DNA of 64,000 nucleotides, taken from a virus. The translations under genes were made by a program, and so were the position numbers. The notes below the pieces were generated by a model. The model made no database searches and was not told the origin of the DNA. It worked only from the letters and a program-made list of their open reading frames with translations. The stretch is taken from the IMG/VR virus record IMGVR_UViG_3300045988_117710. The stretch is one strand, 5' to 3'. Position 1 is the stretch's first letter, and the number at the start of each line of letters is the position of its first letter. Shown piece after piece: positions 1 through 64,000 of this stretch.

Positions 1-222
1 TCTCAATCCGATGATGGTGTTTCTGAACTTTCAGAGAAGGAAAGAAATTTATACAATCAAGTTCCTTTGTGTGATAGGTTTCATAACAATTTAGATATTA
101 TGAGATTGAAGCCAGTTGATTGTTCTATTCGTGATAAAGATTATAAGTATACATCTAGAGATGTTGCAGGATATTTACAGTTATTTAAGTTTAGAGATTA
201 TTTAATAAAGAGAGGGTGGTAA
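1..222 (+). CDS. 3' end of a gene entering from upstream (hypothetical protein, C-terminal 73 aa)
   Basis: Open frame from position 1 to TAA at 220-222; next gene follows 3 nt later with RBS. Confidence 0.45.
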   Translation, partial: SQSDDGVSELSEKERNLYNQVPLCDRFHNNLDIMRLKPVDCSIRDKDYKYTSRDVAGYLQLFKFRDYLIKRGW

Positions 223-225
223 GTA

Positions 226-417
226 ATGGAATATACAGTTATTCTAAAAGATAAGACTTTGAGATATAACAATAAGAAAGATATAGCTACTTTCTTTGGT
301 GTTTCTGAACAAACAGTGGAGTCTTGGTTGTTAGGTAAATGTAAACCTAAAAAGAAGTTTAATATTGTTCAAGTATATGTTGATGGTTTACTTATTTTAG
401 ATTTCACTGGGAGGTAA
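226..417 (+). CDS. hypothetical small protein (63 aa)
   Basis: ATG with GAGGGTGG RBS; tight coupling to downstream gene. Confidence 0.5.
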   Translation: MEYTVILKDKTLRYNNKKDIATFFGVSEQTVESWLLGKCKPKKKFNIVQVYVDGLLILDFTGR

Positions 418-422
418 GATTG

Positions 423-692
423 ATGAGAGATGATGTTTTTAGAGTTTCTACAAGTACAGATCCAAGGAAGTTGGCTCAAGCTGTTATGAATAAGGTTCAG
501 TTTAGTGTTAATACTCCTGTACTAAGTTGTTTGGGTGCAGGTGCAATTAACCAAGCTGTTAAAGCACTTTCTATTCTTATAGGTATGGGTTCTACAATTG
601 GTTTAGATATTTATTTCAAATCTCACTTTGAGGTTAGAGAATTAGATGGCGAAGAGAAGACTTTTATAAACTTCAAAGTTTATAAGATATAA
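423..692 (+). CDS. SpoVS-like protein (stage V sporulation protein S family)
   Basis: GGGAGG RBS; segments CLGAGAINQAVKALSIL and DGEEKTFINFKV align with SpoVS AIGAGALNQAVKAVAIA ... DGEERTAIKLIV; about 89 aa, the SpoVS size. Confidence 0.65.
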   Translation: MRDDVFRVSTSTDPRKLAQAVMNKVQFSVNTPVLSCLGAGAINQAVKALSILIGMGSTIGLDIYFKSHFEVRELDGEEKTFINFKVYKI

Positions 693-705
693 GTCTTCTT
701 TTTAT
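656..705 (+). terminator. putative rho-independent terminator (nested hairpin gaagact...agtcttc + T-run)
   Basis: Inverted repeat overlapping stop codon, followed by TTTTTAT. Confidence 0.35.
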
Positions 706-858
706 ATATTAATTTAGAAGTAAAGAAGTATTTTATTGTAGTATGTTTGTATTATGGAGTAGAAGAATTTATAGTTACTTTTGATAGGTGATTTTATAAT
801 GGTTGATTTTCAAGGTCCTTCTATTTCATTTTGTTTAAAGTGATTAGGAGGACTTTTT

Positions 859-2829
859 ATGTTTTTCACAATTAATGACATTATCACTGGGAAGAAATAT
901 AATGTAAATGTTATGTGGATTACATCTATGAAGAATGGTGATGATTCACAGTCTGCTCCTAACTTTGAGTTATTGTTGTATCAAGGTGACGGAGGACGTC
1001 CTTTGGTAGAATCATATGCTTCAGCTGCTGAGAGAAAGGAACGTAGAGATACTATTGTTGAAGCAGGTTCATTTTTCGAACTTAATAGTATTCAATACAA
1101 TCTTGTTTGGGTTCAGTCTGTTGCAAAGGTAAATGCTGGTGATCCATTATATGATGGTAACTTAGCACAGAAACCTGCTGTTTCTATTACATTTGCTAAT
1201 GGTAGAACTATTTATGGTCAGTTTGATACTGAACAAGCAAGAGATGAGTTCTATGACTTATTAATGGAGTCAATGCTTAGTGGTGGTTTAGTTCAAAGAG
1301 ATACTTTTGATGATTTTCCTAAGAAGGGGAATCCTGGATGTGTTTATCTAGCGAAGGATACAGGTATTACTTACTATTGGGATAAGGTTCTTAAGCAGTA
1401 TGTAACAACTGGTTCTGGTGGTCGTAAAGGTGTCTATGAGGCAATTAATGATTTACCTACTACTCTTGGTCAAGTGGTTACAATTAATAAGTCAGATTTA
1501 AGAGAATTGGTTAAGCCAACAGTTGATTTCATGGAGACTTCTGATGTAATTGATGATGAAGGTACTCGTGGTGTTATTATTGCTAATAATGATACTACTG
1601 TAGATATATGTATTATACCAGACAAAACTATTGATTCATTTAAGCAAGTCGCTACTGAAGCTGATTTACCAGAAACTGGGAAGACTAACATATTATTATA
1701 TGTTCAAGATATAGATGAGTTTAGAATTTGGGATGATAATGTACCTGGTTGGGTAGATCCATTCCATCCTATTAGATTTGAGAGTGATATTACTCCAGAG
1801 ACTGCTAGAACTAATACTCTTTATATTGATGAGACAGAAGCAAGATATACATCTGACAATGTTGAGTGGAAGTATATTACTTCTGAAGCAAGACCTTATC
1901 AGAAGGGTACTACTTACTATAAGGGAATGTTAGTCTATAGAGACAATATTTTAACTAAGGCAACAGTTACATTTAAGTCTAATGCAACAGTTAGTAAGAA
2001 TACTGCAGAAGCATTTACTTATGACTTAGATAAAGGAAATCTAGAAGTAATAATTGATGCTTACACTAGAACTAATGTAATGTATGATTTGTCTGACCAA
2101 CTTGATGAAGATACTCAAGAGTTTAATTTACCTGCAGGAGTAACTCCAGAACGTTCTGTTCTAGTATTCTATGCTGGTCAGTTATTAATAGAGGGTGTCA
2201 ACTACATTATCGATTACACTAATCAGAAGTTAAGATTATTGTTCGAAGAGGATCCAGATTCATTAGAAGATAGACATCTGACAATGATTATTGGTAACAT
2301 TGAAGCACCGGCTGGTGTTAGAACTGTTACTGGTATTATTCCTGGATTGGTTGATAATACAGATCCATTTAATCCTGTCATTGGTCATGATGATACTAAG
2401 ATTGATAAGAGTATTGCTAATCGTCTTGTATCTAATACTGATGTTACAGAGGTAGATGGTGCTGTGGATATGACTTTCACTTATGCAGATACTGATGATG
2501 GTTCTATTTCTGCTAAGAAGGTTATATTCAAAACACCAAATGATAATATTAAGTTTAAGGTTAATAATGTAACACCTCAAATCAGAGAGATTGAAATTTC
2601 TGCATTTGGTGCTGCAGAGGTAACTGAACGAGCTATTACATTTGATGGTACTTCTAGGGAGTTTGATTTACCTATTAATGTTGATACTACTAGACCTTTA
2701 GTAGTTATGATTAATGGGTTAGCATTAACTTCTGGTGAAGATTACGACTATGTTATAGTCGGAAATAAGATTAAGTTTACATATGTGTTTGAGGTGGATT
2801 CAAATGCTGTAATAGTAAACTTTAAATAG
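859..2829 (+). CDS. virion structural protein, probable tail fibre/receptor-binding component (656 aa)
   Basis: AGGAGG RBS; large ORF; first of four contiguous large structural genes. Confidence 0.65.
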   Translation: MFFTINDIITGKKYNVNVMWITSMKNGDDSQSAPNFELLLYQGDGGRPLVESYASAAERKERRDTIVEAGSFFELNSIQYNLVWVQSVAKVNAGDPLYDGNLAQKPAVSITFANGRTIYGQFDTEQARDEFYDLLMESMLSGGLVQRDTFDDFPKKGNPGCVYLAKDTGITYYWDKVLKQYVTTGSGGRKGVYEAINDLPTTLGQVVTINKSDLRELVKPTVDFMETSDVIDDEGTRGVIIANNDTTVDICIIPDKTIDSFKQVATEADLPETGKTNILLYVQDIDEFRIWDDNVPGWVDPFHPIRFESDITPETARTNTLYIDETEARYTSDNVEWKYITSEARPYQKGTTYYKGMLVYRDNILTKATVTFKSNATVSKNTAEAFTYDLDKGNLEVIIDAYTRTNVMYDLSDQLDEDTQEFNLPAGVTPERSVLVFYAGQLLIEGVNYIIDYTNQKLRLLFEEDPDSLEDRHLTMIIGNIEAPAGVRTVTGIIPGLVDNTDPFNPVIGHDDTKIDKSIANRLVSNTDVTEVDGAVDMTFTYADTDDGSISAKKVIFKTPNDNIKFKVNNVTPQIREIEISAFGAAEVTERAITFDGTSREFDLPINVDTTRPLVVMINGLALTSGEDYDYVIVGNKIKFTYVFEVDSNAVIVNFK

Positions 2830-2847
2830 TTTAGAGGAGAAATTTAT

Positions 2848-4239
2848 ATGGCAACAACAAAAATCTCAGTCCAACAACTTTCAGAAAAGTTATTTAAGTT
2901 AGTTGGTAGAAATTATCTATTTACAGATAAGACAAATGTCACATTTGATGCAACTGAAAACACAATTACTAGATCTATGTTATTAAATGCTGACAATGTA
3001 GTTCCTACTTGGGAAGAAGTAGAAAGAGCTGCTATTGTATTTATAGTTGATTCTACAAAGAATACAATTAAAGCAACTGCAAAGATAACTGCTAAAGATT
3101 CTACAGCAGACAATGTTAAAGTTTTAGTTGATAATACTTCTACTGAAGTAAACGCTAAATTAAAAGAATTAGAAGAAAATATTAAGACTAACAAAACTAA
3201 TATTGAAACTAATGCTGCTAACATAACTACTAATGCAAATGATATTGATGCTTTAGAAGGTAGAATGGATACTGCTGAAGCTGACATTGATGCTTTAGAA
3301 GGTAGAATGGATACTGCTGAAGCTGATATACTTGCTAATGCTGGTAACATTACTCAAAATGCTGCTGACATTGATGCTCTAGAAGCAAGAATGGCTACTG
3401 CAGAAGGTAATATTACAACAAATACAAATAATATAGCAACTAATGCTTCTAATATTGCAACTAATGTATTAAATATTACTACTAATACAAATGATATTAA
3501 AGCATTGAAAGAAAAGACAGCTACTGAAGAAGCTGAATTAGATGCTTTAACTGAAAGAGTAACTAAGAATGAAACTGATATAGCTGAAAGAGTTACTAAA
3601 ACTGAAGCTGCTACTTTTGTTAAAGATATAGCTTATGATGCTACTACTTGCAAGTTTACTTTCACTATGTATGATGACTCTACTGAAGAAGTAGACTTAC
3701 CATTAGAAAGTACTGTTAAGGGTGGTCGTTATGATGCTGATACTAATACTTTAATACTTATTTTAAATGATGAAGCTGGTACAGAAATTGAAATTCCTGT
3801 TGAAGACTTAGTTGATATCTATACTGGTTCTGAAAATGACCAAATTAAAGTTGAAGTTTCTGCAGATTATATTGTTAGTGCTGCTCTTAAGACTGGTTCA
3901 ATTGATGAAACATTCTTTACTACAGCATTACAAGAAAGATTAAATGCCTTAGAAGCAAAAGATGTAGATTTACAAGAACAAATAGATGCAATTGATCCAT
4001 CTGTTGCTGCTAAGATTACTGGTATTGAATTAACACCAGATGGTCAAAAGACTACTTTCGATGTAGGATTCGAATTAGCTGAGACTGATATAGTTGATTT
4101 ATACTATAATGGGCTTAGAGAATTAGAAGGTAAAGGTTATACAGTAGATAGAACAGCAGGTTCTAATGGTTCAGTTACAACTTTATTTGATGTTCCTGCT
4201 GAAGTTGGAGATACTTTATACATCGAAGTTACTAGATAA
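2848..4239 (+). CDS. tail fibre protein with coiled-coil heptad/tandem repeats (463 aa)
   Basis: AGAGGAG RBS; N/T/A-rich coiled coil with repeated NITTN / DIDALEGRMDTAEA units. Confidence 0.7.
   Translation: MATTKISVQQLSEKLFKLVGRNYLFTDKTNVTFDATENTITRSMLLNADNVVPTWEEVERAAIVFIVDSTKNTIKATAKITAKDSTADNVKVLVDNTSTEVNAKLKELEENIKTNKTNIETNAANITTNANDIDALEGRMDTAEADIDALEGRMDTAEADILANAGNITQNAADIDALEARMATAEGNITTNTNNIATNASNIATNVLNITTNTNDIKALKEKTATEEAELDALTERVTKNETDIAERVTKTEAATFVKDIAYDATTCKFTFTMYDDSTEEVDLPLESTVKGGRYDADTNTLILILNDEAGTEIEIPVEDLVDIYTGSENDQIKVEVSADYIVSAALKTGSIDETFFTTALQERLNALEAKDVDLQEQIDAIDPSVAAKITGIELTPDGQKTTFDVGFELAETDIVDLYYNGLRELEGKGYTVDRTAGSNGSVTTLFDVPAEVGDTLYIEVTR
3241..3324 (+). repeat. perfect 42-bp tandem duplication (2 copies, degenerate third copy about 3361-3408) inside tail fibre gene
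   Basis: gatattgatgctttagaaggtagaatggatactgctgaagct x2 (one synonymous change); encodes DIDALEGRMDTAEA x2. Confidence 0.9.
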
Positions 4240-4266
4240 TTCAATAGGAGAAAAGGAGTTTAATTT

Positions 4267-6741
4267 ATGCAAAAATTAAATAGACAACAACTTCCTGTAG
4301 ATGTATTAAATGAATTATATGGTAAGGCAAACCAAGTTTACGTAGATGAGAAGTTCAATGAATTCTCATCTGCGGTAAACTCAACATCATCTGACTCAGG
4401 TGACTATGCTATAATGCCTTTTAATAATGAAGCTCCTGTTGTATATACAATGCAAAACCGTAACATAGATAATGTTGAAATAGACGGTTCAGTAGGTTAT
4501 AAAGATAATCTACCTGGTGGTTATGTATTTACAGGTGCTGCTGATTCTTACAGAAATAAAACATTTAACCGTATCAAGGTATTCGTTAAAGTACCTGGAT
4601 GGGTTAGAATAGGTATTGTAAGAGGTACAGGTTATGGAATGGGTAAAGACCAAGGTGATGGTGTTGCAAGAGGTATATTCAAAGCCAATGCTAGATATGA
4701 TGCAACAGATGTGTATCCTTCATCATTGGTTAAGGGTGTTGAGGATTCAACAGCTGATGACCAAGCTCATGCAACATTAAAGAAATGGTTAGTAGTTCAA
4801 TATGCTGCTACTGTAGGTGTTCATGAGTACGATTTTGAAGATGAAATTATAACTTCACCATTTGAATACATTTATGAAGAGAGTAGATCAGGAGTTGCTG
4901 GGTTTGTTTATAATAAATCTGGAGCTGCTGTTACAACAGGTAATACAACAATTCCTAATGGGGTTGCTAACACAGGTTTAACATATCCAACAGCTGCAAT
5001 TTCAGCTACAAACCTTTGTGATGGTCAATATCCAATTTCTGATAATATGTTAGATACTTCTGCAAGATTAGCTTACTTTAATGAAAAATCAGCCAGAGGT
5101 GGTGGATATCATAGAAGTTGGACAGGTATTAAATATAACCAAACAGACAAAACAATAGATATATCTCAACATAGAGGTGACTTAAATATAGGTTTATATA
5201 GAAGAGGTGTTAGTGGTACTAAATATTTACAACCTGTTATTGAAAATGCCTTAACTAGAAATATATCAATAAGTGAAACTAATACTGGTCATATAAATGG
5301 ATATGGTCCTAAATATGAAGACCAACAATTATTAGCACAAACTGGAGCTAGAATATATGCTATTGAAGTAATCATAGCAGAACCTGGTGACTTATCATTC
5401 TTTGTATTTAGTTCTAATGATCCAGCTACTTGTAGAATATTAAAACACTTTACATTGAGAACAAGAGGTATAGGTAAGCAACTTATCCATTTACCTGAAG
5501 ATGTTATTTTACAAGAAGGAAACTGGTGTGGTGTAGAAGGTATTACACAAGCTGTTACTTTTAATAGACCTATAGCAAGTGAAGTATTCTCAAGTGGTAC
5601 TACATTAGCACAAGGTTATGCAGATACAGCAAAATTTGTTTATCGTGATCCATCTTCAGTAAAGAATTGGACATGTAAAGGTGATGATCCAACAGCAATT
5701 CAAGATTTAATACCATTTAGTTCAGCTACAGGTACTAGAAGTTCTGGATTCCAATTTTGGAAAGGTGTTCAATATATACCGGGAGCAAATGCAGGTGAAG
5801 GTTATGTTGATTTCACAAATGCATCTATAGTAGAAGACAATACAAACTACTTAAATATATGTCTAGTTGTAAGAGATGAACCAATATCTAAATTAGAAGA
5901 TTTATGGTGTTCTATTACAGGTGACTCAATATCTACTTATACAGGTGTTGTTTCAAAAGCAGATGATTACGGTATGACTTATCTTAATGCAGCTGGTAAT
6001 AACTCATGCTTTTATCCAAAGAATGCTAGTGGATTTACAAACTGTATTGATGCAACTTGGTGGGGAGCTTTAATTAAACAAACAAGAATGAGATTATTAA
6101 GAAACGATGCATGGTCAGGTTCAAGAGTATCTGGAACTGATTCAGATACATCATCAACAGCTTGTGCTTCTGATATAAGATCTGTATTGTTACGTAACAT
6201 TTCATTCCCAACATATGAACCAGTAAAAGAATCAGGTAAATATACACACCCATTTGGTACACCTGATATTGTATTTACTTGTATAGGTACAAATGACTTA
6301 GCAGGTGGGGTAACACCAGGATCTTATTCAAATGAACAACCTGCTGATATTTCAACAATATTAAGTGCATTTGAAAGAATGGTTGGTAAGCACAAAGCAA
6401 ACTATCCACAATCAATATTAGTATACTTTGTTCTACCAAGAGGTTCTAGTGTTTATCCATATACAAATGCAACAACTGGATTCTCAATAGCTCAAATGGC
6501 TGCTTCATTTGAATATATTGCAAAAGCAATGGGAGTATACTTTGTACCACTTTCATATTTCAATGCTTTAAATGCTAATGAAGCCAGTGCAACATTTGTA
6601 TGGACTCCAAATAGTGCTACACTTCATAAAAATAGTACAACATTTGATGGAGCAGTAACAACTGATAAATTACACCCATCAGCTACAGGACACCAAATCA
6701 TAGCAAACGCTTTACAAAGATTCTGTGAACAAATAGTTTAA
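4267..6741 (+). CDS. tail-associated protein with C-terminal SGNH/GDSL hydrolase (esterase/deacetylase) domain (824 aa)
   Basis: GGAG RBS; SGNH blocks: ITGDSISTY (block I, catalytic Ser), FTCIGTNDL (GxND block III), DKLHPSATGH (DxxH block V). Confidence 0.7.
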   Translation: MQKLNRQQLPVDVLNELYGKANQVYVDEKFNEFSSAVNSTSSDSGDYAIMPFNNEAPVVYTMQNRNIDNVEIDGSVGYKDNLPGGYVFTGAADSYRNKTFNRIKVFVKVPGWVRIGIVRGTGYGMGKDQGDGVARGIFKANARYDATDVYPSSLVKGVEDSTADDQAHATLKKWLVVQYAATVGVHEYDFEDEIITSPFEYIYEESRSGVAGFVYNKSGAAVTTGNTTIPNGVANTGLTYPTAAISATNLCDGQYPISDNMLDTSARLAYFNEKSARGGGYHRSWTGIKYNQTDKTIDISQHRGDLNIGLYRRGVSGTKYLQPVIENALTRNISISETNTGHINGYGPKYEDQQLLAQTGARIYAIEVIIAEPGDLSFFVFSSNDPATCRILKHFTLRTRGIGKQLIHLPEDVILQEGNWCGVEGITQAVTFNRPIASEVFSSGTTLAQGYADTAKFVYRDPSSVKNWTCKGDDPTAIQDLIPFSSATGTRSSGFQFWKGVQYIPGANAGEGYVDFTNASIVEDNTNYLNICLVVRDEPISKLEDLWCSITGDSISTYTGVVSKADDYGMTYLNAAGNNSCFYPKNASGFTNCIDATWWGALIKQTRMRLLRNDAWSGSRVSGTDSDTSSTACASDIRSVLLRNISFPTYEPVKESGKYTHPFGTPDIVFTCIGTNDLAGGVTPGSYSNEQPADISTILSAFERMVGKHKANYPQSILVYFVLPRGSSVYPYTNATTGFSIAQMAASFEYIAKAMGVYFVPLSYFNALNANEASATFVWTPNSATLHKNSTTFDGAVTTDKLHPSATGHQIIANALQRFCEQIV

Positions 6742-6754
6742 TGAGGAGGATAAT

Positions 6755-8194
6755 ATGGTCACTATAGAAAGAGAAACATATTACACATTAGACGAAATTA
6801 ACTCATTGATTAGTAACGGTCAAGTTGCCGCTGCTAATCAATGGGAAGTTTACGAACTTTCTTATAATAGTGGTTTTAGTGTTGGTTGGAACCTGTGTAG
6901 AATGTTTGTCAATAAACATACTGGAGCAGTAACGGGTATTCTTGGAATGGAAGGAATGTCTGGAAGTTCTAATAATACTATATTGACTAATAGTAACCTA
7001 GGTATTCATGCAGATATGAAAATAAAATGGCCTGGATTACAAGTCTATACTACAACTACATCAGCAGCTTCTGCGGCTACTAAGAAAGCAGCTAGTCTGT
7101 TTAATATTAGAGTAGAAACAGATGGGACATTTATAGGTCAAGGTCATGGTTTTACTAGATCTGAGCTCGAGACACATATAGAGAATTTCTTCTATATAGG
7201 TTCTAAATATGGTAAGATTACAACTGAGGATGCTAAACCAATTTATCTTCCAGAAGGTACATTTTATAATAAAAATGCAGTTGACCTATTAACTGGTAAA
7301 GCTTGGTTTAAATATACGGTACCTTTAAACTCAGAAGCATACACAGATGACTCGAGTTTAACCTTTTATAAAAATCTATGGTCAGCTGAGTGTATAGTTC
7401 AATATGATTTAAAACCAGTTACAGCAAACACATATCCGAGTATAAGTGTTCCTAATAGATTCATGCCTTACTTAAATTTAACTTTATATCCAAAGATTAG
7501 ATACCTATCACCTGCTTCATCTAACACTCAAGCAAAAGAAAGATGCTATATAAGATTAGGTGGGAATGAGTTTTATCTAGGTGGTGTTCCTTCAGGTACA
7601 ACCAGAATTACAGGTTCTAACTTCTATATAGGAGTTGAAGAGGGAGCTATAGGATTAGATACAGAAACTGGAAAAGGTTTATGGAATAGAGATGCATCTG
7701 TTCAAGTACCTTCAGCTGAAAATACTGTTTTTGGTAATTTAAGAGATAACAACATTAGTCGTGTAGATATCACAGGAATGATTGTTAGTGGATATGTTAA
7801 AAGAGATGGATACCAATGTCATGTTATCAGATCGAGAACAGGAATGGTTAATTTTGCTGCAGCTATGAAAGTAAATAGTACAACATTAGCAGATCCATTA
7901 TTCAATAATTTCACAGCTGCTTGGAGACCAAGTTATAAATACAGGAGATCTACAATAACAGCATCTGGAGTACAAACAGTATATTTTGCTTCACCATCAT
8001 TTATGTCACTGGTAGTAGATACTACTCCTAGTCATAGATCGTATACAGCAAATATATGTTTAAGAACCAACCAAACTAGCGGTGGAGATGATGCGAAGAT
8101 AAAAGCACCGTCTTACGGTACTACTGGAAATATTTCACCAACTGTCGGTAATAATCTAATATGGCAAGGTTGGTATTTAGCAGATAATACATAG
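6755..8194 (+). CDS. putative receptor-binding/tail fibre protein (479 aa)
   Basis: GAGGAGG RBS 8 nt upstream; position after fibre genes. Confidence 0.6.
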   Translation: MVTIERETYYTLDEINSLISNGQVAAANQWEVYELSYNSGFSVGWNLCRMFVNKHTGAVTGILGMEGMSGSSNNTILTNSNLGIHADMKIKWPGLQVYTTTTSAASAATKKAASLFNIRVETDGTFIGQGHGFTRSELETHIENFFYIGSKYGKITTEDAKPIYLPEGTFYNKNAVDLLTGKAWFKYTVPLNSEAYTDDSSLTFYKNLWSAECIVQYDLKPVTANTYPSISVPNRFMPYLNLTLYPKIRYLSPASSNTQAKERCYIRLGGNEFYLGGVPSGTTRITGSNFYIGVEEGAIGLDTETGKGLWNRDASVQVPSAENTVFGNLRDNNISRVDITGMIVSGYVKRDGYQCHVIRSRTGMVNFAAAMKVNSTTLADPLFNNFTAAWRPSYKYRRSTITASGVQTVYFASPSFMSLVVDTTPSHRSYTANICLRTNQTSGGDDAKIKAPSYGTTGNISPTVGNNLIWQGWYLADNT

Positions 8195-8202
8195 GAGGTA
8201 TT

Positions 8203-8499
8203 ATGGAAACTATTTATTGGACAAAGATTGAAAGGATTTTCGATTCTGAAAAGGAGATATGGGTATCTACTGATAAATATGAAATTATTAAGGAAGAAGA
8301 ACAAGGGTATGTTCCAGATGGTGACGGATTCCAAGTTAATATGAATGGTATCAGTTATGAAACATATCTAAAAGCACCAGAAAATTACCTTATAGTGTCC
8401 GGGGTTTTAATGGAAATCACTGAAGAGGAAGACTTAGAAGATTTACCTATTCCTGAAGATACTAATACAACAACTGATTCAGTTATAGATAATATGTAG
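8203..8499 (+). CDS. hypothetical acidic protein (98 aa)
   Basis: TAGGAGG RBS. Confidence 0.55.
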   Translation: METIYWTKIERIFDSEKEIWVSTDKYEIIKEEEQGYVPDGDGFQVNMNGISYETYLKAPENYLIVSGVLMEITEEEDLEDLPIPEDTNTTTDSVIDNM

Positions 8500-8587
8500 T
8501 TAATATTCAATTACTTTATATATTATTTTAGATATAAGTGTATTATGGGTACACGGTAATTTTAACAGATAAAATGGAGTTGCGCAT

Positions 8588-9169
8588 ATGAATGGTACTA
8601 AAACACCTTGGAATGATGTTTCTTCAATTTGGAAGAAGATTGCCGCAGTAATCGCCGCTGTAGGAGTTCTAGCAACTCTTACTGTTACTATATTTAAGAC
8701 ACCTGCTGATATTACCTATATTGTTTATGCTGTTCTTGGTTTGATTCTTTTAATGATTTCTTGGTATGTGGATAAACAAGCTTTTTATTCGCATAGAGAG
8801 TTGGTTGATTATGAGAATCAAGCAAGGGAGAAGATAACTAATGCTCTTGGAGATATTAGAGATTCTATTCATCAAGTTGATGAAGCTTCCAAGGATAGAA
8901 TTACTTCTTTTAATGATCGTGTTGACAAGATAATTGGTATTGTAGAAGATACTAGAAAGGATACTTTAAGAATTCAATTGCTTATCTTGATGAGAGAGGA
9001 CAATGACAATATAGATACTATTTTAAGGTTAGCAGAAACTTACTTTGTTAAGTTACAAGGCGATTGGTATATGACAAGTGAGTTTAGCAAGTGGGCGAAA
9101 GCTCATGATGTTATGATTCCAAATAATATTTGGGATTCTATTAAGGATCATGAAGATCTTAAGTCTTAG
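8588..9169 (+). CDS. membrane protein, two N-terminal TM helices plus cytoplasmic domain (193 aa); possible lysis regulator/antiholin
   Basis: Hydrophobic segments IAAVIAAVGVLATLTVTIF and IVYAVLGLILLMISWYV; directly upstream of holin. Confidence 0.55.
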   Translation: MNGTKTPWNDVSSIWKKIAAVIAAVGVLATLTVTIFKTPADITYIVYAVLGLILLMISWYVDKQAFYSHRELVDYENQAREKITNALGDIRDSIHQVDEASKDRITSFNDRVDKIIGIVEDTRKDTLRIQLLILMREDNDNIDTILRLAETYFVKLQGDWYMTSEFSKWAKAHDVMIPNNIWDSIKDHEDLKS

Positions 9170-9181
9170 GAGGGAGAATTT

Positions 9182-9520
9182 ATGAATGAATTTATTACTT
9201 GGGAAATGTTAGGGGATTTTGTTAAGTTAACTGGTATTGTATTAGCTACTACACAATTTGTTAAGAATGCACCTTTGATTAAGAAGATTCCTACTCAATA
9301 TTTATCTTGGTTAGTTTCATTTGTTTTAATTACTTTATTTAATATTCATACTTCTAATTTTACACCTATGGATATAGTGTTGTATGCTTTATCAGCAATG
9401 TTTATTGGAACTTCTGCTTCTGGTATTTATGATGTTGGAGGAACAAGTTCTGATAAGATAGAGAAGATTGCTACTAAGGTAAAAGATTTAATGAATGGAT
9501 CTTCTGAAGATACTAAATAG
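9182..9520 (+). CDS. holin (Hol118 / phage_holin_1-like)
   Basis: GGAGGGAG RBS; TTQFVKNAPLIKKIPTQYLSWLVSFVLITL resembles Hol118 [30 protein letters not shown]; 2-3 TM, 112 aa. Confidence 0.65.
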   Translation: MNEFITWEMLGDFVKLTGIVLATTQFVKNAPLIKKIPTQYLSWLVSFVLITLFNIHTSNFTPMDIVLYALSAMFIGTSASGIYDVGGTSSDKIEKIATKVKDLMNGSSEDTK

Positions 9521-9528
9521 TTTTAGTT

Positions 9529-9556
9529 AAGAATGGCTTTTGAGTCATTCTTTTTT
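9529..9556 (+). terminator. rho-independent terminator
   Basis: hairpin agaatggc-tttt-gagtcattct followed by TTTTTT. Confidence 0.6.
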
Positions 9557-9598
9557 CGTATTAATATATGTAATACTTTCACATATATTTTATATAAG

Positions 9599-9627
9599 TT
9601 GACTTTTTAATGATTGTATGGTATTAT
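9599..9627 (+). promoter_or_regulatory. sigma-A-type promoter TTGACT-17-TATTAT
   Basis: Consensus -35, exactly 17-nt spacer, near-consensus -10; in 130-bp intergenic region upstream of 9689 gene. Confidence 0.55.
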
Positions 9628-9688
9628 TGTGAACAATTATGTATATTGTGAGTATTCTAGTACATAATATTAATTGAGGTGATTTAGT

Positions 9689-10372
9689 ATGGTAGAGTTT
9701 ATTGATATCAATATTACTAATTTTGTATTTAGGAAGGTTATTCGAAGTTTATCAAAGTTGAAGAAAGCTGGTTACTGTGTTGATTTCCCTATTAAGGGCA
9801 ATACTACTATGAAGAATTTACTTTCTAGTGATTATACTTCTATGTATAAGAATGAGAATGGTTTATTCTTAAGGGTTTATGTAACTACTGCAGAGAATCC
9901 TTCTGAAGAAGATATAATGGAGATTTTAGATTTAGAAGAAGCTTCTAAAGCGAAGAATAGAGTATTACGTGCCAATAGCTTGAAGAATAAGTGTTCTTTA
10001 TGTGGTGTTGGTATTAAAGGAAATAGTCGCTTATATAATAAGGAAGTAGTTTGTGAGCTTTGTTTTGCTCGTAAACAGCTTGAAATTGCGGATTATATTA
10101 GTCAATGGGTTAGTTCTATGGGTGATGATATTAAATCGCTTGACAGTGTGCCAGAACTGGCTGACAGAGGGTTCTATATCACACGTGATGGTAAGATGTA
10201 TGGAACTAAGTATAGATCCAAGGGTAAGACTTTCTTGGAGTATCCAATCGAGAAGAAGGTAGTCATTCATGATAATGGATTGAGGATCTGTTGTCTATGT
10301 AGAGCTTTGGATGATAATAAGAAAAACCTTTACTATAATGTAGACAAATTGGTTAGTGAATTATTTGTTTAG
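9689..10372 (+). CDS. hypothetical protein with CxxC...CxxC zinc-ribbon (227 aa)
   Basis: GAGGTGA RBS; CSLCG / CELCF motifs. Confidence 0.55.
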   Translation: MVEFIDINITNFVFRKVIRSLSKLKKAGYCVDFPIKGNTTMKNLLSSDYTSMYKNENGLFLRVYVTTAENPSEEDIMEILDLEEASKAKNRVLRANSLKNKCSLCGVGIKGNSRLYNKEVVCELCFARKQLEIADYISQWVSSMGDDIKSLDSVPELADRGFYITRDGKMYGTKYRSKGKTFLEYPIEKKVVIHDNGLRICCLCRALDDNKKNLYYNVDKLVSELFV

Positions 10373-10380
10373 GAAAAGAA

Positions 10381-10416
10381 AAGCAACTTTTTGATGTAAA
10401 AGAGTTGCTTTTTTAT
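10381..10416 (+). terminator. rho-independent terminator
   Basis: aagcaact...agagttgc hairpin + TTTTTT. Confidence 0.55.
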
Positions 10417-10419
10417 TTT

Positions 10420-10433
10420 GTTTATCGTATAAT
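10420..10433 (+). promoter_or_regulatory. conserved TTTATCGTATAAT promoter-like motif
   Basis: Member of about 20-copy TTTCGTATAAT family, immediately after terminator. Confidence 0.5.
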
Positions 10434-10481
10434 GGTTATAGTGAAAGGGATACATGGTGTCATGTATTATAGGTGGAATTT

Positions 10482-10727
10482 ATGGAATTGAGAGATTTAG
10501 CTTTAAAGATGGGAGCAGTTAATATTGTTGTTAGTCATATCAATAGTGATTATTACAAGGACCATATTACAGTTGTTGTAAGTAATGACTTAGTTATGGA
10601 TTATGTTGGTAAGACTTATTCATTTATACCTCTAACTGAAAATGGTATGAATAAACAATTGGGAGCTGCTTCAGTTAGAAAGATTTTAGAAGCAATTAAG
10701 AATGAGCTTAAAGACAAATCATTCTAG
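10482..10727 (+). CDS. hypothetical protein (81 aa)
   Basis: AGGTGG RBS 6 nt upstream of ATG 10482 (track start 10473 is an in-frame GTG). Confidence 0.5.
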   Translation: MELRDLALKMGAVNIVVSHINSDYYKDHITVVVSNDLVMDYVGKTYSFIPLTENGMNKQLGAASVRKILEAIKNELKDKSF

Positions 10728-10739
10728 GAGGTGATTTTA

Positions 10740-11159
10740 GTGAATACTGTTAAGAGATTAACTCGAGATGAGTTTTTGGAGATGAAGAAGGATTTCATTT
10801 CTGGATTAACTTGTGTGAGTGGTTGTGTTGGTAATCCTGATGATAGGAAGAAGGCAAACTTCAATGGTGTTTATGTGTTTCTGAAAGATGATGAGGTGTT
10901 TTATATTGGTAGTTGTTATTCATTAACTAGAACTATTGGTAAGGACCGTTTTCGTGAACATGAAGTTGGACATCATACTAATTCTTGTGTGTTAACACAT
11001 TTGATGGAGACTTATGCTTTAACCATTAAGCAGGCAAGAGAGATGTTTAACTCTGTAGAGTTTATAGCATTTAAGTGTGATCCGTTAGAGTTTCTTTTAA
11101 TGGATAATGTGCCTGGATTAATCAATAGTGCAGGTTATAAGAAAAGGATGGGAGTGTAG
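10740..11159 (+). CDS. GIY-YIG nuclease-domain protein (about 139 aa)
   Basis: AGGAGG RBS then GTG; GVYVFLKDDEVFYIGSC ... R ... H fits GIY-(10)-YIG motif. Confidence 0.55.
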   Translation: MNTVKRLTRDEFLEMKKDFISGLTCVSGCVGNPDDRKKANFNGVYVFLKDDEVFYIGSCYSLTRTIGKDRFREHEVGHHTNSCVLTHLMETYALTIKQAREMFNSVEFIAFKCDPLEFLLMDNVPGLINSAGYKKRMGV

Positions 11160-11161
11160 TT

Positions 11162-11365
11162 ATGAAGATGAGAAAGTATAATGTCAGAGGGTTGTTGAGA
11201 AGAGGGAATAGAGCAAAGCAATTTTCTTATAAGATTGAAGCTAGTTCTATCAAAGTAGCAGAGAGTTCTGTGAAGGCAATTGTATCTAATTATTGTAAGA
11301 CAGTTTATCCTAATTTGGATGAAGTTAAGTGTATCATTAATAAGAAGACTGTGAGGTGTGATTAA
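11162..11365 (+). CDS. hypothetical basic protein (67 aa)
   Basis: ORF with weak RBS, coupled to neighbours. Confidence 0.45.
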   Translation: MKMRKYNVRGLLRRGNRAKQFSYKIEASSIKVAESSVKAIVSNYCKTVYPNLDEVKCIINKKTVRCD

Positions 11366-11703
11366 TGGATAGAGTGTTCATTTATGATGGTTCTGATGGT
11401 CATAAGGAGTTAGCTATCAAGGTTACTACTGAAGAGTGTTTTAATTGGGGTGGTTTAGCTGTTTGTGATTTGTGTAATGAGGATTCAGATGGTTTCTTAT
11501 ATTTATGTCCTGAGTTAGGAAGCAATGCTTTATGTAGTAAGTGTTTTGAGGAACATAAGGGTAGAGTTAAGTTCTATCAAGAGGATGCACCTTATACTCT
11601 TAATAGTTTATTGAGTTATGCTAATAACTATGGATTAGAATTCTCTGATACTGATATGAAGACTATTCTTACTTATGTTGCTTTATTGAAGGAGGTTGTC
11701 TAA
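11365..11703 (+). CDS. hypothetical Cys-rich protein (112 aa)
   Basis: CDLC...CSKC motifs. Confidence 0.5.
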   Translation: MDRVFIYDGSDGHKELAIKVTTEECFNWGGLAVCDLCNEDSDGFLYLCPELGSNALCSKCFEEHKGRVKFYQEDAPYTLNSLLSYANNYGLEFSDTDMKTILTYVALLKEVV

Positions 11704-11966
11704 TGTTTAAGTGTTATGATTGTGGTTATGTATTTGAAGAGCCAAAGCATTATTCAGAGGATAGAACTCCTGGTGGAGCATTTGAGGGTGGTTCTTTTAT
11801 AGAACATTTCACAGGATGTCCACAATGTGCTGGCGCCTATGATGAAGCCGTTGAGTGTGATGGTTGTGGTGAGTGGGCTTTCTCGAAGTATTTAGAAGCC
11901 ACTTGTGATGGTAATTATTGTGAAGCATGTATGGAAGAAATGGAGGTGGATGAAGATGAAGTATAA
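11703..11966 (+). CDS. zinc-binding Cys-rich protein (87 aa)
   Basis: GAAGGAGG RBS; CYDCGY, CPQC, CDGCGEW, CEAC motifs. Confidence 0.55.
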   Translation: MFKCYDCGYVFEEPKHYSEDRTPGGAFEGGSFIEHFTGCPQCAGAYDEAVECDGCGEWAFSKYLEATCDGNYCEACMEEMEVDEDEV

Positions 11967-12258
11967 TGTTGGTGATGAATTTATTTTACATACTTCTTTA
12001 GGAGATAAGGTAACTAAAATCGTTAATATTAAGTATGAGTTTGCTGATTATATTAAGGGTGGTCCTAAGTATGTTTCAGAGCAAGAGCTTGAAGGTTATA
12101 TGCTTTCTGGAGTTCTTAAGGAGTCTACTGAAGATAAGAAATTCTCTGATAAGGAGTTATTAGAGGTTGTACAGTATTTAGCGAACTCTGATAGATTTGT
12201 AGGTTTAAGTGTTAGTGATATCTTAAGAGAGGTAGGTGGCTCTGATGAGTTGGATTAA
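11956..12258 (+). CDS. hypothetical protein (100 aa)
   Basis: GGAGGTGG RBS before ATG 11956; overlaps previous stop. Confidence 0.5.
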   Translation: MKYNVGDEFILHTSLGDKVTKIVNIKYEFADYIKGGPKYVSEQELEGYMLSGVLKESTEDKKFSDKELLEVVQYLANSDRFVGLSVSDILREVGGSDELD

Positions 12259-12466
12259 GAAGTTGTTTTGTAGACATCAATGGAGAGCTGTTCAGAAGAG
12301 AACTTCCAATCATTGTGATGATTATATTTACTTTTCAGATTTAGGGTTTTGGGATGATATCAAATATAAATGTGAGAAGTGTGGCAAGGAAAAGATTAAG
12401 ACTGTGGCAAATAGCAAACATCCTCTGTTACATGAATGGGAGGATTTAAATGACAAAGATAGATAA
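12245..12466 (+). CDS. zinc-ribbon protein (73 aa)
   Basis: GGTAGGTGG RBS; CRHQW...CEKCGKE. Confidence 0.45.
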   Translation: MSWIKKLFCRHQWRAVQKRTSNHCDDYIYFSDLGFWDDIKYKCEKCGKEKIKTVANSKHPLLHEWEDLNDKDR

Positions 12467-13010
12467 AGAGCTTTATAAGATTTATGATGAAGCTTGGAGA
12501 GTTTTAGATGATTATAAGGAAGAGCTGTTGAAGTATAATGATACTTCTAGCTTGAAGAAGGCAATGTATAATATTGATTCAGTTGTTGTTAATAGGAGAT
12601 GTAATTCTAGGAGAGGTTGTTGTAAGCATTTAGATGGTAATACTGTTAAGGTTGAGCTTTCTGGTTATATGTTATCTTTACCAGAGAAGGAAGCAGTTAC
12701 TACAATGGTTCATGAGCTTCTACATTGTTTTAGAGATTCACGTGGTCATAGAGGTCAATGGTTATGGAGAGCCAATTTGCTTAAGAGTAGAACTGGGTTG
12801 AATATTACTAGGGTGAGAACCATTGAGAATGAGTATGAGTTGAGAAAAGATTATTATGAACAACGAGCTAGGAATCAAAGAGAATATAATATAGTTTGTA
12901 GATGTAAGAATTGTGGTTATGAGATTCGTAGAAGTAGGGAGACACAATTCACGAAGCATCCAGAGTTTTATAAGCATCCACAGTGTGGTGGAACTTTTGA
13001 AAGGGTTTAG
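12450..13010 (+). CDS. SprT-like zinc metalloprotease with C-terminal zinc ribbon (186 aa)
   Basis: GGGAGG RBS; VHELLHCF (HExxH) preceded by SprT-like region; CRCKNCGY...CGG. Confidence 0.65.
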   Translation: MTKIDKELYKIYDEAWRVLDDYKEELLKYNDTSSLKKAMYNIDSVVVNRRCNSRRGCCKHLDGNTVKVELSGYMLSLPEKEAVTTMVHELLHCFRDSRGHRGQWLWRANLLKSRTGLNITRVRTIENEYELRKDYYEQRARNQREYNIVCRCKNCGYEIRRSRETQFTKHPEFYKHPQCGGTFERV

Positions 13011-13046
13011 GTTTTGAATTAACGTAGTAAAGATTGGAGGTGTGCT

Positions 13047-13448
13047 ATGAGAGTTAATGTCGGTGATGTGGTTTTGGCAAAGTATATGAATTTTGATGGT
13101 GAGATATCTTTTGGTTTATTCACGATTTGTTATCATGAGTGTTATGATAATCCTGTTTCTACTAATTTTACAGCTATTAAGGTTTGTACTAGATCTGGCT
13201 GTTATCAAATTAATTTACTTAAACGTTCTTTACCGTTTTTGGAACATGATTCGTTTTTAAACTGTAATATGCAATTTCGATTCAGAGAGGATCAGGTATT
13301 AAAGATTTGTGGTAGGTTAACACCTTACTATTGTAATAAGATGTTACAGCAAGTTATGAATTACAATTCTGCTATGAATAGACAATTGCAAGATTTAATT
13401 GGTGATGATATTTTTGAAGATTTGAAAGATAGAATTTCAAATAGTTGA
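13047..13448 (+). CDS. hypothetical protein (133 aa)
   Basis: GGAGGTG RBS. Confidence 0.55.
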   Translation: MRVNVGDVVLAKYMNFDGEISFGLFTICYHECYDNPVSTNFTAIKVCTRSGCYQINLLKRSLPFLEHDSFLNCNMQFRFREDQVLKICGRLTPYYCNKMLQQVMNYNSAMNRQLQDLIGDDIFEDLKDRISNS

Positions 13449-13458
13449 GGTGGTTTTT

Positions 13459-14634
13459 ATGAAAGAGTTTGTTATTAAGAATGAACTTATGATGTTCATT
13501 GAGGAGCATGAGGATTGGAAGGTTCTATTAGCTTCTGATCCTTATAATCTAATTATTAAGGAAGATGAGGATTTTCCTAATGTTTATTTATTCAAGTATA
13601 ATATGTTAGAGTCTGATATGTATCAGAAGATTTCCCAAGAAGCGAGAGGTTTAATAGTTGAGGTTTCTGAAGTAGCTGGTAGACGTGTGACTAAGATGTT
13701 AGCACATTCTTTTGATAAGTTCTTTAACTATACTGAACCTCAAGGTGTTATGGTTCTAGAGAATTTCAATTGGGATAATTATAGTTTCCAAGAGAAGAGA
13801 GATGGATCTCTTATGAGATTGTGGTTCTATAAAGATAAGTGGGTTGTATCTAGTTCTGGTACTATTGATGCTCATAAAGCCAATATTCAGATTCCTAGTG
13901 TAGGTTATAATTCATTTGGTGATATGTTTGATGCTATTATTAAGAAGTATGATGTTGATTTTGATTCTTTAGATAAGGGGATAACTTATTCATTTGAGAT
14001 GACTTCACCAGACAATAAGATAGTAGTTGATTATGACTCTGATGAGCTTACTCTTATTGGTATGAGAGTTAACAAGTTGAATATGGAGCTTGATCCTATA
14101 TCTTTTAATCCATTTAAGGATATTAAGGTTGCTGAGAGATTTGAGTTTACTTCTCTTGATGATGCTTTATCTATTATTAATAATAGAACGAATTTTGAGG
14201 GCTTGGTTTTGGTTGATTCTAGTTTCAATCGTGTTAAGATTAAGACTGAGGAGTATTTAGCTTTAGCAAAGATGTCTGACATGGCAAGTTCTGATAGAGG
14301 TATCTTAAGGATGATTCTAGCTGGTACTATAGATGATGTTGCAAATCGATTACCACATTTACAACCACGAATTGATATCGTTAAGGGTTTTGTGGAATCA
14401 GAAATTACTAATATTAAGCAGTTGATTAGTACTGTTGATTTTACTCAAGATAGAAAGACAATTGCTCTATCAGTTAAGGATAGTCCTTATGCTAGGTTTG
14501 TATTTCCATTGATTTCTAATCCTGATCAGGATGTTATTGGAGCTTATTTTGTGTCTGATAACTTGGAGAAGATTTACAAATCTTATAAGGAAAGGTTCAA
14601 TTTAAGTGAAGAAACTGAAGAAGAAGTCATATAA
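13459..14634 (+). CDS. RNA ligase, T4 Rnl1-like (391 aa)
   Basis: GAGGTGG RBS; motif I QEKRDGSLM (KxDG nucleotidyl-Lys); upstream blocks EARGLIVE / FDKFFNYTE parallel T4 Rnl1 ECRGIMFE / MEKFFNLNE; size matches Rnl1. Confidence 0.7.
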   Translation: MKEFVIKNELMMFIEEHEDWKVLLASDPYNLIIKEDEDFPNVYLFKYNMLESDMYQKISQEARGLIVEVSEVAGRRVTKMLAHSFDKFFNYTEPQGVMVLENFNWDNYSFQEKRDGSLMRLWFYKDKWVVSSSGTIDAHKANIQIPSVGYNSFGDMFDAIIKKYDVDFDSLDKGITYSFEMTSPDNKIVVDYDSDELTLIGMRVNKLNMELDPISFNPFKDIKVAERFEFTSLDDALSIINNRTNFEGLVLVDSSFNRVKIKTEEYLALAKMSDMASSDRGILRMILAGTIDDVANRLPHLQPRIDIVKGFVESEITNIKQLISTVDFTQDRKTIALSVKDSPYARFVFPLISNPDQDVIGAYFVSDNLEKIYKSYKERFNLSEETEEEVI

Positions 14635-14650
14635 TAGTTGACTTCTTTTT
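14617..14650 (+). terminator. rho-independent terminator overlapping stop codon
   Basis: gaagaagtca...tgacttctt + TTTTTTG. Confidence 0.55.
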
Positions 14651-14666
14651 TGTTTTATCGTATAAT
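14638..14666 (+). promoter_or_regulatory. promoter TTGACT-17-TATAAT (TTTATCGTATAAT family), -35 inside terminator stem
   Basis: Consensus -35/-10 with 17-nt spacer. Confidence 0.6.
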
Positions 14667-14691
14667 AGAGACAATGAAAGAGGTGAATGTT

Positions 14692-15408
14692 ATGAAAGAC
14701 ATGCTTATGAATGAGTATAGTGTTTCAAAACTATTTGTTAAGAATAGTCCAACAAGTAGAATTAACAGCAGAGCGGATTTTGGTTATAAGGAAGAACATG
14801 TATGGGACATTGAGAAGTACCTATCTGATGAAGAGAAGTTAGAAATTATTGATTACCATACTGATGGGTTAGGTTCTTATATTCTAGATCTTATTAGAAA
14901 CTATCAAGTTGTAAGAGAGAATCCAGAGGTTCTTAAGAGAACAACTTATGGAGGGTTTAATAAGAATTCATTATTGAAGTGGTTGAATACAGCTGATCCT
15001 AGAAATGTATGTTCTAGAATTCTAACTCGTAGTTATCCTACTTATTGGATGTTCAAGAAGGAGTTTAGATTAACTGAGGATTGTCCTACAACTGACTATG
15101 GTTATAGGTTCTTATATACAGACCAACCTGTTGTTAGACAATGGTTTCATGATTTACTTAATAAGTTAAATAAGGAAGAGACTGAATGGTTTTTATTAAA
15201 TGATGAACATGAGGTTAAGATAAATAAGGTTAAGGATTTAGCTGATATTGTAGGGACTGACAATTTAAATAATCGTAAGTTATCTGACCTAGTTTGGAAT
15301 AATAAACGTGATGGTTTTACTGATGAAGAGTTGGATCGTTACATAGAAGTTTTAAGTGATATTGTTAATTATATGAATGAGAAGAAAGCTCAACTTGAGT
15401 TAATATAG
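14692..15408 (+). CDS. hypothetical protein (238 aa)
   Basis: AGAGGTGA RBS before ATG 14692; track start 14638 would read through terminator/promoter. Confidence 0.55.
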   Translation: MKDMLMNEYSVSKLFVKNSPTSRINSRADFGYKEEHVWDIEKYLSDEEKLEIIDYHTDGLGSYILDLIRNYQVVRENPEVLKRTTYGGFNKNSLLKWLNTADPRNVCSRILTRSYPTYWMFKKEFRLTEDCPTTDYGYRFLYTDQPVVRQWFHDLLNKLNKEETEWFLLNDEHEVKINKVKDLADIVGTDNLNNRKLSDLVWNNKRDGFTDEELDRYIEVLSDIVNYMNEKKAQLELI

Positions 15409-15420
15409 GAGGTAATGTAT

Positions 15421-15678
15421 ATGTCAAAAGTAAGTTTTATGTTAGGAAGTAATTTAGTATTTCAAATATCAAAGAGTAATTATATGTCTGCTAATCAGAT
15501 TGTGGATTTCTTAATGGAGCAAGGTTGTTTCACTCTTAAGAAAGACAATGTTATGAAGTCACTTGATAATATGTTATATTATGGTCGTGAGATTACAGCT
15601 GGTGAGTATGATTGTTTAACTGGTAAGGTTACATTAACAATCTCTGATGAGGTTTGGGAGGATCCATATGGATGTTAG
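15421..15678 (+). CDS. hypothetical protein (85 aa)
   Basis: TAGGAGGT RBS 9 nt upstream. Confidence 0.5.
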   Translation: MSKVSFMLGSNLVFQISKSNYMSANQIVDFLMEQGCFTLKKDNVMKSLDNMLYYGREITAGEYDCLTGKVTLTISDEVWEDPYGC

Positions 15679-15877
15679 AAGTTATACGAAGGATTTATTA
15701 AGGGAGCTTGGTGCTAAGGGATATATGATTGTCCCTTGCACACAAGAAGAGCAAGAGGAGATATTTACAACTTTGAGGTCTAATGGTAGATGTGCAAGAG
15801 CTGGTTATATCTATAATAAGGAACATGAGAAGATATTCTTTGTTCTAACAAAGAAGAGAAATAAGGTTGGTGCTTAG
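15668..15877 (+). CDS. hypothetical basic protein (69 aa)
   Basis: GGGAGGA RBS; overlaps previous gene by 11 nt. Confidence 0.45.
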   Translation: MDVRSYTKDLLRELGAKGYMIVPCTQEEQEEIFTTLRSNGRCARAGYIYNKEHEKIFFVLTKKRNKVGA

Positions 15878-15878
15878 T

Positions 15879-16370
15879 ATGATTAAGATTAAGTATGGTG
15901 ATTTGTTAGATGCAACGGAAGATGTAATCTGTCATCAATGTAATGTTCAAGGTATCTTTGGTGGAGGTTTAGCTGCTCAGATTGGTAAGAGATGGCCACA
16001 ATGTGCTTTCTCTACTGAAGGGTTCGCTGAAGTATTTGGTTCTGGTGTTCTAGGTATGGTTCATTATTGGAAGACTCCTGATGGTAGAACTGTTTGTAAT
16101 TGTTTTACTCAGAGGGAGGATTTCACTACTGATTATTGTTTTCTAGAGAAAGCTTTTACAGAGATTCTTACAATTTGTAAGGAGAGTAATCTTTCAGTAG
16201 CAGTACCATTTCAGTATGGTTGTGGTATAGCTCATGGTGATTGGAATCAGGTATTAGATATCTTTACTAGGTTATCTACTGATATTGGTGTTGATATTAA
16301 TGTTTATTATTTGAAGGGAAGTGTTCAAGATGCCTCTAATAGTGAAGGACAAATATTTGGAGAAGAATAG
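15879..16370 (+). CDS. macro-domain protein (ADP-ribose binding/hydrolase), about 163 aa
   Basis: IKIKYGDLLDATEDVICHQCNVQGIFGGGLAAQI matches macro N-terminal signature (GDIT...DAIVNAAN...GGGV). Confidence 0.65.
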   Translation: MIKIKYGDLLDATEDVICHQCNVQGIFGGGLAAQIGKRWPQCAFSTEGFAEVFGSGVLGMVHYWKTPDGRTVCNCFTQREDFTTDYCFLEKAFTEILTICKESNLSVAVPFQYGCGIAHGDWNQVLDIFTRLSTDIGVDINVYYLKGSVQDASNSEGQIFGEE

Positions 16371-16575
16371 TTGGGTTATAGGTGATTTACTAACTGCTAG
16401 AGAAATGATTGATGTTATTGTTAGAGATTTAGAATCTAATGGTAGAACTCATGTAGATTATGTTCTAGAGAAGTTAGAAAGAGCAGAGAATATTTTAAAT
16501 AATATTAATGGGTTATGTTTAAGAAATTCTAATAAAGGAGTGAAGAAAGATGAAGACACAAGTTCAAGTAATTAG
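16330..16575 (+). CDS. hypothetical protein (81 aa)
   Basis: GAAGGGAAG RBS. Confidence 0.45.
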   Translation: MPLIVKDKYLEKNSWVIGDLLTAREMIDVIVRDLESNGRTHVDYVLEKLERAENILNNINGLCLRNSNKGVKKDEDTSSSN

Positions 16576-16978
16576 GACCTATGATAGAAGTGTTTTTGAA
16601 AAACAACTATCTGAAGCTTATGCAAGTAAGGATGTAGTTAATGTTAATACTCATACCGAGTCTTATTTCAATGGAAGGGATTTAGTTATCTATTATATAG
16701 CAATTGTGTTCTATAAGGAGAATGTTGGTGAGATTGCTTTAGTGAATAGGTCTAAGTCAGATATTCTAGTTAGTAATTTAGGATTAAATTCTAGAGCTTA
16801 TGGTGTGTTGGTTAGACATAATAGACATATGACTCTTGGTGATCTTGTTGATTTAATAAGATCTGGTAGTATTTATAAGATGAAGAATATTGGTGGTACT
16901 ACTGTAACTCAAATTAAGGAGAGATTAGTTGAGTTAGGTTTAGTTAAGGAGGAGAGTTCAAATGGCAAAGATAGATGA
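16550..16978 (+). CDS. hypothetical protein (142 aa)
   Basis: AAAGGAGTGA RBS. Confidence 0.55.
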   Translation: MKTQVQVIRTYDRSVFEKQLSEAYASKDVVNVNTHTESYFNGRDLVIYYIAIVFYKENVGEIALVNRSKSDILVSNLGLNSRAYGVLVRHNRHMTLGDLVDLIRSGSIYKMKNIGGTTVTQIKERLVELGLVKEESSNGKDR

Positions 16979-17135
16979 GCTTAGAGAGATAGCGAAAGCA
17001 TATTGTAAGAAGATGGGTTATAAGTTTATATTCGCTAATGAATATAAGTTTGGTTTCGAGGATAAGCAAGGTGGTTTATGGACTTTAACTTATTTTGAAT
17101 TAGAATCTAAGTTGAAGGAAATGAATAATCAATAA
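16962..17135 (+). CDS. small ORF (57 aa), not in supplied track
   Basis: GGAGGAGAG RBS 7 nt before ATG; ends before the terminator cluster. Confidence 0.35.
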   Translation: MAKIDELREIAKAYCKKMGYKFIFANEYKFGFEDKQGGLWTLTYFELESKLKEMNNQ

Positions 17136-17147
17136 TATTGGGTAGGT

Positions 17148-17238
17148 TATTCGTATATTACAATGACAATTCTTTAGTTGTCATTTGTATGTCACGAGTA
17201 ACCCCATACTCAGTGAATAGCACTCTATACGAGTGCTT
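17148..17238 (+). ncRNA. candidate small RNA: TCGTATATTA promoter-like motif followed by two hairpins ending in a terminator
   Basis: attcgtatattacaat, then aatgacaa...ttgtcatt hairpin, then agcactc-tatac-gagtgct + TTTTTT. Confidence 0.3.
17212..17238 (+). terminator. rho-independent terminator
   Basis: agcactctatacgagtgct + TTTTTT. Confidence 0.65.
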
Positions 17239-17241
17239 TTT

Positions 17242-17254
17242 TCGTATTTAAATT
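17242..17254 (+). promoter_or_regulatory. TTCGTATTTAAAT promoter-like motif
   Basis: Family motif just after terminator, 13 nt before RBS of 17267 gene. Confidence 0.4.
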
Positions 17255-17266
17255 AAGGAGGTACCT

Positions 17267-18934
17267 ATGGTTAATGTTTTCTTTATTAGTGATTTACATC
17301 TTAATCATGGCAATATTATTGATTATTGTGATCGTCAGTTTAATAGTATTCAGGAGATGAATGATACTATTGTTAGGAATTGGAATAGTGTTGTAGGTCC
17401 AGATGATATAGTTTATTTTCTAGGTGATTTTGCTTTAGGTAGAGATGTAGATAAGGTTTATGAGGAGTATTCGAAGCTTCTGAATGGCACTATCTATTTC
17501 TTAAGAGGAAATCATGATAAGTCTAGATCTGTTGTATCTAGGTATTTTAATTTAATCGATACAGGTACGACTGTTTCTTATAATGATTCTCATTTCATTC
17601 TTTCCCATCATCCTTTATATGATTCAGAGATTCCTAAGGGATATGTTAATCTTCATGGTCATATTCACAATAACAAGTTGAGTAGGGTTTATGATTCTGG
17701 ATGTCATTTTAATGTTTCTGCTGATGTTACTGATTTCACACCATATTTCGTAAAGAATATTATAGATGATATTTCCTCTGGTTCTTTAGTTCCAAAGAGA
17801 ACTGGGGTTGATAGAGTTAGGAAGGATGATGGTAGTATGAGAAAGTTAGCTACAGTGCAAACTATTTTAAATGTTGAACCTATACCTGATGCTGATGCAA
17901 TTGAGGTTGTTACAGTTAAGGGTTGGAAGGTTGTTGTAAAGAAGGGTGAGTATCAAGTTGGTGATAAGGTAGTTTATTTCGAAATTGATTCACTTATTCC
18001 AAGAAGTTCAATAACAGAGTTTTTGATGGAAGATGAGTATATGTTGTCTGCTAGATTAAGAACTAGAAAATTAAGAGGTCAAGTATCTCAAGGTTTAGTT
18101 ATTTCTTTAGAAGATTCTCTTGTTATGGCTGAAGAGTTAAATGGTGCTGTTGAGTTATTTGATACTGATGATGGTACAGATGTTTCTGATTTACTTCATG
18201 TTGAGAAGTATGAACCACCTGTTACTTATGGTAACGAGGGTAGATGTGTTGCTTGGCCATTTACATTGACTAAAACTGATGAAGAGAGAATTCAAAATAT
18301 TCCTGAAGTTATTGATAAGTTGATCGAGAATGGAACTCATTTATGTATTTCAGTTAAGTTAGATGGTACTTCTATGACTGTAGTACATCAACCAGATGGT
18401 ATTCATGTAGCTGGTAGAAACAATGATTTTGATAAGACAGATGATTTTGCTTTCAATAATAAGTATTGGTCTACAGCTCGAAGATATGGTGTTACAGATG
18501 CTTTAGAAGAAGCCCATATAAATAATCCAGACAAATACTTTGCTGTTCAAGGTGAGTTAGTTGGTCCTGGTATTCAAGGTAATAAGATGAATTTATCAGA
18601 TTTGAATTATTATATCTTTAACTTATTTGTTTCTGAAGATGAATGCAGAACTTGGAAGAAGTTAGGTTATGAAGAATTAGTTCAGTTCTGTATTGATTAT
18701 GATCTTACTCATGTTCCTTATATTTATTCAGATTTCGAATTGAAGGCACATGGTTTAGTAGATGTTGATAGTATTCTTAAGTTTGCGGAAGGTACTTATA
18801 GAGATAATGCCGAGGGTTATTTCCCAAATGCTAAAGCCAATCAACAAAGAGAGGGGTTAGTGTTTAGAACTCTTGATCATCAATTCTCTTTTAAGGTTGT
18901 TAATAATATCTTCTTACTTAAGGGAGGAGAATAA
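17267..18934 (+). CDS. fusion of calcineurin-type metallophosphoesterase (N) and polynucleotide ligase-like nucleotidyltransferase (C); candidate RNA-repair healing/sealing enzyme (555 aa)
   Basis: AAGGAGG RBS; N: FISDLHLNHG / LGDFALGRD / RGNHD phosphoesterase motifs; C: SVKLDGTSM (motif I KxDG), VQGELVG (III), REGLVFR (IV). Confidence 0.7.
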   Translation: MVNVFFISDLHLNHGNIIDYCDRQFNSIQEMNDTIVRNWNSVVGPDDIVYFLGDFALGRDVDKVYEEYSKLLNGTIYFLRGNHDKSRSVVSRYFNLIDTGTTVSYNDSHFILSHHPLYDSEIPKGYVNLHGHIHNNKLSRVYDSGCHFNVSADVTDFTPYFVKNIIDDISSGSLVPKRTGVDRVRKDDGSMRKLATVQTILNVEPIPDADAIEVVTVKGWKVVVKKGEYQVGDKVVYFEIDSLIPRSSITEFLMEDEYMLSARLRTRKLRGQVSQGLVISLEDSLVMAEELNGAVELFDTDDGTDVSDLLHVEKYEPPVTYGNEGRCVAWPFTLTKTDEERIQNIPEVIDKLIENGTHLCISVKLDGTSMTVVHQPDGIHVAGRNNDFDKTDDFAFNNKYWSTARRYGVTDALEEAHINNPDKYFAVQGELVGPGIQGNKMNLSDLNYYIFNLFVSEDECRTWKKLGYEELVQFCIDYDLTHVPYIYSDFELKAHGLVDVDSILKFAEGTYRDNAEGYFPNAKANQQREGLVFRTLDHQFSFKVVNNIFLLKGGE

Positions 18935-18935
18935 T

Positions 18936-19730
18936 ATGAAGTATTTATTTCACTTCGCTATGATGAAGGAGTGTCCTACTGAGTTTATTAAGTTACCAGA
19001 AGGTGTACATGATGATTTAAGTGGAGATGATATTGTAGGTTTATTTGATACCATTTATCCTAATATTAAGTTTTGGGTTTCTGGTGTTGGATGCAATAAT
19101 GTCCTTTATCCTGATTATGAAGTGGTTAATTATCTTAAGACTTGTGATTATGTTTATAGTTTTGGTTTATCTGGTTCTATTAATGATAATCTTAAAGTTG
19201 GAGATTTGGTTAATGTTCATAGTGTTAATAATCTAGATGTTAAGATGCCTGGGTATGGATTAGGTTGTACTGATGATTTTGATGCAGATTGTTTAGGTTG
19301 TTCAAAGTCTAATCTTACAGCTTTATCTGATTTTAATACTAGGGTTATCTGTTATACTTCTAATCGATTTGTTACGAAGGAGTATTTAGATTTCTTATTT
19401 GGTGATAATTCTGATGATAATTTAGATGATTTCTATGATGATGCTTTTAATGTAGCATTTGATGAGAATGTGATTACTTCTTTAGCTTTAGGTTTTATTG
19501 ATGAACCAAAGAAAGATTGTATAGTTTGTGAGATGGAACTATTCTATCTTAAGAAGTTTGTTGATATTATTAATAAGTCTTGTCCTGTATGTGCTTATAA
19601 GTTAGTTTCTGATATAGTATGTAAACCTGATAATTATGAAGAGTATGAAGGTTCTTTACAAACTCTATTATCTAGTTTACATTTTGCTGTAGGAGCTGCT
19701 GTTAAGGAGTTAGGTTCAGATGGAGAATAG
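18936..19730 (+). CDS. PNP/UDP-family nucleosidase-like protein (MTA/SAH nucleosidase-like), 264 aa
   Basis: GGGAGGAG RBS before ATG 18936; FGLSGSINDNLKVGDLVNVHSV resembles MTAN TGSAGGL..LKVGDVVI; C-terminal EMELF resembles MTAN EMES; assignment tentative. Confidence 0.45.
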   Translation: MKYLFHFAMMKECPTEFIKLPEGVHDDLSGDDIVGLFDTIYPNIKFWVSGVGCNNVLYPDYEVVNYLKTCDYVYSFGLSGSINDNLKVGDLVNVHSVNNLDVKMPGYGLGCTDDFDADCLGCSKSNLTALSDFNTRVICYTSNRFVTKEYLDFLFGDNSDDNLDDFYDDAFNVAFDENVITSLALGFIDEPKKDCIVCEMELFYLKKFVDIINKSCPVCAYKLVSDIVCKPDNYEEYEGSLQTLLSSLHFAVGAAVKELGSDGE

Positions 19731-19731
19731 T

Positions 19732-20220
19732 ATGAAGGTTCAGTTAGCAGATATTACTTTTGATTCATGTGTAGATGGTCCTGGGTTAAGAACTGTTGTG
19801 TGGTTGTCTGGGTGTTCTCATAGATGTCCAGAGTGTCATAATGAACGTTTACAGGATTTCCATTATGGTTATTCCATGGATGTTAATGAGTTAGTTGATA
19901 CTTTATCTAGTTCGAAGAGGATAACTTTCTCTGGTGGTGATCCATTGTTTCAAGTGAATGCTTTAGATGAGATTATTGGTTCTCTTGATCCAGAGACAGA
20001 CATTTGGATTTATACTGGTTTTACTTTAGATAAAGCCAAGGAGATTCTGATGGATAAGCCAAATCTTAGAGAGTCTGAATTTACTATTAAGTGTGGTAAG
20101 TTTGATAAGAGTCTTAAGGATCCTAGTTGTAAGTTTAGGGGTTCTAGTAATCAAAGGATTTATCATTATATTAATGGTATCTTTACTGATATCTCTGACA
20201 AGATTGATAATAGAAAATAA
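19732..20220 (+). CDS. NrdG-like radical-SAM activating enzyme (anaerobic RNR / glycyl-radical activase family), about 162 aa
   Basis: SCVDGPGLRTVVWLSGCSHRCPECHN matches the NrdG GCxxxCxxCxN signature and size. Confidence 0.65.
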   Translation: MKVQLADITFDSCVDGPGLRTVVWLSGCSHRCPECHNERLQDFHYGYSMDVNELVDTLSSSKRITFSGGDPLFQVNALDEIIGSLDPETDIWIYTGFTLDKAKEILMDKPNLRESEFTIKCGKFDKSLKDPSCKFRGSSNQRIYHYINGIFTDISDKIDNRK

Positions 20221-20221
20221 G

Positions 20222-20247
20222 GGAAAGTTTAGTTGACTTTCCTTTTT
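20222..20247 (+). terminator. rho-independent terminator
   Basis: ggaaagt-ttagttg-actttcc + TTTTTATTT. Confidence 0.6.
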
Positions 20248-20264
20248 ATTTATCGTATTATAAT
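20233..20264 (+). promoter_or_regulatory. promoter TTGACT-17-TATTAT(AAT) (TTTATCGTATTATAAT family)
   Basis: -35 embedded in terminator stem; conserved TCGTAT motif. Confidence 0.55.
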
Positions 20265-20279
20265 ATAGAGGTGAATGGT

Positions 20280-20528
20280 ATGTATTCTCATAATTATAAA
20301 GGTTTACCTTATAAGCAAAGTGTTAAGCGATTTGAGAAGGATTATCGTATTAGATATTGTTTGTATGGTAAGTATTCCAAATGGAGAACTGCTTCTGGGA
20401 AGAAGATTCGAGTTAAGGATTTAGATTATCACCATTTAATTAATATTGTTAATTATTTTGGGAATACAAAGATTCGAAATGATTATCCATTTGTTTGGTA
20501 TAGATATGTGAAAGAGGTGGTATTGTGA
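20280..20528 (+). CDS. hypothetical basic protein (82 aa)
   Basis: AGAGGTGA RBS. Confidence 0.5.
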   Translation: MYSHNYKGLPYKQSVKRFEKDYRIRYCLYGKYSKWRTASGKKIRVKDLDYHHLINIVNYFGNTKIRNDYPFVWYRYVKEVVL

Positions 20529-21565
20529 AGAAGTTCACAGCAACAGTTTTAATGGGTTATCCTGGTTCTGGTAAGACTAGAGCAAGTTCTTATAAGCATT
20601 TAAGAACTAATGATGCTTTATATCTATCTTCTGATGATTTAAGAGTAGAGATGTTTGGTTTCAGAGATCAGGAGCATAATAAGGAGTTATTCGAAGAGTT
20701 ATATAAGAGAGCAATCAATTATTCTGATAAGGGAGATGTTTTAATTGATTCTACAGCTCTTACTAGAAAAGATAGATTGAGGGTTATTGCAAAGCTTGGT
20801 AAGTACTTCAATATGAGATTAGTAGTAGTTGTCAGACCTATTTGGGAGATTGTGGAGGAGAATCAAATCAGAAAGGTTTCTAAACCTGAAGAGTATATTC
20901 CTGAACCAATCTTTAAACAGATTCTTGGTAGATTTCAATTACCTACTTATGATGAGGGTTGGGATGAGATTAGTTTTTGTTTCAATTCTTCTATTGAAGA
21001 ACATAATGATCCTAATCTATTATTAAAATGTTTTTATGATTTAGATAAGGTTGAAGATATTGCACATGATAATCCACATCATCCAGAGTCAATCAAGGAA
21101 CATGTTAATTATGTTTTAGGTAAGGTTAAGGAAGAGACATCAAGTTTTGTATTAGAGTCTATTGCTTATTATCATGATTTAGGTAAATTTTATGTTATTC
21201 AGTATAATGAAGAGAAAGGATATTCTCAATGTATTGGTCATGCAGCTGTTTCAGCTTATATCTATTTGACAGATTTCTTGATTAGGGCTGTTTTAGATTC
21301 TATTGAGAAAGATGACTTTACTAATCCTTTTAGTAATTTAGAGTTTCTTTTAATTTATTATGGAGTGTTCTATCATGATTATCCTTATTCATTTACTGAT
21401 TTTGAAGATATGGTTAGTTCTTTAAGTAAACCTAGTAAACCATTGATTCATTTATTTAAAAATCTTAATGATGGTTTAGTTGGTATTTCTATGAGAGAGT
21501 TTACAAGAATGTTAATAGATTTTAATTGTTATGATAGAATGAGGGAAGGTGATTCAGATGAATGA
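20525..21565 (+). CDS. P-loop polynucleotide-kinase-like domain fused to HD phosphohydrolase domain (346 aa)
   Basis: Walker A MGYPGSGKT; HD motifs HHPESIKEHV ... YYHDLGK; GTG start with GAGGTGG RBS. Confidence 0.65.
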   Translation: MKKFTATVLMGYPGSGKTRASSYKHLRTNDALYLSSDDLRVEMFGFRDQEHNKELFEELYKRAINYSDKGDVLIDSTALTRKDRLRVIAKLGKYFNMRLVVVVRPIWEIVEENQIRKVSKPEEYIPEPIFKQILGRFQLPTYDEGWDEISFCFNSSIEEHNDPNLLLKCFYDLDKVEDIAHDNPHHPESIKEHVNYVLGKVKEETSSFVLESIAYYHDLGKFYVIQYNEEKGYSQCIGHAAVSAYIYLTDFLIRAVLDSIEKDDFTNPFSNLEFLLIYYGVFYHDYPYSFTDFEDMVSSLSKPSKPLIHLFKNLNDGLVGISMREFTRMLIDFNCYDRMREGDSDE

Positions 21566-22358
21566 GAGTATTCTGAAGGCATTAGATATTCTTGAGTCTA
21601 GAGGATATAATGTAGTTTATTTAGGATATTATGGTGCTCATAATTATAATCTTAATGATGAGCAATCTGATTATGATTTTAAAGCCATTGTTATTCCTAC
21701 TCTTAAGCAGTTGATTAAGAGAGATGTTATTTCAACTACTATTGAGTGTGAGTTTGGTAATATTGATGTTAAGGATTTACTTACATTTACAACTAATATG
21801 AATAAGGGAAACTTTAGTTATATTGAGTCTTTACATTCTAATTACTTTTTAGACTTTGGAGAAGCTTTTCTAGGAATTTCTATTAGGGATTTGTTTAAGG
21901 ATGTTAAGGTTAATTGGATGTCTATGGTTGGTGCTATTTATGAGAAGAGAAAAGCTCTTACTCATGAGTATCCTAGTAAAACTGCAGAGTTTGAGAAGTT
22001 TGGTTGCGATCCTAAACAGTTCTTACAAGCAATTCGTTTGTTTGATATTCTTCGTAGAAGAAGTAAGGATGTTGAGAATTATAATAAGTCATTTGAGACT
22101 TATTCAGATGATGGAGTTCAGTTTGAGTTAGTTGAATTTGAATCTGAAGCAAGTAGTAGAAAGTATGAGTTTTCTCATCAGGATTTAATTGCTATGAAGA
22201 GAGGTTTATTAATGCCTCTAGATGAGACTATTAGAATATTTGATTATATTCAAGTTAAGGCAAGAGATTATATTTCTAAAGATTATAAGTTTGAACCTTT
22301 AGATTATACTGATGAGGTTATTGACTTATTAGTGACTTATTTTAAGAACAATTTATAG
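21558..22358 (+). CDS. Pol-beta-superfamily nucleotidyltransferase-like protein (266 aa)
   Basis: GGAAGG RBS; YLGYYGAHNYNLNDEQSDYDFKAIV resembles the hG[GS]x9-13DhD NTase motif; tentative. Confidence 0.45.
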   Translation: MNESILKALDILESRGYNVVYLGYYGAHNYNLNDEQSDYDFKAIVIPTLKQLIKRDVISTTIECEFGNIDVKDLLTFTTNMNKGNFSYIESLHSNYFLDFGEAFLGISIRDLFKDVKVNWMSMVGAIYEKRKALTHEYPSKTAEFEKFGCDPKQFLQAIRLFDILRRRSKDVENYNKSFETYSDDGVQFELVEFESEASSRKYEFSHQDLIAMKRGLLMPLDETIRIFDYIQVKARDYISKDYKFEPLDYTDEVIDLLVTYFKNNL

Positions 22359-22366
22359 GAGGATTT

Positions 22367-22969
22367 ATGTTAAAGATAGGATTTGTTGGTGCACCACAAA
22401 GTGGTAAGTCTAGTTTGATTGAGTATTTGAGAAATTTATTAAAGGATGAGTATCAAGTGGTTATTGCTGATGAGCCACCAACAATTCTTTTGAAGGTAGG
22501 GTTGGATCCTGCATCTGGAGTTATTTCTAGTTTGGATTTTCAGAAGGAGTGTTTATTAGAGTATCATAATGTTTATGAGAGAATTTCGAAGTATTCTAGT
22601 GTTTATTCTAACTCTGATAAACCTACAATTGTTTTAATGGATACTTTACCAGAGATTGGGAAGTGTTATCTTAATGATGAAGAGACTAAGGTGTGGGAAG
22701 AGCATTACAATCTTTTCTGGAGAAATAATGTTGTGTTTGAAACTTTCAAACCAGATATTATATTCAATCTTGAGTTATTACAAGGAGAGTTTTCTACTAA
22801 GGGTAATGCTGTTCGTAGAGACTTAGATGTTGAGTATATTCTTTCTATTGATGAGAAGATTTGCAATACTTATCCTTCTGCTATTAGATTAGCAAATGAT
22901 ATTGGTATCGAAGAAAGAGCCAATGAAGTAGCAGATATTATTGATTCTGCTTTAAGAAATCAAAATTAA
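22367..22969 (+). CDS. P-loop NTPase/kinase (200 aa)
   Basis: TAGGAGG RBS; Walker A GAPQSGKSS; LMDT Walker-B-like. Confidence 0.55.
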   Translation: MLKIGFVGAPQSGKSSLIEYLRNLLKDEYQVVIADEPPTILLKVGLDPASGVISSLDFQKECLLEYHNVYERISKYSSVYSNSDKPTIVLMDTLPEIGKCYLNDEETKVWEEHYNLFWRNNVVFETFKPDIIFNLELLQGEFSTKGNAVRRDLDVEYILSIDEKICNTYPSAIRLANDIGIEERANEVADIIDSALRNQN

Positions 22970-23004
22970 TTCGTATAGTTTAATTAGAAAGGTGGTATGA
23001 GTCC

Positions 23005-24984
23005 ATGTTAGATTATAATAGATTAGATATGGCAACCCTAAGATTGTTTAAGGGGTTATATGTTGATGAACCAAATACTGGTTCTAATATTTCAAGAGAT
23101 GAGGTAGTTAAGTTAGCTCTTAATGGGTTAATCTTTAATACTACTGTTCATTCTGATACAGCTGTTGATATAGCAATTAAACTTTATGGAAATAATCCAT
23201 ATAAGTTATCAAATACTTTTCATAAGGATTGGACTACTGTGGAGAATATTACTCCTGAAGAACATTATTTACAAACTTTTATTAGTTATATAACTACTTA
23301 TGGATATGATTCTTTAGGAATTCCTTATGATGAAAATCATTACATTATTCCTGATGAGATTATTCCTATTCCAGAGAATGTAGTTCCATTTAATTTTACT
23401 GTTATTAGTTCATTGAATTATGTAACATTATTAAATAGAGTTCATGCATTAGTTTCATCTGGTGTAGCTTTATCTCAACAACAAGTTGATGATGTATTGG
23501 TTATTATTAACTATTTACAGTTACCTATTGACTTCTCTATGGTTAAGAATAAAGAAGTTCGTTGTGTTCTTTGGTTAGGTATTACTGGTGATAAACCTTA
23601 TATCAATGTTGATGAATTCTTAAGAGTTTTAGTTTATACTACTCTACATCAAACATTATTAGTTCGTTCTTATAGAGATTATAAGGCAATTAGATTTGCA
23701 ATGAATTATTCTGATGAGACTAGAAGAAAAGTTGCTAAACTATTAGAAACTTATCAAAGACAATTTGGTATTGAGAATTTAGCAGGTTCTTTCTTACGTA
23801 ATAAGATGTTATTCCTAGCTTTCAAATGTGATGAGACTAAGGTTCTTATTAACAAGTTAAGAAGAGTTGCTGATAAGTATCATAGACCAATTAGTAATGC
23901 TAAATTAACTATGGATGATATCCTTCGTGCTGCGGAGAATAAGAATATATTCCAATTAGTTAAGTATTATAACTATTGTTTATCTATAATTAATCCTACT
24001 GAAGATAGAGTTTATGCTATTAGAAATGGTAAGAATTATTTAGCTAGTAATCCTAATTACAATAATTCTTCAGTTGCTAGAGATTTAGTTGTTCCACATT
24101 ATATGGATTTATCTAGAACTATTGTTACTAAGTTAGAAGAGTTACTTTCTAATTTGAAAGATAAGACATTTATTATACCTGAATATGTTGATTATAAAGT
24201 TCCATCATCTCTTAAGAGATTAGCATCTGGTGTTCCAGAAGGAACTATGATTAAGTTTAAGGAAGGAGATCCATTTGTTGTTGGTGTTTACTGGACAAAT
24301 CTTGAAGGTGACGATAATGAGAAGAACAGAGTGGATTTAGATCTTCATGCTAATTCAGTTAATAAGAGTATTGGATGGAATACTTCATTCAGAAATGACG
24401 AAGTTCTTTATTCTGGTGATATAGTAGATGCACCTATTAGTAAGGGTGGTGCTTCTGAAGCATTGATGTTTAGAAAAGTTACTGATCCTTATTTAGTTAC
24501 TTTAAATTCTTATAATCAAGCTGGTGTTATTTCTTATAAGTTTATCTTTGATGTTGAGGATGGGTTCAGAGCTTCTCATTCAACAGGATGGGATAGAAGA
24601 ACTCCAAATGGTTATATCTTTACACCAAATGCTAGAGTTCTTAATGCGAAGATTAAGAAAGATGGTTCTCAAAATACTTTAGGTTTAGTTATGAATGATA
24701 GATTCTATTTTATGAATTCATCATTATTCTCTGGTCATGTTACTGTTAAAAGTGATTTACTTAAGAGAGCTATTAAGTATTATGAAGAATCTCAAGCAAG
24801 AGAGTTAAGATTAAGAAGTTTACTAACATTAGTTGGTGCTAGAGTGTTTGATTCTTTTGAAGATTTAAAAGCTTGGGAAGATTTCCATGAAGTTGTTGTG
24901 GATACTAATACTGTAGTTGATTTATCTTTAGAAGCAATTACTGAAGATACATTTGTTCAGTTATTTACAATAGATGCTGAGTAG
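23005..24984 (+). CDS. hypothetical large protein (659 aa)
   Basis: AAAGGTGG RBS; no recognisable motifs. Confidence 0.6.
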   Translation: MLDYNRLDMATLRLFKGLYVDEPNTGSNISRDEVVKLALNGLIFNTTVHSDTAVDIAIKLYGNNPYKLSNTFHKDWTTVENITPEEHYLQTFISYITTYGYDSLGIPYDENHYIIPDEIIPIPENVVPFNFTVISSLNYVTLLNRVHALVSSGVALSQQQVDDVLVIINYLQLPIDFSMVKNKEVRCVLWLGITGDKPYINVDEFLRVLVYTTLHQTLLVRSYRDYKAIRFAMNYSDETRRKVAKLLETYQRQFGIENLAGSFLRNKMLFLAFKCDETKVLINKLRRVADKYHRPISNAKLTMDDILRAAENKNIFQLVKYYNYCLSIINPTEDRVYAIRNGKNYLASNPNYNNSSVARDLVVPHYMDLSRTIVTKLEELLSNLKDKTFIIPEYVDYKVPSSLKRLASGVPEGTMIKFKEGDPFVVGVYWTNLEGDDNEKNRVDLDLHANSVNKSIGWNTSFRNDEVLYSGDIVDAPISKGGASEALMFRKVTDPYLVTLNSYNQAGVISYKFIFDVEDGFRASHSTGWDRRTPNGYIFTPNARVLNAKIKKDGSQNTLGLVMNDRFYFMNSSLFSGHVTVKSDLLKRAIKYYEESQARELRLRSLLTLVGARVFDSFEDLKAWEDFHEVVVDTNTVVDLSLEAITEDTFVQLFTIDAE

Positions 24985-25000
24985 TTTATAGGAGGTTCAG

Positions 25001-25363
25001 ATGTTTAGATTATTTTATAGAATTCAAGATTACTTTAGTAAGTATGAAAGACATATGAGAAGAGTTCGTAGATTCTACAATAATCCTGCCAAGGAAGAGA
25101 CTTGGAATCTGGACCTTCATATTGTTGAATTCTTAATTCCTCGTTTAGAGTTGTTTATTGAGGATTCAAGTAGGATAGTTGATTGGGATTCAGATGATGA
25201 ACATAGGAAAGTTAAAGATTATATTCCTATGATAGTATCTGATTTCCGATTCTATCTAGATAATTATGATTCTGATGATATTGGGGTTTGGAAGAAATCT
25301 CAAGAAAAGGTTAAAGAAGGGTTTAGTTTACTTTCCGAGATTTATTGTATGCTTGGATGGTAG
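25001..25363 (+). CDS. hypothetical protein (120 aa)
   Basis: TAGGAGG RBS. Confidence 0.55.
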   Translation: MFRLFYRIQDYFSKYERHMRRVRRFYNNPAKEETWNLDLHIVEFLIPRLELFIEDSSRIVDWDSDDEHRKVKDYIPMIVSDFRFYLDNYDSDDIGVWKKSQEKVKEGFSLLSEIYCMLGW

Positions 25364-25412
25364 TTTCTATTTATATATTAAATTAGTATATAGAGTTTAG
25401 AGGAGAAGGTAT

Positions 25413-25604
25413 ATGGCAGTTTTATATCAAGGATCCAATTTTGTGAAGTTTAATGAATTTAAGGATTCTGAAGGGAATATTCTTACTTTTGTTAAGAATA
25501 CAAAGAATGGTAAGTTATTTTCTACTAAGAATGGTTATGTAACTCTTACTGAATCACAAGCAAATAGTTTAGTGTTAAATAAGGGTAGTAAGAAAAGTAA
25601 ATAA
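25413..25604 (+). CDS. hypothetical small Lys-rich protein (63 aa)
   Basis: AGAGGAGAAGG RBS. Confidence 0.5.
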   Translation: MAVLYQGSNFVKFNEFKDSEGNILTFVKNTKNGKLFSTKNGYVTLTESQANSLVLNKGSKKSK

Positions 25605-25629
25605 GCCAAATTGAAATGAGGTGTTTTGA

Positions 25630-26517
25630 ATGGTTTATGTAAATGGAAATGCAACTGTTTCTATTGATGACAATGGGAGAAGAGTTGTTGAGTGGCCAGA
25701 TGGTGAGGATTTAAGATTAGAGTATCCTTTAAGTATTGATTTAAATATTTCTAATAGATGTTCTAATGGCTGTACTTATTGTTATGCTGGTAATACTCCA
25801 ACTGGTAGGGTTGCAGATTTCTTGACAATGAATTACTTGGATGATATGTTAGCTGGTAGTGAGATTGCTATCAATATTCAATATCCTTTACCAGAGAATT
25901 TTGAGTTCTGGTTAGAGAAGATGAAGAAGCAAGGTGTAATTGTTAATGCTACTATTAATCAATTAGATTTTGAAAGAGATGAAGCTATTATTGATCAGGT
26001 AGCTGATTGGCAAGATAGAGGTTTATTACATGGTATAGGTATTTCATATCGAAGTAATAATTACATTTATGATAAGATAGGGAAACTTAAGAATGTTGTT
26101 ATTCATATGATTGTTGGTATTCATACTCTTGAAGAGATTAGAGCAATGTTATTGAATTATAATGTTTTAGTTCTAGGTTATAAGTTCAAAGAGCGTGGAA
26201 TTACTTATAGTCAAATGAATCAGTTTGTTTCTTCTAGTATTGAGATGTTAAAGCTTCGTGCTGACGAACTTCTTAAGAGTGTTGGTCGTGGGGTTTTATG
26301 CTTTGATACTAAGGCGGTTGAACAGCTTGAACTTAAGAATCATTTATCTGAAGAAGATTGGAATACTTATTATCAAGGTGATGAGGGAACAATTTCATTT
26401 TACATAGATGGTGTCAAAGGTACTTTTAATACTGATTCTCATACTAATGATGAACCAATTCCTATTGATGGAATGTGTATTAAAGATATGTTTAGAGTAA
26501 TAAGAGAGAAGGTGTAA
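25630..26517 (+). CDS. radical SAM enzyme (295 aa)
   Basis: NISNRCSNGCTYCYAG = CxxxCxxC [4Fe-4S]/SAM motif; no SPASM-type C-terminal Cys cluster. Confidence 0.7.
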   Translation: MVYVNGNATVSIDDNGRRVVEWPDGEDLRLEYPLSIDLNISNRCSNGCTYCYAGNTPTGRVADFLTMNYLDDMLAGSEIAINIQYPLPENFEFWLEKMKKQGVIVNATINQLDFERDEAIIDQVADWQDRGLLHGIGISYRSNNYIYDKIGKLKNVVIHMIVGIHTLEEIRAMLLNYNVLVLGYKFKERGITYSQMNQFVSSSIEMLKLRADELLKSVGRGVLCFDTKAVEQLELKNHLSEEDWNTYYQGDEGTISFYIDGVKGTFNTDSHTNDEPIPIDGMCIKDMFRVIREKV

Positions 26518-26519
26518 TA

Positions 26520-26996
26520 ATGAAGGTAGTTCGTGAAGGTGTATTTGAAACTAATTCAAGTAGTACTCATAGTTTAGTTTGTGCAAGAAGTATGAGTCCT
26601 GAAGAGTATGTTCCAAATAATTCAACTATTAAAGTTAAGTTTATTGATACTGATGATTTAACTTCTTTACGTACTTTAGCAGAGAAAGTTTCTTATTTAG
26701 TTTCTCATATTGTTAATGGTTATAAGTATAATGCAGCTACTTATGAGAATTTGATAGAAGATGTTAAGAATTCATGGTCTTTTAAGAAATTAAATTACTA
26801 TGTTGAAGAGCATTATAATAAAAGTATAGTATTTCCTGAATCCTATAAGGGAGATTTAGAGGAAATAGTTAATATCAATCATCAATTGATTGAGAGTGAT
26901 TTCGATTCTTTATGTAAAGATATTGTTAGTGAAGATAGAGATTACTTAGGTGAGATTTTATCACCAGATAAAAGTATTGATTTTGGAAGGGATTGA
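26520..26996 (+). CDS. GVFETNSSS-family paralogue A (158 aa)
   Basis: AGAAGGTG RBS; N-terminus MKVVREGVFETNSSSTHSLV shared with next two genes. Confidence 0.65.
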   Translation: MKVVREGVFETNSSSTHSLVCARSMSPEEYVPNNSTIKVKFIDTDDLTSLRTLAEKVSYLVSHIVNGYKYNAATYENLIEDVKNSWSFKKLNYYVEEHYNKSIVFPESYKGDLEEIVNINHQLIESDFDSLCKDIVSEDRDYLGEILSPDKSIDFGRD

Positions 26997-27001
26997 TTTA
27001 T

Positions 27002-27610
27002 TTGAAAATTATTCGTGATGGTGTGTTTGAAACTAATTCAAGTAGTTCACATAGTTTAGTCATTAAGAAGAGAACTAAACCTAGGGTTAATGATATTCCT
27101 AGAGGTGTGGAATCATTTCTAGTTAATGAGTATGGTGTTTGTTGTTGCTCTGATGAGTCTGTTGATATTAATCGTCATTATACTCAAGTAGCGAAGTTAT
27201 CTTTTCTACTTAATATGTTAGCAACTGTTTGTAACTATTGTCAAGATTGGGATTTAATGTTTAAAGATTATTCTTATGATGACTATAGATCAGCAATCAA
27301 TAAATACGAGTATATGACTCAGTTCTGGGAAGAGATGATTAATTCACCATATTTTACAATTCTTCAAGATGTTGTATTTGAAGAAACAGGAACTCATATT
27401 GAGTTTGCTCGTCCTGATTCAGATGATATTCCATTCTATGATTGTGTTTATACTGATGATGGTGATGTGGATGAGTTATTAGGTTTTGATATCAAGAACT
27501 TTGATGCTGAATCTTATAAGAAGAGACTTAAAGAAATTCTATTTGATGAGGATATGGTAATTATTGATGCAAGTATTCCTTATGGAATAGAAGGTGATTG
27601 GGATGTCTAA
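27002..27610 (+). CDS. GVFETNSSS-family paralogue B (about 202 aa)
   Basis: GGAAGGGA RBS, TTG start; MKIIRDGVFETNSSSSHSLV; divergent Cys-rich C-terminus. Confidence 0.6.
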   Translation: MKIIRDGVFETNSSSSHSLVIKKRTKPRVNDIPRGVESFLVNEYGVCCCSDESVDINRHYTQVAKLSFLLNMLATVCNYCQDWDLMFKDYSYDDYRSAINKYEYMTQFWEEMINSPYFTILQDVVFEETGTHIEFARPDSDDIPFYDCVYTDDGDVDELLGFDIKNFDAESYKKRLKEILFDEDMVIIDASIPYGIEGDWDV

Positions 27611-28046
27611 TAAGAAGATTCGTGAAGGTGTATTTGAAACTAATTCGAGTTCTAGTAATTCTTTATCAATTGAGTCTTGGAGAGATGATTTAGTGGTTCC
27701 AGAAAGATTATCTTATGTTGAGCTTGAGATGGGAAGAACTTTTGAACACAAGGGTTATGATGAAAGATTTACTGTTTTGTTAAGTCTTTGTGATTCTGCT
27801 GATGATGTGTTTAAGCTTTGTTACAAGTGTTATAAGTTTGGTGTTAAGGAGATAGTTTTACCTAATCCTGATAACTATACTTGTTATGGCAATTCTGATT
27901 ATATTCATGTTTCTGCAGGTGAGATAGATGATTCTGAATATGAACTTCGTGAATGTTTGAAAGATGATGAACTTCTTAAGGGTTGGTTGTTTAATCCAGA
28001 TTCTGAAGTATCTGGTCAAGATGATAATTATTTATGTGATTGGTAG
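27603..28046 (+). CDS. GVFETNSSS-family paralogue C (about 147 aa)
   Basis: GAAGGTGA RBS; MSNKKIREGVFETNSSSSNSLS. Confidence 0.6.
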   Translation: MSNKKIREGVFETNSSSSNSLSIESWRDDLVVPERLSYVELEMGRTFEHKGYDERFTVLLSLCDSADDVFKLCYKCYKFGVKEIVLPNPDNYTCYGNSDYIHVSAGEIDDSEYELRECLKDDELLKGWLFNPDSEVSGQDDNYLCDW

Positions 28047-28053
28047 TGATTAT

Positions 28054-28302
28054 ATGAAGGATTTTAAATTGAAGTGGTACAATTTTCTAGGATTCTTTCG
28101 TTCTGGTTTAGCAAAAGATGTTTTATTAGGATATAGGAAGAGTTCTGGTGAACCTGTTAAGTGTCCTCATTGTAAGTGCAAGAAGTTGGAGACTTATGAG
28201 ACTTTCAGACATGATCAGGGTTTTGTTGAAGAATATTGGGTTAGATGTAGTAAGTGTAAAGAACACGTTGGTACTTGGGCTTACGGATCTTGGATGTTAT
28301 AA
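28054..28302 (+). CDS. zinc-ribbon protein (82 aa)
   Basis: CPHCKCKK...CSKCKEH; track start 27964 is likely over-extended. Confidence 0.45.
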   Translation: MKDFKLKWYNFLGFFRSGLAKDVLLGYRKSSGEPVKCPHCKCKKLETYETFRHDQGFVEEYWVRCSKCKEHVGTWAYGSWML

Positions 28303-28325
28303 GATGCTATAAAGCATCTTTTTAT
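28303..28325 (+). terminator. rho-independent terminator
   Basis: agatgctataaagcatct + TTTTTATTT. Confidence 0.6.
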
Positions 28326-28335
28326 TTCGTATAAT
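28325..28335 (+). promoter_or_regulatory. TTTCGTATAAT promoter-like motif (+ TTTTAGAAGGAG RBS 2 nt downstream)
   Basis: Exact family consensus. Confidence 0.5.
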
Positions 28336-28356
28336 GTTTTAGAAGGAGATGGTTAT

Positions 28357-28842
28357 ATGTATACGAATACTGAGATGTATCAACACGCGAAGTTAGAATT
28401 AGATAAGTTGTTAGAACTTGAGAGAAAGGATAATCTTAAACGTTCTGTAGAAGAGTTAGAGAACGAAGTTGCAATGTTTGATGGCAAGACTCCACAAGAG
28501 TTTATGAATGATGCTATTCTTAATGTTATTGCTTCTATCAATTCAGAAATTAATTCTTATAATTCTATGGATTATTTACTTAATACTGTTTATGATTTAG
28601 TTAAGTTTAGAAATCTTACACCACTTACTTTAGGAGATGAAGAGTGGGTTCATGTTTTAGATGATCCTGATAGAGGAAGTGTTTATCAGAATATTAGAAA
28701 CTTTGCAGTGTTTAAAGATGACAAGAATGGTGTATATCATTCTGATGGACAAGAGATGCTTAATATTGCTTGTGGTAAGTATCCAGAGTCTGGTGAAGTA
28801 ATGGAAGTTTATCAAGATAATGAAGGAGAGTCTAATGAGTAG
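28357..28842 (+). CDS. hypothetical protein (161 aa)
   Basis: GAAGGAG RBS. Confidence 0.6.
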   Translation: MYTNTEMYQHAKLELDKLLELERKDNLKRSVEELENEVAMFDGKTPQEFMNDAILNVIASINSEINSYNSMDYLLNTVYDLVKFRNLTPLTLGDEEWVHVLDDPDRGSVYQNIRNFAVFKDDKNGVYHSDGQEMLNIACGKYPESGEVMEVYQDNEGESNE

Positions 28843-29131
28843 TTTTAATACAGATTGTAAAATCTTTAAGGAGTTCAAGGGTGAACTTCAAGTTGATGGG
28901 ATGAACATATATACTCCAGAAGTGGTTCAATTTCGTCTTTACACTGATCCAAATACTACAGATGGGTATTTGTTCTATGTGTTTCCAATAACTGCAGGAA
29001 TGGCTTTATTTGGGGATTATTTTGTGCTTAATCAGAAGGATTGTGTAGCTGTAATTACTAAGGGTGATATTGAAGATATGTTTAGAGGAACATTTACTCG
29101 TTCAATTACTGCTGACATTTATAATAATTAA
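28835..29131 (+). CDS. hypothetical protein (98 aa)
   Basis: GAAGGAGAG RBS before ATG 28835. Confidence 0.5.
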   Translation: MSSFNTDCKIFKEFKGELQVDGMNIYTPEVVQFRLYTDPNTTDGYLFYVFPITAGMALFGDYFVLNQKDCVAVITKGDIEDMFRGTFTRSITADIYNN

Positions 29132-29168
29132 TCGTATATTAATAGTGAGGAGTGATCCTCACTATTTT
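29130..29168 (+). promoter_or_regulatory. CGTATATTAAT motif fused to hairpin atagtgagg-agtgatc-ctcactat + TTT (twin of element at 41817-41860)
   Basis: Near-identical architecture at two loci; promoter-like motif followed immediately by terminator-like hairpin. Confidence 0.4.
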
Positions 29169-29234
29169 ACTAGTGGTGACACAGTTTATTGTATGTTTAG
29201 TAAGTTCACAGTGATGTGAAAGAGGAGTGATTTT

Positions 29235-29606
29235 ATGTTAGGTAATTTTATTGTAGATTTTTTAAATGATTCTTATACTTTTAGTAGACCACTTTCTAAT
29301 AAGGTTAGTGCTTATAAGAGAGACTATGAAGATAAGATAACTATTATTCAAGAAGCATATGGTGTTTCTGAAGATAATATTTCAGTTGAAGTTGTTAAGG
29401 AATATGGAGCTGCTTTTCTAAAGGTTAAGGGTTCTACTAAGAATGATGTTCTTAATGCAACTTTTGAGTTTAGCAATTCTTTTAGAATTGATCCTGATAC
29501 AATTAAGGAAATTAATTATAAGTCTAAAGATGGACTTCTTTATATAGATTTGGTTAAGAAAGAACCAGAGAAACCATCTATCAAAATTAGTAAGGTAGAA
29601 GAATAG
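29235..29606 (+). CDS. hypothetical protein (123 aa)
   Basis: AAGAGGAG RBS. Confidence 0.6.
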   Translation: MLGNFIVDFLNDSYTFSRPLSNKVSAYKRDYEDKITIIQEAYGVSEDNISVEVVKEYGAAFLKVKGSTKNDVLNATFEFSNSFRIDPDTIKEINYKSKDGLLYIDLVKKEPEKPSIKISKVEE

Positions 29607-29633
29607 AACTAGATGTCACCTCTAGTTCTTTTT
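29606..29633 (+). terminator. rho-independent terminator
   Basis: gaactagatgtcacctctagttc + TTTTTATTT. Confidence 0.65.
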
Positions 29634-29634
29634 A

Positions 29635-29645
29635 TTTCGTATAAT
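29635..29645 (+). promoter_or_regulatory. TTTCGTATAAT promoter-like motif (+ TTTTAGAAGGAAGGAG RBS)
   Basis: Exact family consensus, same spacing to RBS as 28325 copy. Confidence 0.5.
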
Positions 29646-29667
29646 ATTTTAGAAGGAAGGAGTTTTT

Positions 29668-30036
29668 ATGCTTATTTCTAAAGAAAAGTTTGTGAGTATT
29701 ATGAATGAGCTTAAGGCAATGGATGATGCTTCTAATAGATTGTCTGATGCTTTAAGAGATTATGATAGTACTAGTGATTTTGGTGGTTTTAGTAATTTCA
29801 GAGCAATGGATGTTGCTATTGATTTATTAAATATTTTGGTTCAGGATTTTCCTGCAGAGTATGTTGGTTCTACCATTGAGTATTTCATTTATGATTTAGA
29901 ATGGGGAACAGCTTGGACAGAGGAGAGTATTACTGAAGCCGATGGTACTCCTATTAGACTTTCTACTGTTGAGGAGTTATATGATTATTTAGCAGAGAAT
30001 TATAGTGTAGGAGATGGAGATGAATCAGAGTCCTAA
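29668..30036 (+). CDS. hypothetical acidic protein (122 aa)
   Basis: GAAGGAAGGAG RBS. Confidence 0.6.
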   Translation: MLISKEKFVSIMNELKAMDDASNRLSDALRDYDSTSDFGGFSNFRAMDVAIDLLNILVQDFPAEYVGSTIEYFIYDLEWGTAWTEESITEADGTPIRLSTVEELYDYLAENYSVGDGDESES

Positions 30037-30241
30037 GTATTTAGTTTATGTTACACAACAGGGTGTAACAGTTCTTGTTTCTTATGATGATATTCAAAGT
30101 CTGATGAAAGGTCAAGATATTCGTGTTGGTAATTCAGATGAGAGATATTATCTAACTATTATTACTTTTAAGAATGGTGTACAAGAACAACAAGCAGTGT
30201 CAGAATCTCAATGGAGATTTTGGGAAGAGGAGAATCGTTGA
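30020..30241 (+). CDS. hypothetical protein (73 aa)
   Basis: GGAGATGGAG RBS-like, overlaps neighbours. Confidence 0.4.
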   Translation: MNQSPKYLVYVTQQGVTVLVSYDDIQSLMKGQDIRVGNSDERYYLTIITFKNGVQEQQAVSESQWRFWEEENR

Positions 30242-30459
30242 TGTTTGATGTTTCTAATGTTATAATAATGTTGTTATGTGTTTATTATCAAGAAGGTAAA
30301 AAGTTGGGTGAGATAGTAGATATTGGAGGAGCAAAGTTTAGGTTAGTTTTATCTGACCAACCTGTTGAGGAAGAACCTGGTGTTTCACTTTTCAGAATTG
30401 GTCCTGTGTCTACTATTGTTAAGTATTTCGAAGGATTGAATGATAATGGAGAAGTTTAA
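30241..30459 (+). CDS. hypothetical protein (72 aa)
   Basis: GAAGAGGAG RBS; ATGA overlap with previous stop. Confidence 0.4.
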   Translation: MFDVSNVIIMLLCVYYQEGKKLGEIVDIGGAKFRLVLSDQPVEEEPGVSLFRIGPVSTIVKYFEGLNDNGEV

Positions 30460-31243
30460 GTTTTTTGTAGTTTCTGATGTTCATGGACATTACTCGGAAT
30501 TACGTAGAGCTCTTAAGAGAGCAGGATTTAAGGTTACTGAACCTAGTCATAAGTTGGTTGTGGTTGGTGATTCTTTCGATCGTGGTAGTGAGTCTTATGA
30601 ATTGTATAAGTGGCTTTCTAAACTTATTAAGAAGGGGAAAGCAATTGTGTTGCGAGGTAATCATACCTATTTCTTTGAGTCTGTTCTTAATAAGACAGAG
30701 CGAGGATTTAATTTCCAACACAATGGTTTAGATAAGACAATAGATAGTTTTATGCATCAGACTAGAGCATTTGAGATGTTTCTATTGTTTAATAATTTAG
30801 AGTATAATCAAGAGAGTTTTGATAAGTTTATTTCTTATGTTTCTGATTCTATTCAGAAGGAGTTTCCTACTATTAAGGAAGAAATTGAAGCTCTACCAGA
30901 TTATTTCGAGACTCAGAATTATATTTTTACTCATGGGATCATATTCAATAATCAGGATTTCAGAAATACTCCTACGAGTTATTGGAGGAAAGAGAATCAT
31001 TGGGCAAAGCCAGAAGATTATGCAACTGGTTATTGGAATATGACTGGGAAGACTATTGTTGTAGGTCATTTGGATACTGAAACTATTAAGAGAGCTTTGA
31101 AGAGAAGAGAGCATCTAGAGTTAGTTCAGGATAGGCCTTATCATACTTTGTATGTTAAACAGTTTGATACTTTCTTTTTGGATGGTTGTACTATTTTAAC
31201 AAAGAGAATAAATGTATTGATTGTTGAAGATTTTATGGTATAA
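30440..31243 (+). CDS. PPP-family metallophosphatase (lambda-phosphatase / ApaH-like Ser/Thr phosphatase), 267 aa
   Basis: Motifs VVSDVHGH, VVVGDSFDRG (GDxxDRG), LRGNHT (GNHE-like). Confidence 0.65.
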   Translation: MIMEKFKFFVVSDVHGHYSELRRALKRAGFKVTEPSHKLVVVGDSFDRGSESYELYKWLSKLIKKGKAIVLRGNHTYFFESVLNKTERGFNFQHNGLDKTIDSFMHQTRAFEMFLLFNNLEYNQESFDKFISYVSDSIQKEFPTIKEEIEALPDYFETQNYIFTHGIIFNNQDFRNTPTSYWRKENHWAKPEDYATGYWNMTGKTIVVGHLDTETIKRALKRREHLELVQDRPYHTLYVKQFDTFFLDGCTILTKRINVLIVEDFMV

Positions 31244-31258
31244 TGTAAATATACTTCG

Positions 31259-31275
31259 TATATAATATTAGTAGC
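31259..31275 (+). promoter_or_regulatory. ACTTCGTATATAATATT promoter-like motif heading ORF-free region
   Basis: Family motif 15 nt after stop of 30440 gene. Confidence 0.45.
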
Positions 31276-31660
31276 ATATGTTAGTTCCTTTTTAGTCTTA
31301 CTGGTCAAGAACTTACTAACCGCTACAAACATTACCTCTTAATGTAGAAGCTACTGCAAAAGAATGTTCCTTGTAGCAAATGTTAGCTGGGTTTACCCGG
31401 CGTATCAGTCCTTCGGGACAAGAATTACTGAAGTCCTATTATTCAATGAGGGAAGTCTAATAGGTTGGAGCTATTGAGAGTTCTGTAATCTTTGGGTTAC
31501 ATTCCGCAAGACCTTATTCTACTAATTCTGTTTTTGATTCAGCAAATGAGTGTTCCTTTTATGGAAAATGAAATGGGTTCAATGTCATTACACTCCGCTG
31601 AAGTTTATTTTGAACTTCCTATTGGAAGATGCTTACAACTACATTACGAAGTATTGTTAA
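31276..31660 (+). ncRNA. candidate structured non-coding RNA (about 385 nt) between promoter-like motif and terminator
   Basis: No ORF of 60 aa or more on the + strand in about 520 bp (one overlapping minus-strand ORF, 31141-31332, judged spurious) in an otherwise gene-dense genome; GC about 40% vs about 31%; C(UUCG)G tetraloop hairpin cagtccttcgggac; internal direct repeats tagcatatgttag / tagcaaatgttag. Confidence 0.35.
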
Positions 31661-31663
31661 GGC

Positions 31664-31687
31664 ACACTTAGGTGTGTCTTTTTCGTA
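31664..31687 (+). terminator. putative terminator (cacac-ttag-gtgtg + TCTTTTT)
   Basis: Short stem + T-run. Confidence 0.4.
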
Positions 31688-31691
31688 TAAT
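31681..31691 (+). promoter_or_regulatory. TTTCGTATAAT promoter-like motif
   Basis: Exact consensus; followed by TTTAGAAAGGA RBS-like remnant without ORF. Confidence 0.45.
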
Positions 31692-31714
31692 AATTTAGAA
31701 AGGAATCTAAAGTG

Positions 31715-31743
31715 TTGACTTTTATTTTCCTTTATTATATAAT
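31715..31743 (+). promoter_or_regulatory. sigma-A-type promoter TTGACT-17-TATAAT
   Basis: Perfect -35/-10 hexamers, 17-nt spacer, about 25 nt upstream of gene 31771. Confidence 0.6.
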
Positions 31744-31770
31744 TAACTTATCATTAGAGAGGTGAATGTT

Positions 31771-32082
31771 ATGAGAAAGTTAATGAGCAATGAGGATTGT
31801 ACATACTTATATGATAGGGAGAGTAAGTTATTATATGTTTCTTTATCATTTGAGGATCTTACTAATTTAGATACTTGTGAGGATTATTTTGTGGTTGATG
31901 TTTATAACTATACTGATGGTCCTGATGCTATTTCTGAATTAGTACATTTTTGTAAGGGTTTGGATAGTGTTGAAGATAGATATGAGTCTATTAGAAGTGT
32001 GTATGGTTCTGAAGTTGATGAATCCACTGGGCAAGAGATTGTTGGTGGAAATATTTGTATAGAGGATGTGGATTTTATATGA
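31771..32082 (+). CDS. hypothetical acidic protein (103 aa)
   Basis: AGAGAGGTGA RBS. Confidence 0.55.
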   Translation: MRKLMSNEDCTYLYDRESKLLYVSLSFEDLTNLDTCEDYFVVDVYNYTDGPDAISELVHFCKGLDSVEDRYESIRSVYGSEVDESTGQEIVGGNICIEDVDFI

Positions 32083-33431
32083 TGACTATTGGTCAAAAGT
32101 TAGAAGATCTTATTAAAGCTTGTCAGGATTATCAGGTTACTCCTATTCCTACAAAGACTAATAAGAAGGATCAGTTTTTATCACCATTTGATGTTCCTGG
32201 TAAGACTGTTTCCAAAGATGATTGTGTTAAAGTTTTACAACAATATTTTATCAACAAGTATAAGTCTGAAGGTAAGGATACTTCTAGTGTAGAGTTTCTT
32301 ATCAATAATGATTTTTCACCTATGCTTGCTGCTAAACTGTCTGATTGTAAGATGACTCAAGAGGATGTTTTCAACTTAGATGAGAATAATTATATAGCTC
32401 AAACGAAGTTAGATGGTAATAGAATTCTTATTTATAAGAGTGCAAACTCTGATGAGTTACATTTCTATAGTAGAAACTTATCAGTTGTTGATTATCTTCC
32501 TATTGATTATAAGGATAACATTTATACTAATGTAGATTTTAGTAAACTTAAAGGTATTTCATTTATGGTGGATTGTGAGTTAGTGGTTTCTCAAGTTCCT
32601 GATAATGTTATTTTGGAATCTTATGGTTTACCTGTTGATACTACTCAACTTAATTTAACTACAGCTTTATTAAGTACTGAATCTGGTACTGAAGAGTTTC
32701 AAAAGTTATATCCACTTAAGTTCTGGTTATTTGATGTTATTATGAAGGATGGTGTAAGTTATTTAGATGAACCTTTATATAAACGTCAAATTGTTGTTAA
32801 TGAGATGAATGCTTTATTAGTTGAAGCTGGATTACTTATAGAGCAACCACTTAATAATAGAAAGCTTGGTTTATCTATTCGTGACTTTCATAAGAAGATG
32901 TTAATGAATAATGAAGAGGGTTCTATTGTTAAGAGATTGGATGCAACTTATTGTACTAATGGTACTCGTTCTCATAAGGCATGGATTAAACTTAAGAGAA
33001 CTGCTACTGAGTCTTTAGTTGAACAAGGTCTTGGTGATACTATTGATGCATTTATTACTGGGTATGAGAATAAGAAGGATTCAAGCTACAATTCTTGGAG
33101 AGTTGGTTCTATTGAATTGAGTGTTTATTTAACTGATGATAATGATAACTATATTTGTGATGAGAATGGTTATCCTATTAGTAAGGTTATTGCTTATGTA
33201 GGTGGTCTTACTGATGAAGATGCGAAGAATCTATCAATACCGGATGTTAACAATCCTGGTATGTGTTGTTTAGATCCTATGTCATATGGTCGTGTTTATG
33301 AAGTTACTGGACAAGATATTAGTCCTAAATCCAATACTTTAATGCATGCTAAGATTATTAGAGAACGTTTCGATAAACAATCTTCTGATTGTAAGTTGAG
33401 AAAATCTTTTATCGAGAGTCAAGTTATGTAG
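32079..33431 (+). CDS. ATP-dependent DNA ligase (about 450 aa)
   Basis: Motif I AQTKLDGNRILIY (KxDGxR); size and downstream OB-like region consistent; ATGATGA overlap with previous stop. Confidence 0.7.
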   Translation: MMTIGQKLEDLIKACQDYQVTPIPTKTNKKDQFLSPFDVPGKTVSKDDCVKVLQQYFINKYKSEGKDTSSVEFLINNDFSPMLAAKLSDCKMTQEDVFNLDENNYIAQTKLDGNRILIYKSANSDELHFYSRNLSVVDYLPIDYKDNIYTNVDFSKLKGISFMVDCELVVSQVPDNVILESYGLPVDTTQLNLTTALLSTESGTEEFQKLYPLKFWLFDVIMKDGVSYLDEPLYKRQIVVNEMNALLVEAGLLIEQPLNNRKLGLSIRDFHKKMLMNNEEGSIVKRLDATYCTNGTRSHKAWIKLKRTATESLVEQGLGDTIDAFITGYENKKDSSYNSWRVGSIELSVYLTDDNDNYICDENGYPISKVIAYVGGLTDEDAKNLSIPDVNNPGMCCLDPMSYGRVYEVTGQDISPKSNTLMHAKIIRERFDKQSSDCKLRKSFIESQVM

Positions 33432-33456
33432 AGGATGAAAATCCTCTCTTTTCTTT
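33430..33456 (+). terminator. rho-independent terminator
   Basis: agaggat-gaaa-atcctct + CTTTTCTTT. Confidence 0.6.
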
Positions 33457-33466
33457 CGTATAAGTA
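33454..33466 (+). promoter_or_regulatory. TTTCGTATAAGTATAT promoter-like motif
   Basis: Family motif; precedes about 200-nt leader. Confidence 0.45.
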
Positions 33467-33665
33467 TATAGGTGTTACAAACCTAGATATCGGTTGGTCC
33501 TATTAATACTAATACTAACAATCAAAACATTAATTTTAATAAGGATATTATTAAACAAGAGAAAGACAATATTTAGAGGGTACAGATTATCAAGAGAGTA
33601 AAATATAATTTAGATGGTAACGATTATTTAAACTTTAAGAAATTTTAATTAAGAGGTGATACAAT

Positions 33666-34724
33666 TTGAGAGTTAAAGTTAAAGATTTTAATTGTATTCG
33701 AGAAGCTGAGTTTCAGTTCTTACCTGGATTAACTGTATTACAAGGTGAATCCAATGGTGGGAAGAGTTCAGTGTTCAGAGCGATTGAGAATACAATATTT
33801 AATCAGTCTGGGACAGCAAATGTTCAGCATGGTAAGCAGTTTTACTTGGTAGGGATTGAGAATAATGGTCATAAGGTTGTATTCAAGAAGGGTAAAGCTG
33901 GTGGAGTGTATAAGGTTGATGATGTAGAGTATTCTAAAGTTGGAGTCGGACAGGTGGAACAAGTAGCAGACGCTCTTGGGATCCGAGAAACTGTGCTTGC
34001 GGGAGAGAAGATTCGATTGAACTTCTGGAGTCAGATGGGATATCCGTTCTTGCTTGATAGAAGTCCGGGGCAGTTATACAAGTTTATTGTAGACAGCAGT
34101 GAATCGGAGTCGCTTTCAAGCGTTCTGAAGGACATCGCTAAGGACATCAAGGACACCAATGCGAGTATCGTGGCGAACGATAGTAAGTTAGATCTTCTTC
34201 ATTCACAACTTACTACGACCGAGGAGAGACTTCGTGATGCGGAGAAGACTGAGGAAACTTGTAAAGCGATTATAGCGATGGATTCTGAATACAATTTCAT
34301 TAATTCATTGGATTCAGAGATTCAAGCGTTCAATCGTGTATCTACTAATCTTGGAGAGCTTCAAGCTTCTCTGATAACTATTCCGAACCTAGATACTTCA
34401 ACTTTAGATGTGGCTTATCAAGATTATCAAGTTGTTCCTGTGGTAGAGGAGTATCAGAAGAAGTCCCAAGAACTTCATTCTGCTGAGGAGTCTCTATCAC
34501 AAATCAATTCCAAGATTGAAATCATTCAGGATATAGATGATGTTGATATTAGTGTTCTTAATACCATTCAGTCTGCTATTAATGAATATAATTCAGTTAT
34601 GTATGAATTATCCAATGAACACTCTAGATTGGGTGAGTTGGATCTTATGATTGAGCAGTGCAGGGAAGAGTTGAAAGAATTCAAAGTTTGTCCTCTATGT
34701 GGAGGAGAGATTCATGAGGGTTAG
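33666..34724 (+). CDS. SbcC/Rad50-like ATPase, N-terminal head (Walker A) + coiled coil + CxxC zinc hook (fragment 1 of a split gene), 352 aa
   Basis: AAGAGGTGA RBS, TTG start; FLPGLTVLQGESNGGKSSVFRAI Walker A; coiled coil; terminal VCPLCGGEIHEG hook-like CxxC. Confidence 0.65.
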   Translation: MRVKVKDFNCIREAEFQFLPGLTVLQGESNGGKSSVFRAIENTIFNQSGTANVQHGKQFYLVGIENNGHKVVFKKGKAGGVYKVDDVEYSKVGVGQVEQVADALGIRETVLAGEKIRLNFWSQMGYPFLLDRSPGQLYKFIVDSSESESLSSVLKDIAKDIKDTNASIVANDSKLDLLHSQLTTTEERLRDAEKTEETCKAIIAMDSEYNFINSLDSEIQAFNRVSTNLGELQASLITIPNLDTSTLDVAYQDYQVVPVVEEYQKKSQELHSAEESLSQINSKIEIIQDIDDVDISVLNTIQSAINEYNSVMYELSNEHSRLGELDLMIEQCREELKEFKVCPLCGGEIHEG

Positions 34725-35031
34725 TACACATGGGAAGAAGAGAATGAGAGAACGAGTTCAATCTTCCCTAACTAATCGAAATGTTAATTCTCTGTTCAAG
34801 ACAGCTTTACATAAGGGTTATACTCCGAAAGCATTTATTGATGGTGACTTCAAGAAGTATTTGATGGCACATTCGAAGAAGAATTCAGTTAAGGTTTTCC
34901 AAGACCATATGTACTTATATAATGGTTCAAGAAAGATTTTGTACACAGTGTGGAAGGTTCCTAACCAATTTCTACCTGTGGAACAGTTTCTGAAGAGAAA
35001 CCAACCGAATCCTAATCAATTAAGTAAATAG
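34714..35031 (+). CDS. basic hypothetical protein (105 aa) interrupting the SbcC-like reading frames
   Basis: GGAGGAGAG RBS; Lys/Arg-rich; no nuclease motif recognised. Confidence 0.45.
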   Translation: MRVSTHGKKRMRERVQSSLTNRNVNSLFKTALHKGYTPKAFIDGDFKKYLMAHSKKNSVKVFQDHMYLYNGSRKILYTVWKVPNQFLPVEQFLKRNQPNPNQLSK

Positions 35032-35061
35032 TTTCGTAATTTCAAATGAGAGGTGATTTTA

Positions 35062-35310
35062 ATGAGTAATGATGAATTAGTTACTAGGTATAATAATATT
35101 AAGAGAAAGCAACAAGATTTCGAGAATCAGAAGATTCAAGTGGAGACTTCTATTAATATTAAGAAGACTGAGCTTGAAGCTGTGAAGACAAGATTACAAG
35201 AGTTAGGAGTTACTGATTTTGACAATCTAGATGCTTTTATTCAAGCGAAGAGAGAACAATTTGATAAGACTTTACAAGAGTTGGAGGCGAGGTTGAATGG
35301 TTCAGTATAG
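35062..35310 (+). CDS. coiled-coil protein (82 aa), probable SbcC-like coiled-coil fragment
   Basis: GAGAGGTGA RBS; continuous heptad-like sequence. Confidence 0.45.
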   Translation: MSNDELVTRYNNIKRKQQDFENQKIQVETSINIKKTELEAVKTRLQELGVTDFDNLDAFIQAKREQFDKTLQELEARLNGSV

Positions 35311-35938
35311 TCAACTTAAGTCTGTTGCTGTTTCAAAGCTTTCAGAGATTAATGTGTTCAGAGAGCAGAGAAACAATTTCATCCTATCTATTGAGGATGT
35401 TACTAAGGATAATGATAGATTGAAGGAGCAAATCAATCTTCTTACTGAGTCTTTAGAAGTAGTTAAGGTTTGTATTAATAAGTTGTCTGAAGGACATATA
35501 TCTCATTTACAAGAGCTTGTTAATAGTATGCTTAATACTGTGTTCTATGATAAGAAGTATTCTATTGATATGCAACTTAATGATACAAAGAATGGTAAGG
35601 TTTTAGATTTATTCCTTATTGATTCTACTCTATCTGATGAGGATCCTGTTGTTACAGAGCTTTCTTCTAATGGTGGAGGTTTACAAACTGTTGTAGGGTT
35701 TGTACTTCAGATTTATTTCATTATTTATTTTAAGCAAGAGAGAATTCTATTCTTGGATGAAGCTTTGTCTGCTGTTTCTTCAGAGTATATTCCTACTCTA
35801 GTGGATTTTATGCGAGGGTTAGTAGACAAGTATCAATTTAAGTTTGTAGCAATATTCCATGATACTAGATTTTCTGAATATGCTGATACAATTTATCAAG
35901 TGTCTAATGGCACTGCCAAGTTGGTTACACAGGAGTGA
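35297..35938 (+). CDS. SbcC/Rad50-like ATPase C-terminal head (signature, Walker B, D-loop), 213 aa
   Basis: LSSNGGGLQTVVGF (ABC signature), RILFLDEALSAVS (Walker B/D-loop), FHDTRF H-loop-like. Confidence 0.65.
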   Translation: MVQYSQLKSVAVSKLSEINVFREQRNNFILSIEDVTKDNDRLKEQINLLTESLEVVKVCINKLSEGHISHLQELVNSMLNTVFYDKKYSIDMQLNDTKNGKVLDLFLIDSTLSDEDPVVTELSSNGGGLQTVVGFVLQIYFIIYFKQERILFLDEALSAVSSEYIPTLVDFMRGLVDKYQFKFVAIFHDTRFSEYADTIYQVSNGTAKLVTQE

Positions 35939-35945
35939 TGATTCC

Positions 35946-35977
35946 AAACACCGAATTAGTGATAATTTGGTGTTTTT
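35946..35977 (+). terminator. rho-independent terminator
   Basis: aaacacc...ggtgttt hairpin + TTATTT. Confidence 0.5.
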
Positions 35978-35978
35978 A

Positions 35979-35990
35979 TTTCGTATAACT
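35979..35990 (+). promoter_or_regulatory. TTTCGTATAACT promoter-like motif
   Basis: Family motif; followed by about 225-nt GC-richer leader. Confidence 0.45.
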
Positions 35991-36217
35991 TATTAGAGTA
36001 TACTACTCTACGATGTCCCAAGTCCAAAAGATAATGACTCGTTGATTGGTTTGGAGTATACCAGTCAAGATAAAACTTGTTCAATCGGTAAGCAGCCAGT
36101 TTGGAGGTAAAGTCTTTGTAACACCTTTCCTCTGTGGAAATTGTTGCTGATGATGTCTAGAAACAAATACTCCATTCTAATTTGTTATTAGATTTTTTTC
36201 AAGAAGGAGGTTATTAT

Positions 36218-37483
36218 ATGGAATTTGAAAAAGATTTAAATATAGATCCATTTGCAAGTACTGATGCTGTTAGTGATAACTTAAGTGCTTTCGATGGAGA
36301 TGAAGCTGAAGATTCTACTGTGTTAGAAGGTTTCAACATTCCTGAAGAGAAAGAATTCCCACATATCAAATTAAATTCTAGAGATTTCTTAAATGCTTTA
36401 GGTACTTGTGGAACTGTTCTTGAGAAGATGAGCACAGATAGTATTTTCAAGACAGTAATGATTCAAGTTGACGGTAAGAATTGTAATTTCAAGGTTATTG
36501 GTCCTGTTTCTAAATTACATTATCATTGTGGTATTATGAATACTAATGATGATTTAATTCTAACTGATACTTTATTCATTAATCACGATTTACTTACTAA
36601 GGTTTGTAAGGTTCTTGGTTCTAGTATTTATATCATTAAGAAAGATGATGGTATTTACTTAAGACTTGTTGGTGGAGACTTAAAGGTTGAAACTGAAGAA
36701 CATAATGTAGAAAGATTTGAATTACCAGAAGGGGCATTAACTGAAATTCTTAATGTTGAAACTGGTAGATTTGGTGCAATGCTATCTAACTTTGAAAGTT
36801 TAGTTAATGCTGCAATCAAGTCATCTGATAAGAGAATATTCTTACACAACAATGGTGTGTATTTTAATGATTTATCTACTTGGACAAAAGCAGAGTTCGA
36901 GGGTATCAACAATGATTTGATATTAAGAGGTGTTGATATTAAGGTATTAAAGAAACTTATTGATACTAGTACAAGTCAAACTGTTGTATTTAATAAGGTA
37001 GATAATAAGTTCAATTATGTTCTTGTTAATACTACTAATTGTACATTTGCTTTTATAGCTGATTCTAATATCTTTGATACTAACTTCCTAGATGGTGCAA
37101 ATCTTGAGTCTTGTGCTGCTAATGGTGTAGATGTTGAAGCGAAGTTACTTAAGAATTATGCTACTTTAAGTACAGTGTTACCTAATGCATCTGAATATTT
37201 AACTTTATTAGTTTCTGATGAGAAATTCTTCAGTGTTGTAGAACAAAAGACTACTGGATTAAGTAAGTTTGCATTAGATATTACTTCTAACAATAAATCA
37301 TTAGATATGAAAACTCCTGCTAGAGTTAATTCTCGTAAATTAGATTTATTATTAGCTGCTCTTAATTGTACAGGATCTGTTAGAGTTTATATGAGTGAAG
37401 ATAATAACTTTGTTTATGTATGTAAAGTTCCTACAGATACTAAAGTCAAGAATGCTGTTTATAGTTTAATTATGAAAGCGTAG
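36218..37483 (+). CDS. DNA polymerase sliding clamp (beta-clamp/DnaN-like) candidate, about 421 aa
   Basis: GAAGGAGG RBS; acidic N-terminal tail then clamp-like blocks (KRIFLHNNGVYFND resembles DVRYYLNGMLFE; C-terminal VRVYMSEDNNFVYV resembles VRMMLTDSVSSVQI); recall-based, tentative. Confidence 0.45.
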   Translation: MEFEKDLNIDPFASTDAVSDNLSAFDGDEAEDSTVLEGFNIPEEKEFPHIKLNSRDFLNALGTCGTVLEKMSTDSIFKTVMIQVDGKNCNFKVIGPVSKLHYHCGIMNTNDDLILTDTLFINHDLLTKVCKVLGSSIYIIKKDDGIYLRLVGGDLKVETEEHNVERFELPEGALTEILNVETGRFGAMLSNFESLVNAAIKSSDKRIFLHNNGVYFNDLSTWTKAEFEGINNDLILRGVDIKVLKKLIDTSTSQTVVFNKVDNKFNYVLVNTTNCTFAFIADSNIFDTNFLDGANLESCAANGVDVEAKLLKNYATLSTVLPNASEYLTLLVSDEKFFSVVEQKTTGLSKFALDITSNNKSLDMKTPARVNSRKLDLLLAALNCTGSVRVYMSEDNNFVYVCKVPTDTKVKNAVYSLIMKA

Positions 37484-37491
37484 TGATATTT

Positions 37492-38028
37492 ATGGACATT
37501 GGTTATTATATTTTCAATATAGTTAAAAATAGTCCTTTATTACTTATTGGTGGTTACGTATCAGAGTTTAAGAAGATCTGTATGCAATATGACAATCAGT
37601 TTACTGTTTTCTATTTTCGTGAGAAAGCAGATATGGATGAGTTTATAGATTCTAACTCTGGTCGTAAATTCCCTAATGTTTTAGTTATTGAGTTAGGTAA
37701 GAATCTTATTTCTCATGTTGATGGGCTTCTTAAGTTCGTTGAGGATTATCCTGGTCCTTTAATTGTAACTAGTTCACAAGATATTAATAATTTGGTATTC
37801 TTATCTAGATTCAAACTAGAGTTTAGAAAGTCTAAAGAGGATATCAAGTTCTTATTACCAAGTCATAAGAATACTTTGAATGATGGTATTAGTGAGGAAA
37901 CTAAACTTTCTGATCCTATAATCTGGTATGCTTATTCCAAAGGTATGAAGACTTTTATCCCAATGTGTAATACATATTCAAGAGCAGAGAGTGAAGTTCT
38001 GAAGTGTATTGATATTATATATGGTTAG
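37492..38028 (+). CDS. hypothetical protein (179 aa)
   Basis: ORF coupled to neighbours; weak RBS. Confidence 0.5.
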   Translation: MDIGYYIFNIVKNSPLLLIGGYVSEFKKICMQYDNQFTVFYFREKADMDEFIDSNSGRKFPNVLVIELGKNLISHVDGLLKFVEDYPGPLIVTSSQDINNLVFLSRFKLEFRKSKEDIKFLLPSHKNTLNDGISEETKLSDPIIWYAYSKGMKTFIPMCNTYSRAESEVLKCIDIIYG

Positions 38029-38040
38029 GCAGGTGAATAT

Positions 38041-39201
38041 ATGAAGAAATTAAGAGTTTTAGAGTTTTTCAGTGGTATTGGTGCTACTCATGTTGCATTT
38101 GATATGTTGAGAGAACAATTAGATGTTGATTTTGAGTTCGTTGATGCTATTGAGATTGATCCTGTTCCTATGGCAATGTATAATTCCATGTTTGGTACTA
38201 ATCATCCTACTCAAGATGTTACTAGGTGGGATAAGTCGATTGAAGAGCTTGGTGGGGAGATAGATATTATTCAACATTCTAGTCCCTGTCAAGATTTTTC
38301 TAACCAAGGTCATGGAGCTGGTGCTGAGAAGGATTCTGGTACACGAAGTTCATTGCTTTGGGAGATGGTTCGTATTTGTGATAAGATTAGACCAAAGATT
38401 ATGATTTGGGAGAATGTTGAAGGACTTTTGAATCATAAGCATGCAGCTGTATTTGAGGGTTATAAAGAAGAGTTAAGACGTATGGGTTATTTATCATATG
38501 TAATTAAGATGAATGCTTCTGATTATGGTATTCCTCAAGCACGTCCTAGGGTGTTCACTGTTTCAGTTCGAAGAGATTTTAGTGATAAGTATTTCTATCA
38601 ACCTGATCCATTTTACAATAATATTTGTTTAAGAGATTTATTAGAGGATGAACCTAAGGATTTTAAATTCCATTGGTATGATTTAGGTGGGAAGCAGTTT
38701 CTAAAGGATAAAGAGGATAATTATTTTAAGAATGTTAAGTTAGAGAGTCAACTTTATTATAAGGGTATTAATCCAGAGTATAATATTTATCCTGGTATTT
38801 ATGTTCTAGCAGAGGTTGACCAAGCATTCAAGTCTACTTCTAGAATATTTAGTCCAGATGGTATTTCACCAACTCTTGATACTAAGTCTGAAGTTAAGGT
38901 TGGTCTTAAGGAAGATTTATATGAGGATAGAGCAATTCGATATATAACTCCTTTAGAAGCATGGAGAATTGATGGATTCCCTGATGAGTATTATTTTAAG
39001 GCAACACAAGCTTGTCATGCTGCTACGAAGTTGAAGAAAGCGGCAGGTAATTCTATTTCCACTGCTCAGATGTATCATTTATTGAAGGAGATTATAATTC
39101 ATTTGTTTGGTGAGGATTATTATAATAGAGATAGATTAGAAGATTCTATTTATTATCTTCCTTACTTTGAAGGTAAAGGTATTTACAAGGACAACGAATA
39201 G
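38041..39201 (+). CDS. DNA (cytosine-5)-methyltransferase (386 aa)
   Basis: AGGTGA RBS; motif I EFFSGIGA, motif IV HSSPCQDFS (PCQ), motif VI WENVEGL. Confidence 0.8.
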   Translation: MKKLRVLEFFSGIGATHVAFDMLREQLDVDFEFVDAIEIDPVPMAMYNSMFGTNHPTQDVTRWDKSIEELGGEIDIIQHSSPCQDFSNQGHGAGAEKDSGTRSSLLWEMVRICDKIRPKIMIWENVEGLLNHKHAAVFEGYKEELRRMGYLSYVIKMNASDYGIPQARPRVFTVSVRRDFSDKYFYQPDPFYNNICLRDLLEDEPKDFKFHWYDLGGKQFLKDKEDNYFKNVKLESQLYYKGINPEYNIYPGIYVLAEVDQAFKSTSRIFSPDGISPTLDTKSEVKVGLKEDLYEDRAIRYITPLEAWRIDGFPDEYYFKATQACHAATKLKKAAGNSISTAQMYHLLKEIIIHLFGEDYYNRDRLEDSIYYLPYFEGKGIYKDNE

Positions 39202-39214
39202 TTGTTCTTTTAAT

Positions 39215-39227
39215 TTCGTATATATTA
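39215..39227 (+). promoter_or_regulatory. TTTCGTATATATT promoter-like motif
   Basis: Family motif after a weak hairpin. Confidence 0.4.
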
Positions 39228-39251
39228 CTATAGAGTGCTAAAGGATTTCGT

Positions 39252-39428
39252 ATGAGAATTGAAAACGAAAAGATTTATGTAGATGATCATGTTATTGCAG
39301 TCATAGATAAATGTCGTGAGGTTGTTCGAGTTCTTAAGAAATGTTTCCTTAAGGATGTCATAGATTTTGCGATTTCTGATAAGATTTTGAAAGATTACAG
39401 TTGGGAGACTTACTCTCACGAAGAGTAA
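39252..39428 (+). CDS. small ORF (58 aa), not in supplied track
   Basis: + strand ATG after AAAGGA; fills otherwise empty 240-bp gap; competing minus-strand ORF 39228-39419 judged less likely. Confidence 0.35.
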   Translation: MRIENEKIYVDDHVIAVIDKCREVVRVLKKCFLKDVIDFAISDKILKDYSWETYSHEE

Positions 39429-39446
39429 CCCTATGAAAGAGTGTTT

Positions 39447-40601
39447 ATGAGTAAAGGTTTTTCTAGATTGAAAGAGTCTATTCGAATGTGCAATTTATCT
39501 TATAAGGACCTTGCTATCACTACAGGAGTTCCAAAGCAATTTATACAAGAGTATATGCGAGGAGCAATAGATTCTGGAACAAGTCCAAGTTATCGAAATG
39601 GTGATTTAGTTGAGGAGTATAAATCAATTCTTTATAACTATTTTGAGAATTTTGTTAAGTCACAAGATAAACTGAAGACTAAACAGACTAAGATGGTAAA
39701 TGAGCATGATTTGGTGGTCAAGAAGGGTGAGTATCATTCCAAATCTTCTTTGGGTGGTGTTTCTTATGCACCACAAGTTTCACCCCATACAAGGGCTGTA
39801 AATGTGCTTGTTTATGATATAGAAGTTTCGCCTTTATTGGGGTGGGCTTATAATCGTTTTAAGACAAATCTTTTAAAGGTAGAGCAAGAACAGATTCTAC
39901 TTAGTTTTTCAACTTTAGAGTTTACTGTTGATGAAGATCATTCTATTTTAGATGGAGATACATCTAAGGTAAGATGTTGGACTCTTGCAGATTTTGATTT
40001 CAATGAAGAGCTTCTAGTTAAGAAGTTGTTTGAATGTTTTGATTCTGCAGATATTATAATGGGTTTCAATAACAAAGGTTTTGATACAAAGTTTGCCAAT
40101 AGATATTTTATTAAATATAATACTGGTCGACCTTCACCATTTAAACAGATTGATGTATTTAAAGAATGGAAGAAGATTGCAAGACTTTCTTCTAATGGTT
40201 TAGATTCTGTTAATATGTATTTGGATGAGAAGGGTAAGACAGATATTAAGGTTGGCGAACTATGGCATGATTGTATTGTCAATAGAGATAAGAAAGCATA
40301 CAAGCTTTTAGAGTCTTATAACAATCAAGATGTAGTTCTTACATATGACTTATTCAAGAGTATTTTAGCATATATCGATTCTTCTGATGTTAATTTAGCA
40401 ACATTGATGCAACATCCATTGGCTTGTCCTAGATGTGGTTATGTTGGTTCATTTGAGGATCATGGTTATGCTTATTCTCAAGTTGGTCGTTATAATCAAT
40501 ATCAGTGTTGTAATTGTGGTTCTATTGTTCAAGGTAGATATCAAGATTCAACTGTTTTACAGAATGATATTTATGTAGATGTACGACCAATACTTAAATA
40601 A
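39447..40601 (+). CDS. DEDDy-type 3'-5' exonuclease domain protein with N-terminal HTH-like segment and C-terminal zinc ribbon (384 aa)
   Basis: Exo I VLVYDIEVSP, Exo II IIMGFNNKGFDTKF, Exo III YNNQD (Yx3D); CPRCGY...CCNCGS. Confidence 0.6.
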   Translation: MSKGFSRLKESIRMCNLSYKDLAITTGVPKQFIQEYMRGAIDSGTSPSYRNGDLVEEYKSILYNYFENFVKSQDKLKTKQTKMVNEHDLVVKKGEYHSKSSLGGVSYAPQVSPHTRAVNVLVYDIEVSPLLGWAYNRFKTNLLKVEQEQILLSFSTLEFTVDEDHSILDGDTSKVRCWTLADFDFNEELLVKKLFECFDSADIIMGFNNKGFDTKFANRYFIKYNTGRPSPFKQIDVFKEWKKIARLSSNGLDSVNMYLDEKGKTDIKVGELWHDCIVNRDKKAYKLLESYNNQDVVLTYDLFKSILAYIDSSDVNLATLMQHPLACPRCGYVGSFEDHGYAYSQVGRYNQYQCCNCGSIVQGRYQDSTVLQNDIYVDVRPILK

Positions 40602-40638
40602 GTTATATATTAAGATATAATAGTTTATGGAGGTTTGA

Positions 40639-40827
40639 ATGGAAGAAAAGTTAAAAACTATCCCAACTAATGAGGATCTTCAAGTTTTAAATCCTGATGG
40701 TATCGAAATTGATATGACATTAGTTGAACAATTCATTAATGAGGAAGGAGATGAATTTGTTCAAAGTACTTTAAATGAAGATTCTTTAGAAGTTCTATGT
40801 GAAGAAGGAGAAATTGAAAATGCCTAA
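40639..40827 (+). CDS. hypothetical acidic protein (62 aa)
   Basis: TATGGAGG RBS. Confidence 0.5.
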   Translation: MEEKLKTIPTNEDLQVLNPDGIEIDMTLVEQFINEEGDEFVQSTLNEDSLEVLCEEGEIENA

Positions 40828-41809
40828 TTTCAAAGCAAGAACAAGTTGTCCTTCCAATAATAAGCATTTCATTCGTCAAGCAACTGGTGGATGGAATTCA
40901 TGTATCCAAGGAAATCCAACTAAGTCAGATGCTAATGTTCTAGCTAACTGTGTTGGGTATGCAAATGGTAGATTTAATGAAATCTATGCAGGAATTAAGA
41001 ATACAACAGGTAATAGATACAATACTCTTAATTGTAATGCTGAGAATTTCATTGAAAGAGCAATCTCTGCTGGATTGCAAATAGTTTCATATCCTGTACC
41101 TGGTGGTATCATGGTATGGCAAAAGGGTAATACTCTATCTGGTAGTGATGGTGCTGGTCACGTTGCTATCTGTGAATATTATGTTGAAGTAGATTCTAAA
41201 GGATATCCTACTAAGGTATATACTTCTGAATCTGGATATGGTTCTAGTTATTTCTGGAATTCATATCGTTCTAATTCTAATGGAAGATGGGGATTAGGTT
41301 CTGGTTATAAATGGAGAGGTTGTATTGTTAACCCTGCAGTTGGTTTACCAGAATTGAAACCAGATACACCAACTCCTACACCAAGTGGTAATTTTAAATT
41401 CAATATTGGTGATAAAGTAGTTATTAATGGTCCATTATATGTTAGTTCTGTAGCTGGAAGTCCTTCTGGTTCAGTATCTAATAAAGTTACTACTATAACT
41501 AGAAGAGTAAATGCTGCTCATCCATATAATACTACTGGAGATTTAGGTTGGATGGATGAATCTTCTATTAAGAAGTATGAAGAACCAAAACCAACTCCTG
41601 TTACTTATAATGTAGGTGATACTGTAACTGTTACTGGTGTTGGTAAGTCTACATCTTATGGAGAAGGTGCAAGTACTAAGAAGTTCACTAATTGTAAAGC
41701 AAAGATTATTTATATTAGAGAAGGTCGTGCTTATCCTTATGCATTAAATTGTAATAACAATATGAATGGTGTAACTGGATGGTTTAAAGCTTCTGATATA
41801 AGAAAGTAG
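40820..41809 (+). CDS. endolysin: N-terminal CHAP peptidase/amidase + two C-terminal SH3-like cell-wall-binding repeats (329 aa)
   Basis: GAAGGAG RBS; CHAP Cys (LANCVGYANG) and His (GAGHVAICEY); duplicated GDxVxIxG... C-terminal modules. Confidence 0.7.
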   Translation: MPNFKARTSCPSNNKHFIRQATGGWNSCIQGNPTKSDANVLANCVGYANGRFNEIYAGIKNTTGNRYNTLNCNAENFIERAISAGLQIVSYPVPGGIMVWQKGNTLSGSDGAGHVAICEYYVEVDSKGYPTKVYTSESGYGSSYFWNSYRSNSNGRWGLGSGYKWRGCIVNPAVGLPELKPDTPTPTPSGNFKFNIGDKVVINGPLYVSSVAGSPSGSVSNKVTTITRRVNAAHPYNTTGDLGWMDESSIKKYEEPKPTPVTYNVGDTVTVTGVGKSTSYGEGASTKKFTNCKAKIIYIREGRAYPYALNCNNNMNGVTGWFKASDIRK

Positions 41810-41816
41810 TCAATTG

Positions 41817-41860
41817 TTTCGTATATTAAAATAGTGATAAGTAATTATCACTATTTTTAA
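41817..41860 (+). promoter_or_regulatory. TTTCGTATATTAAAAT motif fused to hairpin atagtgataa-gtaa-ttatcactat + TTTTT (twin of 29130-29168)
   Basis: Promoter-like motif immediately followed by terminator-like hairpin. Confidence 0.4.
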
Positions 41861-41872
41861 CAAGGAGATTCT

Positions 41873-42010
41873 ATGGAAGAAACTGTTATCGATTCAGTTA
41901 TCAGTCTTTCAGAGGAAGAGTTTGCAGTTTGTTTGGGGAACGCAGATTCTTATACTGAAGAGGTAACTGAGACAGAAGTTATAGAAGGAACTGAAGAAAA
42001 CAATGATTAA
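41873..42010 (+). CDS. small acidic ORF (45 aa), not in supplied track
   Basis: Strong AACAAGGAG RBS 6 nt before ATG. Confidence 0.4.
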   Translation: MEETVIDSVISLSEEEFAVCLGNADSYTEEVTETEVIEGTEENND

Positions 42011-42024
42011 TAAAGAGGGTGGAG

Positions 42025-42052
42025 GTCAGATCGTTTTCTGATTTTCTATCCT
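42025..42052 (+). terminator. putative terminator
   Basis: tcaga-tcgttt-tctga + TTTTCTAT. Confidence 0.4.
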
Positions 42053-42085
42053 CTTATTTTATTATAAGTTGATTTTCAGTATTTC

Positions 42086-42097
42086 CTATCGTATAAC
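42086..42097 (+). promoter_or_regulatory. CTATCGTATAAC promoter-like motif
   Basis: Family motif. Confidence 0.4.
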
Positions 42098-42148
42098 AAG
42101 TTTAGTAAGGAGGATATTGTTGGTTTAATAAATCAACAGTGAATTGTT

Positions 42149-42733
42149 ATGAAAGATATAAGGAATTTTTCAGAGATGTTCGAGGAGAAAATTTATATGT
42201 TACAAGAGAACTCACAGAAGAGGAGGGCCATTAAGCTTGAGAAGAAGATAGCGAAGTGGAAACCTGAAGTGGTTGCCAATATTCGTGAGGAGCTTGAGAA
42301 CAAGATTCGCAAAGAATATATTGATGAAATTGAGAAGTTATCTGATGACTTGTATGAAGCAAGACGTGATAGTAGAACTAATGCTAATAATTCTATTCAT
42401 TATAAGGCAAAGTTCGAAGAGTATAAAGAGAGATATTTAGAGGTTCTAGATAGGTTAGAGAAGAAATCTGAAAACTTAGGTGAGGTTAAGACTGAGCTTA
42501 AGGAAGTTAAGAGTGATCTTGATGAAGCTCTAGGTGTTGAAGAAGTTAATTTAGAAGAGAGTAAGGAATTCCAAAAGGAACTTAAAGCATTAACTACTAG
42601 ATGTAATAAGCCAGATGCGAAGAAGTCTGATTTAATATCTACATTTAGTGTTAAGTGGTCTGTTTCTTTAAAGGAAGTTGTTGCTGATGATGGTAGTATA
42701 TCATTTACATGGAAATCTATTAAAGTAGATTAA
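42149..42733 (+). CDS. coiled-coil protein (194 aa; alternative start ATG 42197 has better GAGGAG RBS)
   Basis: Charged heptad-rich sequence. Confidence 0.5.
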   Translation: MKDIRNFSEMFEEKIYMLQENSQKRRAIKLEKKIAKWKPEVVANIREELENKIRKEYIDEIEKLSDDLYEARRDSRTNANNSIHYKAKFEEYKERYLEVLDRLEKKSENLGEVKTELKEVKSDLDEALGVEEVNLEESKEFQKELKALTTRCNKPDAKKSDLISTFSVKWSVSLKEVVADDGSISFTWKSIKVD

Positions 42734-42859
42734 ACTGTCAAGTGTGTAAAATATTTTGTTCAAGTAGTTGCATTTTATTTTCGTTTATTGTATACTAGTA
42801 TTGTAAGGTAGAGAGGGGTATAACCTTATGATATTAAATACAAAGGAGATGGTTAGTGT

Positions 42860-43543
42860 ATGAAGAAGATTTCTAGAGTAGGTGGTACTCGTAGGAAGAG
42901 AAAGTTGAGATTAAGACCTTGGGTTAAGAAGTGTCTTAAAGGGTTGTTGGTTATTGTTTTAGGAGTTTTCCTTATTGGAGCTTTTACAAACAATGATTCT
43001 AGTGATAAGAACTTGGATGGTGTTATTGCAGATGTAGCAGTTGTTCAAGCTTATGAAAATGTTGGGGAACCGAATATTGTTCCTGTAGTTGAAGAGGTTG
43101 AGGAACCTGTTAAGGAAGAAAGAGTTAATTATATGTGTTCTGATTCTTCAGTTAAGACTTATATGGATTATAGAGCAATTACTGATAAGAGTTCTAATCA
43201 ATATAAGTATATTCAAGCTCATATGACTGTTGGTGCTGATGGTTTCTTATATGATGAGGATGGTTCTATTGGTGTAGCATTAGGTTCACATTTTGGTCCT
43301 ATTGGTTCTAAATGGGAGATTGTGTTAGATACTGGTATTACATTTAAAGCTGTTAAAATCGATGAGAAAGCTGATAGACATGTGTATAATGGTTGTCAAC
43401 ATAAGCAAGATGGTTCAGTTATTGAATTTGTTATAGATTCTCGTAAGTTTGAGAAAGCTTCTAATGGTTATGTATGGCAAGGTAATTTTAATAACAATCC
43501 TGATTTCAAAGGTAAGATATCTGCAATGTATAAAGTTGATTAA
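42860..43543 (+). CDS. membrane-anchored 3D-domain (MltA/YuiC-like) putative peptidoglycan lytic enzyme (227 aa)
   Basis: AAAGGAGATGG RBS; N-terminal TM LLVIVLGVFLIGAF; VALGSHFGPIGSKWEIVLDTGITFKAVKIDEKAD resembles 3D-domain core with conserved Asp residues. Confidence 0.5.
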   Translation: MKKISRVGGTRRKRKLRLRPWVKKCLKGLLVIVLGVFLIGAFTNNDSSDKNLDGVIADVAVVQAYENVGEPNIVPVVEEVEEPVKEERVNYMCSDSSVKTYMDYRAITDKSSNQYKYIQAHMTVGADGFLYDEDGSIGVALGSHFGPIGSKWEIVLDTGITFKAVKIDEKADRHVYNGCQHKQDGSVIEFVIDSRKFEKASNGYVWQGNFNNNPDFKGKISAMYKVD

Positions 43544-43546
43544 TAA

Positions 43547-43583
43547 TGTAAAAGATGATATGAATTTCGTATCATCTTTTTTC
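43547..43583 (+). terminator. rho-independent terminator
   Basis: agatgata...tatcatct hairpin + TTTTTT. Confidence 0.6.
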
Positions 43584-43590
43584 GTATAAC
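43579..43590 (+). promoter_or_regulatory. TTTTCGTATAAC promoter-like motif
   Basis: Family motif right after terminator T-run. Confidence 0.45.
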
Positions 43591-43616
43591 AATAATATAG
43601 ATTAAGGAGTTTAATT

Positions 43617-44507
43617 ATGATGAATGAGCAAATTGCTGACATTATGGATGATGCTCAAGCAAATCCTGAAAAATACACAGAAGTTGTTGGTGATGTTAAT
43701 GCTGCACCAATTACTAAAGAAGAACTTCTAGCAAGAGTTAAGCAACAAAGTGAGAAGAAGATTCCAGATGGAGTTGCAACTCAAGAAGTTCAAGTACCTA
43801 GTCAAGGTTATTTTGGTGGTCCTGCTTCAGTGAAGATTAGAAGAATGACTACTAAGGAAGAGAAGATTATGTTTACTGCAACTGATGCTTCTTATTTAGC
43901 AGATATTGTTAAGAGTTGTATTGTATCGCATGATATTGATTTTCATACTTTACATGAAAATGATTTATTATATTTATTATTCGCAATAAGAAACTTTACT
44001 TTTGGTAATACTTATACTCAAGTTCATACTTGTCCTTATTGTGGATTTAAGAATAATCTTACAATAGATATTACAGCTTTACCTGTTAATTATTTAGATC
44101 ATAATAATGTTGATACTTTAAGAAAGGTTTTATTACCTGATTCTAAAGATGTTCTTGAGTTAAATATTTTAACTGAAGGTGATGTTAGAGATTTAAATGT
44201 TGATATTGATAGAGCTATTCTATCTGGTAAGATTACAGATACTGCTGAGTTTACTTTTGATACTAGACTTAGTAGAACTATTGGGGATTTGAATGGTATT
44301 CCTTTTGAGTCACCTGATAAGAAGAAAGCTTATTTAGATAATTTATCTTTAAGAGATTATAATAAGTTATCTAATGCGGCAGATAAGATTAGAAATTCAT
44401 TTGGTATGATTCGTAATACTGAATTTATTTGTAAGAGTTGTAAGAGAACTATGGAGGTAGAAGCTCTAATCGCTCCTGAATTTTTTCGTCCTAGTGATGA
44501 AGCATAG
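43617..44507 (+). CDS. hypothetical protein with CxxC pairs (296 aa)
   Basis: TAAGGAG RBS; CPYCGF...CKSCK. Confidence 0.6.
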   Translation: MMNEQIADIMDDAQANPEKYTEVVGDVNAAPITKEELLARVKQQSEKKIPDGVATQEVQVPSQGYFGGPASVKIRRMTTKEEKIMFTATDASYLADIVKSCIVSHDIDFHTLHENDLLYLLFAIRNFTFGNTYTQVHTCPYCGFKNNLTIDITALPVNYLDHNNVDTLRKVLLPDSKDVLELNILTEGDVRDLNVDIDRAILSGKITDTAEFTFDTRLSRTIGDLNGIPFESPDKKKAYLDNLSLRDYNKLSNAADKIRNSFGMIRNTEFICKSCKRTMEVEALIAPEFFRPSDEA

Positions 44508-44703
44508 GAGAGAAGAGATTCCTGCAGATATAGAAGAGTCTTATATTAATTCTTCTTTCTCAAGGTATAAGACTATTATTCAAGAACAATATGCTTTAGC
44601 GAAGAATAATATAGATTTCTCTTATTCTGATACTGTTTCTTATAAGGAACGACAATTTTTATTAGAGGTGTTACAAGAGTTCTTGGAATCTACTAGTAAT
44701 TAG
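44494..44703 (+). CDS. small ORF (69 aa), possibly spurious or +1-frame partner of preceding gene
   Basis: Overlaps 3' end of 43617 gene by 14 nt in +1 frame; no clear RBS. Confidence 0.3.
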   Translation: MMKHRREEIPADIEESYINSSFSRYKTIIQEQYALAKNNIDFSYSDTVSYKERQFLLEVLQEFLESTSN

Positions 44704-44753
44704 TATATATTATAGTAGTATTTTATGATGAATAGTTTATAGGAGTGTTAAAG

Positions 44754-47700
44754 ATGAACAATAATAACTTTAATACTGAAAACTTTTTTGGTTTACAGAA
44801 TATTGAAGCACTTCTAAGTTCTAATCAAGCCAGAGCACTTGGTAAGAAGTTTGCTAAAGAATTCTCTGATGCACTTGAAACTGCAATTATTCAAGAGGAT
44901 CCCTTTAAGGAAGGTTTGAAGGGTTATTCAGCAGAGCTTAAGAAGCTTGAAGCCGATGTTAAGGAACTTTTTAAGGGTGATAATTTTGATTCTGGTCTTA
45001 AGAAGGCAATTAATGATACTCTTACTAAAGCAGATAAGCAACTAATTTCTTTACAACAAAGATTTTCAGATGTTTATGCTGAGATTCAGAAAGAGAGTCA
45101 GAAGTCTGATAAAGATTTAGACAAGATGGTCAAACTTCTTCAACAGTTATATGGTATTCAAACTGAGTTTAATATAGCTCAAGCCACTACTGTTGATAAT
45201 GTTGGTATTCTGGTTCAAGAGAATGAGCTTCGTATTGAACAATCTAAAGTAATAGCTTCTAATGAAGCTTATCATAGACAGGAAGCAGAACTTTTATTAC
45301 AAAAGAAGAAGTTAATTAATGCTTCTGATGAGCAAGAGATTGCTGCTTTAGAGAAAAAGATTAAGTTGATGGAAACTGAACTTGGTCTTGCGAAGAATAA
45401 GTTAGATGCTCAGAAGGATACAGTTACTAATACTGAAAATGACATTAATAGACGTCGTAGAGATGTTTCTGAAAGAAAGTCTAATATTAATAGTGAGTCT
45501 GATGCTAATAATCAAGTTTTTAATGATGCAAAGGATACTCTTAAAGATTTAGATAAAGAAACTACTTCTGTATTTAAGAAATGGAGTAGTGGTATTGAAG
45601 CCATTGCCAATGAGGTTACTAAGGTTTTTGATTTATGGAATCAGTTATTCAATAATACTGAACAGAGAATAGCAAACTTAAATCAAGAATTTGGTGAACG
45701 TTGGCAAATAAGAAATAATATCTCGAAGAACATTGGTGGTGCAGATTTTAATGAATATCAAACTGGTATTTATAATTCTGCTACTTCTGGTGCTATGAAG
45801 GGTATGTATAATGAACAAGAACTTAAAGAGCATTTAGTTTCTATGTCTGAATATTTATTTGAGACTAAAGAAGCTGCAATTGAGAATTCTCAATTGATTG
45901 CTTATGGTAATAAGTTCTTGGGTATGTCTAGTGAATCTATGAAGTCTATTTATAATTTAGAGAAGATGACTAATGGTGATGGATTCATTAGATCTCAATT
46001 ACAAACTATTACTAAGTTACAAAACTCTGGTTTAGTAACTAGTCAAGCTCAATTAGATAAGTTAACTACTTTAGCTGCAAATACAACTAGAGAACTTTCT
46101 GAATTAGGGTTGAAGGGTGATGCTGCACAAACATTACAAAGTTCTATGACTGAGGTTTCTGCAGTACTTGATTCTAAAGTTTATGAGGGTGCTGGTCAAG
46201 ATTTCCAAAATAAGATTGTAGAAGCATTGAAGGATCCTACTGGAGCTGGTGTTGAGTTGTTTGGTTCTAATATTACTAGAGCTCAACAGATTGTTAACTC
46301 TGGTGCACCTGATGTTGCTTGGCAATTATATGACTTGATTCAAGGTTCACCTTATGCGGCAAAGACTAGAGAGTTGTCTGCTAATGGTTATTCTATTTCT
46401 TCAGCAATAGCTGGTCAACAGTTTTCTAATGCTGGTTTCTATAATGCCATTGGTAATAATGCAAGTCAGATTGAACAAGATCGTAAGTTACTTGCTAGTA
46501 TGGGACTTGAAGATTATCTTGCAAAGAGTCAAGAAGGAGATTCTGAACAAGTTGATGATCGTACTAAGTGGTTGAATGAGAAAGCAGTTGATTTAGCAAA
46601 TGGTCAATATGATGTTCTTATTGAACAAGCTATGTCTACTGAAAGAATTGAAACTTATGTAGATGAGATTAATAGAAATGTTAAGATTCTTACTACTGCT
46701 TTAGGAGTTATGGCTGGTATTGAAGCTGGTGGTAAACTTCTAGGTAAGCTTGGTGGTAAAGGTGGAGGTGTTAGTATCTTTGGTGGAGGAGCCAAAGGTG
46801 CTGGAGCTGCTGGTGGAGGTAAACTTGCAGGTTTAACTATTGGTAAAGCTTCTGGTTTAACTGCTGCGGCTGGTGTTGCTAGTATTGCTGCTGGTGCTCT
46901 ATGGGCTGGATATGATGGTATTACTGGTGGTATTAATGGTATTACTGATGAAGATGGTAATTACATCATGGATAAGGGTGTTAAGACAGGTTTTGTTACT
47001 GCATTTGGTGGTAAAGACATTAACACAGAGTCTTATCAAGGTAAGTTGACTAAGAGTGCTAAGAAGGAAAATACTTGGGATTCAGTTGGTTCTGGTGCTG
47101 CTAAGGGTGCTTTAATTGGTGCTGGTATTGGTACATTCTTTGGTCCTGGTATTGGTACTGCAATTGGTGCTGGTATTGGTGGTCTTGTTGGTGGTCTTGC
47201 TGGTTTATGGTCAGGAAGTCAGAAGAACAAGGAAGCTGAAGAGTATGCGAAGAAGCAATACGAAGAGCAAAAGAGATTAACTGAAATCAATCAAGAGATG
47301 TTAGATATTGCTAAACGTGGTAACGCTGCATTGGCTTATCGTTATGCAATTGATACTTCTGTTATGGGTTCTGCTGGTGGAGCTCCTGCTATGGGTGGTG
47401 AATCTATGGCAATGGGTTCTAGTAGAAGTGATGTACTTGATACTGGTCTATTAACTGGTCCTTGGGGATGTTCTCGTGGATTTGAATGGAGTACTAAATA
47501 TGTAGATGGTAAGCCAACAAATCAAAAGTCATTCCATAATGGTATTGACTTAACTGCTCCTGGTGGAACTCCTATTGGAGCACCTGTTAGTGGAGAGATT
47601 ACTCATGTTGGAACTCTTGAAGGTGATGCAGGTAATAATATTACATTGAAGGGTGATAATGGTTTAGTATATAGATTCTTACATTTATCTGAACCTTCTA

Positions 47701-48137
47701 AATTATCAGCTGGTGATAGAGTTAATGCTGGTTCACTTGTTGGGTTCGTTGGTACAACTGGTAACTCATCTGGTAACCATTTACACTTAGGTGTTAAGAG
47801 TGGTAAAGATTGGGTAGATCCAATTGGATATATTAATTCTTATCTATTTGGTGCTAAAGATACTTATGATTCTGTTTCTAGTTCAACTTCTGATATCTAT
47901 GATACTTCTAAATTGAATTCTGCTGCAACTATGAGAACTGCTGCAAGAACTCACTTTGTAGCGGCAGGTGGAGATAATAGTAGTGTTAGTGGACAACAGA
48001 TAGTTGATATTAGTCCTGTTGTTGCTGGATTAGAAACAGTTAATAATACAATCAAAGAATTAGGTGAAAGACAAGATGCTCAACAAAGAATTCTTGATGC
48101 TCTTACAGTAAGACCTATTCCTAGTTTAGGTATATAG
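44754..48137 (+). CDS. tail tape-measure protein with C-terminal M23 peptidase domain (about 1127 aa)
   Basis: Long coiled-coil N-terminus, Gly-rich TM-like middle, M23 motifs HNGIDLTAPGGTPIGAPVSG ... GNHLHLGV. Confidence 0.8.
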   Translation: MNNNNFNTENFFGLQNIEALLSSNQARALGKKFAKEFSDALETAIIQEDPFKEGLKGYSAELKKLEADVKELFKGDNFDSGLKKAINDTLTKADKQLISLQQRFSDVYAEIQKESQKSDKDLDKMVKLLQQLYGIQTEFNIAQATTVDNVGILVQENELRIEQSKVIASNEAYHRQEAELLLQKKKLINASDEQEIAALEKKIKLMETELGLAKNKLDAQKDTVTNTENDINRRRRDVSERKSNINSESDANNQVFNDAKDTLKDLDKETTSVFKKWSSGIEAIANEVTKVFDLWNQLFNNTEQRIANLNQEFGERWQIRNNISKNIGGADFNEYQTGIYNSATSGAMKGMYNEQELKEHLVSMSEYLFETKEAAIENSQLIAYGNKFLGMSSESMKSIYNLEKMTNGDGFIRSQLQTITKLQNSGLVTSQAQLDKLTTLAANTTRELSELGLKGDAAQTLQSSMTEVSAVLDSKVYEGAGQDFQNKIVEALKDPTGAGVELFGSNITRAQQIVNSGAPDVAWQLYDLIQGSPYAAKTRELSANGYSISSAIAGQQFSNAGFYNAIGNNASQIEQDRKLLASMGLEDYLAKSQEGDSEQVDDRTKWLNEKAVDLANGQYDVLIEQAMSTERIETYVDEINRNVKILTTALGVMAGIEAGGKLLGKLGGKGGGVSIFGGGAKGAGAAGGGKLAGLTIGKASGLTAAAGVASIAAGALWAGYDGITGGINGITDEDGNYIMDKGVKTGFVTAFGGKDINTESYQGKLTKSAKKENTWDSVGSGAAKGALIGAGIGTFFGPGIGTAIGAGIGGLVGGLAGLWSGSQKNKEAEEYAKKQYEEQKRLTEINQEMLDIAKRGNAALAYRYAIDTSVMGSAGGAPAMGGESMAMGSSRSDVLDTGLLTGPWGCSRGFEWSTKYVDGKPTNQKSFHNGIDLTAPGGTPIGAPVSGEITHVGTLEGDAGNNITLKGDNGLVYRFLHLSEPSKLSAGDRVNAGSLVGFVGTTGNSSGNHLHLGVKSGKDWVDPIGYINSYLFGAKDTYDSVSSSTSDIYDTSKLNSAATMRTAARTHFVAAGGDNSSVSGQQIVDISPVVAGLETVNNTIKELGERQDAQQRILDALTVRPIPSLGI

Positions 48138-48146
48138 GAGGAATTT

Positions 48147-48827
48147 ATGGCGATTAAGAGATATTTAATAGCACCAAATCCATATCAAAAGACAGATGCC
48201 TTTGGTAATCCTAGAGGACCTGTCAATGCATTAGTTACTCAAGGAGTAGATAATCGATTTACTCCTGTACCTGCTAATGTACCTAGAAAGTGGTGGCTTT
48301 CTAATGAATCTAGTTCTAATTTACCAGAGTCACCATGTACAACATATTTTAAAGTTATGAGTGGTAAATTTAAGGGAGTTAAGGTTGGTTTAGCAAGTAC
48401 TCCAGATGGTTTTACTAATAATACTGAACAGAGTACTTCTTCTGAATCACCTATTGGTTCTTTACAACCAGTAGTAACTTTTAATGCAACTGGTGCCAGA
48501 ACTTTATCATTTCAGTTTTCAGTGTTTGGTGATTTATTACCACCTTATCCTGATGGTTCTGGTATTCTAGATTATAATGTTGTTACTTATTGTAAGTTTT
48601 TACAGCAGATAGCATTACCTACACAGTCTGGTAATGGTAAAGATGTAGCTTATAATATAGAACCTCCTATTGTTTATTTCTGCTATGGTGGTTTACATAT
48701 TAAGGGAATTTTTAAGTGTGATACTTCATTTGGTTCAACTGTCACTAACGGAGTTATTGACAGAGCAACAGTTTCTATTTCAATTATAGAAACAGAGAAA
48801 ATTCTCAATGGAGAAGTTATTTTATAG
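48147..48827 (+). CDS. distal-tail (Dit)-like protein (226 aa)
   Basis: TAGGAGG RBS; position directly after TMP. Confidence 0.5.
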   Translation: MAIKRYLIAPNPYQKTDAFGNPRGPVNALVTQGVDNRFTPVPANVPRKWWLSNESSSNLPESPCTTYFKVMSGKFKGVKVGLASTPDGFTNNTEQSTSSESPIGSLQPVVTFNATGARTLSFQFSVFGDLLPPYPDGSGILDYNVVTYCKFLQQIALPTQSGNGKDVAYNIEPPIVYFCYGGLHIKGIFKCDTSFGSTVTNGVIDRATVSISIIETEKILNGEVIL

Positions 48828-48841
48828 GGAGGTATTTTATA

Positions 48842-49453
48842 ATGGAAAATAAAGATGTAAAAGTAAGAATAACAGATTTCGATATTAACTGGCCGAAGAT
48901 TAAATCGGCTTGTATGACAACAATCAGTAAGCAGGCAGGTGATAAGGAACCACCTCAAGAATGGAAACGTAAATTATTGGTATGTCAACATAGTCCAATA
49001 AGAAGAGGTTCTATTTCTTGGAAGTGGGAAGAAATTCCTTATGCAATTTCTACTCATTTTGCCCGTCATCATGAGGGTTGTGAGAAATGGGTTGGAACTT
49101 CAAGAGAAGATAGAACTGGTGTTAATAGAGAAGAGAGAAGTCAGATGGCTCCTGTTCCTATGGAGATGGAAGCCAATATACAAGCATTAATCAATATTTC
49201 TGAAAGAAGATTATGTACTTGTGCTGATCCTACAACTAGAAAATACTGGAAAGCTGTTCTTGAAGCAATTAGAGAATATGATGAAGATATCTATTGGGCT
49301 TGTGTTCCTCAATGTGTTCGTTTAGGTGGTTGTCCTGAATTATTTAGTCCATGTGGTTTCTATGAAAAGTTCATGGAAGGTGCAGAACCTGAAGAACATA
49401 TGTCATTAGTGAAGAGGTACGATAGATATAATAAATTCAGAAATAAGGGGTAA
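48842..49453 (+). CDS. thyX: flavin-dependent thymidylate synthase ThyX (short form, 203 aa)
   Basis: HSPIRRGSISWKWEEIPYAISTHFARHH...SRE aligns with ThyX [28 protein letters not shown]...SQR (RHR/S motif); RRLCTCADPTTRKYWKAVLEAIREY resembles LRCCEKAQWEIRELAEAMLEEVRK. Confidence 0.6.
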   Translation: MENKDVKVRITDFDINWPKIKSACMTTISKQAGDKEPPQEWKRKLLVCQHSPIRRGSISWKWEEIPYAISTHFARHHEGCEKWVGTSREDRTGVNREERSQMAPVPMEMEANIQALINISERRLCTCADPTTRKYWKAVLEAIREYDEDIYWACVPQCVRLGGCPELFSPCGFYEKFMEGAEPEEHMSLVKRYDRYNKFRNKG

Positions 49454-49456
49454 TTT

Positions 49457-52400
49457 ATGGCTTGGAATAGTACATACGAATCTAGAGCAGGTTTATTTAC
49501 ACTTACTTTTGTTTCACCTCAAGATTCAAAGAAGACTTTTGATTATACTTTCACTGCTGCTGTTTCTTTTACTCAAGAGAGAAATCTTACTGATACATTA
49601 AATAAGTTTTCATTAGATATTGTAGATGATGGTTCTGAAGATTTTCATGGACTTGAAAATATTATTTTAAGTGGTATCACTGGTATAAGAATGACTTATG
49701 GGGTAGGTACTGATAATCAGATTTCTTGGTCTGGTTTTGTGTATGACTATTCCTCTACTTTCTTTGGTCAGAAAGTTAAGTTAACTCTTATAGGTTATAT
49801 TACTTTAAGTCACAATAATTTAAATGATTATGCAGGTCATTATTATAGACTAGATTGGTCACCTATGATTCCATATCGTAATGATTATTCTAGAGAGTGG
49901 GATCTTTTCCAAACATCTGATTATGTATGGCAACGTGATGGTAATGATGTTGAAATAACTAAGATTACAAAAGAAGATTTTTTAGATTCTTATGAGGATG
50001 CTTATAATGATGCTATTAAATCTGAGGCCAAATATTTAAATGATCATGCTTTTAAATTAGATTTTGCTAGAAGTTCTGAAGATTTAGAGGGAGCTTTTAA
50101 AGCTTATATTGAATCCAATAAGAAAACAAATAAGCAAGTGTATTGGTCACTTCTTGGTTTATGGGAACCATATACTATGAAGTGGGTTGATGAGAGTGGG
50201 TATATTAATTCTTCTTGGAGAACTTATAGGGAATTACAAGAAGCAGAGAAGAGATATCAGTTATATGAATCTTTGTATAATTCTTATTTCAATCGTTATA
50301 AGAAAGGTAACTTTGCAGTTGATTTTGATATCACTAAGCTTAAGAATGCAGTGTTTTCACCATTCCCAAGTAATTTTAGTTCAGATAGACAGATTTTGAT
50401 TCCTGTTCCAGATTTATTTATTCAGTGGGATGGTATTTTACCAGAGGCAACTTATCAAGATAAGAAATGGAAGATTAATTATGATTCTCTTTTAGGTACT
50501 CTTAATGATGTTACTGCTTTTGGTTTAAAGTGTGAACTAGTACCTGGTACTTATAGTGATAGTGATGAAAATACTAAACCTAAGGTAGCTTTGAAGGGTG
50601 TTCAGGATCAGTATTTAAATACACGTATTCTTAAGATGAATAATGCTACTTTTATATGTGTTTCTGACGCTAAGGCATTGGCAGAATATAGATGGGGTAA
50701 GTTTTCTGGTGAAGCTGATTTCACTGAAGCTGTTTCTTCTTCATCTACTACTAATACTACAACTAAGGCAACTATGTCTGAAACTGCTAATAAAGTTTAT
50801 AATTATTTTCATGCTCGAGGTTGGTCAGATGCGGCAATTGCTGCTGTTTTAGGTAATGGTGAGTGTGAGAGTGGATTAGTTCCAAATAAATTACAAGGTG
50901 GTTCTCTTATTTCTTATGATGATGCTTATGCACTTTATCCTGAAGATAAGCAAACTGCACATGCTTGGGGTATTTGGCAATGGGATCCATTAATGAAGAT
51001 TCATCAAACTGTTGGTAGATCTTGGGCAACTCGTATTTCTGGAGATAGAAATTTAGTTGAAACTCAATGTGCAATCCTAGAATCTCAATTGAATACTGTT
51101 GGTTGGTCTAATGGAGATAACTATGCTTTAAGTGTAGCAGACTTTAAGACTTGTACTGATGTTCAAAAGACTTCTAGAGCATTTTTATGTAATTTTGAGA
51201 TTCCTGCAGGTTGGGATACAGCTGAGAAACAACAAGAAAGGGCAAAGGTTTGTTCAACTTATTTGAATGCTATTCAAGGGTTTGAAGCTTCAGAGAATGA
51301 GGCAAAGATAGCGGATAATACTGTAGTTCCTAAATCTTGGTATAGAACTTATTATAATTATTGTCTATCTGCTTATCGTTCTGCTTTACCATTACAATAT
51401 GGTGGAGTTTATATAAGTGATATTGTTGAGAAGTTATGTAAGATTGAAGGTTGGTCTTGTGAAGTAACTCCTACTGTATGGTCGAGTTATGAAGCAATTC
51501 AAGATTCTTTAATTATGGATGGTCGTAATGCTCTTGATTACATTGTTAATGTGTTAGCTCCTTTAGCAACTTCTGAAAATGGATATACAGGTTATGTTGT
51601 TAAGTTAGAGAATAGTCATTTAACTTTCCAACCTGCTGTTCCAGATAGATTAGGTACTCTTGAGATTAGAATGGGGTATAATATTCCTGATTCACCTGTT
51701 TTATCTTTTTCTTGTAAGACAAGAGGAACTTTTATAATGCATGGTGTAGCTGAAGAGGTTTCTACTGTTACCAATTATTCTAATGAGTCAGCAGTATTAC
51801 AAACTTATACTAAGGCAGAATCTTTTATTGAGAGTAAGTTTGCAAGTAAATCAACTACTCAAGGAAGTAATTGGTTTTCTAAAGGTTTATTCTCTTATTA
51901 TGGTTTCTTGAATAATCTAGAGGGTTATAATAGTTTCTTTACAACCTTTTATGGGGATGATTTTTACTATGGTGAGAATAATATAAATAAGAAAAAGAGT
52001 TTCTCATTCTCTGTTAATGATTTTCAAGGTAATAAAGTTAATGATTTTCAAGGTAATAAAGTTAATGCTTCCTTAAGTACTTCGTTAATTCGTTCTACTC
52101 CTTATTCATCTTTAGGTGATTTGAGTGGTGCTAAGGTTCTTAATGATTTATCTCGTTTCGAAGAGACTTCTATTAAGGCAGAGATTAATATTATCGGGGA
52201 TAATAGAATTATTCCTAACTCTTATATTGAGATTATTAATATGACAAGACGTGGTCGTCATTATACTTCTGGTGTTTATTGGATTAATAAAATAACTGAT
52301 AGTTTTAGTAAGGGTACTTGGACACAAAAGTTAGAATGTAATAGATATGATTCTAATGTAGATTTCTTTAATAGAACTACTGATTCTGTAATTAATCAGG

Positions 52401-52504
52401 TTGATTCTTCAATGAGTGAATTAATTGATGCAGTTATTAATAATAACATTACAGTAGAACAAGTAGACCAAAAACTTAAAGATTATCAAGAAGGTAAAGC
52501 GTAG
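49457..52504 (+). CDS. tail-associated lysin / tail tip protein with lysozyme-like peptidoglycan hydrolase domain (1015 aa)
   Basis: Position after Dit-like gene; central block NKVYNYFHARGWSDAAIAAVLGNGECESGLVP...AWGIWQWDP resembles phage tail lysozyme/transglycosylase-type (E-S) domains. Confidence 0.65.
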   Translation: MAWNSTYESRAGLFTLTFVSPQDSKKTFDYTFTAAVSFTQERNLTDTLNKFSLDIVDDGSEDFHGLENIILSGITGIRMTYGVGTDNQISWSGFVYDYSSTFFGQKVKLTLIGYITLSHNNLNDYAGHYYRLDWSPMIPYRNDYSREWDLFQTSDYVWQRDGNDVEITKITKEDFLDSYEDAYNDAIKSEAKYLNDHAFKLDFARSSEDLEGAFKAYIESNKKTNKQVYWSLLGLWEPYTMKWVDESGYINSSWRTYRELQEAEKRYQLYESLYNSYFNRYKKGNFAVDFDITKLKNAVFSPFPSNFSSDRQILIPVPDLFIQWDGILPEATYQDKKWKINYDSLLGTLNDVTAFGLKCELVPGTYSDSDENTKPKVALKGVQDQYLNTRILKMNNATFICVSDAKALAEYRWGKFSGEADFTEAVSSSSTTNTTTKATMSETANKVYNYFHARGWSDAAIAAVLGNGECESGLVPNKLQGGSLISYDDAYALYPEDKQTAHAWGIWQWDPLMKIHQTVGRSWATRISGDRNLVETQCAILESQLNTVGWSNGDNYALSVADFKTCTDVQKTSRAFLCNFEIPAGWDTAEKQQERAKVCSTYLNAIQGFEASENEAKIADNTVVPKSWYRTYYNYCLSAYRSALPLQYGGVYISDIVEKLCKIEGWSCEVTPTVWSSYEAIQDSLIMDGRNALDYIVNVLAPLATSENGYTGYVVKLENSHLTFQPAVPDRLGTLEIRMGYNIPDSPVLSFSCKTRGTFIMHGVAEEVSTVTNYSNESAVLQTYTKAESFIESKFASKSTTQGSNWFSKGLFSYYGFLNNLEGYNSFFTTFYGDDFYYGENNINKKKSFSFSVNDFQGNKVNDFQGNKVNASLSTSLIRSTPYSSLGDLSGAKVLNDLSRFEETSIKAEINIIGDNRIIPNSYIEIINMTRRGRHYTSGVYWINKITDSFSKGTWTQKLECNRYDSNVDFFNRTTDSVINQVDSSMSELIDAVINNNITVEQVDQKLKDYQEGKA
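52013..52067 (+). repeat. 24-bp tandem repeat (2.3 copies) inside tail lysin gene
   Basis: gttaatgattttcaaggtaataaa x2 then gttaatg; encodes VNDFQGNK repeats. Confidence 0.9.
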
Positions 52505-52514
52505 GAGGTATATT

Positions 52515-53561
52515 ATGTTTGGTGTTTCTAGTATTAATGGTCTTTCTCAAATTGAGAATGAAGAATTTAAGAAATTAATCAATTATAATGGTTTCTATCG
52601 TGGGTTTGTAGTTTCTACAGATGATCCTAAACATTTAGGTAGAGTTAAGGTCAGAATTCCTGCTATTCATGGTTCTGATCCTTCTCTAGAAACTTATATG
52701 GCTGATAATACTTTACCATGGGCTCAACCTGGTGCTTTTAATCTAGCTGGTCCTGGTATGGGACAATTGATTTTACCTTATGTTGGTTCAGCTGTTTGGG
52801 TTACTTTTGAAGTAGATCAACCTAATTGTCCTATTTACTTTGGTAATCTTTATAGTACTAAACCTATGGGTGAGAAGTTTATCCAAGGTTCTCGTCATGT
52901 TTATCAAGGAACTCAATTACAATGTAAGGAAGATGATTTAGGTATGTATGATTCTGCTGTATATAATCTTCTTACAACTCTTAAGGGAGCATCAATTACT
53001 ATTGATGATTCTGATATGAGAGAAAAGATTGAGTTTAAAGATGCTTTTGGTCAGTATATTCGATTTACTAATTTAGGAGAATTGCTTTATTATGGAAGAA
53101 CTCCTAATAAAGATAATTGTGAGATTGAGATTGCAAGTGGCAATTCTAGTTTAGTTGTAAAGAATAGTGGAATACAATTGAAAGGTAAATTACCTTATCA
53201 GACTTATTATTTTGTTGATGTTTCAAAGGTTTCTGATGATTTGTTATTTGTAGTATCTAAAGATTCTTTATTTACTGATAAGAATTTAACAACTGTTTCT
53301 GATTCTATTCTTAATGGTGCTAGAATAGTATATATTAATTCAGATAGAGATATTGTAGGATTTGGTGTTATTACTAATATTACTTCAGAAGGAGTTTTCA
53401 TTAGTAATGGTATAGTTCTAGATTCTATTATATCTAGAAATCCATATCCTGTTGGTTCTTATTACTATTGTTCAGCAGATGTGGACCCTAACAAAGAATT
53501 TGGTGGTGTTTGGGAGAAAACTAATTCTACTGAACCTATTTGTTGGAAGAGAGTTTCATAG
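52515..53561 (+). CDS. baseplate component (348 aa)
   Basis: TAGGAGG RBS; position in baseplate cassette. Confidence 0.55.
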   Translation: MFGVSSINGLSQIENEEFKKLINYNGFYRGFVVSTDDPKHLGRVKVRIPAIHGSDPSLETYMADNTLPWAQPGAFNLAGPGMGQLILPYVGSAVWVTFEVDQPNCPIYFGNLYSTKPMGEKFIQGSRHVYQGTQLQCKEDDLGMYDSAVYNLLTTLKGASITIDDSDMREKIEFKDAFGQYIRFTNLGELLYYGRTPNKDNCEIEIASGNSSLVVKNSGIQLKGKLPYQTYYFVDVSKVSDDLLFVVSKDSLFTDKNLTTVSDSILNGARIVYINSDRDIVGFGVITNITSEGVFISNGIVLDSIISRNPYPVGSYYYCSADVDPNKEFGGVWEKTNSTEPICWKRVS

Positions 53562-53569
53562 GAGGTTAT

Positions 53570-53941
53570 ATGAATACAGATATTCTTTCTATGTGGTATA
53601 CTTGGTATGATGTTAAGGTTAAGTCTGTTACTGTTCCTTCAGTTTCTTTAAATGATTCTAGTAGATATAGAAAGATTGCTACAATACATTCTAGTAGAGG
53701 TAGTCATCTTAAGTTTATGAGAAAGGGTTTCTATAACTTTAGTGATAGTGAGGTTACTTATTACATTACTAAGGCCACAGAGTTCAGACCTGATATTGTT
53801 TCAGTTGAGATGTATGGTGATCCAAGATATGCTTGGGCAATTCTTTGTGCCAATGGTATGAAGTCTTTCTTCGAGTTTACTTGTGATCAGTATATTATGG
53901 TTCCTACTCTTTCTGATGTTACTAGAGAGTTAGGAGTGTAG
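53570..53941 (+). CDS. LysM-like (XkdP-like) baseplate-associated protein (123 aa)
   Basis: TAGGAGG RBS; YYITKATEFRPDIVSVEMYGDPRYAWAILCANGM...YIMVP resembles LysM. Confidence 0.45.
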   Translation: MNTDILSMWYTWYDVKVKSVTVPSVSLNDSSRYRKIATIHSSRGSHLKFMRKGFYNFSDSEVTYYITKATEFRPDIVSVEMYGDPRYAWAILCANGMKSFFEFTCDQYIMVPTLSDVTRELGV

Positions 53942-53944
53942 TGT

Positions 53945-54328
53945 ATGAATATTCAAGTTTTAGGTGGTTTAGCTTCACCGAAGTTTATAGATGATAATGG
54001 TAAGACTATTGTAACACATCAAGTTGCGAAGTTGGTAGAGGATTTGAAATTATATTTATCAACTCCTGTTGGTACTTTATTTGGTAGACCTGATTATGGT
54101 ACTAATCTTCAGAACTTTTTGTTTCAACCAACTACTGAAGAAACTGGTCATGAGATTAGAGAAGATATAAGTCGTGCTTTAAGAGTTAGTTATCCTAATA
54201 TATCTTTTGCTAAAGTTGATGTGAAGTTCATTCCAGATGGTATAAACCTTAATATATCGTATTACATTAATAATGAATCTTATTTAATAGATTTAAGTTT
54301 TGATATACTTAAGGAAAGGAGTAAATAA
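53945..54328 (+). CDS. baseplate wedge protein, gp25/GPW-like (127 aa)
   Basis: LKLYLSTPVGTLFGRPDYGTNLQNFLFQP matches GPW_gp25 core. Confidence 0.65.
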   Translation: MNIQVLGGLASPKFIDDNGKTIVTHQVAKLVEDLKLYLSTPVGTLFGRPDYGTNLQNFLFQPTTEETGHEIREDISRALRVSYPNISFAKVDVKFIPDGINLNISYYINNESYLIDLSFDILKERSK

Positions 54329-56355
54329 TGATTGATAGTACTGCAAGAGATTATGAAAAGATTTTTGAAGAGTTAAAGCGTTTAGCAAAAGAGTATTCAG
54401 CAGGTCGTTGGACTGATTTCACTGATGGTGATTTTGGTACTGTTATTATTCACTTACTTTCTTATGTTGGTGATTTATTATCGAATCAGATAGATACTAC
54501 TGCTAATGAGTTGTTCTTGTTTACTGCAGAAGAACGTACAAGTTTAATGGAGATTGCAAAGCTTGTTGGTTATGAACCTAGACATTTTATGTCTGCTTTG
54601 GCAACTATTAAGTTTACAGCTTCTGAAGATATCACAATTCCTAGATGGGCAACTTGGAAAGGTGCAGGATTTGAATTTCATAATATTAAACCACAAAGTT
54701 TCTTAAAGGGTGAAAATACTATTTATGTTTATGAGGGTACTCTTACTACACGTACTTTTACTTATAATGATATAGATGAGAATGGGTGTATTAATCTTCA
54801 AGATTATTATGTAGCATTTAATACAGTTCATTTAGATTTAACTAATGGTACTTTATCTGGTGAAGTACCACAAGTGGAAGATGCTAGATTTAATACTGGT
54901 GATAGTTTTACTTTCTCTTGTCATTTAGGTTTAGATGGTTTTGTTTATATTCAACTTCCATCATTCTGGCAAGATACATTAAGTCAATCATCTAAATTGG
55001 TTTTCTCTTATTTAAGATGTCATGGTGAGTCTGGTAATATTGAGAATAATATTATTACTACTTTAGATCATAGTGTAGGTAATTATATCACTATTGATGA
55101 ACAGCTTCCAGCTATTGGTGGTTTATCACCAGAGACTGTTTCTGAAATGAAACTTAATACTATGGTGTTTGCAAGAACAATGCATACAATTGTTACGAAG
55201 AAGGATTTTGAAGATTTATCTAGATTTGTTCCTTCAGTAGCTACTTTAAGAGCATTAGATTATTTAGATAAAGAGTCTGGTTATGTTCAACCAAGTCCTC
55301 CTAATGGATATCCTAATGATGCTTATAAGACTAAGTTAGTTGTAGTTCCTGCTAATGCAAATGAGAGTTCTATTTGGTATACAGATTCTGCTACTGGTGA
55401 GAAAGAGTTAACTGAAGTTGGTGTAGCTCTTAAAGAGTTTGTTGATGATAAGAGATTAGCAACTCTTTACATTGAGTATGAAGATCCTACTTATATAGTT
55501 CCAGATATTATTCTTTATCTTTATATGGATGATTTTGCAATTCGTAAGAATGCTATTTCATCTGCTGTAGTTGATTTTATTAAAACTACTTTTGGTAGAT
55601 ATGAAACTAAGATTGGTCAATCAATTCGTGGTTCTGTTATTGGTAAACAAATACTTAATTACTTTGAAGATATTGATTATGTTAACATAGATACTACTAT
55701 TGTTGGTGAACAAGAAGGTGAGGAAGAAGGATTTGAGTTTGATATTAAAGCTGGTCCTTTAGAATTCATTGATATGGCAAATGCTAAATATACAGTATAT
55801 GTTAATGATACACTTCAATATGTTCCAGATGGTAACTCTATTGTTAGGTTAGGTTTAGCCGAAAGTACAAATCTTAATTTAAATTCTCAATATAACTTCT
55901 TGCAATTTTATGTAACTAAAGAAGATTATGAGAAGAATAAGAGTTTAGTAGCATCTGGAGTTAAACCTTTATGGGAAGAAGATGGTCGTAAGTTAGTTCT
56001 TACAATTCCTAATGATATGATGGTTTCTGTTAATAATTCTAGTGCTGTATTCTATCAAGGTTTATGGGATATTGAAACATCTTATGGTCAAGATGATTAT
56101 GTTGTTTACTTTGGTGATGAAGAATTAGTATTTAGTGGTATGTATAATTCAGCTGTTTCTTATGGTAAGAAGAATTATGTATTCAATGATGGATACTATT
56201 ATGAATCATTAATAGATGAGAATAATAAAGCGTTGACAGATGGCTCTGCTTGGAGTAAGATGAGTTGTTACTATCGTTCAACTTCTGATTATAATAAAGA
56301 GAATGTTCCAAGTATTTCAGATAATTGGGTAACATTTGACCCATATACAGAGTAA
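54328..56355 (+). CDS. baseplate J-like protein (675 aa)
   Basis: AAAGGAG RBS; N-terminal TDFTDGDFGTVIIHLLSYVGDLL...LFLFTAEERTSLMEIAKLVGYEPR typical of Baseplate_J. Confidence 0.65.
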   Translation: MIDSTARDYEKIFEELKRLAKEYSAGRWTDFTDGDFGTVIIHLLSYVGDLLSNQIDTTANELFLFTAEERTSLMEIAKLVGYEPRHFMSALATIKFTASEDITIPRWATWKGAGFEFHNIKPQSFLKGENTIYVYEGTLTTRTFTYNDIDENGCINLQDYYVAFNTVHLDLTNGTLSGEVPQVEDARFNTGDSFTFSCHLGLDGFVYIQLPSFWQDTLSQSSKLVFSYLRCHGESGNIENNIITTLDHSVGNYITIDEQLPAIGGLSPETVSEMKLNTMVFARTMHTIVTKKDFEDLSRFVPSVATLRALDYLDKESGYVQPSPPNGYPNDAYKTKLVVVPANANESSIWYTDSATGEKELTEVGVALKEFVDDKRLATLYIEYEDPTYIVPDIILYLYMDDFAIRKNAISSAVVDFIKTTFGRYETKIGQSIRGSVIGKQILNYFEDIDYVNIDTTIVGEQEGEEEGFEFDIKAGPLEFIDMANAKYTVYVNDTLQYVPDGNSIVRLGLAESTNLNLNSQYNFLQFYVTKEDYEKNKSLVASGVKPLWEEDGRKLVLTIPNDMMVSVNNSSAVFYQGLWDIETSYGQDDYVVYFGDEELVFSGMYNSAVSYGKKNYVFNDGYYYESLIDENNKALTDGSAWSKMSCYYRSTSDYNKENVPSISDNWVTFDPYTE

Positions 56356-56367
56356 TAGGAGTTGATT

Positions 56368-56958
56368 ATGAAGGCGATTAATAGATTGTTAGAAGCTACT
56401 AATTTTAAGAAATACAGAAAGTATATTGAAAGAGATTTATTACCAGCTATTGAGAGATATTTAGGATTTAAGTTAAGTCCTGTTATTGGTTCTGATTCTT
56501 CTTATGGTCGTGCTTATAAAGCAGTTACTAGTCTAGATGGTAAGTATCTTAATTTCGTTTTAAACTTTACTACTAATGATATTGGTATTAAGGATGATAA
56601 AGCATTGGTAGCTGATTTAATTGTTAATGGTAGAAGTTATCCTTCTTATATTACTTGTACTAGTGTAGAGGATGATATAGATTCTTGTGCAGTTGCTTTT
56701 GAGAAAGCAAGTAGAGATTTTGATGTTGATCTTGCATTAGATGATTATAAGTTAGAAGAGTCTGATGGGTTAGATATTGCAGGTAAAGCAATTGATGAAT
56801 TCAATGATTCTGAAAAGACTTTAGATGATTATAATAAGGTTCTTAATATTATTTCTAAGTTAGAATGGTATAATAAGATAAGTCGTTCACAGTATGATGA
56901 ATATCTTGAACGAGTTAAGAAGATTCTAGCAAGTAGAGATGTTAAGGTTGAGAAGTAA
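56368..56958 (+). CDS. hypothetical tail/baseplate-associated protein (196 aa)
   Basis: TAGGAG RBS. Confidence 0.5.
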   Translation: MKAINRLLEATNFKKYRKYIERDLLPAIERYLGFKLSPVIGSDSSYGRAYKAVTSLDGKYLNFVLNFTTNDIGIKDDKALVADLIVNGRSYPSYITCTSVEDDIDSCAVAFEKASRDFDVDLALDDYKLEESDGLDIAGKAIDEFNDSEKTLDDYNKVLNIISKLEWYNKISRSQYDEYLERVKKILASRDVKVEK

Positions 56959-56984
56959 CAGTTTAGAAACTGTTACTTTTTTCG
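56957..56984 (+). terminator. rho-independent terminator
   Basis: taacagtttagaaactgtta + CTTTTTT. Confidence 0.65.
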
Positions 56985-56990
56985 TATAAT
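56979..56990 (+). promoter_or_regulatory. TTTTCGTATAAT promoter-like motif
   Basis: Exact family consensus after terminator. Confidence 0.5.
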
Positions 56991-57041
56991 ATTCTAGGAA
57001 TCATCGAGTTGATGTCGTATAATTGATTGAGAGGTGATATT

Positions 57042-57542
57042 ATGGAAGCTTCTACAGAGACTAAGCAATTGTATAATTATTTACAACCTTTGGGGTTGAG
57101 TAATATGAATAGAGCTTTGCTTGCGAAGTTAAATTTTGATAAGTTTGATTTAGATACAGATTTAGTATTTTGTTGCAAAAGAAGTTGTGCTAATGAAGTT
57201 TTCTTAAAGTTATTATTTGCTTTGAAGACAAGTGATTCTTATAAGGTTATTCCTTTATCAAGATTGTGTGCAATTAATGATGCCTATAAGACAGGTTATG
57301 TTGATCCTGATTATGGAGCATTGGCAGGTATTACTGATACTAAGATTTTGTTTATTACTTCTGGAGGGTTTGAAGTTCCTAGTTATGTTGGTAACATTTT
57401 AGATGTTTTGATTCAGACTCGTAGACCTGCTGGGTTAAAGACTTTTGTATTCCATCTAGGAGATAAGACTGAGTTCTTATCATACAAGAGTACTTCTTTA
57501 ACTAGATTACATTCATTGAGTGTTGGAGGTAGTAAGGTATGA
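57042..57542 (+). CDS. hypothetical protein (166 aa), possible helicase-associated factor
   Basis: GAGAGGTGA RBS; translationally coupled to DnaB-like gene. Confidence 0.5.
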   Translation: MEASTETKQLYNYLQPLGLSNMNRALLAKLNFDKFDLDTDLVFCCKRSCANEVFLKLLFALKTSDSYKVIPLSRLCAINDAYKTGYVDPDYGALAGITDTKILFITSGGFEVPSYVGNILDVLIQTRRPAGLKTFVFHLGDKTEFLSYKSTSLTRLHSLSVGGSKV

Positions 57543-59056
57543 CGAATAAGGGTAAAGAGAGTCAAGTTGTTGCTAGAAAGTATGAGTTCAAGGATATCTT
57601 TGTTAACTTATTTGATAGTGATGAGACTCGAATTAATGATTTTATAGGAGCATTAGAATCTAATGAAGTTCTGTATTGGAATGAAGTAGCTGCTTTGAAT
57701 GGTTTCAAGCAATTACTAAAGGATTCTGGTGGAATTCCTACTATTGATTTATTTATGACAACTTTTCCAGATTCTAGTGCTGAGTGTGATTCTAGTTTTA
57801 AGACTAATGATTTGTTAGGTACTATTCGATTATTCATTAGACAAAGAAAGAATATTTTAGCTGCTAATGCTTTAAGTTCATGTGTTAGTGTTGTCATGAG
57901 GGATGGAGTTACACCAGAGATTAGTGATGAGATTAGTAATATTCTTAAATCTGATGTTGTTGAAATTAAGTATGAAAATATCATAGACAGGATTGAAGAA
58001 AGATATGAAATGTCTGTTGAGAATTCTGGCATCAAGACAGGTATTGAACAAGTAGACCAAGTTATTGGTGGTCTTAAAGCTGGTCAAGTGTCAGTTGTAG
58101 CAGGATTCACAGGAATGGGTAAATCTATTTGTTCTGTTAGTATTATGCATGCGGCTGTTGAACAAGGATATAATGTTTGTTATATTTCTCTTGAACTTAG
58201 TGCTGACCATTTAATGTATAATATGATTTCGAGACATTCTCTTGAGACTAAGTTCTCAAAGAAGATTGAGCACAGACATCTTAAATCAAAGACTTTAAGT
58301 AGAACTGATTGGGATTATGTTAAGTCTGATATTCTACCTGATTTGAGAAATATGCCTGGTAAGTTCTATATCCTAGATGAACAAGATATTGAAGGTTATA
58401 ATTATTATTCCTTTGATAATAAGTTACAAGAGATTGAGAATTTATGTTTTAAGGAAACTGGTAAAGGTCTTGATTTAATAATTGTTGACCACATTCAGAT
58501 GTTAGCTTTCTCTGATCAGGGTTCTAAACTTTCAGAGAATACTGTTATTAATAGATGGTGTAACTATTTCAGAAGTCAGTGTCTAGACTTTCTGAAATCA
58601 AAGAGACAGATTCATGTTATTCTGGTTGCTCAGATTAACCGTCAAGGTTATTTGAAAGCTGCAAGAAATAATGGGATGTATGATATGACTGCTCTTAAGG
58701 AAGCAAATGAAATTGAAACTTGTGCATCTGTTATATTGGGTATTTATTCTGATACTTCTCTGATTACTTCTAATCAGACTAAGGTTGGTATTCTGAAGAA
58801 CAGGGATGGTAGTCGTGTTGGAGATGCATATCAAGTACCTGCTAACTATCCATATCAATTAATTGGTGGTGTTGGTTCTACTATTAAGACGGTTATGGCA
58901 AATGCAACTAGTGATACTCTTAATAATATGTTTGATACTATTGATGCATTTGGTGGAGAGGAAGCTTTCCAAGAAAGTGGTGGCTTTATGCCAGTTGAAC
59001 AAGAAGATGTTGATTTCGTTGCTGATGATGGTTTTGGAATCAATGGTTTAATATAG
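57539..59056 (+). CDS. replicative DNA helicase, DnaB-like (505 aa)
   Basis: GGAGG RBS; Walker A GFTGMGKS, H3-like LIIVDHIQML, QINRQG arginine-finger region. Confidence 0.7.
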   Translation: MTNKGKESQVVARKYEFKDIFVNLFDSDETRINDFIGALESNEVLYWNEVAALNGFKQLLKDSGGIPTIDLFMTTFPDSSAECDSSFKTNDLLGTIRLFIRQRKNILAANALSSCVSVVMRDGVTPEISDEISNILKSDVVEIKYENIIDRIEERYEMSVENSGIKTGIEQVDQVIGGLKAGQVSVVAGFTGMGKSICSVSIMHAAVEQGYNVCYISLELSADHLMYNMISRHSLETKFSKKIEHRHLKSKTLSRTDWDYVKSDILPDLRNMPGKFYILDEQDIEGYNYYSFDNKLQEIENLCFKETGKGLDLIIVDHIQMLAFSDQGSKLSENTVINRWCNYFRSQCLDFLKSKRQIHVILVAQINRQGYLKAARNNGMYDMTALKEANEIETCASVILGIYSDTSLITSNQTKVGILKNRDGSRVGDAYQVPANYPYQLIGGVGSTIKTVMANATSDTLNNMFDTIDAFGGEEAFQESGGFMPVEQEDVDFVADDGFGINGLI

Positions 59057-59068
59057 AAGGAGGATTTT

Positions 59069-59446
59069 ATGGAATTAGAAAATAAGAATGGAGTTAAATT
59101 TAATTTAACTGAAGAAGAGTTTCTAGATGTTAGTGCTGCTGGATTACTTTTGGAACAAAGTTTTGTTGATTTTGAAGGAGAACCTAAAGACTTCATAGAA
59201 TTAGCAAAGCTTCAAGTTCCACAACCAATGTTTTTAGATAGAACTGAGGAATCTTTATTACTTGGTAATTCTATCTTTATTGGTATTTGCACTTATGGTA
59301 AGGATTTTATAGACAAGATGCTTAAGGTTGATGATCCAACTACTGTAGTATTTAGTTTATTTAATTATTCTTTACAAATGATTGATTCTTTGACTAAAGA
59401 TTCGTATAACAATGTAGAAAGTGAGGATGATAGTCATGTTCAATAA
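59069..59446 (+). CDS. hypothetical acidic protein (125 aa)
   Basis: GAAGGAGG RBS. Confidence 0.55.
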
Positions 59447-60485
59447 TGATGATTTTAATTTTGATCCGTTTGCAACTGATTTTGAGTTTAGTGAAACAGT
59501 TCAACCTGCACAACCTCAAAAACCAATGCAACCAGTTCAACCAACTCAACAAGTACAACCTGTAAGACCAGTTCAACAAGCTCAACCTACGAGACCTGTT
59601 CAACCGGTACAACCAACACAGCCAGTTAGACCAGTAGCTCCAGTACAACCTGTAGCACCAGTTCAACCAGTAACTCCAGTTCAACAACCTATAGTTGAAC
59701 CTGTTCAAGGAGGAACTGTGTTTGGTTCAAGAACTAATAAGGAGACAGTAGGATTTAATGAACAAATAGTTTCAAAATGGATTGAGTGGAAGAGTTCACT
59801 TAAATCATTCTGCTATTATGATTCTAATGCTAAACAATTAGTTCCTGTTGATCCTAATTTAGAGTTTATTCCTTTAACTGCTACTTTATCAATTAAGGGA
59901 ACTCATCAAGTTGGTAAGAAAGGTACTCCATCATTACATTGGAATAATGTTTATTCAAATGAATTTACTAATTATAATAGCGATTATATTGTAGTTCGTG
60001 AGAAAGATTCTTATAATGGGACTACTGAAGATATCGCTCAAGGAACTTATACTAAAGACATTAAACCAGTTATTAGTGAATTACCTTATGCTAACTTTAC
60101 TATCAATGTATATTGTTTAGTTCGTGGTACAGAAGAAGTTGTTAAGTTCATGTTCTATAAATCAAGTCGTGATGTAGGTTTCGACATTAGTAATAATAGA
60201 ATGCAAGGACAATGCTTTAAGTTAGATGCTTATGAAGAAGCTGGTTCTGCTATTAAGTATAACATTCCAGTATTAGCTTTCAGTAGAATTACTATTGAAG
60301 AAGATTCTAAAGCAACTGATTTAGCGAAAGAAATTGAAGCAAAATTATCAGCAAGAAATAAAGCATTTCTTGGAAACTTGATGAAGCAACAACCTGTTCA
60401 ACCAGTTCAACAAAATGTTCAGTTAACTCCAGACCAAGTTGATTACTATAATTCAAGTTATGATGATTTTAACTATATGGGATAG
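59436..60485 (+). CDS. protein with N-terminal Pro/Gln/Val-rich repeat region and globular C-terminal domain (349 aa)
   Basis: GTGAGGA RBS; about 25 tandem PVQP/TQPV-type units at 59500-59700. Confidence 0.55.
59500..59700 (+). repeat. degenerate short tandem repeats (cca/gtt/caa-based) encoding (Q/R/A)PVQP units
   Basis: Repeated ccagttcaacc / cctgttcaacc / acctgta variants. Confidence 0.8.
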
Positions 60486-60510
60486 AGCTCTGTGAGCTCT
60501 TTTTCTTTTC
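60484..60510 (+). terminator. rho-independent terminator
   Basis: agagctc-tgtg-agctct + TTTTCTTTT. Confidence 0.65.
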
Positions 60511-60519
60511 GTATTATAT
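60507..60519 (+). promoter_or_regulatory. TTTCGTATTATAT promoter-like motif
   Basis: Family motif. Confidence 0.45.
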
Positions 60520-60542
60520 AAGTATAGTATGGAGATGTGATT

Positions 60543-61058
60543 ATGAAGATTGATTATTATGATGTGTTGTTATTTATATTTCTTTATGCTGTTGGGTGTA
60601 TTATAATTTATATTTGGCAACATAGAGATACTTTATTTAAAGATGATTATGAAGTAGATAGTGACACTGCTGTTAAGGGTAAGATTTCAAAGACAGATAT
60701 TTTAAATGACAAGATGGTTGCTACTAGCAAGAATTTTCTTTTAGTAAATTCTTTGTTCTTTACTGATAACTATTTTGATTTTAAGAAGTATTTAGAGTTT
60801 GCATCGAATGTTGAGGATGAAGTTAGTTTTTCTGATGCCATTCAAGCTCTTTCTTTGCTTAGTTTATTGGTGAAGGTTAGTTCCGCTCTTAATGAGGATT
60901 TTTACCACCAATTATTCTTTAGTAATCGTGAGGTTATTCCTATTAAGGATGTTAGGGAGAAGATATCTAATGGAGTGTACTCTGGTACTGTAGCAGACTT
61001 TTATGAGATAACTATTTCTCTAATATTTCATTTCAAGAAGTTCTTAATTTATAAGTAA
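60543..61058 (+). CDS. membrane protein (N-terminal TM), 171 aa
   Basis: GGAGATG RBS; VLLFIFLYAVGCIIIYIW hydrophobic helix. Confidence 0.5.
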   Translation: MKIDYYDVLLFIFLYAVGCIIIYIWQHRDTLFKDDYEVDSDTAVKGKISKTDILNDKMVATSKNFLLVNSLFFTDNYFDFKKYLEFASNVEDEVSFSDAIQALSLLSLLVKVSSALNEDFYHQLFFSNREVIPIKDVREKISNGVYSGTVADFYEITISLIFHFKKFLIYK

Positions 61059-61097
61059 CTTTTATATATTATCATAGAACGTTAGGAGATTATAATT

Positions 61098-61370
61098 TTG
61101 AAGGATTTAGTTATTAAGTGCTGTAGCTGCAACGAAGAATTTACATTTGATGTTGGAGAACAAGATTATTACAAGAAGAATAATCTATATTTTCCTAAGA
61201 GATGTAAAGCTTGTCGTAAAGCGAAGCGAGATCAAGTTAATGAACTTGAGAAAGATGAAATCACTTCTAGAGGTGATAGTGTTAGTTTAGACAATGTTGA
61301 GAAATATATTTCTAAACAAGATACTAGTTCTGATACGATAGATTATCGTATCTACGGTTATTATATTTAG
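61098..61370 (+). CDS. zinc-ribbon protein (90 aa)
   Basis: TAGGAG RBS, TTG start; CCSCNEEF...RCKACRK. Confidence 0.45.
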   Translation: MKDLVIKCCSCNEEFTFDVGEQDYYKKNNLYFPKRCKACRKAKRDQVNELEKDEITSRGDSVSLDNVEKYISKQDTSSDTIDYRIYGYYI

Positions 61371-61385
61371 TTTAAGGAGAACTGT

Positions 61386-61634
61386 ATGCAAAACTTTAGA
61401 ATGTTATTAATGACATCAAAACCAAATCCAACTAGTACAGGAGTTTATACTTTCTACTCTGAAGCTGGTGATGGACTTACATGGTCAACTACTAATGTTG
61501 ATGAAGCTCTAGAAATGTATAAGAATTTATTAAGTGTTTATACAACTACTGAAATGTTTTTAGTGGATATGGTAGACATTGAAGTAATTATTCGTGATAG
61601 AGATACTCTTACTGAAGAGACAATTTCTGAATAA
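61386..61634 (+). CDS. hypothetical protein (82 aa)
   Basis: AAGGAGAA RBS. Confidence 0.55.
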   Translation: MQNFRMLLMTSKPNPTSTGVYTFYSEAGDGLTWSTTNVDEALEMYKNLLSVYTTTEMFLVDMVDIEVIIRDRDTLTEETISE

Positions 61635-61650
61635 TTCGTATTGTTATTAA

Positions 61651-61678
61651 GGTCAACTATTTAGTTGACTTTTTCTTT
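61651..61678 (+). terminator. rho-independent terminator
   Basis: ggtcaact-attt-agttgac + TTTTTC. Confidence 0.6.
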
Positions 61679-61738
61679 TGTTTCTATATATTTTAAAGAA
61701 CAATAAGTTGTATATTATTATAGAATAGGAGGGCTATT

Positions 61739-62008
61739 ATGAAGTTAGTTGTAGAAAGAAAAGCATTAGATAAGGACAATATTAGTTTTTTATTTGAGTT
61801 GTCATCTGTCAATAATGTAATTTTCTCTACGAAGGTTAAGAAACTTTTAGACAAAGGTTTTGTTCCTGATTCAAAAGGATATTTACACAGAGGTACTACT
61901 TACATTACCGAAAGTAATGGGTTTTATCATTTAACAAAGTTTAGTTCTATTTGGCATAATGGTGTACCTGTTAGAGAGGATATAAATGTGTTACATATTT
62001 TAGATTGA
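61739..62008 (+). CDS. hypothetical protein (89 aa)
   Basis: TAGGAGGG RBS. Confidence 0.55.
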   Translation: MKLVVERKALDKDNISFLFELSSVNNVIFSTKVKKLLDKGFVPDSKGYLHRGTTYITESNGFYHLTKFSSIWHNGVPVREDINVLHILD

Positions 62009-62036
62009 AATGCATTTGTAGATAGTAGGAGAAATT

Positions 62037-63380
62037 ATGAATAATTTAGTGATTGCAAATCCCGAAAGGTTGGATGATCAGTCTTTTAAAATTACTATTG
62101 CTGGAAAAGACTATGAATATGAAATTTCAGAAGATAAGGATATTGATAAAGTAATAGCCAAGTTAGTTCAATGGATTTCAAGAGGAGATGATTCTTTTGG
62201 AGGGTTATATGATTATATTAAACGTAGTTTCCAATTAGTTGGTGAGTACGAGGAACCTGTTGTTGAAGATGAGCTTCCTGAAGAACCAAAATCTATCTTA
62301 CCATCTGACGGTCAAGATTTAGATGATGTTCAATCTAATGAACTAGAATTCAAAGTAGATATACTTTCTAGTAGTGAAGTTAGTGTTTCTCTTGGAGAAT
62401 TTTCTGCAGTATTTAATCTAGCTGGTAATGCAGATAATTTTGAGACTGAGTTGAGAGAATTAATTAAAGATGAAATGACTCTTAAAGATAGAATTGATTT
62501 AAATACTTTTCTTGTTAAAGAACTCGATACTGATAATTCAGTAGATGTTTATAATCTATCTGGTTTGGTTCTTGATCCAAACTTTGAGATAGTTTCTAGT
62601 GTTGAAGGTGAAGAACTTACAGATTTAGCTGTGGATGGAGAACATGAAGTTCCAGATATTGTTATCGGTGATACAACAGATGAGGTTGATATTCCTAGTG
62701 ATGATGCCGAGGTTGTTGATACTGAAGAAGTTGTGTCTGATGAAGATACAGAAGATGATTTAGAAGATGAAGCTCTTAATGCTGAAGAAGATTTAACAGA
62801 TGATTATGAACCTAGTGAGGATGAAGAGTCTGAAGAGGATGATTCAGATGAAGAGGATGATGAAGATTCTAAATCAAAGAAGAAATCAAAGAAGAAATCT
62901 AAGAAGTCAAAGAAGAAATCGAAGAAGAAATCCAAGAAAGAATCTTATGATGCTTTTGGTAATCTCTTAACTGAAGATGAGGTGTTTGATGGTGTAATTG
63001 ATTTACCTGTTGAACCAACTGAAATAGATTTTACAGACGAAGAAGTCGAAGATAAGTTTACTCTTGAAGATTTAATTGTTTCTGAAGATTTCCTAAGTAG
63101 TTTAAGAGATTTAGGTTTATCTTTATTCAAATTTACTAATAAGGATAATAATTTAGAGAATTTATACTTTGTTGGTGGTATTAATAGTAATGATGGTACT
63201 CTTTACACTTTAACCTACCAAATGGGAGATTCGTATAGTACATTAGATGGAGAATTTGAAGATCTATCTACTAATGAATATGAACTATCTAATATTGAGG
63301 ACTTAACTATTGTTACTAACTATTTAAGTAAGTTATTAGATTTGGTTTATAATAGAGAGTTAGGAGAGGACAATGAGTAA
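62037..63380 (+). CDS. highly acidic protein with central (KKSKK)n basic repeat (447 aa)
   Basis: TAGGAGAA RBS; long D/E runs flanking KKSKKKSKKSKKKSKKKSKK. Confidence 0.6.
   Translation: MNNLVIANPERLDDQSFKITIAGKDYEYEISEDKDIDKVIAKLVQWISRGDDSFGGLYDYIKRSFQLVGEYEEPVVEDELPEEPKSILPSDGQDLDDVQSNELEFKVDILSSSEVSVSLGEFSAVFNLAGNADNFETELRELIKDEMTLKDRIDLNTFLVKELDTDNSVDVYNLSGLVLDPNFEIVSSVEGEELTDLAVDGEHEVPDIVIGDTTDEVDIPSDDAEVVDTEEVVSDEDTEDDLEDEALNAEEDLTDDYEPSEDEESEEDDSDEEDDEDSKSKKKSKKKSKKSKKKSKKKSKKESYDAFGNLLTEDEVFDGVIDLPVEPTEIDFTDEEVEDKFTLEDLIVSEDFLSSLRDLGLSLFKFTNKDNNLENLYFVGGINSNDGTLYTLTYQMGDSYSTLDGEFEDLSTNEYELSNIEDLTIVTNYLSKLLDLVYNRELGEDNE
62871..62940 (+). repeat. tandem 12-15-bp AAG/AAA/TCA repeats encoding (S)KKKSKK units
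   Basis: tcaaagaagaaatcaaagaagaaatctaagaagtcaaagaagaaatcgaagaagaaatccaagaaag. Confidence 0.85.
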
Positions 63381-64000
63381 GAAGGTAATTAAGTCTGTTG
63401 ATGTTTTAGACGATATAAGAGTAAATCCTGAAGAAGGTAAGAAGACAATTCTTAAGGTTATTGATAAGGATGAGAACAGAGAAGATAGAATGAAGTCAGC
63501 TGATTCTGCTGAAGTATTTCCAACTCCTGCTGAACCAGTTATTAATGAAGCTGTTAGTTCTACATTAAATCAAAATGTTAAGGATTATTTAATTCAAGAT
63601 TTAACTAAAGAAGATTTTGTTGGTGATGAGGATGTTAAAGATGTTTTAGATAAGGTTGATATCTTTAAGATTCTTAATTCAGTTGATGGTGATTTAACTG
63701 AATCTTATGGTACTAACTATGGAGATATTAATATTCTATTCTCTAGAAGTTCTAAAGATTGTATCCGTGAGTCAGCTCTTATTGAATACTCTACTTCTGG
63801 TAATAAGTCATATGTTTTAGGACTTAATATTTTAGAAGCGGAAGATAATAAAGTTAACTTTATAGTTAAATCTAGTTATGGTGTTGATATTTATTCTAAA
63901 GTTTGTACACCAAATCAAATTGCTAATACTGTTTACAGATTCTTGGAAGCAGTTTATTTAAGAGATAAGTTTGCAAGTATTCTTAATGAATCAGTTGATT
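63373..64000 (+). CDS. 5' part of a gene running off the window end (hypothetical, 209 aa or more)
   Basis: TAGGAGAGGA RBS before ATG 63373; open to position 64000; absent from track because no stop. Confidence 0.5.
   Translation, partial: MSKKVIKSVDVLDDIRVNPEEGKKTILKVIDKDENREDRMKSADSAEVFPTPAEPVINEAVSSTLNQNVKDYLIQDLTKEDFVGDEDVKDVLDKVDIFKILNSVDGDLTESYGTNYGDINILFSRSSKDCIRESALIEYSTSGNKSYVLGLNILEAEDNKVNFIVKSSYGVDIYSKVCTPNQIANTVYRFLEAVYLRDKFASILNESVD

Follow-up and report, generated by a model that had tools for sequence, protein, structure and literature searches.

What does a gene of the SpoVS family do in a bacteriophage, and does it reveal the host? SpoVS received its name 30 years ago and, to our knowledge, has yet to be given a biochemical function. 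Genetic work on B. subtilis and B. thuringiensis connects it with polar septation, the expression of sigE/spoIIE, late sporulation and genes that depend on sigma-D (PMC8510167, PMC2732212). In viromes, matches to viral 'spoVS' are routinely tallied as auxiliary genes for sporulation, and such genes have been reported from peat soil (PMC6172770) and from marine oxygen-minimum zones (PMC8940887). The same question is raised by a small gene in the 64-kb stretch of viral DNA analysed here (the window), which a preliminary description had read as a phage copy of spoVS that may manipulate host development and that indicates a Bacillus/Clostridium-type host.

Reading frame, start signals and constraint

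423-692 (including the stop codon), + strand: SpoVS-family (PF04232, predicted Alba-fold) gene, from the ORF list, Pfam, AlphaFold2 (AF2), Foldseek and dN/dS
409-414, + strand: Shine-Dalgarno sequence GGGAGG of the SpoVS-like gene, from the sequence and a survey of Shine-Dalgarno (SD) sites
226-417, + strand: 63-aa ORF, weakly HTH-like (sub-threshold Pfam HTH_28/HTH_Tnp_ISL3)

The SpoVS-like frame on the + strand opens with ATG at 423 and closes with TAA at 690-692, for a product of 89 aa; with the in-frame TTG at 420 as the start, the product would have 90 aa. Its GGGAGG (409-414) is located 8 nt 5' of the ATG and overlaps the end of the 63-aa ORF, whose stop codon is at 415-417, and this overlap suggests translational coupling of the two frames. 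Pairwise Nei-Gojobori comparisons of the window gene with five relatives gave dN/dS of 0.05-0.13, a range that refers to the close relatives with unsaturated dS. Moreover, a protein 99% identical to that of the window (P0001) is encoded on at least 41 metagenomic contigs. The gene is genuine and under strong purifying selection. A chance ORF or a decaying, functionless remnant, for which nothing speaks except the small size, is a virtually negligible explanation of 423-692, being refuted by the full-length Pfam match (E=1.3e-14), the strong SD, the low dN/dS and the number of contigs.

Family membership and predicted fold

The similarity to SpoVS along the whole length, on which the preliminary description was built, was borne out by the Pfam search that it had proposed. 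PF04232 (SpoVS) scored 54.1 bits (E=1.3e-14), well above the gathering cut-off of 24, with positions 1-82 of the 83-position model aligned to residues 4-86 of the product. The two motifs it had quoted are also present, GAGAINQAVKA at residues 38-48 and DGEEKT at residues 75-80, and they agree with the family patterns GxGAxNQAxKA at the start of helix 2 and [DN]GEE[KR]T in the beta3-beta4 hairpin. In all, three family motifs are kept, namely [KR]VS..[ST].P..LA (beta1-alpha1), GAGAxNQAVKA and DGEE[KR]T. Within the phage branch described below, GAGAxNQAVKA is invariant or nearly so and the DGEE[KR]T hairpin largely so, and both are common to cellular SpoVS. PHROG 35646 ('sporulation protein') matched the product with E=1.1e-8, and the NCBIfam search returned no model at E<=1. 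The sole solved relative found by sequence was the SpoVS-related protein of Thermus thermophilus (2EH1/2EK0), with E=2.3e-7 for the single sequence and 5e-12 for a profile of the phage branch.

An AlphaFold2 model built from 16 sequences had a mean pLDDT of 94.7 and beta-alpha-beta-alpha-beta-beta topology. When this predicted model was compared with the PDB by Foldseek, 2EH1/2EK0 came top (TM 0.87-0.88, rmsd 1.4 Å over 85-86 residues) and the fourth-best match was 9a7h chain B, from an integrative model, based on cross-linking, of the complex between B. subtilis SpoVS and YunD. The SpoVS structures were followed by archaeal Alba/Sso10b, Rpp20/Rpp25 and other proteins of the Alba superfamily. 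Thus, the product is predicted to take an Alba/IF3-C-type fold that superposes on solved SpoVS. This agrees with published work, in which SpoVS was assigned to the Alba fold and its nucleic-acid binding was predicted from fold and modelling (PMC2732212, PMC11621453). The product has a pI of 8.9 and a net charge of +2, and members of the phage branch are mildly basic in general (pI 8.9-9.3).

Metagenomic proteins with tandem SpoVS domains also exist, carrying two domains (P0018, P0020, P0023, P0024) or four (P0019, P0025). Since such natural two- and fourfold fusions occur, they suggest that the dimer is the working unit of the family. One four-domain SpoVS protein came from a EukProt transcriptome (Chasmostoma nieuportense). 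In P0022, a repeat protein of 3,329 aa for which 8 SpoVS-like stretches had been reported, our profile check detected none.

Divergence from cellular SpoVS

The alignment comprised 193 SpoVS domains, that is, 50%-identity representatives, labelled genomic and phage copies, Thermus 2EH1 and B. subtilis SpoVS. The representatives were drawn from a search of 1.84 billion proteins, in which only 6 of them matched the window protein at E<=1e-10 and 268 at E<=1e-3. Nearly all of the closest representatives are metagenomic proteins without a name. The B. subtilis reference behind the identity figures is presumably accurate; it was checked indirectly, through its 83% identity to representative P0128, and its length and its identity to the window protein fit the 86-residue 9a7h_B (31% in Foldseek). 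Identities to B. subtilis SpoVS were as follows.

Window protein: 31% (alignment), 34% (BLASTP)
Thermus 2EH1: 57%
Chloroflexi SpoVS: 55-58%
Clostridia MAG SpoVS: 66%
Faecal Bacilli MAG SpoVS: 54%
Stenotrophomonas phage TS-12 SpoVS: 71%
Human gut phage contig MT835471 SpoVS: 70%
Lysinibacillus phage LysYB1 SpoVS: 64%
Bacillus phage KLEB27-3 SpoVS: 46%

The window protein, which shares 32% identity with Thermus SpoVS, therefore does not reach the conservation of orthologues in this data set (at least 55% across phyla). In the neighbour-joining tree it fell outside the cellular SpoVS cluster and grouped only with the metagenomic sequences P0015-17, P0021, P0035/P0167-9 and P0074. Every member of this group whose surroundings were read is on a phage-like contig of 126-189 kb, next to tail-fibre, holin, homing-endonuclease, HNH or UDG genes. 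By its sequence relationships, then, the window protein belongs to a divergent, phage-borne and apparently old branch of the SpoVS family that is separate from the cellular proteins. It does not look like a recently captured host spoVS, because its 31-34% contrasts with 55-66% among cellular proteins and 64-71% for host-like phage copies. Phage SpoVS proteins thus seem to be of two kinds, one host-like and recently captured in appearance, the other a divergent branch to which the window gene is an addition, among the phage-encoded SpoVS/Alba-like proteins already known.

Gene neighbourhood

859-6741, + strand: tail-fibre/receptor-binding-like module of 656-aa, 463-aa coiled-coil and 824-aa GDSL/SGNH proteins, from domains and synteny

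The window and its closest relatives share one gene order: Metallophos, DEAD/ResIII helicase, 5'-3' exonuclease, the 63-aa HTH-like ORF, the SpoVS-like gene, and the genes for the 656-aa, 463-aa coiled-coil and 824-aa GDSL/SGNH proteins. The 824-aa protein has a C-terminal GDSL/SGNH domain and weak matches to tail-fibre PHROGs. In the relatives, the proteins encoded at this tail-fibre-like position carry domains of the phage tail Collar, F5/8 type C or Laminin_G_3 families. These data confirm the statement in the preliminary description that the gene is next to genes of tail-fibre type. In three relatives whose SpoVS-like protein is 76-80% identical (L008, L009, L026), a divergently transcribed DNA polymerase A (PolA) module replaces the upstream side, and the SpoVS-like gene is still immediately before a gene for a protein of about 650 aa and fibre genes. 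A more distant relative (L007, 57% identical) keeps the exonuclease upstream and large proteins downstream. Thus, rearrangements have left the SpoVS-like gene in a fixed place, on the 5' border of the tail-fibre module. Beside the PolA gene, a 67-aa gene on the - strand (L008:2873-3076, L026:1937-2140) showed a faint to weak Pfam match to ribosomal protein S21.

This adjacency raises the possibility of a structural or assembly role, in which the protein would be part of the virion or a chaperone for the adjacent tail-fibre proteins. The adjacency is invariable across rearrangements, and a 42%-identical homologue on an unrelated 126-kb phage contig (L029) is again among tail-fibre (XkdV_N, Mtd_N) and holin genes. 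We nevertheless consider such a role quite unlikely. Among relatives the fibre genes vary (GDSL; Collar and F5/8 type C; Laminin_G_3) and the SpoVS-like protein is highly conserved; a chaperone dedicated to a particular fibre should show the reverse pattern. Such chaperones are usually encoded downstream of the fibre gene that they serve. In another contig (L030) the homologue adjoins HNH and UDG genes instead. Furthermore, we know of no chaperone or virion role for the Alba fold.

On its 5' side the gene is abutted by the co-oriented 63-aa ORF, which L027 and L028 share at 84-92% identity and L008 and L026 lack; the 64-aa gene that precedes the SpoVS-like gene in L030 is unrelated to it. Since the 63-aa ORF is limited to relatives with the Metallophos/helicase/exonuclease arrangement upstream, the SpoVS-like gene does not depend on it as a partner. 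A search for a conserved partner gene found that the 63/64-aa ORFs ahead of the SpoVS-like gene are unrelated between lineages, which rules out a two-gene cassette.

The surroundings of cellular spoVS are of another kind. In a faecal Bacilli MAG (L013, JBGVCT010000003.1, 2555-6243), spoVS is two genes downstream of rny, for RNase Y (RNase_Y_N, KH and HD domains), and ymdB, for a PF13277 metallophosphoesterase. Among the cellular loci this neighbourhood was seen only in the Bacilli MAG and not in Chloroflexi, whose spoVS is near MurJ, homoserine dehydrogenase or GyrA. The rny-ymdB-spoVS context was also not found in the window, where the gene is between the phage replication and tail-fibre modules.

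The context of the cellular gene bears on another possibility, that the protein binds and regulates a host or phage metallophosphoesterase, nuclease or RNase Y pathway, without nucleic-acid binding of its own. The partner in the fourth-best structural match is YunD, which we take to be a metallophosphoesterase-family protein; spoVS adjoins ymdB and rny in the Bacilli MAG; and a 315-aa Metallophos gene is present about 4 kb upstream in relatives that share the upstream arrangement of the window. This possibility appears rather unlikely, however. The Metallophos neighbour is lost in PolA-module relatives (e.g. L008, L026) in which the SpoVS-like gene stays, metallophosphoesterases are common in large phages, and the Chloroflexi loci do without the rny-ymdB neighbourhood. 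A literature search for the paper behind the 9a7h YunD-SpoVS model found none.

A promoter-like motif and a leader hairpin

703-717, + strand: promoter-like motif TATATATTA-N3-TAG, directly after the stop codon of the SpoVS-like gene
812-856, + strand: conserved hairpin in the leader of the 656-aa gene (start 859), from minimum free energy (MFE) and covariation

The motif TATATATTA-N3-TAG is located at window positions 703, 8517, 25372, 39219, 40604, 44704 and 61063, with a variant, TATATATTT, at 61685. The raw count of the 9-mer TATATATTA, 8 exact copies against 4.2 expected, is not significant alone, and what stands out is its bias and conservation: all copies are on the + strand, seven of the eight are intergenic, at 20-160 nt upstream of genes, and the motif is invariant across relatives. 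The genes preceded by it include those for the tape-measure protein and the 656-aa protein of the fibre module. It is probably a phage-specific promoter, recalling the T4 late TATAAATA, and the promoter-like copy at 703 would mark the start of the next transcription unit. In four relatives a copy is found 25-35 nt before the SpoVS start (L007:1998, L008:7968, L009:452, L026:6965), which suggests that the SpoVS-like gene is transcribed from the phage's own class of promoters. A scan for terminators found none near the SpoVS-like gene, and sigma-70-like promoters were no more numerous than by chance.

A stricter version, with TATATATTA as a T4-like late promoter and the SpoVS-like gene as a late gene, was rejected as unproven, since small genes of unknown function and a DNA-polymerase-exonuclease-like gene likewise have the motif upstream. 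As the motif precedes genes of several functional classes and is not specific to late genes, late expression of the SpoVS-like gene is not established.

In the hairpin at 812-856, an anti-SD segment, GGUCCUUCUA, pairs with and sequesters the Shine-Dalgarno sequence UAGGAGGACU of the 656-aa gene. With an MFE of -19.9 kcal/mol (z=-3.8), this leader is more stable than those of all other genes compared in the window (37 in total), and 5 of the 19 pairs of the hairpin have compensatory changes. It is kept in all six relatives, including one (L027) with an extra gene between the hairpin and the SpoVS-like gene. Rfam models searched against the whole window gave nothing at gathering thresholds. The hairpin suggests translational control of the first gene of the tail-fibre module. 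One may speculate that the SpoVS-like protein is an RNA-binding post-transcriptional switch that acts on this hairpin or similar leaders and times fibre synthesis. We regard this as highly unlikely; if true, it would be the first biochemical function for any SpoVS-family protein, and cellular SpoVS, encoded beside RNase Y, might be suggested to act on RNA too.

The phage and its probable host

All of the 60-odd ORFs in the window are on the + strand, with 30-35% GC (32% overall). They include T4-type baseplate genes (gp25-like, gp5 OB domain, gp6/J-like wedge, hub), a tape-measure protein of 1,127-1,130 aa with an M23 peptidase domain, two RNA ligases, a DNA ligase, a DnaB-like helicase, an SbcCD-like pair, a C5 DNA methylase, an NrdG-like radical-SAM activase and a Tad3 anti-Thoeris homologue. 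The baseplate and tape-measure genes, ligases and helicase, the single coding strand and the low GC confirm the preliminary assignment of the gene to a phage. Against 50,697 phage records, megablast of window positions 1-8000 gave no match and tblastn of the SpoVS-like protein gave 6 distant matches only; a pattern scan of IMG/VR found no relative. Several contigs that carry P0001 are 185-189 kb long. Because of the T4-type baseplate and tape-measure genes, the lack of a relative among phage records and the length of the P0001 contigs, the window is assigned to an uncultured myophage of about 188 kb, known only from metagenomes.

Some other genes deserve mention. The 161-aa protein at 28357-28842 (+) matched Pfam PF25185 (Tad3, Type I Thoeris inhibitor; E=2.2e-20, 73 bits against 27) and is a candidate anti-defence gene. 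The RNA ligase genes are located at 13450-14634 and 17267-18934 (+); the first resembles T4 RnlA, the 'tail fibre attachment catalyst', and the second has a phosphoesterase fused at its N terminus. Both are followed by an AAA_33/KTI12-like kinase at 20525-21565, and the two ligases and the kinase are a possible tRNA/RNA repair set able to counter host anticodon nucleases. A 142-aa protein at 16550-16978 (+) had a sub-threshold match to the C-terminal domain of bacterial RNA polymerase alpha (E=1.4e-4, 22 bits against 23.8) and, if this match is real, could be a transcription-takeover factor.

With regard to the host, the claim that the gene itself indicates a Bacillus/Clostridium-type bacterium was not supported. 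PF04232 is also present in Chloroflexi, Thermotogae and Deinococcus-Thermus (PMC2732212), and our GTDB matches to the SpoVS-like protein include Chloroflexota. In Stenotrophomonas phage TS-12 (L010, MW302330.1 10909-11184), whose record names a Gram-negative non-sporulator, Stenotrophomonas, as host, the SpoVS is 71% identical to that of B. subtilis. This exceeds the identity between the Bacillus and Clostridia copies and implies either recent transfer from a Firmicute or a doubtful host assignment. A SpoVS-family gene therefore cannot diagnose the host, being found in non-sporulating phyla and in a Stenotrophomonas phage. The scan of GTDB genomes gave only cellular genes of 31-40% identity and no prophage or binned copy, and searching the literature for the accessions of the sample and run returned nothing.

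Other features give independent, if weak, clues. GGAGG-type SD sites precede 38 of 63 starts against a background of 12%, and such strong sites argue against a Bacteroidota host. An NrdG-like 4Fe-4S/radical-SAM activase at 19720-20220 (+) (Fer4_12, E=8e-29), of anaerobic nucleotide reduction, and a second Fe-S oxidoreductase-like protein at 25630-26517 (+) (PHROG 16999, E=8e-29) point to an anaerobic host. Remote protein similarity was nearly confined to phages of Gram-positives: the PolA of a relative matched phages of Staphylococcus (288), Microbacterium (196), Bacillus (176), Listeria, Clostridium and Enterococcus at 24-35% identity, the baseplate protein matched Bacillus and Streptococcus phages, and the helicase matched Microbacterium and Rossellomorea phages. 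Taken together, the SD sites, the 32% GC, the NrdG-like gene and the polymerase and baseplate similarity make a low-GC Gram-positive anaerobe a plausible host. Pfam and PHROG searches of the roughly 60 ORFs of the window found no host-specific cell-wall-binding domain and no other sporulation-type gene.

Possible functions of the SpoVS-like protein

The reading that we prefer, and to which we give an about even chance, is that of a functional phage gene for a small, dimeric, nucleic-acid-binding regulator of Alba fold that serves the phage itself and represents the divergent SpoVS branch. By analogy with Alba and with proposals for SpoVS, the protein would form a homodimer, and the homodimer would bind nucleic acid (RNA or DNA), as is established for Alba and proposed for SpoVS. 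It may then serve the phage's own programme, in gene expression or genome handling at the switch to expression of structural genes, and any effect on host circuits of sporulation, motility or septation would be a secondary or additional consequence. Replacement of the host SpoVS is less likely. The position of spoVS beside rny and ymdB in the Bacilli MAG hints at a tie to RNA metabolism. Against a nucleic-acid role counts the net charge of only +2, far less basic than Alba. Against a role in the phage only counts the retention of the family motifs, with which an interaction with the partners of host SpoVS would be compatible despite the divergence.

On the other hand, the protein might mimic or compete with host SpoVS and thereby alter sporulation, septation or the choice between motility and biofilm; by keeping the cell from entering dormancy, for instance, it could allow the lytic cycle to be completed. 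This is possible, though we find it doubtful. Mutations of SpoVS alter polar septation, sigma-E/spoIIE expression, late sporulation and sigma-D-dependent genes (PMC8510167; PMC2732212, citing Resnekov 1995 and Perez 2006). Phages of spore-formers carry sporulation regulators (PMC10294663), viral spoVS has been interpreted as an auxiliary gene (PMC6172770, PMC8940887), the host is plausibly a low-GC Gram-positive anaerobe, and all three family motifs are kept. However, a systematic survey of gut and isolate phages listed 31 sporulation genes as enriched in phages of spore-formers, and spoVS is missing from that list (PMC10294663). The family is found in non-sporulating phyla and in the Stenotrophomonas phage, and the 64-kb window contains no further sporulation-type gene. 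The protein is only 31-34% identical to cellular SpoVS, where cellular orthologues share at least 55% across phyla and host-like phage copies 64-71%. The divergence thus weakens the idea of interference with host development, and the kept motifs maintain it as a possibility. The reading of the gene as a manipulator of sporulation and the Bacillus/Clostridium host deduced from it go beyond the evidence.

By itself, the SpoVS-like gene is a fairly ordinary small accessory or regulatory gene of a phage. Its lesson is that viral PF04232 matches are not automatically sporulation genes. At least some viral SpoVS hits appear to fall in an old branch that is specific to phages and distant from the cellular proteins, and it is therefore unsafe to read them as sporulation manipulation or as markers of spore-formers. 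Moreover, a strongly selected phage branch with a fixed position would be a tractable handle on the bacterial role of the SpoVS/Alba-like fold.

Comparison with known systems

The SpoVS of B. subtilis (P45693) and its cellular orthologues resemble the window protein in being single domains of 86-90 aa with the three motifs and the beta-alpha-beta-alpha-beta-beta fold. The window protein differs in that it is phage-borne, shares only 31-34% identity where the cellular orthologues share 55-66% across phyla, and is encoded outside the rny-ymdB neighbourhood. The best structural match is the Thermus thermophilus protein 2EH1/2EK0, with 30-32% identity; its origin in an organism that does not sporulate shows that the family extends beyond sporulation.

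The archaeal Alba/Sso10b and eukaryotic Rpp20/Rpp25 proteins share the predicted fold (TM 0.6-0.75, Foldseek E 6e-5 to 1e-3), and the Alba superfamily of dimeric DNA/RNA-binding proteins is the basis of our functional inference. The window protein is only 12-20% identical to them; Alba is far more basic, and the SpoVS-specific DGEE[KR]T hairpin is acidic.

Among phages, annotated PF04232 members are known from Lysinibacillus phages vB_LfM_LysYB1/2, Bacillus phage vB_BauM_KLEB27-3, Stenotrophomonas phage TS-12, the gut contig MT835471 and PHROG 35646. These copies are mostly 64-71% identical to B. subtilis SpoVS (46% in KLEB27-3) and 26-34% to the window protein. They are located among small early-type genes, whereas the window gene heads a tail-fibre module.

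Follow-up and report, generated by a model that had tools for sequence, protein, structure and literature searches.

A predicted RNA break-repair module with a phosphoesterase–RNA ligase fusion in an uncultured large phage

Do the RNA-processing genes clustered in a large phage genome make up one pathway for the repair of cut RNA, and what damage would such a pathway serve? The question is raised by a 64,000-nucleotide stretch of viral DNA (IMG/VR record IMGVR_UViG_3300045988_117710; hereafter the window), in which a preliminary description made from the letters alone had recognized an RNA end-healing and sealing toolkit. Family matches and gene neighbourhoods in distant phages support this description. 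Between positions 13459 and 22358, on the + strand, the window encodes four intact enzymes: an Rnl1-family ligase, a fusion of a metallophosphoesterase (MPP) with an Rnl5 ligase, a kinase–HD protein (PNK-HD), and an RlaP-type nucleotidyltransferase (NTase). The kit ORFs all lie on the + strand at the positions first assigned to them, with profile matches far beyond chance, and their catalytic motifs are all intact and invariant across relatives. The source is thus described as an uncultured large phage with a predicted full enzyme set for cleaning and rejoining cut RNA. Kits of this type are already familiar from other phages; the unusual feature here is a phosphatase fused to an RNA ligase.

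Components of the locus

The features of the locus are as follows.

13459..14634, +, Rnl1-family ATP-dependent RNA ligase (Pfam, PHROG, T4 Rnl1 structure)
17219..17237, +, terminator-like hairpin with a T-run (consensus scan, pattern match only)
17267..17779, +, small binuclear metallophosphoesterase domain, aq_1665 type, fusion aa 1–171 (Metallophos, phrog_547, 1xm7)
17780..17836, +, 19-aa linker, fusion aa 172–190 (compared with the unfused locus L004)
17837..18934, +, complete Rnl5-family (DraRnl/NgrRnl-type) RNA ligase, fusion aa 191–555 (TIGR02306, NgrRnl 5cot, Pfam)
20219..20245, +, terminator-like hairpin with an 11-bp stem (consensus scan, pattern match only)
20525..21565, +, PNK-HD, candidate bifunctional end-healing protein, 346 aa (AAA_33, motifs)
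21558..22358, +, divergent RlaP-type Pol-beta NTase (phrog_388, RlaP profiles, motifs, AF2 model)
22367..22969, +, Walker A ORF (GAPQSGKS), 200 aa (weak AAA_28 match only, 0.0063)
32055–33431, ATP-dependent DNA ligase, separate from the kit

The first ORF is open from GTG 13450 (394 aa); its likely start is ATG 13459, preceded by GAGGTGG and giving 391 aa. The product matched Pfam RNA_lig_T4_1 (PF09511; 4.1e-18, 66.5 bits, cut-off 28.3), phrog_562 (2.6e-49, spanning aa 38–366), and the T4 Rnl1 structure 2c5u (4.9e-11), in which T4 K99 is the counterpart of motif I; these matches confirmed the earlier Rnl1-like assignment as membership of the Rnl1 family. Numbered from GTG 13450, the motifs are K116 (motif I, KRDGS), R66, K90/F92 (DKFFN), E183 (SFEM), E250-G251 (FEGLV), and K263/K265 (VKIK). 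The score with TIGR02308, the T4 RnlA equivalog, was 77.8, far below the cut-off of 242.

The ORF at 17267–18934 (555 aa) combines a small aq_1665-type MPP with a complete Rnl5. The MPP domain matched Pfam Metallophos (5.4e-9, aa 4–140) and the phosphoesterase family phrog_547 (2.2e-45), and its family profile aligned over the full length with PDB 1xm7, Aquifex aq_1665 of unknown function (1.8e-21). All five motifs are invariant (D9-x-H11, G53-D54, G81-N82-H83-D84, H114, H130-G131-H132-x-H134). A weak match to the ligase-associated DNA-damage phosphoesterase PdeM was obtained (2.4e-4), and the domain gave no sequence match to Clostridium thermocellum Pnkp or lambda-type phosphatases. We propose that it may heal 2',3'-cyclic or 3'-phosphate ends.

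The ligase part has an N-terminal OB domain (aa 194–280; PHA02142 OB domain PF21189, 1.1e-28) and a C-terminal adenylyltransferase domain (aa 359–545; RNA_ligase PF09414, 2e-21). It matched phrog_968 RNA ligase (5.8e-70), TIGR02306 (DRB0094 RNA ligase; 171.5 bits, above the cut-off of 151.15), and NgrRnl 5cot (1.1e-50, query 191–552 to residues 4–336 of 340; 6.4e-59 with the family profile). The motifs, invariant in 16 relatives, are K364-L-D-G (motif I), Q428-G-E430, R528-E-G-L-V, and F542-K543. The match to Deinococcus DraRnl and Naegleria NgrRnl is full-length (OB plus adenylyltransferase) with all ligase motifs conserved, whereas the window ligase bears a fused N-terminal MPP. All the motif strings quoted in the preliminary description (KRDG, KLDGTS, GEL, EGLV) are present, and the C-terminus it had read as a second KxDG ligase is indeed an RNA ligase and not a DNA ligase, the latter being encoded separately; the assignment can be sharpened to the nick-sealing Rnl5 family (DraRnl/NgrRnl). 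Enzymes of this family seal nicks with a 3'-OH RNA strand (PMC4408790, PMC5397189), and the two ligases therefore probably serve different break geometries.

The origin of the fusion is suggested by locus L004, in which MPP and Rnl5 are encoded side by side by two genes with the junction TGA-AGGAGGA-ATTTGAT-ATG (9985–10003). The ligase start MRKL of L004 aligns with M191-R-K-L of the fusion. The linker takes the place of the stop codon and intergenic spacer and retains the Shine-Dalgarno-like AGGAAGGA, ~11 nt ahead of the Met191 codon at 17837. As judged from this alignment, the fusion is derived from neighbouring MPP and Rnl5 genes by loss of the stop codon and spacer. It is rare, as had been supposed: among 1.84 billion cluster representatives one cluster, that of the phage's own clade, spans both halves, and no cultured phage record does among 50,697 phage records.

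PNK-HD has an N-terminal P-loop domain of the 5'-OH polynucleotide kinase type (aa 1–~160; G11-x-P-G-x-G-K17, S36-D37-x-x-R40, D75, R84, R116) and a C-terminal HD phosphohydrolase domain (aa ~175–346; H181-D-N-P-H-H186, H193, H217-D218-x-G-K, H239, H284-D285, D337). With an AAA_33 match of 5.6e-11 and the motifs of both domains, the protein is of the kind first described. For the window sequence alone the HD domain scored 17.7 bits, below the Pfam threshold of 22. The closest relatives of the kinase domain are RNA/tRNA kinases (Pnkp1, CthPnkp, PSTK, T4 Pnk). The two candidates for 3'-end healing, HD and MPP, appear redundant.

The NTase ORF is open from GTG 21549; its relatives begin at ATG 21558, with an 8-nt overlap with the PNK-HD stop. 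Numbered from GTG 21549, the motifs are G29, S40-D41-x-D43, and D73, followed by a helical C-terminal domain. The NTase matched phrog_388 (6.5e-12), its GxxxY...SDxD...D motifs are invariant, and the AF2 model (pLDDT 94.9) has the NTase fold, so that the Pol-beta NTase noted earlier is present and can be refined to a divergent RlaP. With Pfam RlaP (PF10127) it fell short of the 23-bit cut-off at 18.7 bits, yet 20 of the 25 family members match RlaP. The family aligned by hhalign with the RlaP of phage LC76P1, itself above the cut-off (99.8%, 1.5e-29), and with T4 NrdC.11 (73.9%, 2.8e-5). No solved structure matched by sequence; the best Foldseek matches, HalB and KNTase, were generic NTases at TM of about 0.4–0.5. 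No other protein of the kit is as well conserved as the NTase, with 70–80% identity across the clade.

The Walker A ORF had been counted as the last P-loop member of the kit. It is real and occurs in the near-identical contig L012, but in L001, L002, and L004 it does not follow the NTase, which makes its membership doubtful; no PHROG or NCBIfam match and no informative PDB match was found.

Unrelated genes (macrodomain, NrdG-like, others) and the two hairpins interrupt the kit, and co-expression is therefore not established. The hairpin at 17219..17237, 30 nt upstream of the fusion gene start, may mark a boundary between Rnl1-containing and fusion-containing units; that at 20219..20245, directly 3' of the NrdG-like gene, may mark one ahead of the PNK-HD/NTase unit.

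Recurrence in phages and comparison with known systems

Within the clade the order Rnl1 ... MPP(+)Rnl5 – NrdG-like – PNK-HD – NTase is kept at 48–80% protein identity. Since whole genomes are collinear, this synteny is weak evidence on its own. A kinase-seeded survey of IMG/VR yielded 80 loci, grouped into 26 clusters at 50% identity. Rnl1 or Rnl5 was found ≤10 kb from the kinase in 19 clusters, mostly abutting or overlapping, and the NTase in 7/26; the same small MPP adjoins Rnl1/PNK-HD or Rnl5 in nine of the 26 independent clusters. Contiguous arrangements include MPP-Rnl1-PNK-HD and NTase-PNK-HD-MPP-Rnl5. Among cultured phages, Lysinibacillus phage LC76P1 carries Rnl5-RlaP-PNK-HD consecutively, and in Bacillus phage Sophrita, which has one more RNA ligase in its genome, Rnl1 overlaps PNK-HD (29% identical to that of the window, E 5e-30). 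Per-genome base rates are low: 2053 of 50,697 phage records match the fusion query, 55 the kinase-HD, and 32 the NTase. The kinase-HD pairing, previously thought unusual, proved not to be so in phages (70/80 IMG/VR relatives, as well as cultured Bacillus and Lysinibacillus phages). Because this linkage (26 IMG/VR clusters, LC76P1, Sophrita) exceeds local synteny, the locus can be described as one maximal form, and the fullest known, of an RNA heal-and-seal module that recurs in large phages of Bacillota-like hosts as Rnl1 and/or Rnl5 plus PNK-HD, with or without MPP and RlaP. LC76P1 and Sophrita/Tsamsa (Joanripponvirinae) share with the window consecutive or overlapping ligase and PNK-HD genes but lack the five domains together and the MPP-Rnl5 fusion; we found no experimental studies of their modules in the searched literature.

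The domain logic of T4 Pnkp/Rnl1 and bacterial Pnkp/Hen1 in another arrangement, as first suggested, is borne out by comparison. T4 likewise encodes a 5' kinase, a 3' phosphoesterase, and an Rnl1-family ligase, and its genome also includes a second, nick-sealing ligase (Rnl2) and an RlaP-family NTase (NrdC.11). The catalytic motifs of the Rnl1 ligases can be aligned, the kinases share the D-x-x-R signature after the P-loop, and NrdG, RlaP, and a macrodomain (Tk.4) lie within 20 kb in T4. The 3' phosphatase of T4 Pnkp, however, is a HAD domain, whereas here an HD domain and an extra MPP occur; the nick-sealing ligase is Rnl5 and not Rnl2, and T4 has no phosphoesterase-ligase fusion. The window NTase shares the core G-[SA]-x-x-Y...SDxDxK with NrdC.11 but is very divergent and shorter (266 vs 336 aa). 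Like other RlaP proteins (PF10127; Pseudomonas PfRlaP/PaRlaP, NrdC.11), it is a Pol-beta NTase beside RNA-repair ligases and kinases (PMC12776372).

T4 Pnkp/Rnl1 tRNA repair and Runella slithyformis HD-Pnk are biochemical precedents (PMC6097658). The latter (Munir and Shuman, 2017, via PMC6097658) also joins an HD 2',3'-phosphoesterase to a P-loop 5'-OH kinase and is encoded beside a ligase; compared by description only, its domain order is reversed, the kinase being N-terminal and HD C-terminal here. Its bacterial gene cluster also contains Tpt1 and an MTase-HIT protein; no counterpart of either was seen in the window. In contrast to C. thermocellum Pnkp/Hen1 and Capnocytophaga Pnkp1/Rnl/Hen1, the kinase here is on a separate, HD-fused protein, the MPP, of the small aq_1665 type, does not match the CthPnkp phosphatase in sequence, and the ligase belongs to the Rnl5 family, its OB domain being N-terminal; the scanned ORFs included no Hen1 methyltransferase.

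Proposed repair pathway and alternative readings

We regard a four-enzyme phage RNA heal-and-seal module as the probable function of the locus, and we infer each step from the families of the enzymes and their genomic surroundings. Host ribotoxins triggered by infection (anticodon nucleases, other metal-independent RNases) would cut tRNA and possibly rRNA, leaving 2',3'-cyclic-phosphate and 5'-OH ends. The PNK-HD kinase would phosphorylate the 5'-OH, and its HD domain would strip the 2',3'-cyclic or 3'-phosphate. After excision of 3'-side nucleotides (RloC-type damage), the NTase might restore one or two NMPs; the RlaP family was recently shown to extend broken RNA 3' ends by 1–2 NMPs and is required for recovery of tRNA function after excessive damage (PMC12776372). 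Breaks in single-stranded loops, e.g., the anticodon loop, would be sealed by the Rnl1-family ligase. Nicks in base-paired RNA would fall to the fusion, with the MPP cleaning the 3' end and handing it over to the nick-sealing ligase of the same polypeptide. Comparative genomics had earlier led to the prediction of phage kits that combine RlaP with phosphatases of the calcineurin-like or HD type (PMC7824862). Host nucleases that attack tRNA or rRNA are the probable target of the module, and an anti-anticodon-nuclease role can reasonably be inferred.

Repair of nicks in DNA metabolism seems unlikely, although it has several points in its favour. MPP-Rnl5 would heal and seal phage DNA nicks with a ribonucleotide-ended 3' strand (primer remnants, embedded rNMPs, or 3'-P/5'-OH breaks left by host nucleases), and PNK-HD would supply the 5' phosphate. 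DNA repair after irradiation is the sole physiological role demonstrated for an Rnl5 enzyme, and the only in vivo phenotype comes from Deinococcus, which becomes sensitive to radiation and reassembles its genome late; Rnl5 tolerates DNA as the 5'-PO4 strand and as the template, and the authors allow for a role of Rnl2/Rnl5 in the repair of DNA, of RNA, or of both (PMC5397189). The weak PdeM match and the surrounding genes of nucleotide and DNA metabolism (NrdG-like, DNA ligase, SbcCD-like) are of the same tendency. The recurrent partners, however, act specifically on RNA: Rnl1 lies directly beside PNK-HD in many lineages, RNA is the only substrate class of RlaP (PMC12776372), and the kinase is nearest to RNA/tRNA kinases. 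The phage also has its own DNA ligase, and RNA ligases are therefore not needed for replication.

It is improbable that the proteins act in separate functions and share only an early/middle accessory region. Rnl1 would then be a tail-fibre attachment factor like T4 gp63, as the phrog_562 annotation ("RNA ligase and tail fiber protein attachment catalyst") allows; the MPP would degrade signalling nucleotides, as proposed for phage calcineurin-like phosphodiesterases and cyclic-nucleotide signals (PMC7824862); and the NTase would have some unrelated role, for instance to modify a small molecule or to make or mimic a nucleotide signal, its nearest solved folds being HalB, the NTase of the Hailong defence system, and aminoglycoside NTases. 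The region is indeed divided by unrelated genes and terminator-like sites. Yet the same components adjoin, often with stop/start overlap, in many unrelated phage lineages, the physical fusion of MPP to a ligase favours nucleic-acid end processing, and the HalB/KNTase matches are low-TM and generic, whereas sequence profiles point to RlaP.

No tRNA genes or Rfam RNAs were found in the 64-kb window, and thus no substrate is indicated. Processing of the phage's own RNAs instead of host-toxin damage (transcript ligation or circularisation, maturation of tRNAs encoded elsewhere in the roughly 190-kb genome, phage-RNase damage during host shut-off) is the least probable reading: related contigs of 180–197 kb could hold tRNA genes or RNases outside the window, and in other systems RNA ligases take part in splicing and editing (PMC6097658, PMC5397189), but against it stand the lack of tRNA genes and known RNA families in the 64 kb, the preference of RlaP for damaged RNA 3' ends (PMC12776372), and the established counter-defence precedent of phage Pnkp and Rnl1 (PMC12776372, PMC7824862).

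Nearby counter-defence candidates are the macrodomain at 15867–16370 and a Tad3-like Thoeris inhibitor at 28357–28842.

Genes of the putative RNA-repair kit

The four genes of the putative RNA-repair kit span positions 13459–22358 of the window. All proteins named in the preliminary description were found, and the domain assignments of the kit proteins are close to certain:

13450/13459–14634, + strand: Rnl1-family RNA ligase (PF09511, phrog_562, T4 Rnl1 crystal structures)
17267–18934, + strand: MPP-Rnl5 fusion, 555 aa; small metallophosphoesterase (MPP) with Metallophos domain (aa 4–140), PHA02142 OB domain (aa 194–280), RNA_ligase domain PF09414 (aa 359–545)
20525–21565, + strand: PNK-HD, 346 aa; AAA_33 kinase domain (aa 1–160), HD domain (aa 175–346)
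21549/21558–22358, + strand: Pol-beta nucleotidyltransferase, NTase (phrog_388, 6.5e-12; invariant catalytic residues; AF2 model)

Residues of the first and last proteins are numbered from the GTG codons at 13450 and 21549. The window is AT-rich (~32% GC), with nearly all genes on the + strand and with tail, baseplate, and lysis genes downstream; its source is a large uncultured tailed phage, and near-identical and related metagenomic contigs reach 181–197 kb. In a Megablast search with the 10-kb region, none of 50,697 phage records matched, so the phage is considered to be without a close cultured relative. Neither tRNA genes (ARAGORN) nor Rfam families at the gathering threshold were detected in the window, and thus nothing points to an RNA substrate or guide. 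A promoter scan of the window was uninformative (61 sites vs. 68.5 expected).

The first ORF matched PF09511 (RNA_lig_T4_1) over the full profile (positions 1–227; aa 64–269 of the protein) with 66.5 bits against a gathering score of 28.3 (E = 4.1e-18), phrog_562 with 2.6e-49, and T4 Rnl1 crystal structures with 4.9e-11. The Pfam score and the alignment of the nucleophile K116 (KRDGS) to K99 of the T4 enzyme bear out the earlier placement of the ORF in the Rnl1 family. RGL66, DKFFN89, SFEM181, FEGLV249, and VKIK262 were also present, so that the protein has motifs I, III, IV, and V as well as the Rnl1-specific N-terminal Arg and Lys/Phe, as judged against the essential residues of T4 Rnl1. With the T4 RnlA equivalog model TIGR02308 it scored 77.8 bits, far under the cut-off of 242.25, and it is therefore regarded as a member of the Rnl1 family and not as an orthologue of proven tRNA specificity. 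Neither the equivalog score nor the PDB alignment, which ended at aa 298 of 394, revealed the C-terminal tRNA-specificity domain of T4 RnlA; the PHROG profile alone reached aa 366.

Residues 191–555 of the fusion form a complete Rnl5-family ligase, which passed the cut-off of TIGR02306 (171.5 bits vs. 151.15) and matched the OB domain PF21189 (1.1e-28) and the ligase domain PF09414 (2e-21). The match to Naegleria NgrRnl was 1.1e-50 over residues 4–336 of 340 of that enzyme, and 6.4e-59 with the family profile. The domain order typical of Rnl5, with the OB domain at the N-terminus and the adenylyltransferase domain at the C-terminus, was confirmed. The second ligase proposed at 17267 is real: by TIGR02306, PF09414, and NgrRnl, the C-terminal half is an Rnl5 RNA ligase. 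The MPP domain matched phrog_547 (2.2e-45), and its family profile covered Aquifex aq_1665 from end to end (1xm7; 1.8e-21), a structural-genomics protein of unknown function. Across 16 relatives, all ligase motifs (K364-L-D-G, G429-E430, E529-G530, and K543, which align to the NgrRnl motifs) were invariant, and so were the five motifs of the metallophosphoesterase. Rnl5 enzymes seal 3'-OH/5'-PO4 nicks only with an RNA 3'-OH strand and depend on Mn2+ (PMC4408790, PMC5397189). Their physiological role has been termed 'uncharted', and the sole physiological data point toward DNA repair (PMC5397189).

PNK-HD consists of a P-loop 5'-OH polynucleotide-kinase domain with the catalytic Asp and Arg of T4-type Pnkp kinases and of an all-helical domain of the HD superfamily (PF01966) with an H...HD...D metal-binding motif. 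The kinase family profile matched L-seryl-tRNA(Sec) kinase (1.2e-11), Pnkp1 of the Pnkp1/Rnl/Hen1 complex (1.8e-11), the kinase domain of C. thermocellum Pnkp (5.3e-10), and T4 Pnk (5.8e-5). T4 Pnkp has a C-terminal HAD (DxDxT) 3'-phosphatase, whereas PNK-HD has the HD fold and HD motifs instead; it is therefore not a member of the T4 Pnkp family, and in function it may be similar to T4 Pnkp. Runella HD-Pnk likewise combines an HD phosphoesterase with a P-loop kinase in one polypeptide, but in the reverse order, with HD N-terminal and kinase C-terminal as described in PMC6097658. This enzyme is the sole characterised one among HD/kinase pairings.

Residues G29, D41-x-D43, and D73 of the NTase are invariant in its family, and the AF2 model (pLDDT 94.9) had structural neighbours of the NTase fold. 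With PF10127 (RlaP) the window protein scored 18.7 bits against a gathering score of 23; RlaP was matched by 20 of the 25 NTase family members (best 7.3e-6), and the homologue from Lysinibacillus phage LC76P1 passed the cut-off (28.3 bits). The family profile matched LC76P1 RlaP at 99.8% (E = 1.5e-29) and, over the catalytic core, T4 NrdC.11 (73.9% probability, E = 2.8e-5), which is classed as RlaP (PMC12776372). The window NTase is probably a divergent RlaP relative, its own score being under the Pfam cut-off. RlaP attaches 1–2 NMPs to the 3'-OH end of damaged RNA, and tRNA requires it to regain function once damage has removed nucleotides (PMC12776372). The family profile had no match among PDB sequences, and Foldseek with the model returned only the generic NTases HalB and KNTase (TM ~0.4–0.5); since these matches are generic, a HalB-like signalling or decoy role was dropped as unsupported.

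Distribution and origin of the MPP-Rnl5 fusion

The Metallophos-OB-ligase architecture was recovered by word-indexed search in 24 clusters of 56–99% identity, all metagenomic. By HMMER against 1.84 billion 50%-identity representatives, both halves were covered by exactly one protein, P0024, the representative of the clade formed by the window phage and its close metagenomic relatives; the remaining top matches were stand-alone Rnl5 ligases or one stand-alone MPP of 177 aa. None of the 50,697 cultured phage records covered at least 80% of the fusion. In the databases searched, the architecture is confined to the window's clade and is new. Three N-terminally extended Rnl5 proteins (P0404, P0411, and P0295) were considered as further fusions and rejected, since no Pfam domain was found in the extensions and they are thus not independent MPP fusions. 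The Rnl5 genes of cultured Pseudomonas, Limnohabitans, and Synechococcus phages had no annotated phosphoesterase neighbour.

In the related contig L004, MPP (202 aa) and Rnl5 (357 aa) are encoded by separate adjacent genes with the spacer TGA-AGGAGGA-ATTTGAT-ATG (9985–10003). The fusion has a 19-aa linker at the position of this stop codon and spacer, and its Met191 was aligned to the start of the free-standing ligase. The linker sequence (window 17800–17839) retains the Shine-Dalgarno-like AGGAAGGA ~11 nt upstream of the Met191 codon, a relic of the ribosome-binding site of a once-separate ligase gene. The fusion therefore arose by loss of the stop codon between neighbours. It is conceivable that internal initiation at Met191 gives free Rnl5 beside the fusion. 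L004 is the only clear unfused case; P0025 was rejected as a second unfused ligase because its contigs break off 19–60 nt upstream, where the reading frame is still open.

Gene linkage and the proposed repair pathway

The order Rnl1 ... MPP(+)Rnl5–NrdG-like–PNK-HD–NTase was found in all contigs of the clade with enough flanking sequence (L001, L002/L003, L004, L010, L012, and L014). Because these genomes are collinear, synteny within the clade is weak evidence. Linkage was therefore assessed by an IMG/VR scan seeded on relatives of the kinase, which gave 80 loci with 25–50% identity. Six-frame ORFs of these loci were searched with HMMs from our own alignments, and clustering of the loci at 50% identity of the kinase left 26 clusters, for which raw counts are given below.

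An Rnl1 or Rnl5 gene was located within 10 kb of the kinase in 19 of the 26 clusters, usually abutting or overlapping it. The same small MPP was present in nine clusters and the NTase in seven, typically overlapping the kinase start; in the window and in these seven independent clusters, the NTase gene adjoins or overlaps PNK-HD, with ligases near. MPP-Rnl1-PNK-HD were contiguous in a cluster of 20 loci, and NTase-PNK-HD-MPP-Rnl5 in L028/L029, where MPP is 4 nt from Rnl5. The kinase-HD pairing, called unusual in the preliminary description, is not so in phages, as both domains share one ORF in 70 of the 80 loci. Among the clusters examined, the window's clade has the fullest set, with all five domains, and is the sole holder of the fusion.

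Cultured phages showed similar linkage. In LC76P1, an Rnl5-type ligase, RlaP, and PNK-HD are consecutive genes. In Bacillus phage Sophrita, which also encodes another RNA ligase, the stop codon of an Rnl1-type ligase overlaps the start of PNK-HD (29% identity to the window PNK-HD over both domains, E = 5e-30). Per-genome base rates of the kit genes in phages are low: out of 50,697 phage records, 2053 were matched by either half of the fusion, 55 by PNK-HD, and 32 by the NTase.

RNA repair as a phage counter-defence is an established idea, and to our knowledge it has been demonstrated in vivo for the T4 system only. We consider it fairly probable that the kit forms an RNA-repair module. The mechanism proposed for it is modelled on T4 Pnkp/Rnl1, on Runella HD-Pnk, and on bacterial Pnkp/Hen1 (PMC6097658, PMC12776372), and it agrees with predictions for phage RNA-repair kits (PMC7824862). 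[quoted passage not shown] The likely purpose would be to undo infection-triggered cleavage of host tRNA or rRNA; this anti-ribotoxin role, proposed by analogy, is the uncertain step of the RNA-repair reading. The HD and MPP domains look redundant. Bacterial Pnkp/Hen1 has kinase, metallophosphoesterase, and ligase in one polypeptide together with the 2'-O-methyltransferase Hen1, whereas in the window the kinase is on a separate protein from the MPP-ligase. Among the ~50 window ORFs of at least 60 aa that were scanned, none matched an RNA methyltransferase, and the one methylase identified was a C5 DNA methylase.

A wider proposal, which we regard as rather doubtful, is that MPP-Rnl5 is a self-contained heal-and-seal enzyme, in which the aq_1665-type MPP would be a third class of RNA 3'-end healer channelling cleaned ends into Rnl5. 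Together with PNK-HD and RlaP, it would then give the phage a full pathway against ribotoxins that excise nucleotides ('smart' ribotoxins, among them RloC), and the widespread Rnl5 ligases would have their first physiological role in RNA repair.

The concept and every domain family of the kit are already known. Phage RNA-repair kits have been predicted by comparative genomics, in which RlaP and occasional calcineurin-like and HD phosphatases were already noted (PMC7824862). The MPP-Rnl5 fusion, the recurrent recruitment of aq_1665-type MPP into putative RNA-repair modules, and the co-occurrence of the five domains are new. Phage genomes commonly have the putative kinase-HD end-healing enzyme as a hub, to which Rnl1, Rnl5, RlaP, and an uncharacterised small metallophosphoesterase are added in many different combinations, and in one phage clade the phosphoesterase has been welded to the Rnl5 ligase. 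The locus reveals no new principle; the kit mainly offers well-defined candidates with which the functions of Rnl5 ligases and aq_1665-type phosphoesterases could be assigned, and a compact heal-and-seal enzyme could possibly be used as a reagent.

Two further arrangements were observed. In a large group of ~120-kb viral contigs (L017 8054–10936, L021–L027, and others), MPP, Rnl1, and PNK-HD form a tight triad whose gene ends overlap; in the loci examined, the aq_1665-type phosphoesterase occurs most often in this setting. All genes in region 1202–6981 of LC76P1 are annotated as 'hypothetical'; they include a NAMPT-like nicotinamide phosphoribosyltransferase together with the Rnl5-type ligase, RlaP, and PNK-HD. 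Judging by its predicted domains, this region is an unannotated RNA-repair module beside a NAD-salvage gene.

Neighbouring genes and sequence elements

The following features were located within and around the kit:

15867–16370, + strand: macrodomain protein, 167 aa (phrog_335, 3.3e-27; DarG-like NF048014, 8.7e-8)
16550–16978, + strand: RpoA-CTD-like ORF, 142 aa (PF03118, 1.4e-4, just under the cut-off; NCBIfam rpoA models, 1e-5)
17219–17237, + strand: terminator-like hairpin, GC-rich with a T-run, 30 nt before the fusion start codon (pattern match only)
19720–20220, + strand: NrdG-like radical-SAM activase (Fer4_12, 8.1e-29; TIGR02491, 113 bits vs. cut-off 126)
20219–20245: terminator-like hairpin (pattern match only)
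22367–22969, + strand: P-loop ORF, 200 aa, with a Walker A motif and nothing else assignable
28357–28842, + strand: Tad3-like ORF, 161 aa (Pfam Tad3, type I Thoeris inhibitor, 2.2e-20; 73 bits vs. cut-off 27)
32055–33431, + strand: ATP-dependent DNA ligase, separate from the RNA ligases (PF01068, 3.1e-22)

The trailing P-loop ORF, counted in the toolkit by the preliminary description, does exist and has its Walker A motif, but it is absent downstream of the NTase in the related contigs L001, L002, and L004. This ORF, a 256-aa ORF after Rnl1, and a 285-aa ORF after the fusion were not accepted as kit members, since the searches gave none of them an assignment and they are not conserved in related loci. 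In the interval between the fusion and the NrdG-like gene, the ORF of 265–285 aa (18873/18933–19730, + strand) gave faint nucleoside phosphorylase matches (PNP_UDP_1, 0.0092; HpnG, 0.0032); the near-identical contig L012 has this ORF as well, and more distant relatives lack it.

The NrdG-like gene is always located between the Rnl5 gene and PNK-HD throughout the clade (L001 11866–12375, L002 11674–12168, L004 11077–11568, L010 1353–1841, and L012 3259–3759). No connection between this gene and RNA repair is evident. NrdD, the large subunit of anaerobic ribonucleotide reductase, had no match among the window ORFs scanned.

The macrodomain gene lies inside the kit span, was missing from the preliminary list, and is not conserved in L001, L002, and L004. 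Its PDB matches were 5e3b (7.5e-6), DarG 5m3i (1.3e-5), and the yeast ADP-ribose-1''-phosphate phosphatase 6lft (4e-5). The protein could undo ADP-ribosylation brought about by host toxins, or it could act on the ADP-ribose phosphates that NAD-dependent RNA repair leaves as by-products. T4 has the macrodomain Tk.4, RlaP NrdC.11, and NrdG within 20 kb, and the window has counterparts of these. The macrodomain and the Tad3-like Thoeris inhibitor are other counter-defence candidates near the kit, the latter being a candidate anti-Thoeris gene ~5 kb downstream.

The ORF at 16550–16978 has a C-terminal helix-hairpin-helix region like the CTD of the RNA polymerase alpha subunit and is not conserved in L001, L002, and L004; it may be a transcription-takeover factor. 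A small ORF of ~57 aa (16962–17135, + strand), under the 60-aa listing limit, is found within the apparent 289-nt gap before the fusion. The hairpin at 17219–17237 could act as a terminator; with a promoter upstream of it, it could instead be a structure of the 5'-UTR. As terminators, the two hairpins would split the span in three: Rnl1 and others; the fusion to NrdG; and PNK-HD, NTase, and P-loop. Further + strand genes at 30440–31243, 33666–34724, 38041–39201, and 12450–13010 comprise a second, larger metallophosphoesterase and, beside it, an SbcC-like ATPase (AAA_23), as well as a C5 cytosine DNA methyltransferase (6e-55) and an SprT-like metalloprotease (4.7e-5).

Follow-up and report, generated by a model that had tools for sequence, protein, structure and literature searches.

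What does a phage enzyme of radical chemistry do beside a row of genes whose products share an N-terminal tail and little else? This question is raised by a 64,000-nucleotide stretch of viral DNA, hereafter the window, in which a gene for a radical SAM (rSAM) protein is followed by three tandem paralogues, A, B and C. The original prediction for this locus described a core-only rSAM next to a conserved tag on variable bodies, and likened the arrangement to leader recognition in RiPP or anSME-type systems.

A compact unit of one rSAM gene and three tailed genes

The rSAM gene lies at 25630-26517 on the plus strand, is preceded by the ribosome-binding site GAGGTG and encodes a stand-alone protein of 295 amino acids with a single [4Fe-4S] motif. 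By this CxxxCxxC motif (codons 25759..25782, plus strand, read from the translation), the predicted enzyme belongs to the radical SAM superfamily, and C44-x3-C48-x2-C51 is invariant in an alignment of 41 rSAM-family homologues. In two relatives (L003 and L061) the third cysteine of the motif is the site of an intein insertion. Of the five cysteines of the window enzyme, the family conserves no more than the three in the core motif. The enzyme accordingly has no SPASM domain, as had been proposed, and no twitch domain; we therefore do not count it among the SPASM/twitch maturases. It matches PHROG 16999, "Fe-S oxidoreductase", at 8e-29 and Pfam Radical_SAM (PF04055) at 1.3e-3 (19.4 bits, against a gathering cut-off of 29.5), and a few of its homologues carry a precomputed PF04055 match. 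Comparison of the family profile with solved rSAM enzymes gave matches in the range 5e-4 to 1e-2 (7tol, 5e-4; SuiB, 5v1q, 6e-4; SkfB, 6efn, 9e-3) that were confined to the cluster- and SAM-binding segment, approximately residues 25-134, and alignment with 7tol and 5v1q shows (E)IAIN...P at the place of the usual GGE motif. The best neighbours of this segment, though weak (E = 5e-4 or worse), are mostly peptide-modifying maturases, namely WgkB, GggB, QhpD, XyeB, SkfB and SuiB, which act on ribosomal peptides or proteins. Unlike such rSAM/SPASM maturases, the phage enzyme is single-cluster, with neither a C-terminal Cys-rich domain nor an N-terminal RRE.

The three consecutive genes are packed behind the rSAM gene as tightly as originally described, and the sizes of their products and the cysteine content of B and C also agree with that description. 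Paralogue A (26520-26996, plus strand; 158 aa, pI 4.8) opens with an ATG 2 nt downstream of the rSAM stop codon, and its tail, MKVVREGVFETNSSSTHSLVCA, is encoded at 26520..26585 (plus strand). Paralogue B (27002..27610, plus strand; 202 aa, pI 4.3, six Cys; ribosome-binding site GGAAGGG) has its family-consistent start at TTG 27002, 5 nt past the stop of A, and bears the tail MKIIRDGVFETNSSSSHSLVIK (27002..27067, plus strand); the mechanical ORF opens at TTG 26993, and in a relative (P0007) the start was called as in B. Paralogue C (27603-28046 from its ATG, plus strand; 147 aa, pI 4.3, six Cys) overlaps B by 8 nt. In its tail, MSNKKIREGVFETNSSSSNSLSIE (27603..27674, plus strand), Asn replaces a 99%-conserved His (SSSSNSL), and a sequence type identical to that of C was found in the relative P0021.

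A basic zinc-ribbon ORF (28054..28302, plus strand, from an in-frame ATG; 82 aa, pI 9.2) follows in the same transcription unit, which is closed by a terminator-like hairpin with a T-run at 28301..28330 (plus strand; hairpin 28301-28320, 8-bp stem, 4-nt loop, TTTATTT). The ORF matches PHROG 2993 at 9e-13, and its zinc-ribbon Pfam matches are weak. Its presence downstream in the unit had been correctly noted, but among all loci searched it occurs only in the window and in one near-identical relative (L083); judged by this distribution, it is outside the conserved module, though predicted to be co-transcribed with it. The 659-aa ORF and the upstream 120-aa and 63-aa ORFs are lineage-specific as well.

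An invariant tail on divergent bodies

The first approximately 20 residues of A, B and C are near-identical (R-x-G-V-F-E-T-N-S-S-S-x-H/N), as the original prediction had it; its claim that HSL is invariant fails at the Asn of C. When all six frames of the window were scanned for ETNSSS with one mismatch allowed, the matches within ORFs were only these three N-termini. Across the family the tail comprises about 17 residues, M-K-x-[IV]-R-x-[GSN]-V-F-E-T-N-S-S-S-x-H, and its Phe stands 8-9 residues past the start codon in most ORF calls. Among 537 unique tails, R(-4), F, E, T, N and the first two Ser are 100% conserved and the third Ser and the His 99%; the Gly preceding V-F-E is conserved in only 59%. 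Across 373 DNA versions, the invariant Ser and Arg residues are encoded by all six of their respective codons, and selection therefore acts on the peptide. The variable positions are more alike within a genome than between genomes (0.44 versus 0.35; permutation p <= 5e-4), and this likeness holds even where the bodies are unrelated. A bacterial N-glycosylation-like sequon, E-T-N-S-S, was considered for the tail and dropped, no glycosyltransferase being linked.

In the AlphaFold model of a canonical member (P0012; pLDDT 89.9, pTM 0.84) the body is confident, and residues 1-17 average a pLDDT of approximately 51 and lack secondary structure; paralogue A is modelled likewise, with a low-confidence, unstructured tail on a confident body. 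The low confidence may partly stem from the invariant columns, which carry no covariation signal. The tail is joined directly to the first strand of the body, and such an unstructured appendage, as modelled, fits a recognition or modification peptide.

Past residue 24, the bodies of A, B and C have no significant mutual BLASTP match (best E = 0.14). The earlier statement that they diverge completely holds at the level of BLASTP but goes slightly too far, for the family profile still covers A from end to end, and A keeps F41, Y59, H121 and D158, each at least 90% conserved in alignment A2. Family-wide, the bodies fall into at least 39 BLAST-unlinked clusters, and one type bears a beta-propeller insert of approximately 300 aa. 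The tailed proteins are acidic, with a median pI of 4.46 and 92% below pI 5, versus 22% of background ORFs. PHROG 28997, which like PHROG 16999 is functionally uncharacterised, is matched by all three paralogues at approximately 1e-4. Neither the tailed proteins nor ten diverse body types had a meaningful match in Pfam, NCBIfam or PADLOC, and a PDB sequence-profile search with the tailed family gave none. Structure comparison against BFVD returned one family member and a non-significant match (E = 0.68) to a 461-aa "Radical_SAM domain containing protein", possibly a fusion. Megablast of the region against phage records and tblastn with A alone were likewise empty, and the family is detectable only via its motif and profiles. 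The original prediction had placed the paralogues in no known system, and our profile and structure searches agree in matching them to no characterised family.

Pairing across phages and comparison with known systems

The original prediction had staked itself on whether the motif keeps company with rSAM genes in other phages, and it does so in both directions. A family rSAM lies within 6 kb of the motif in 64 of 80 motif-selected viral contigs (33 of the 41 loci with at least 5 kb of flank on each side) and in 65 of 75 motif-selected genome loci (30/30 where flanks are full). Conversely, when viral contigs were scanned with a narrow rSAM alignment, so that loci were picked by rSAM alone, tailed proteins were present in 77 of 80, in 1-10 copies; their genes are all on the rSAM strand, at a median gap of 16 nt and with 86% within 100 nt. 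Tailed genes stand upstream of the rSAM in 165 loci and exclusively downstream of it in 31. Fusions exist in both orientations (rSAM-FAM in L007/L008, 5104-6465; FAM-rSAM in P0196 = L239, 6001-7449), and one rSAM fusion places the tail inside the polypeptide. This near-obligatory pairing, together with the fusions and the tail modelled as unstructured, supports the idea of a tag on variable bodies that is linked to an rSAM. In about 15% of the motif-selected loci, L014, L019 and L042 among them, no rSAM lies within 6 kb, an observation that speaks against the tails being its substrates.

No third gene is universally present near the paired loci, and no head, protease/peptidase, exporter/transporter or secretion gene is conserved among their neighbours. 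RNA-repair genes do recur among these neighbours and could instead indicate a nucleic-acid substrate. The module occurs in phages of cyanobacteria, Bacteroidota and Firmicutes, also in Lak megaphages and Microcystis phage Ma-LMM01, and its sequence clusters number in the thousands, with gut and rumen phages as the main source. The literature searched, including a jumbo-phage comparative-genomics review, holds no description of it. Because the pair of enzyme and tailed protein recurs in hundreds of unrelated phages and is absent from the libraries and papers searched, it has the look of a system for protein maturation or targeting that has yet to be characterised.

Among the closest known parallels are the prochlorosins (ProcM/ProcA) and the NHLP/Nif11-leader precursors with their rSAM maturases, where one maturase serves many precursors with a common leader. 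There, as here, one enzyme gene stands beside several substrate-like genes, mostly upstream of it, with a conserved N-terminus and a hypervariable remainder. However, the phage partners are predicted to be folded proteins of 100-450 aa (pLDDT approximately 90), unlike RiPP precursors, and their tail, which would be the likeliest reaction site, is invariant, whereas RiPP leaders are merely similar. Family-library and profile searches of the module proteins gave no match to RRE or PqqD, and no SPASM domain, conserved protease or exporter accompanies the pair; we therefore rejected membership of a RiPP cluster. In anSME, an rSAM with two auxiliary clusters in its SPASM domain oxidises Ser or Cys to formylglycine in full-length proteins with a short invariant motif, and the phage pair would be alike in so far as its rSAM acts on a Ser side chain of the tail. 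The tail, however, has no (C/S)xPxR, or more loosely (C/S)-x-(P/A)-x-R, and the enzyme has no SPASM domain. At these points the likeness to RiPP or anSME substrates, drawn in the original prediction, fails. Among the glycyl-radical activases with their protein substrates (PflA/PflB, NrdG/NrdD, GrcA), a small single-cluster rSAM enzyme targets one particular loop of a folded protein whose gene lies next door. The phage pair resembles them in its small single-cluster enzyme and adjacent partner gene, but the conserved peptide here is N-terminal, in contrast to the C-terminal RVxG loop, one phage enzyme has many unrelated partners, and neither the tail logo nor the family alignments contain an invariant Gly that would make this a glycyl-radical pair.

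Possible roles of the tail

We favour, at a probability of roughly 0.45, a widespread self-contained phage module in which a minimal rSAM modifies the tails of one to ten acidic partner proteins. The tail would be the docking site of the rSAM, and probably its modification site as well, on diversifying phage effectors; from the patterns above we infer that tail and rSAM bind physically, that a modification exists and where it sits, and that the partners are effectors. The rSAM would take the tail into its active-site opening and, with SAM and its [4Fe-4S] cluster, would carry out radical chemistry on one or more invariant residues, the candidates being the Phe/Thr pair or the Ser triplet, and by this modification each nascent protein would mature. 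Through duplication, and even the insertion of a beta-propeller, the bodies have diversified, and they would act on different host targets. Their acidity, their early or accessory-region location and their neighbours suggest that these targets belong most plausibly to host takeover or counter-defence.

Some features of the pair sit less easily with tails that are substrates. Invariance at 9 of 13 residues exceeds that of known leader or recognition peptides and would equally suit an active-site or ligand-binding loop, and the rSAM has neither the auxiliary clusters nor the RRE of most peptide maturases.

In another reading, which we consider rather unlikely, the unmodified tail would plug into the rSAM to dock there or to complete its active site, and interchangeable bodies would bring in different third parties, be they host proteins, tRNA or other RNA, as targets of the radical modification, somewhat as F-box proteins serve one catalytic core. 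Fusions in both orientations are typical of subunits, and the overlapping or adjacent start and stop codons of the window imply a tight translational coupling that suggests near-equimolar synthesis, commoner for subunits than for enzyme and substrate. Both faces of the peptide are invariant, in keeping with a buried element of structural or ligand-binding function, the propeller insert resembles a target-binding module, and the number of unrelated bodies is in line with a set of specificity factors. RNA-repair genes are also frequent nearby. Acidic bodies, however, are poor candidates for nucleic-acid binding, some tailed genes are separated from the rSAM by kilobases or have none within 6 kb, and we know of no rSAM that works as an adaptor-fed core.

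It is improbable that rSAM and tailed proteins act one after the other, as enzymes of one pathway, on a common small-molecule or tRNA substrate, with the E/N/S/H residues of the tail forming a catalytic or metal-binding loop that does not contact the rSAM directly. Canonical members do have further conserved polar motifs (GEFGWE, GYxDH, TGNDN and YYKGN), with H17, H121 and D158 at least 90% conserved in alignment A2, and the PNK/HD enzyme, RNA ligase, Thg1, RlaP, NifS and PAPS-reductase-like neighbours would suit such a pathway. Most body types, the short and Cys-rich classes among them, nevertheless lack these motifs, and the sole universal part is a tail modelled as unstructured. An enzyme family does not normally retain one loop while losing the rest of its fold, and up to ten divergent copies per genome are unlike a metabolic step.

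Still less probable is a sorting signal, in which a factor other than the rSAM reads the tail for capsid targeting, degradation or secretion and the link to the rSAM reflects shared regulation only. Its model would be the T4 internal proteins IPI-III and Alt, whose N-terminal peptides are capsid-targeting sequences, recognised by the prohead scaffold and cleaved by the head protease; some of these proteins are anti-restriction effectors. They too are phage-encoded, tandem, fast-diversifying proteins with one short common N-terminal peptide, and the fixed position of the tail at the extreme N-terminus is in keeping with them. In the phage module, however, the invariant partner is an rSAM, immediately adjacent and near-obligatory across phages of all three host groups and fused to tailed proteins, in one case with the tail internal, and no head, protease or secretion gene is linked. 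That the shared 60 nt are a recombination or regulatory repeat, or a chance likeness, and not a protein feature, we consider negligible and have ruled out: the three tail-coding stretches of the window are 68-77% identical in DNA, but every synonymous codon, including both Ser families, is used at the invariant residues, and wherever the motif occurs it is in the reading frame, at the beginning of an ORF.

To our knowledge, few rSAM enzymes have whole proteins as substrates (the glycyl-radical activases, anSME and RimO), and none serves a diversifying viral protein family. If the tails are modified, as we prefer, the module would hold a new post-translational modification, a new class of phage effector and a ready-made, portable 17-residue recognition tag; if they are adaptors, a new architecture for steering radical chemistry. 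A more speculative thought, possible yet doubtful, is that rSAM and partners together make up a phage weapon of a new kind. The tail would become a protein-borne cofactor or reactive warhead, such as a cross-linked ring or an aldehyde, on acidic decoys for different host targets, or the tails would plug interchangeable targeting subunits into a radical enzyme that damages or rewrites host macromolecules; either would be protein-level radical chemistry without a described viral counterpart. With neither a Pfam model nor a PDB fold match in the libraries searched, the module offers a testable handle on a large part of phage "dark matter", and it accounts for many phage rSAM genes that are annotated simply as "Fe-S oxidoreductase".

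Organization of the radical-SAM gene unit

In the AT-rich window (GC about 32%), where every predicted gene of at least 150 aa lies on the + strand, an ORF listing and a direct reading of the junctions revealed one compact unit composed of a radical-SAM (rSAM) gene, three paralogues (A, B and C), a zinc-ribbon ORF and a hairpin. The enzyme gene (25630-26517, +) encodes 295 aa with the motif C44-x3-C48-x2-C51. Paralogue A (26520-26996, +; 158 aa) begins at an ATG located 2 nt past the rSAM stop codon, with its ribosome-binding site within the rSAM gene, while paralogue B (27002-27610, +; 202 aa) begins at a TTG and is overlapped by 8 nt by the ATG-initiated paralogue C (27603-28046, +; 147 aa). 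The basic zinc-ribbon ORF (28054-28302, +) and a terminator-like hairpin (28301-28320) follow. The N-termini of the three paralogues read MKVVREGVFETNSSSTHSL, MKIIRDGVFETNSSSSHSL and MSNKKIREGVFETNSSSSNSL. Past residue 24 the proteins share no significant BLASTP similarity with one another. All have an acidic pI, in the range 4.3-4.8, and six cysteines are present in B and another six in C. The original prediction of an rSAM gene, three paralogues with a common N-terminus, divergent and in two cases Cys-rich bodies, and a trailing zinc-ribbon ORF was thereby borne out. Residue 17 of paralogue C (27651-27653) is Asn, where 99% of the family carry His; the relatives of C (P0021, a 26-sequence cluster) have Asn here too, making it a stable lineage variant at a near-invariant site.

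The protein encoded at 25630-26517 is a predicted rSAM enzyme on the strength of its invariant CxxxCxxC, its assignment to PHROG 16999 and profile matches to solved rSAM enzymes, which are weak but consistent and cover residues 25-134; a Pfam match below threshold agrees with this assignment. Just three cysteines are conserved, so the enzyme has one cluster and lacks a SPASM or twitch domain; the absence of SPASM had been anticipated. Among the nearest neighbours of the cluster segment, which are still weak, maturases of peptides or proteins predominate. The CxxxCxxC motif of two relatives is broken by an intein (L003, 3650-5662; L061, 2314-2748 and 3969-4814), with the third cluster cysteine as the +1 extein residue; the L061 gene reads as two ORFs under table 11.

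Pairing of the enzyme with tailed proteins

The Microcystis phage Ma-LMM01 and the Lak megaphages encode homologues of the rSAM protein at about 32% identity. Lak-B7 encodes four tailed paralogues after its rSAM (the genetic code of Lak phages is an alternative one, but the ORFs analysed are open throughout under table 11), and Ma-LMM01 encodes a single tailed protein, gp130, two genes upstream of its rSAM, gp128. A profile built from eight tailed proteins matched over 5,800 clusters (90% identity), all of them lacking a Pfam domain or name; when representatives at 50% identity were scanned exhaustively with HMMER, 7,464 family matches came back at E <= 1e-3. The check proposed earlier, for co-occurrence of the motif with rSAM genes in other phages, was positive in both directions of selection. 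Among loci selected by motif, a family rSAM lay within 6 kb of the tailed gene in 64 of 80 IMG/VR loci (33 of the 41 with both flanks of at least 5 kb) and was present in 65 of 75 GTDB genome loci (30 of 30 where the flanks were full). Conversely, 77 of 80 viral loci chosen by rSAM alone, drawn from at least 480 rSAM relatives, contained tailed genes, always on the rSAM strand and at a median gap of 16 nt. Loci carry one to ten tailed copies (mode 2). In 165 loci tailed genes precede the rSAM, and in 31 they are confined to its downstream side, a minority that includes the window. No universal third gene was found among the module's neighbours, and the window's zinc-ribbon ORF and upstream ORFs recur solely in a near-identical 189-kb contig. 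Two independent fusions join rSAM and family member in opposite orders: an rSAM-tail-body protein of 453 aa with an internal tail (L007/L008, 5104-6465) and a tail-body-rSAM protein of 482 aa (P0196; L239, 6001-7449).

The genome loci come mostly from gut or rumen MAGs and could represent prophages or wrongly binned phage contigs; the arrangement in Eubacterium plexicaudatum ASF492 matches that of an IMG/VR viral contig. The tailed genes of L014 (6001-6495) and L047 (6001-6486) are orphans, a family rSAM being absent from the surrounding 6 kb; beside them lie genes for a CxxCxxCC, a Metallophos and a PAPS-reductase-like protein and a NifS-like gene. The only clear full-flank rSAM lacking a tailed gene (L229, 7983-9259) is followed by an 89-aa zinc-ribbon protein with a strongly acidic C-terminus. 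Just upstream of the module lies a 659-aa ORF (23005-24984, +) whose conservation is limited to L083, the near-identical contig; it found no family match, with Pfam and PHROG marginal at best.

An invariant tail on variable bodies and its possible role

In a set of 537 unique tails, conservation reaches 100% for R(-4), F, E, T, N, S and S and 99% for the third Ser and the His, an invariance that is partly ascertainment, the FETNSS pattern having been used to find loci; Arg and His were in neither search pattern, and the third Ser was in the genome-scan but not the viral pattern. Most ORF calls place 8-9 residues from the start codon to the Phe, and nearly all of the best 150 matches of an index-free HMMER search start at profile positions 1-5, thus including the tail. 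Because six of six Ser codons and six of six Arg codons are used at invariant positions across 373 distinct DNA versions, selection acts on the peptide, and this degeneracy excludes a DNA-repeat artefact. A canonical member models at pLDDT 89.9 and pTM 0.84. Its invariant tail coincides with residues 1-17, where the mean falls to about 51 and secondary structure is lacking, and the fold begins at the His; the tail of paralogue A is likewise unstructured in its model. At variable tail positions, likeness was 0.44 within genomes versus 0.35 between them, unrelated bodies included (p <= 5e-4), which fits adaptation to one shared partner, with common descent contributing too. Taken as a whole, the data establish that one enzyme is in dedicated partnership with an invariant peptide that is portable and flexible.

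The bodies form no fewer than 39 clusters that BLAST does not link, among them a canonical class (about 175 aa; motifs GEFGWE, GYxDH, TGNDN and a C-terminal YYKGN), a short class (about 127 aa, ending VAFGxYGYD), a Cys-rich class (210-320 aa) and separate classes for the window's A and B types. Their median pI is 4.46, and 92% have a pI below 5 versus 22% of neighbouring ORFs. A BFVD structure search with a tailed-protein model gave a single significant match, itself a family member. In L053/L054 (4628-5986) a canonical body carries, between the GEFGWE and GYIDH motifs, an insert of about 300 aa resembling a seven-bladed beta-propeller (Pfam Lactonase, 4e-24).

We favor, at a probability of roughly 0.45, a reading in which the rSAM would bind the tail and modify it chemically and so bring a set of acidic, diversifying effector proteins to maturity; their targets we infer, together with the chemistry and the modified residue. 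The substrate-first gene order, scattered extra copies and maturase-like neighbours lean this way and away from the main rival, by which the tails dock interchangeable subunits on an rSAM that acts on something else. Fusions, translational coupling and two-faced invariance lean toward such docking, which we consider the less likely of the two. A pathway model is improbable, as the tail alone is universal, and obligatory rSAM linkage and the internal-tail fusion make a sorting signal more improbable still.

In its way of working the module most resembles a RiPP system with one maturase and many precursors, or else an activase with its protein substrate. Defining tests set it apart from RiPP clusters, SPASM maturases, glycyl-radical pairs and anSME/sulfatase pairs, so the likeness to RiPP or anSME-type substrates raised originally is supported in part. 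No paper containing the motif strings was found in the literature searched, coverage of which is incomplete, and the word "radical" is absent from a detailed review of jumbo-phage conflict systems. We regard the module as a variant on a known kind, in which an rSAM is paired with its protein partner or substrate, with a modest but genuine chance of being categorically new.

Genomic surroundings

In the window the module sits within an accessory region. An RNA-repair style gene set on the + strand (13450-14634, 17267-18934, 20525-21565 and 32055-33431) comprises an Rnl1-like ligase (PHROG 562), a Metallophos, PHA02142-OB and RNA-ligase fusion and a PNK-like AAA_33/KTI12 kinase, all upstream, and an ATP-dependent DNA/RNA ligase downstream. 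Also upstream, by 5.4 kb, is an unrelated second small radical-SAM-type protein, an NrdG/QueE-like activase (19720-20220, +; Pfam Fer4_12, 8e-29). The first gene past the unit's terminator encodes a protein homologous to Tad3, an inhibitor of Type I Thoeris (28357-28842, +; Pfam PF25185, 2e-20), which suggests a counter-defence or accessory island; a weak HSP20-like match and a Metallophos protein also lie downstream. Recurrent neighbours in other phages include PNK/HD, RNA ligase, Thg1, RlaP, NifS-like (about 30 loci), PAPS-reductase-like (about 14) and replication genes. At least one RNA-repair gene was present in 17 of 63 rSAM lineages (60% identity), a raw count with no background rate beside it; the association is recurrent, not obligatory.

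In Ma-LMM01 a phage ProQ-C-like protein, gp129 (L001, 4622-4960), lies between the tailed gene and the rSAM, and the deposited "histidyl tRNA synthetase" label of gp131 found no Pfam support. Lak-B7 has a PARG gene of microbial type close by on the other strand (L002, 10133-10813, -). GC skew is uniformly positive (0.08-0.45) across the window (1-64000). Between 44 and 56 kb the window encodes tail, baseplate and tape-measure-like proteins, and a DnaB-like helicase gene occupies 57.5-59 kb. Close relatives are found on contigs of about 170-197 kb, so the phage is probably a large myovirus-type. Relatives of paralogue A at about 50% identity come from MAG contigs of goat and sheep gut samples.
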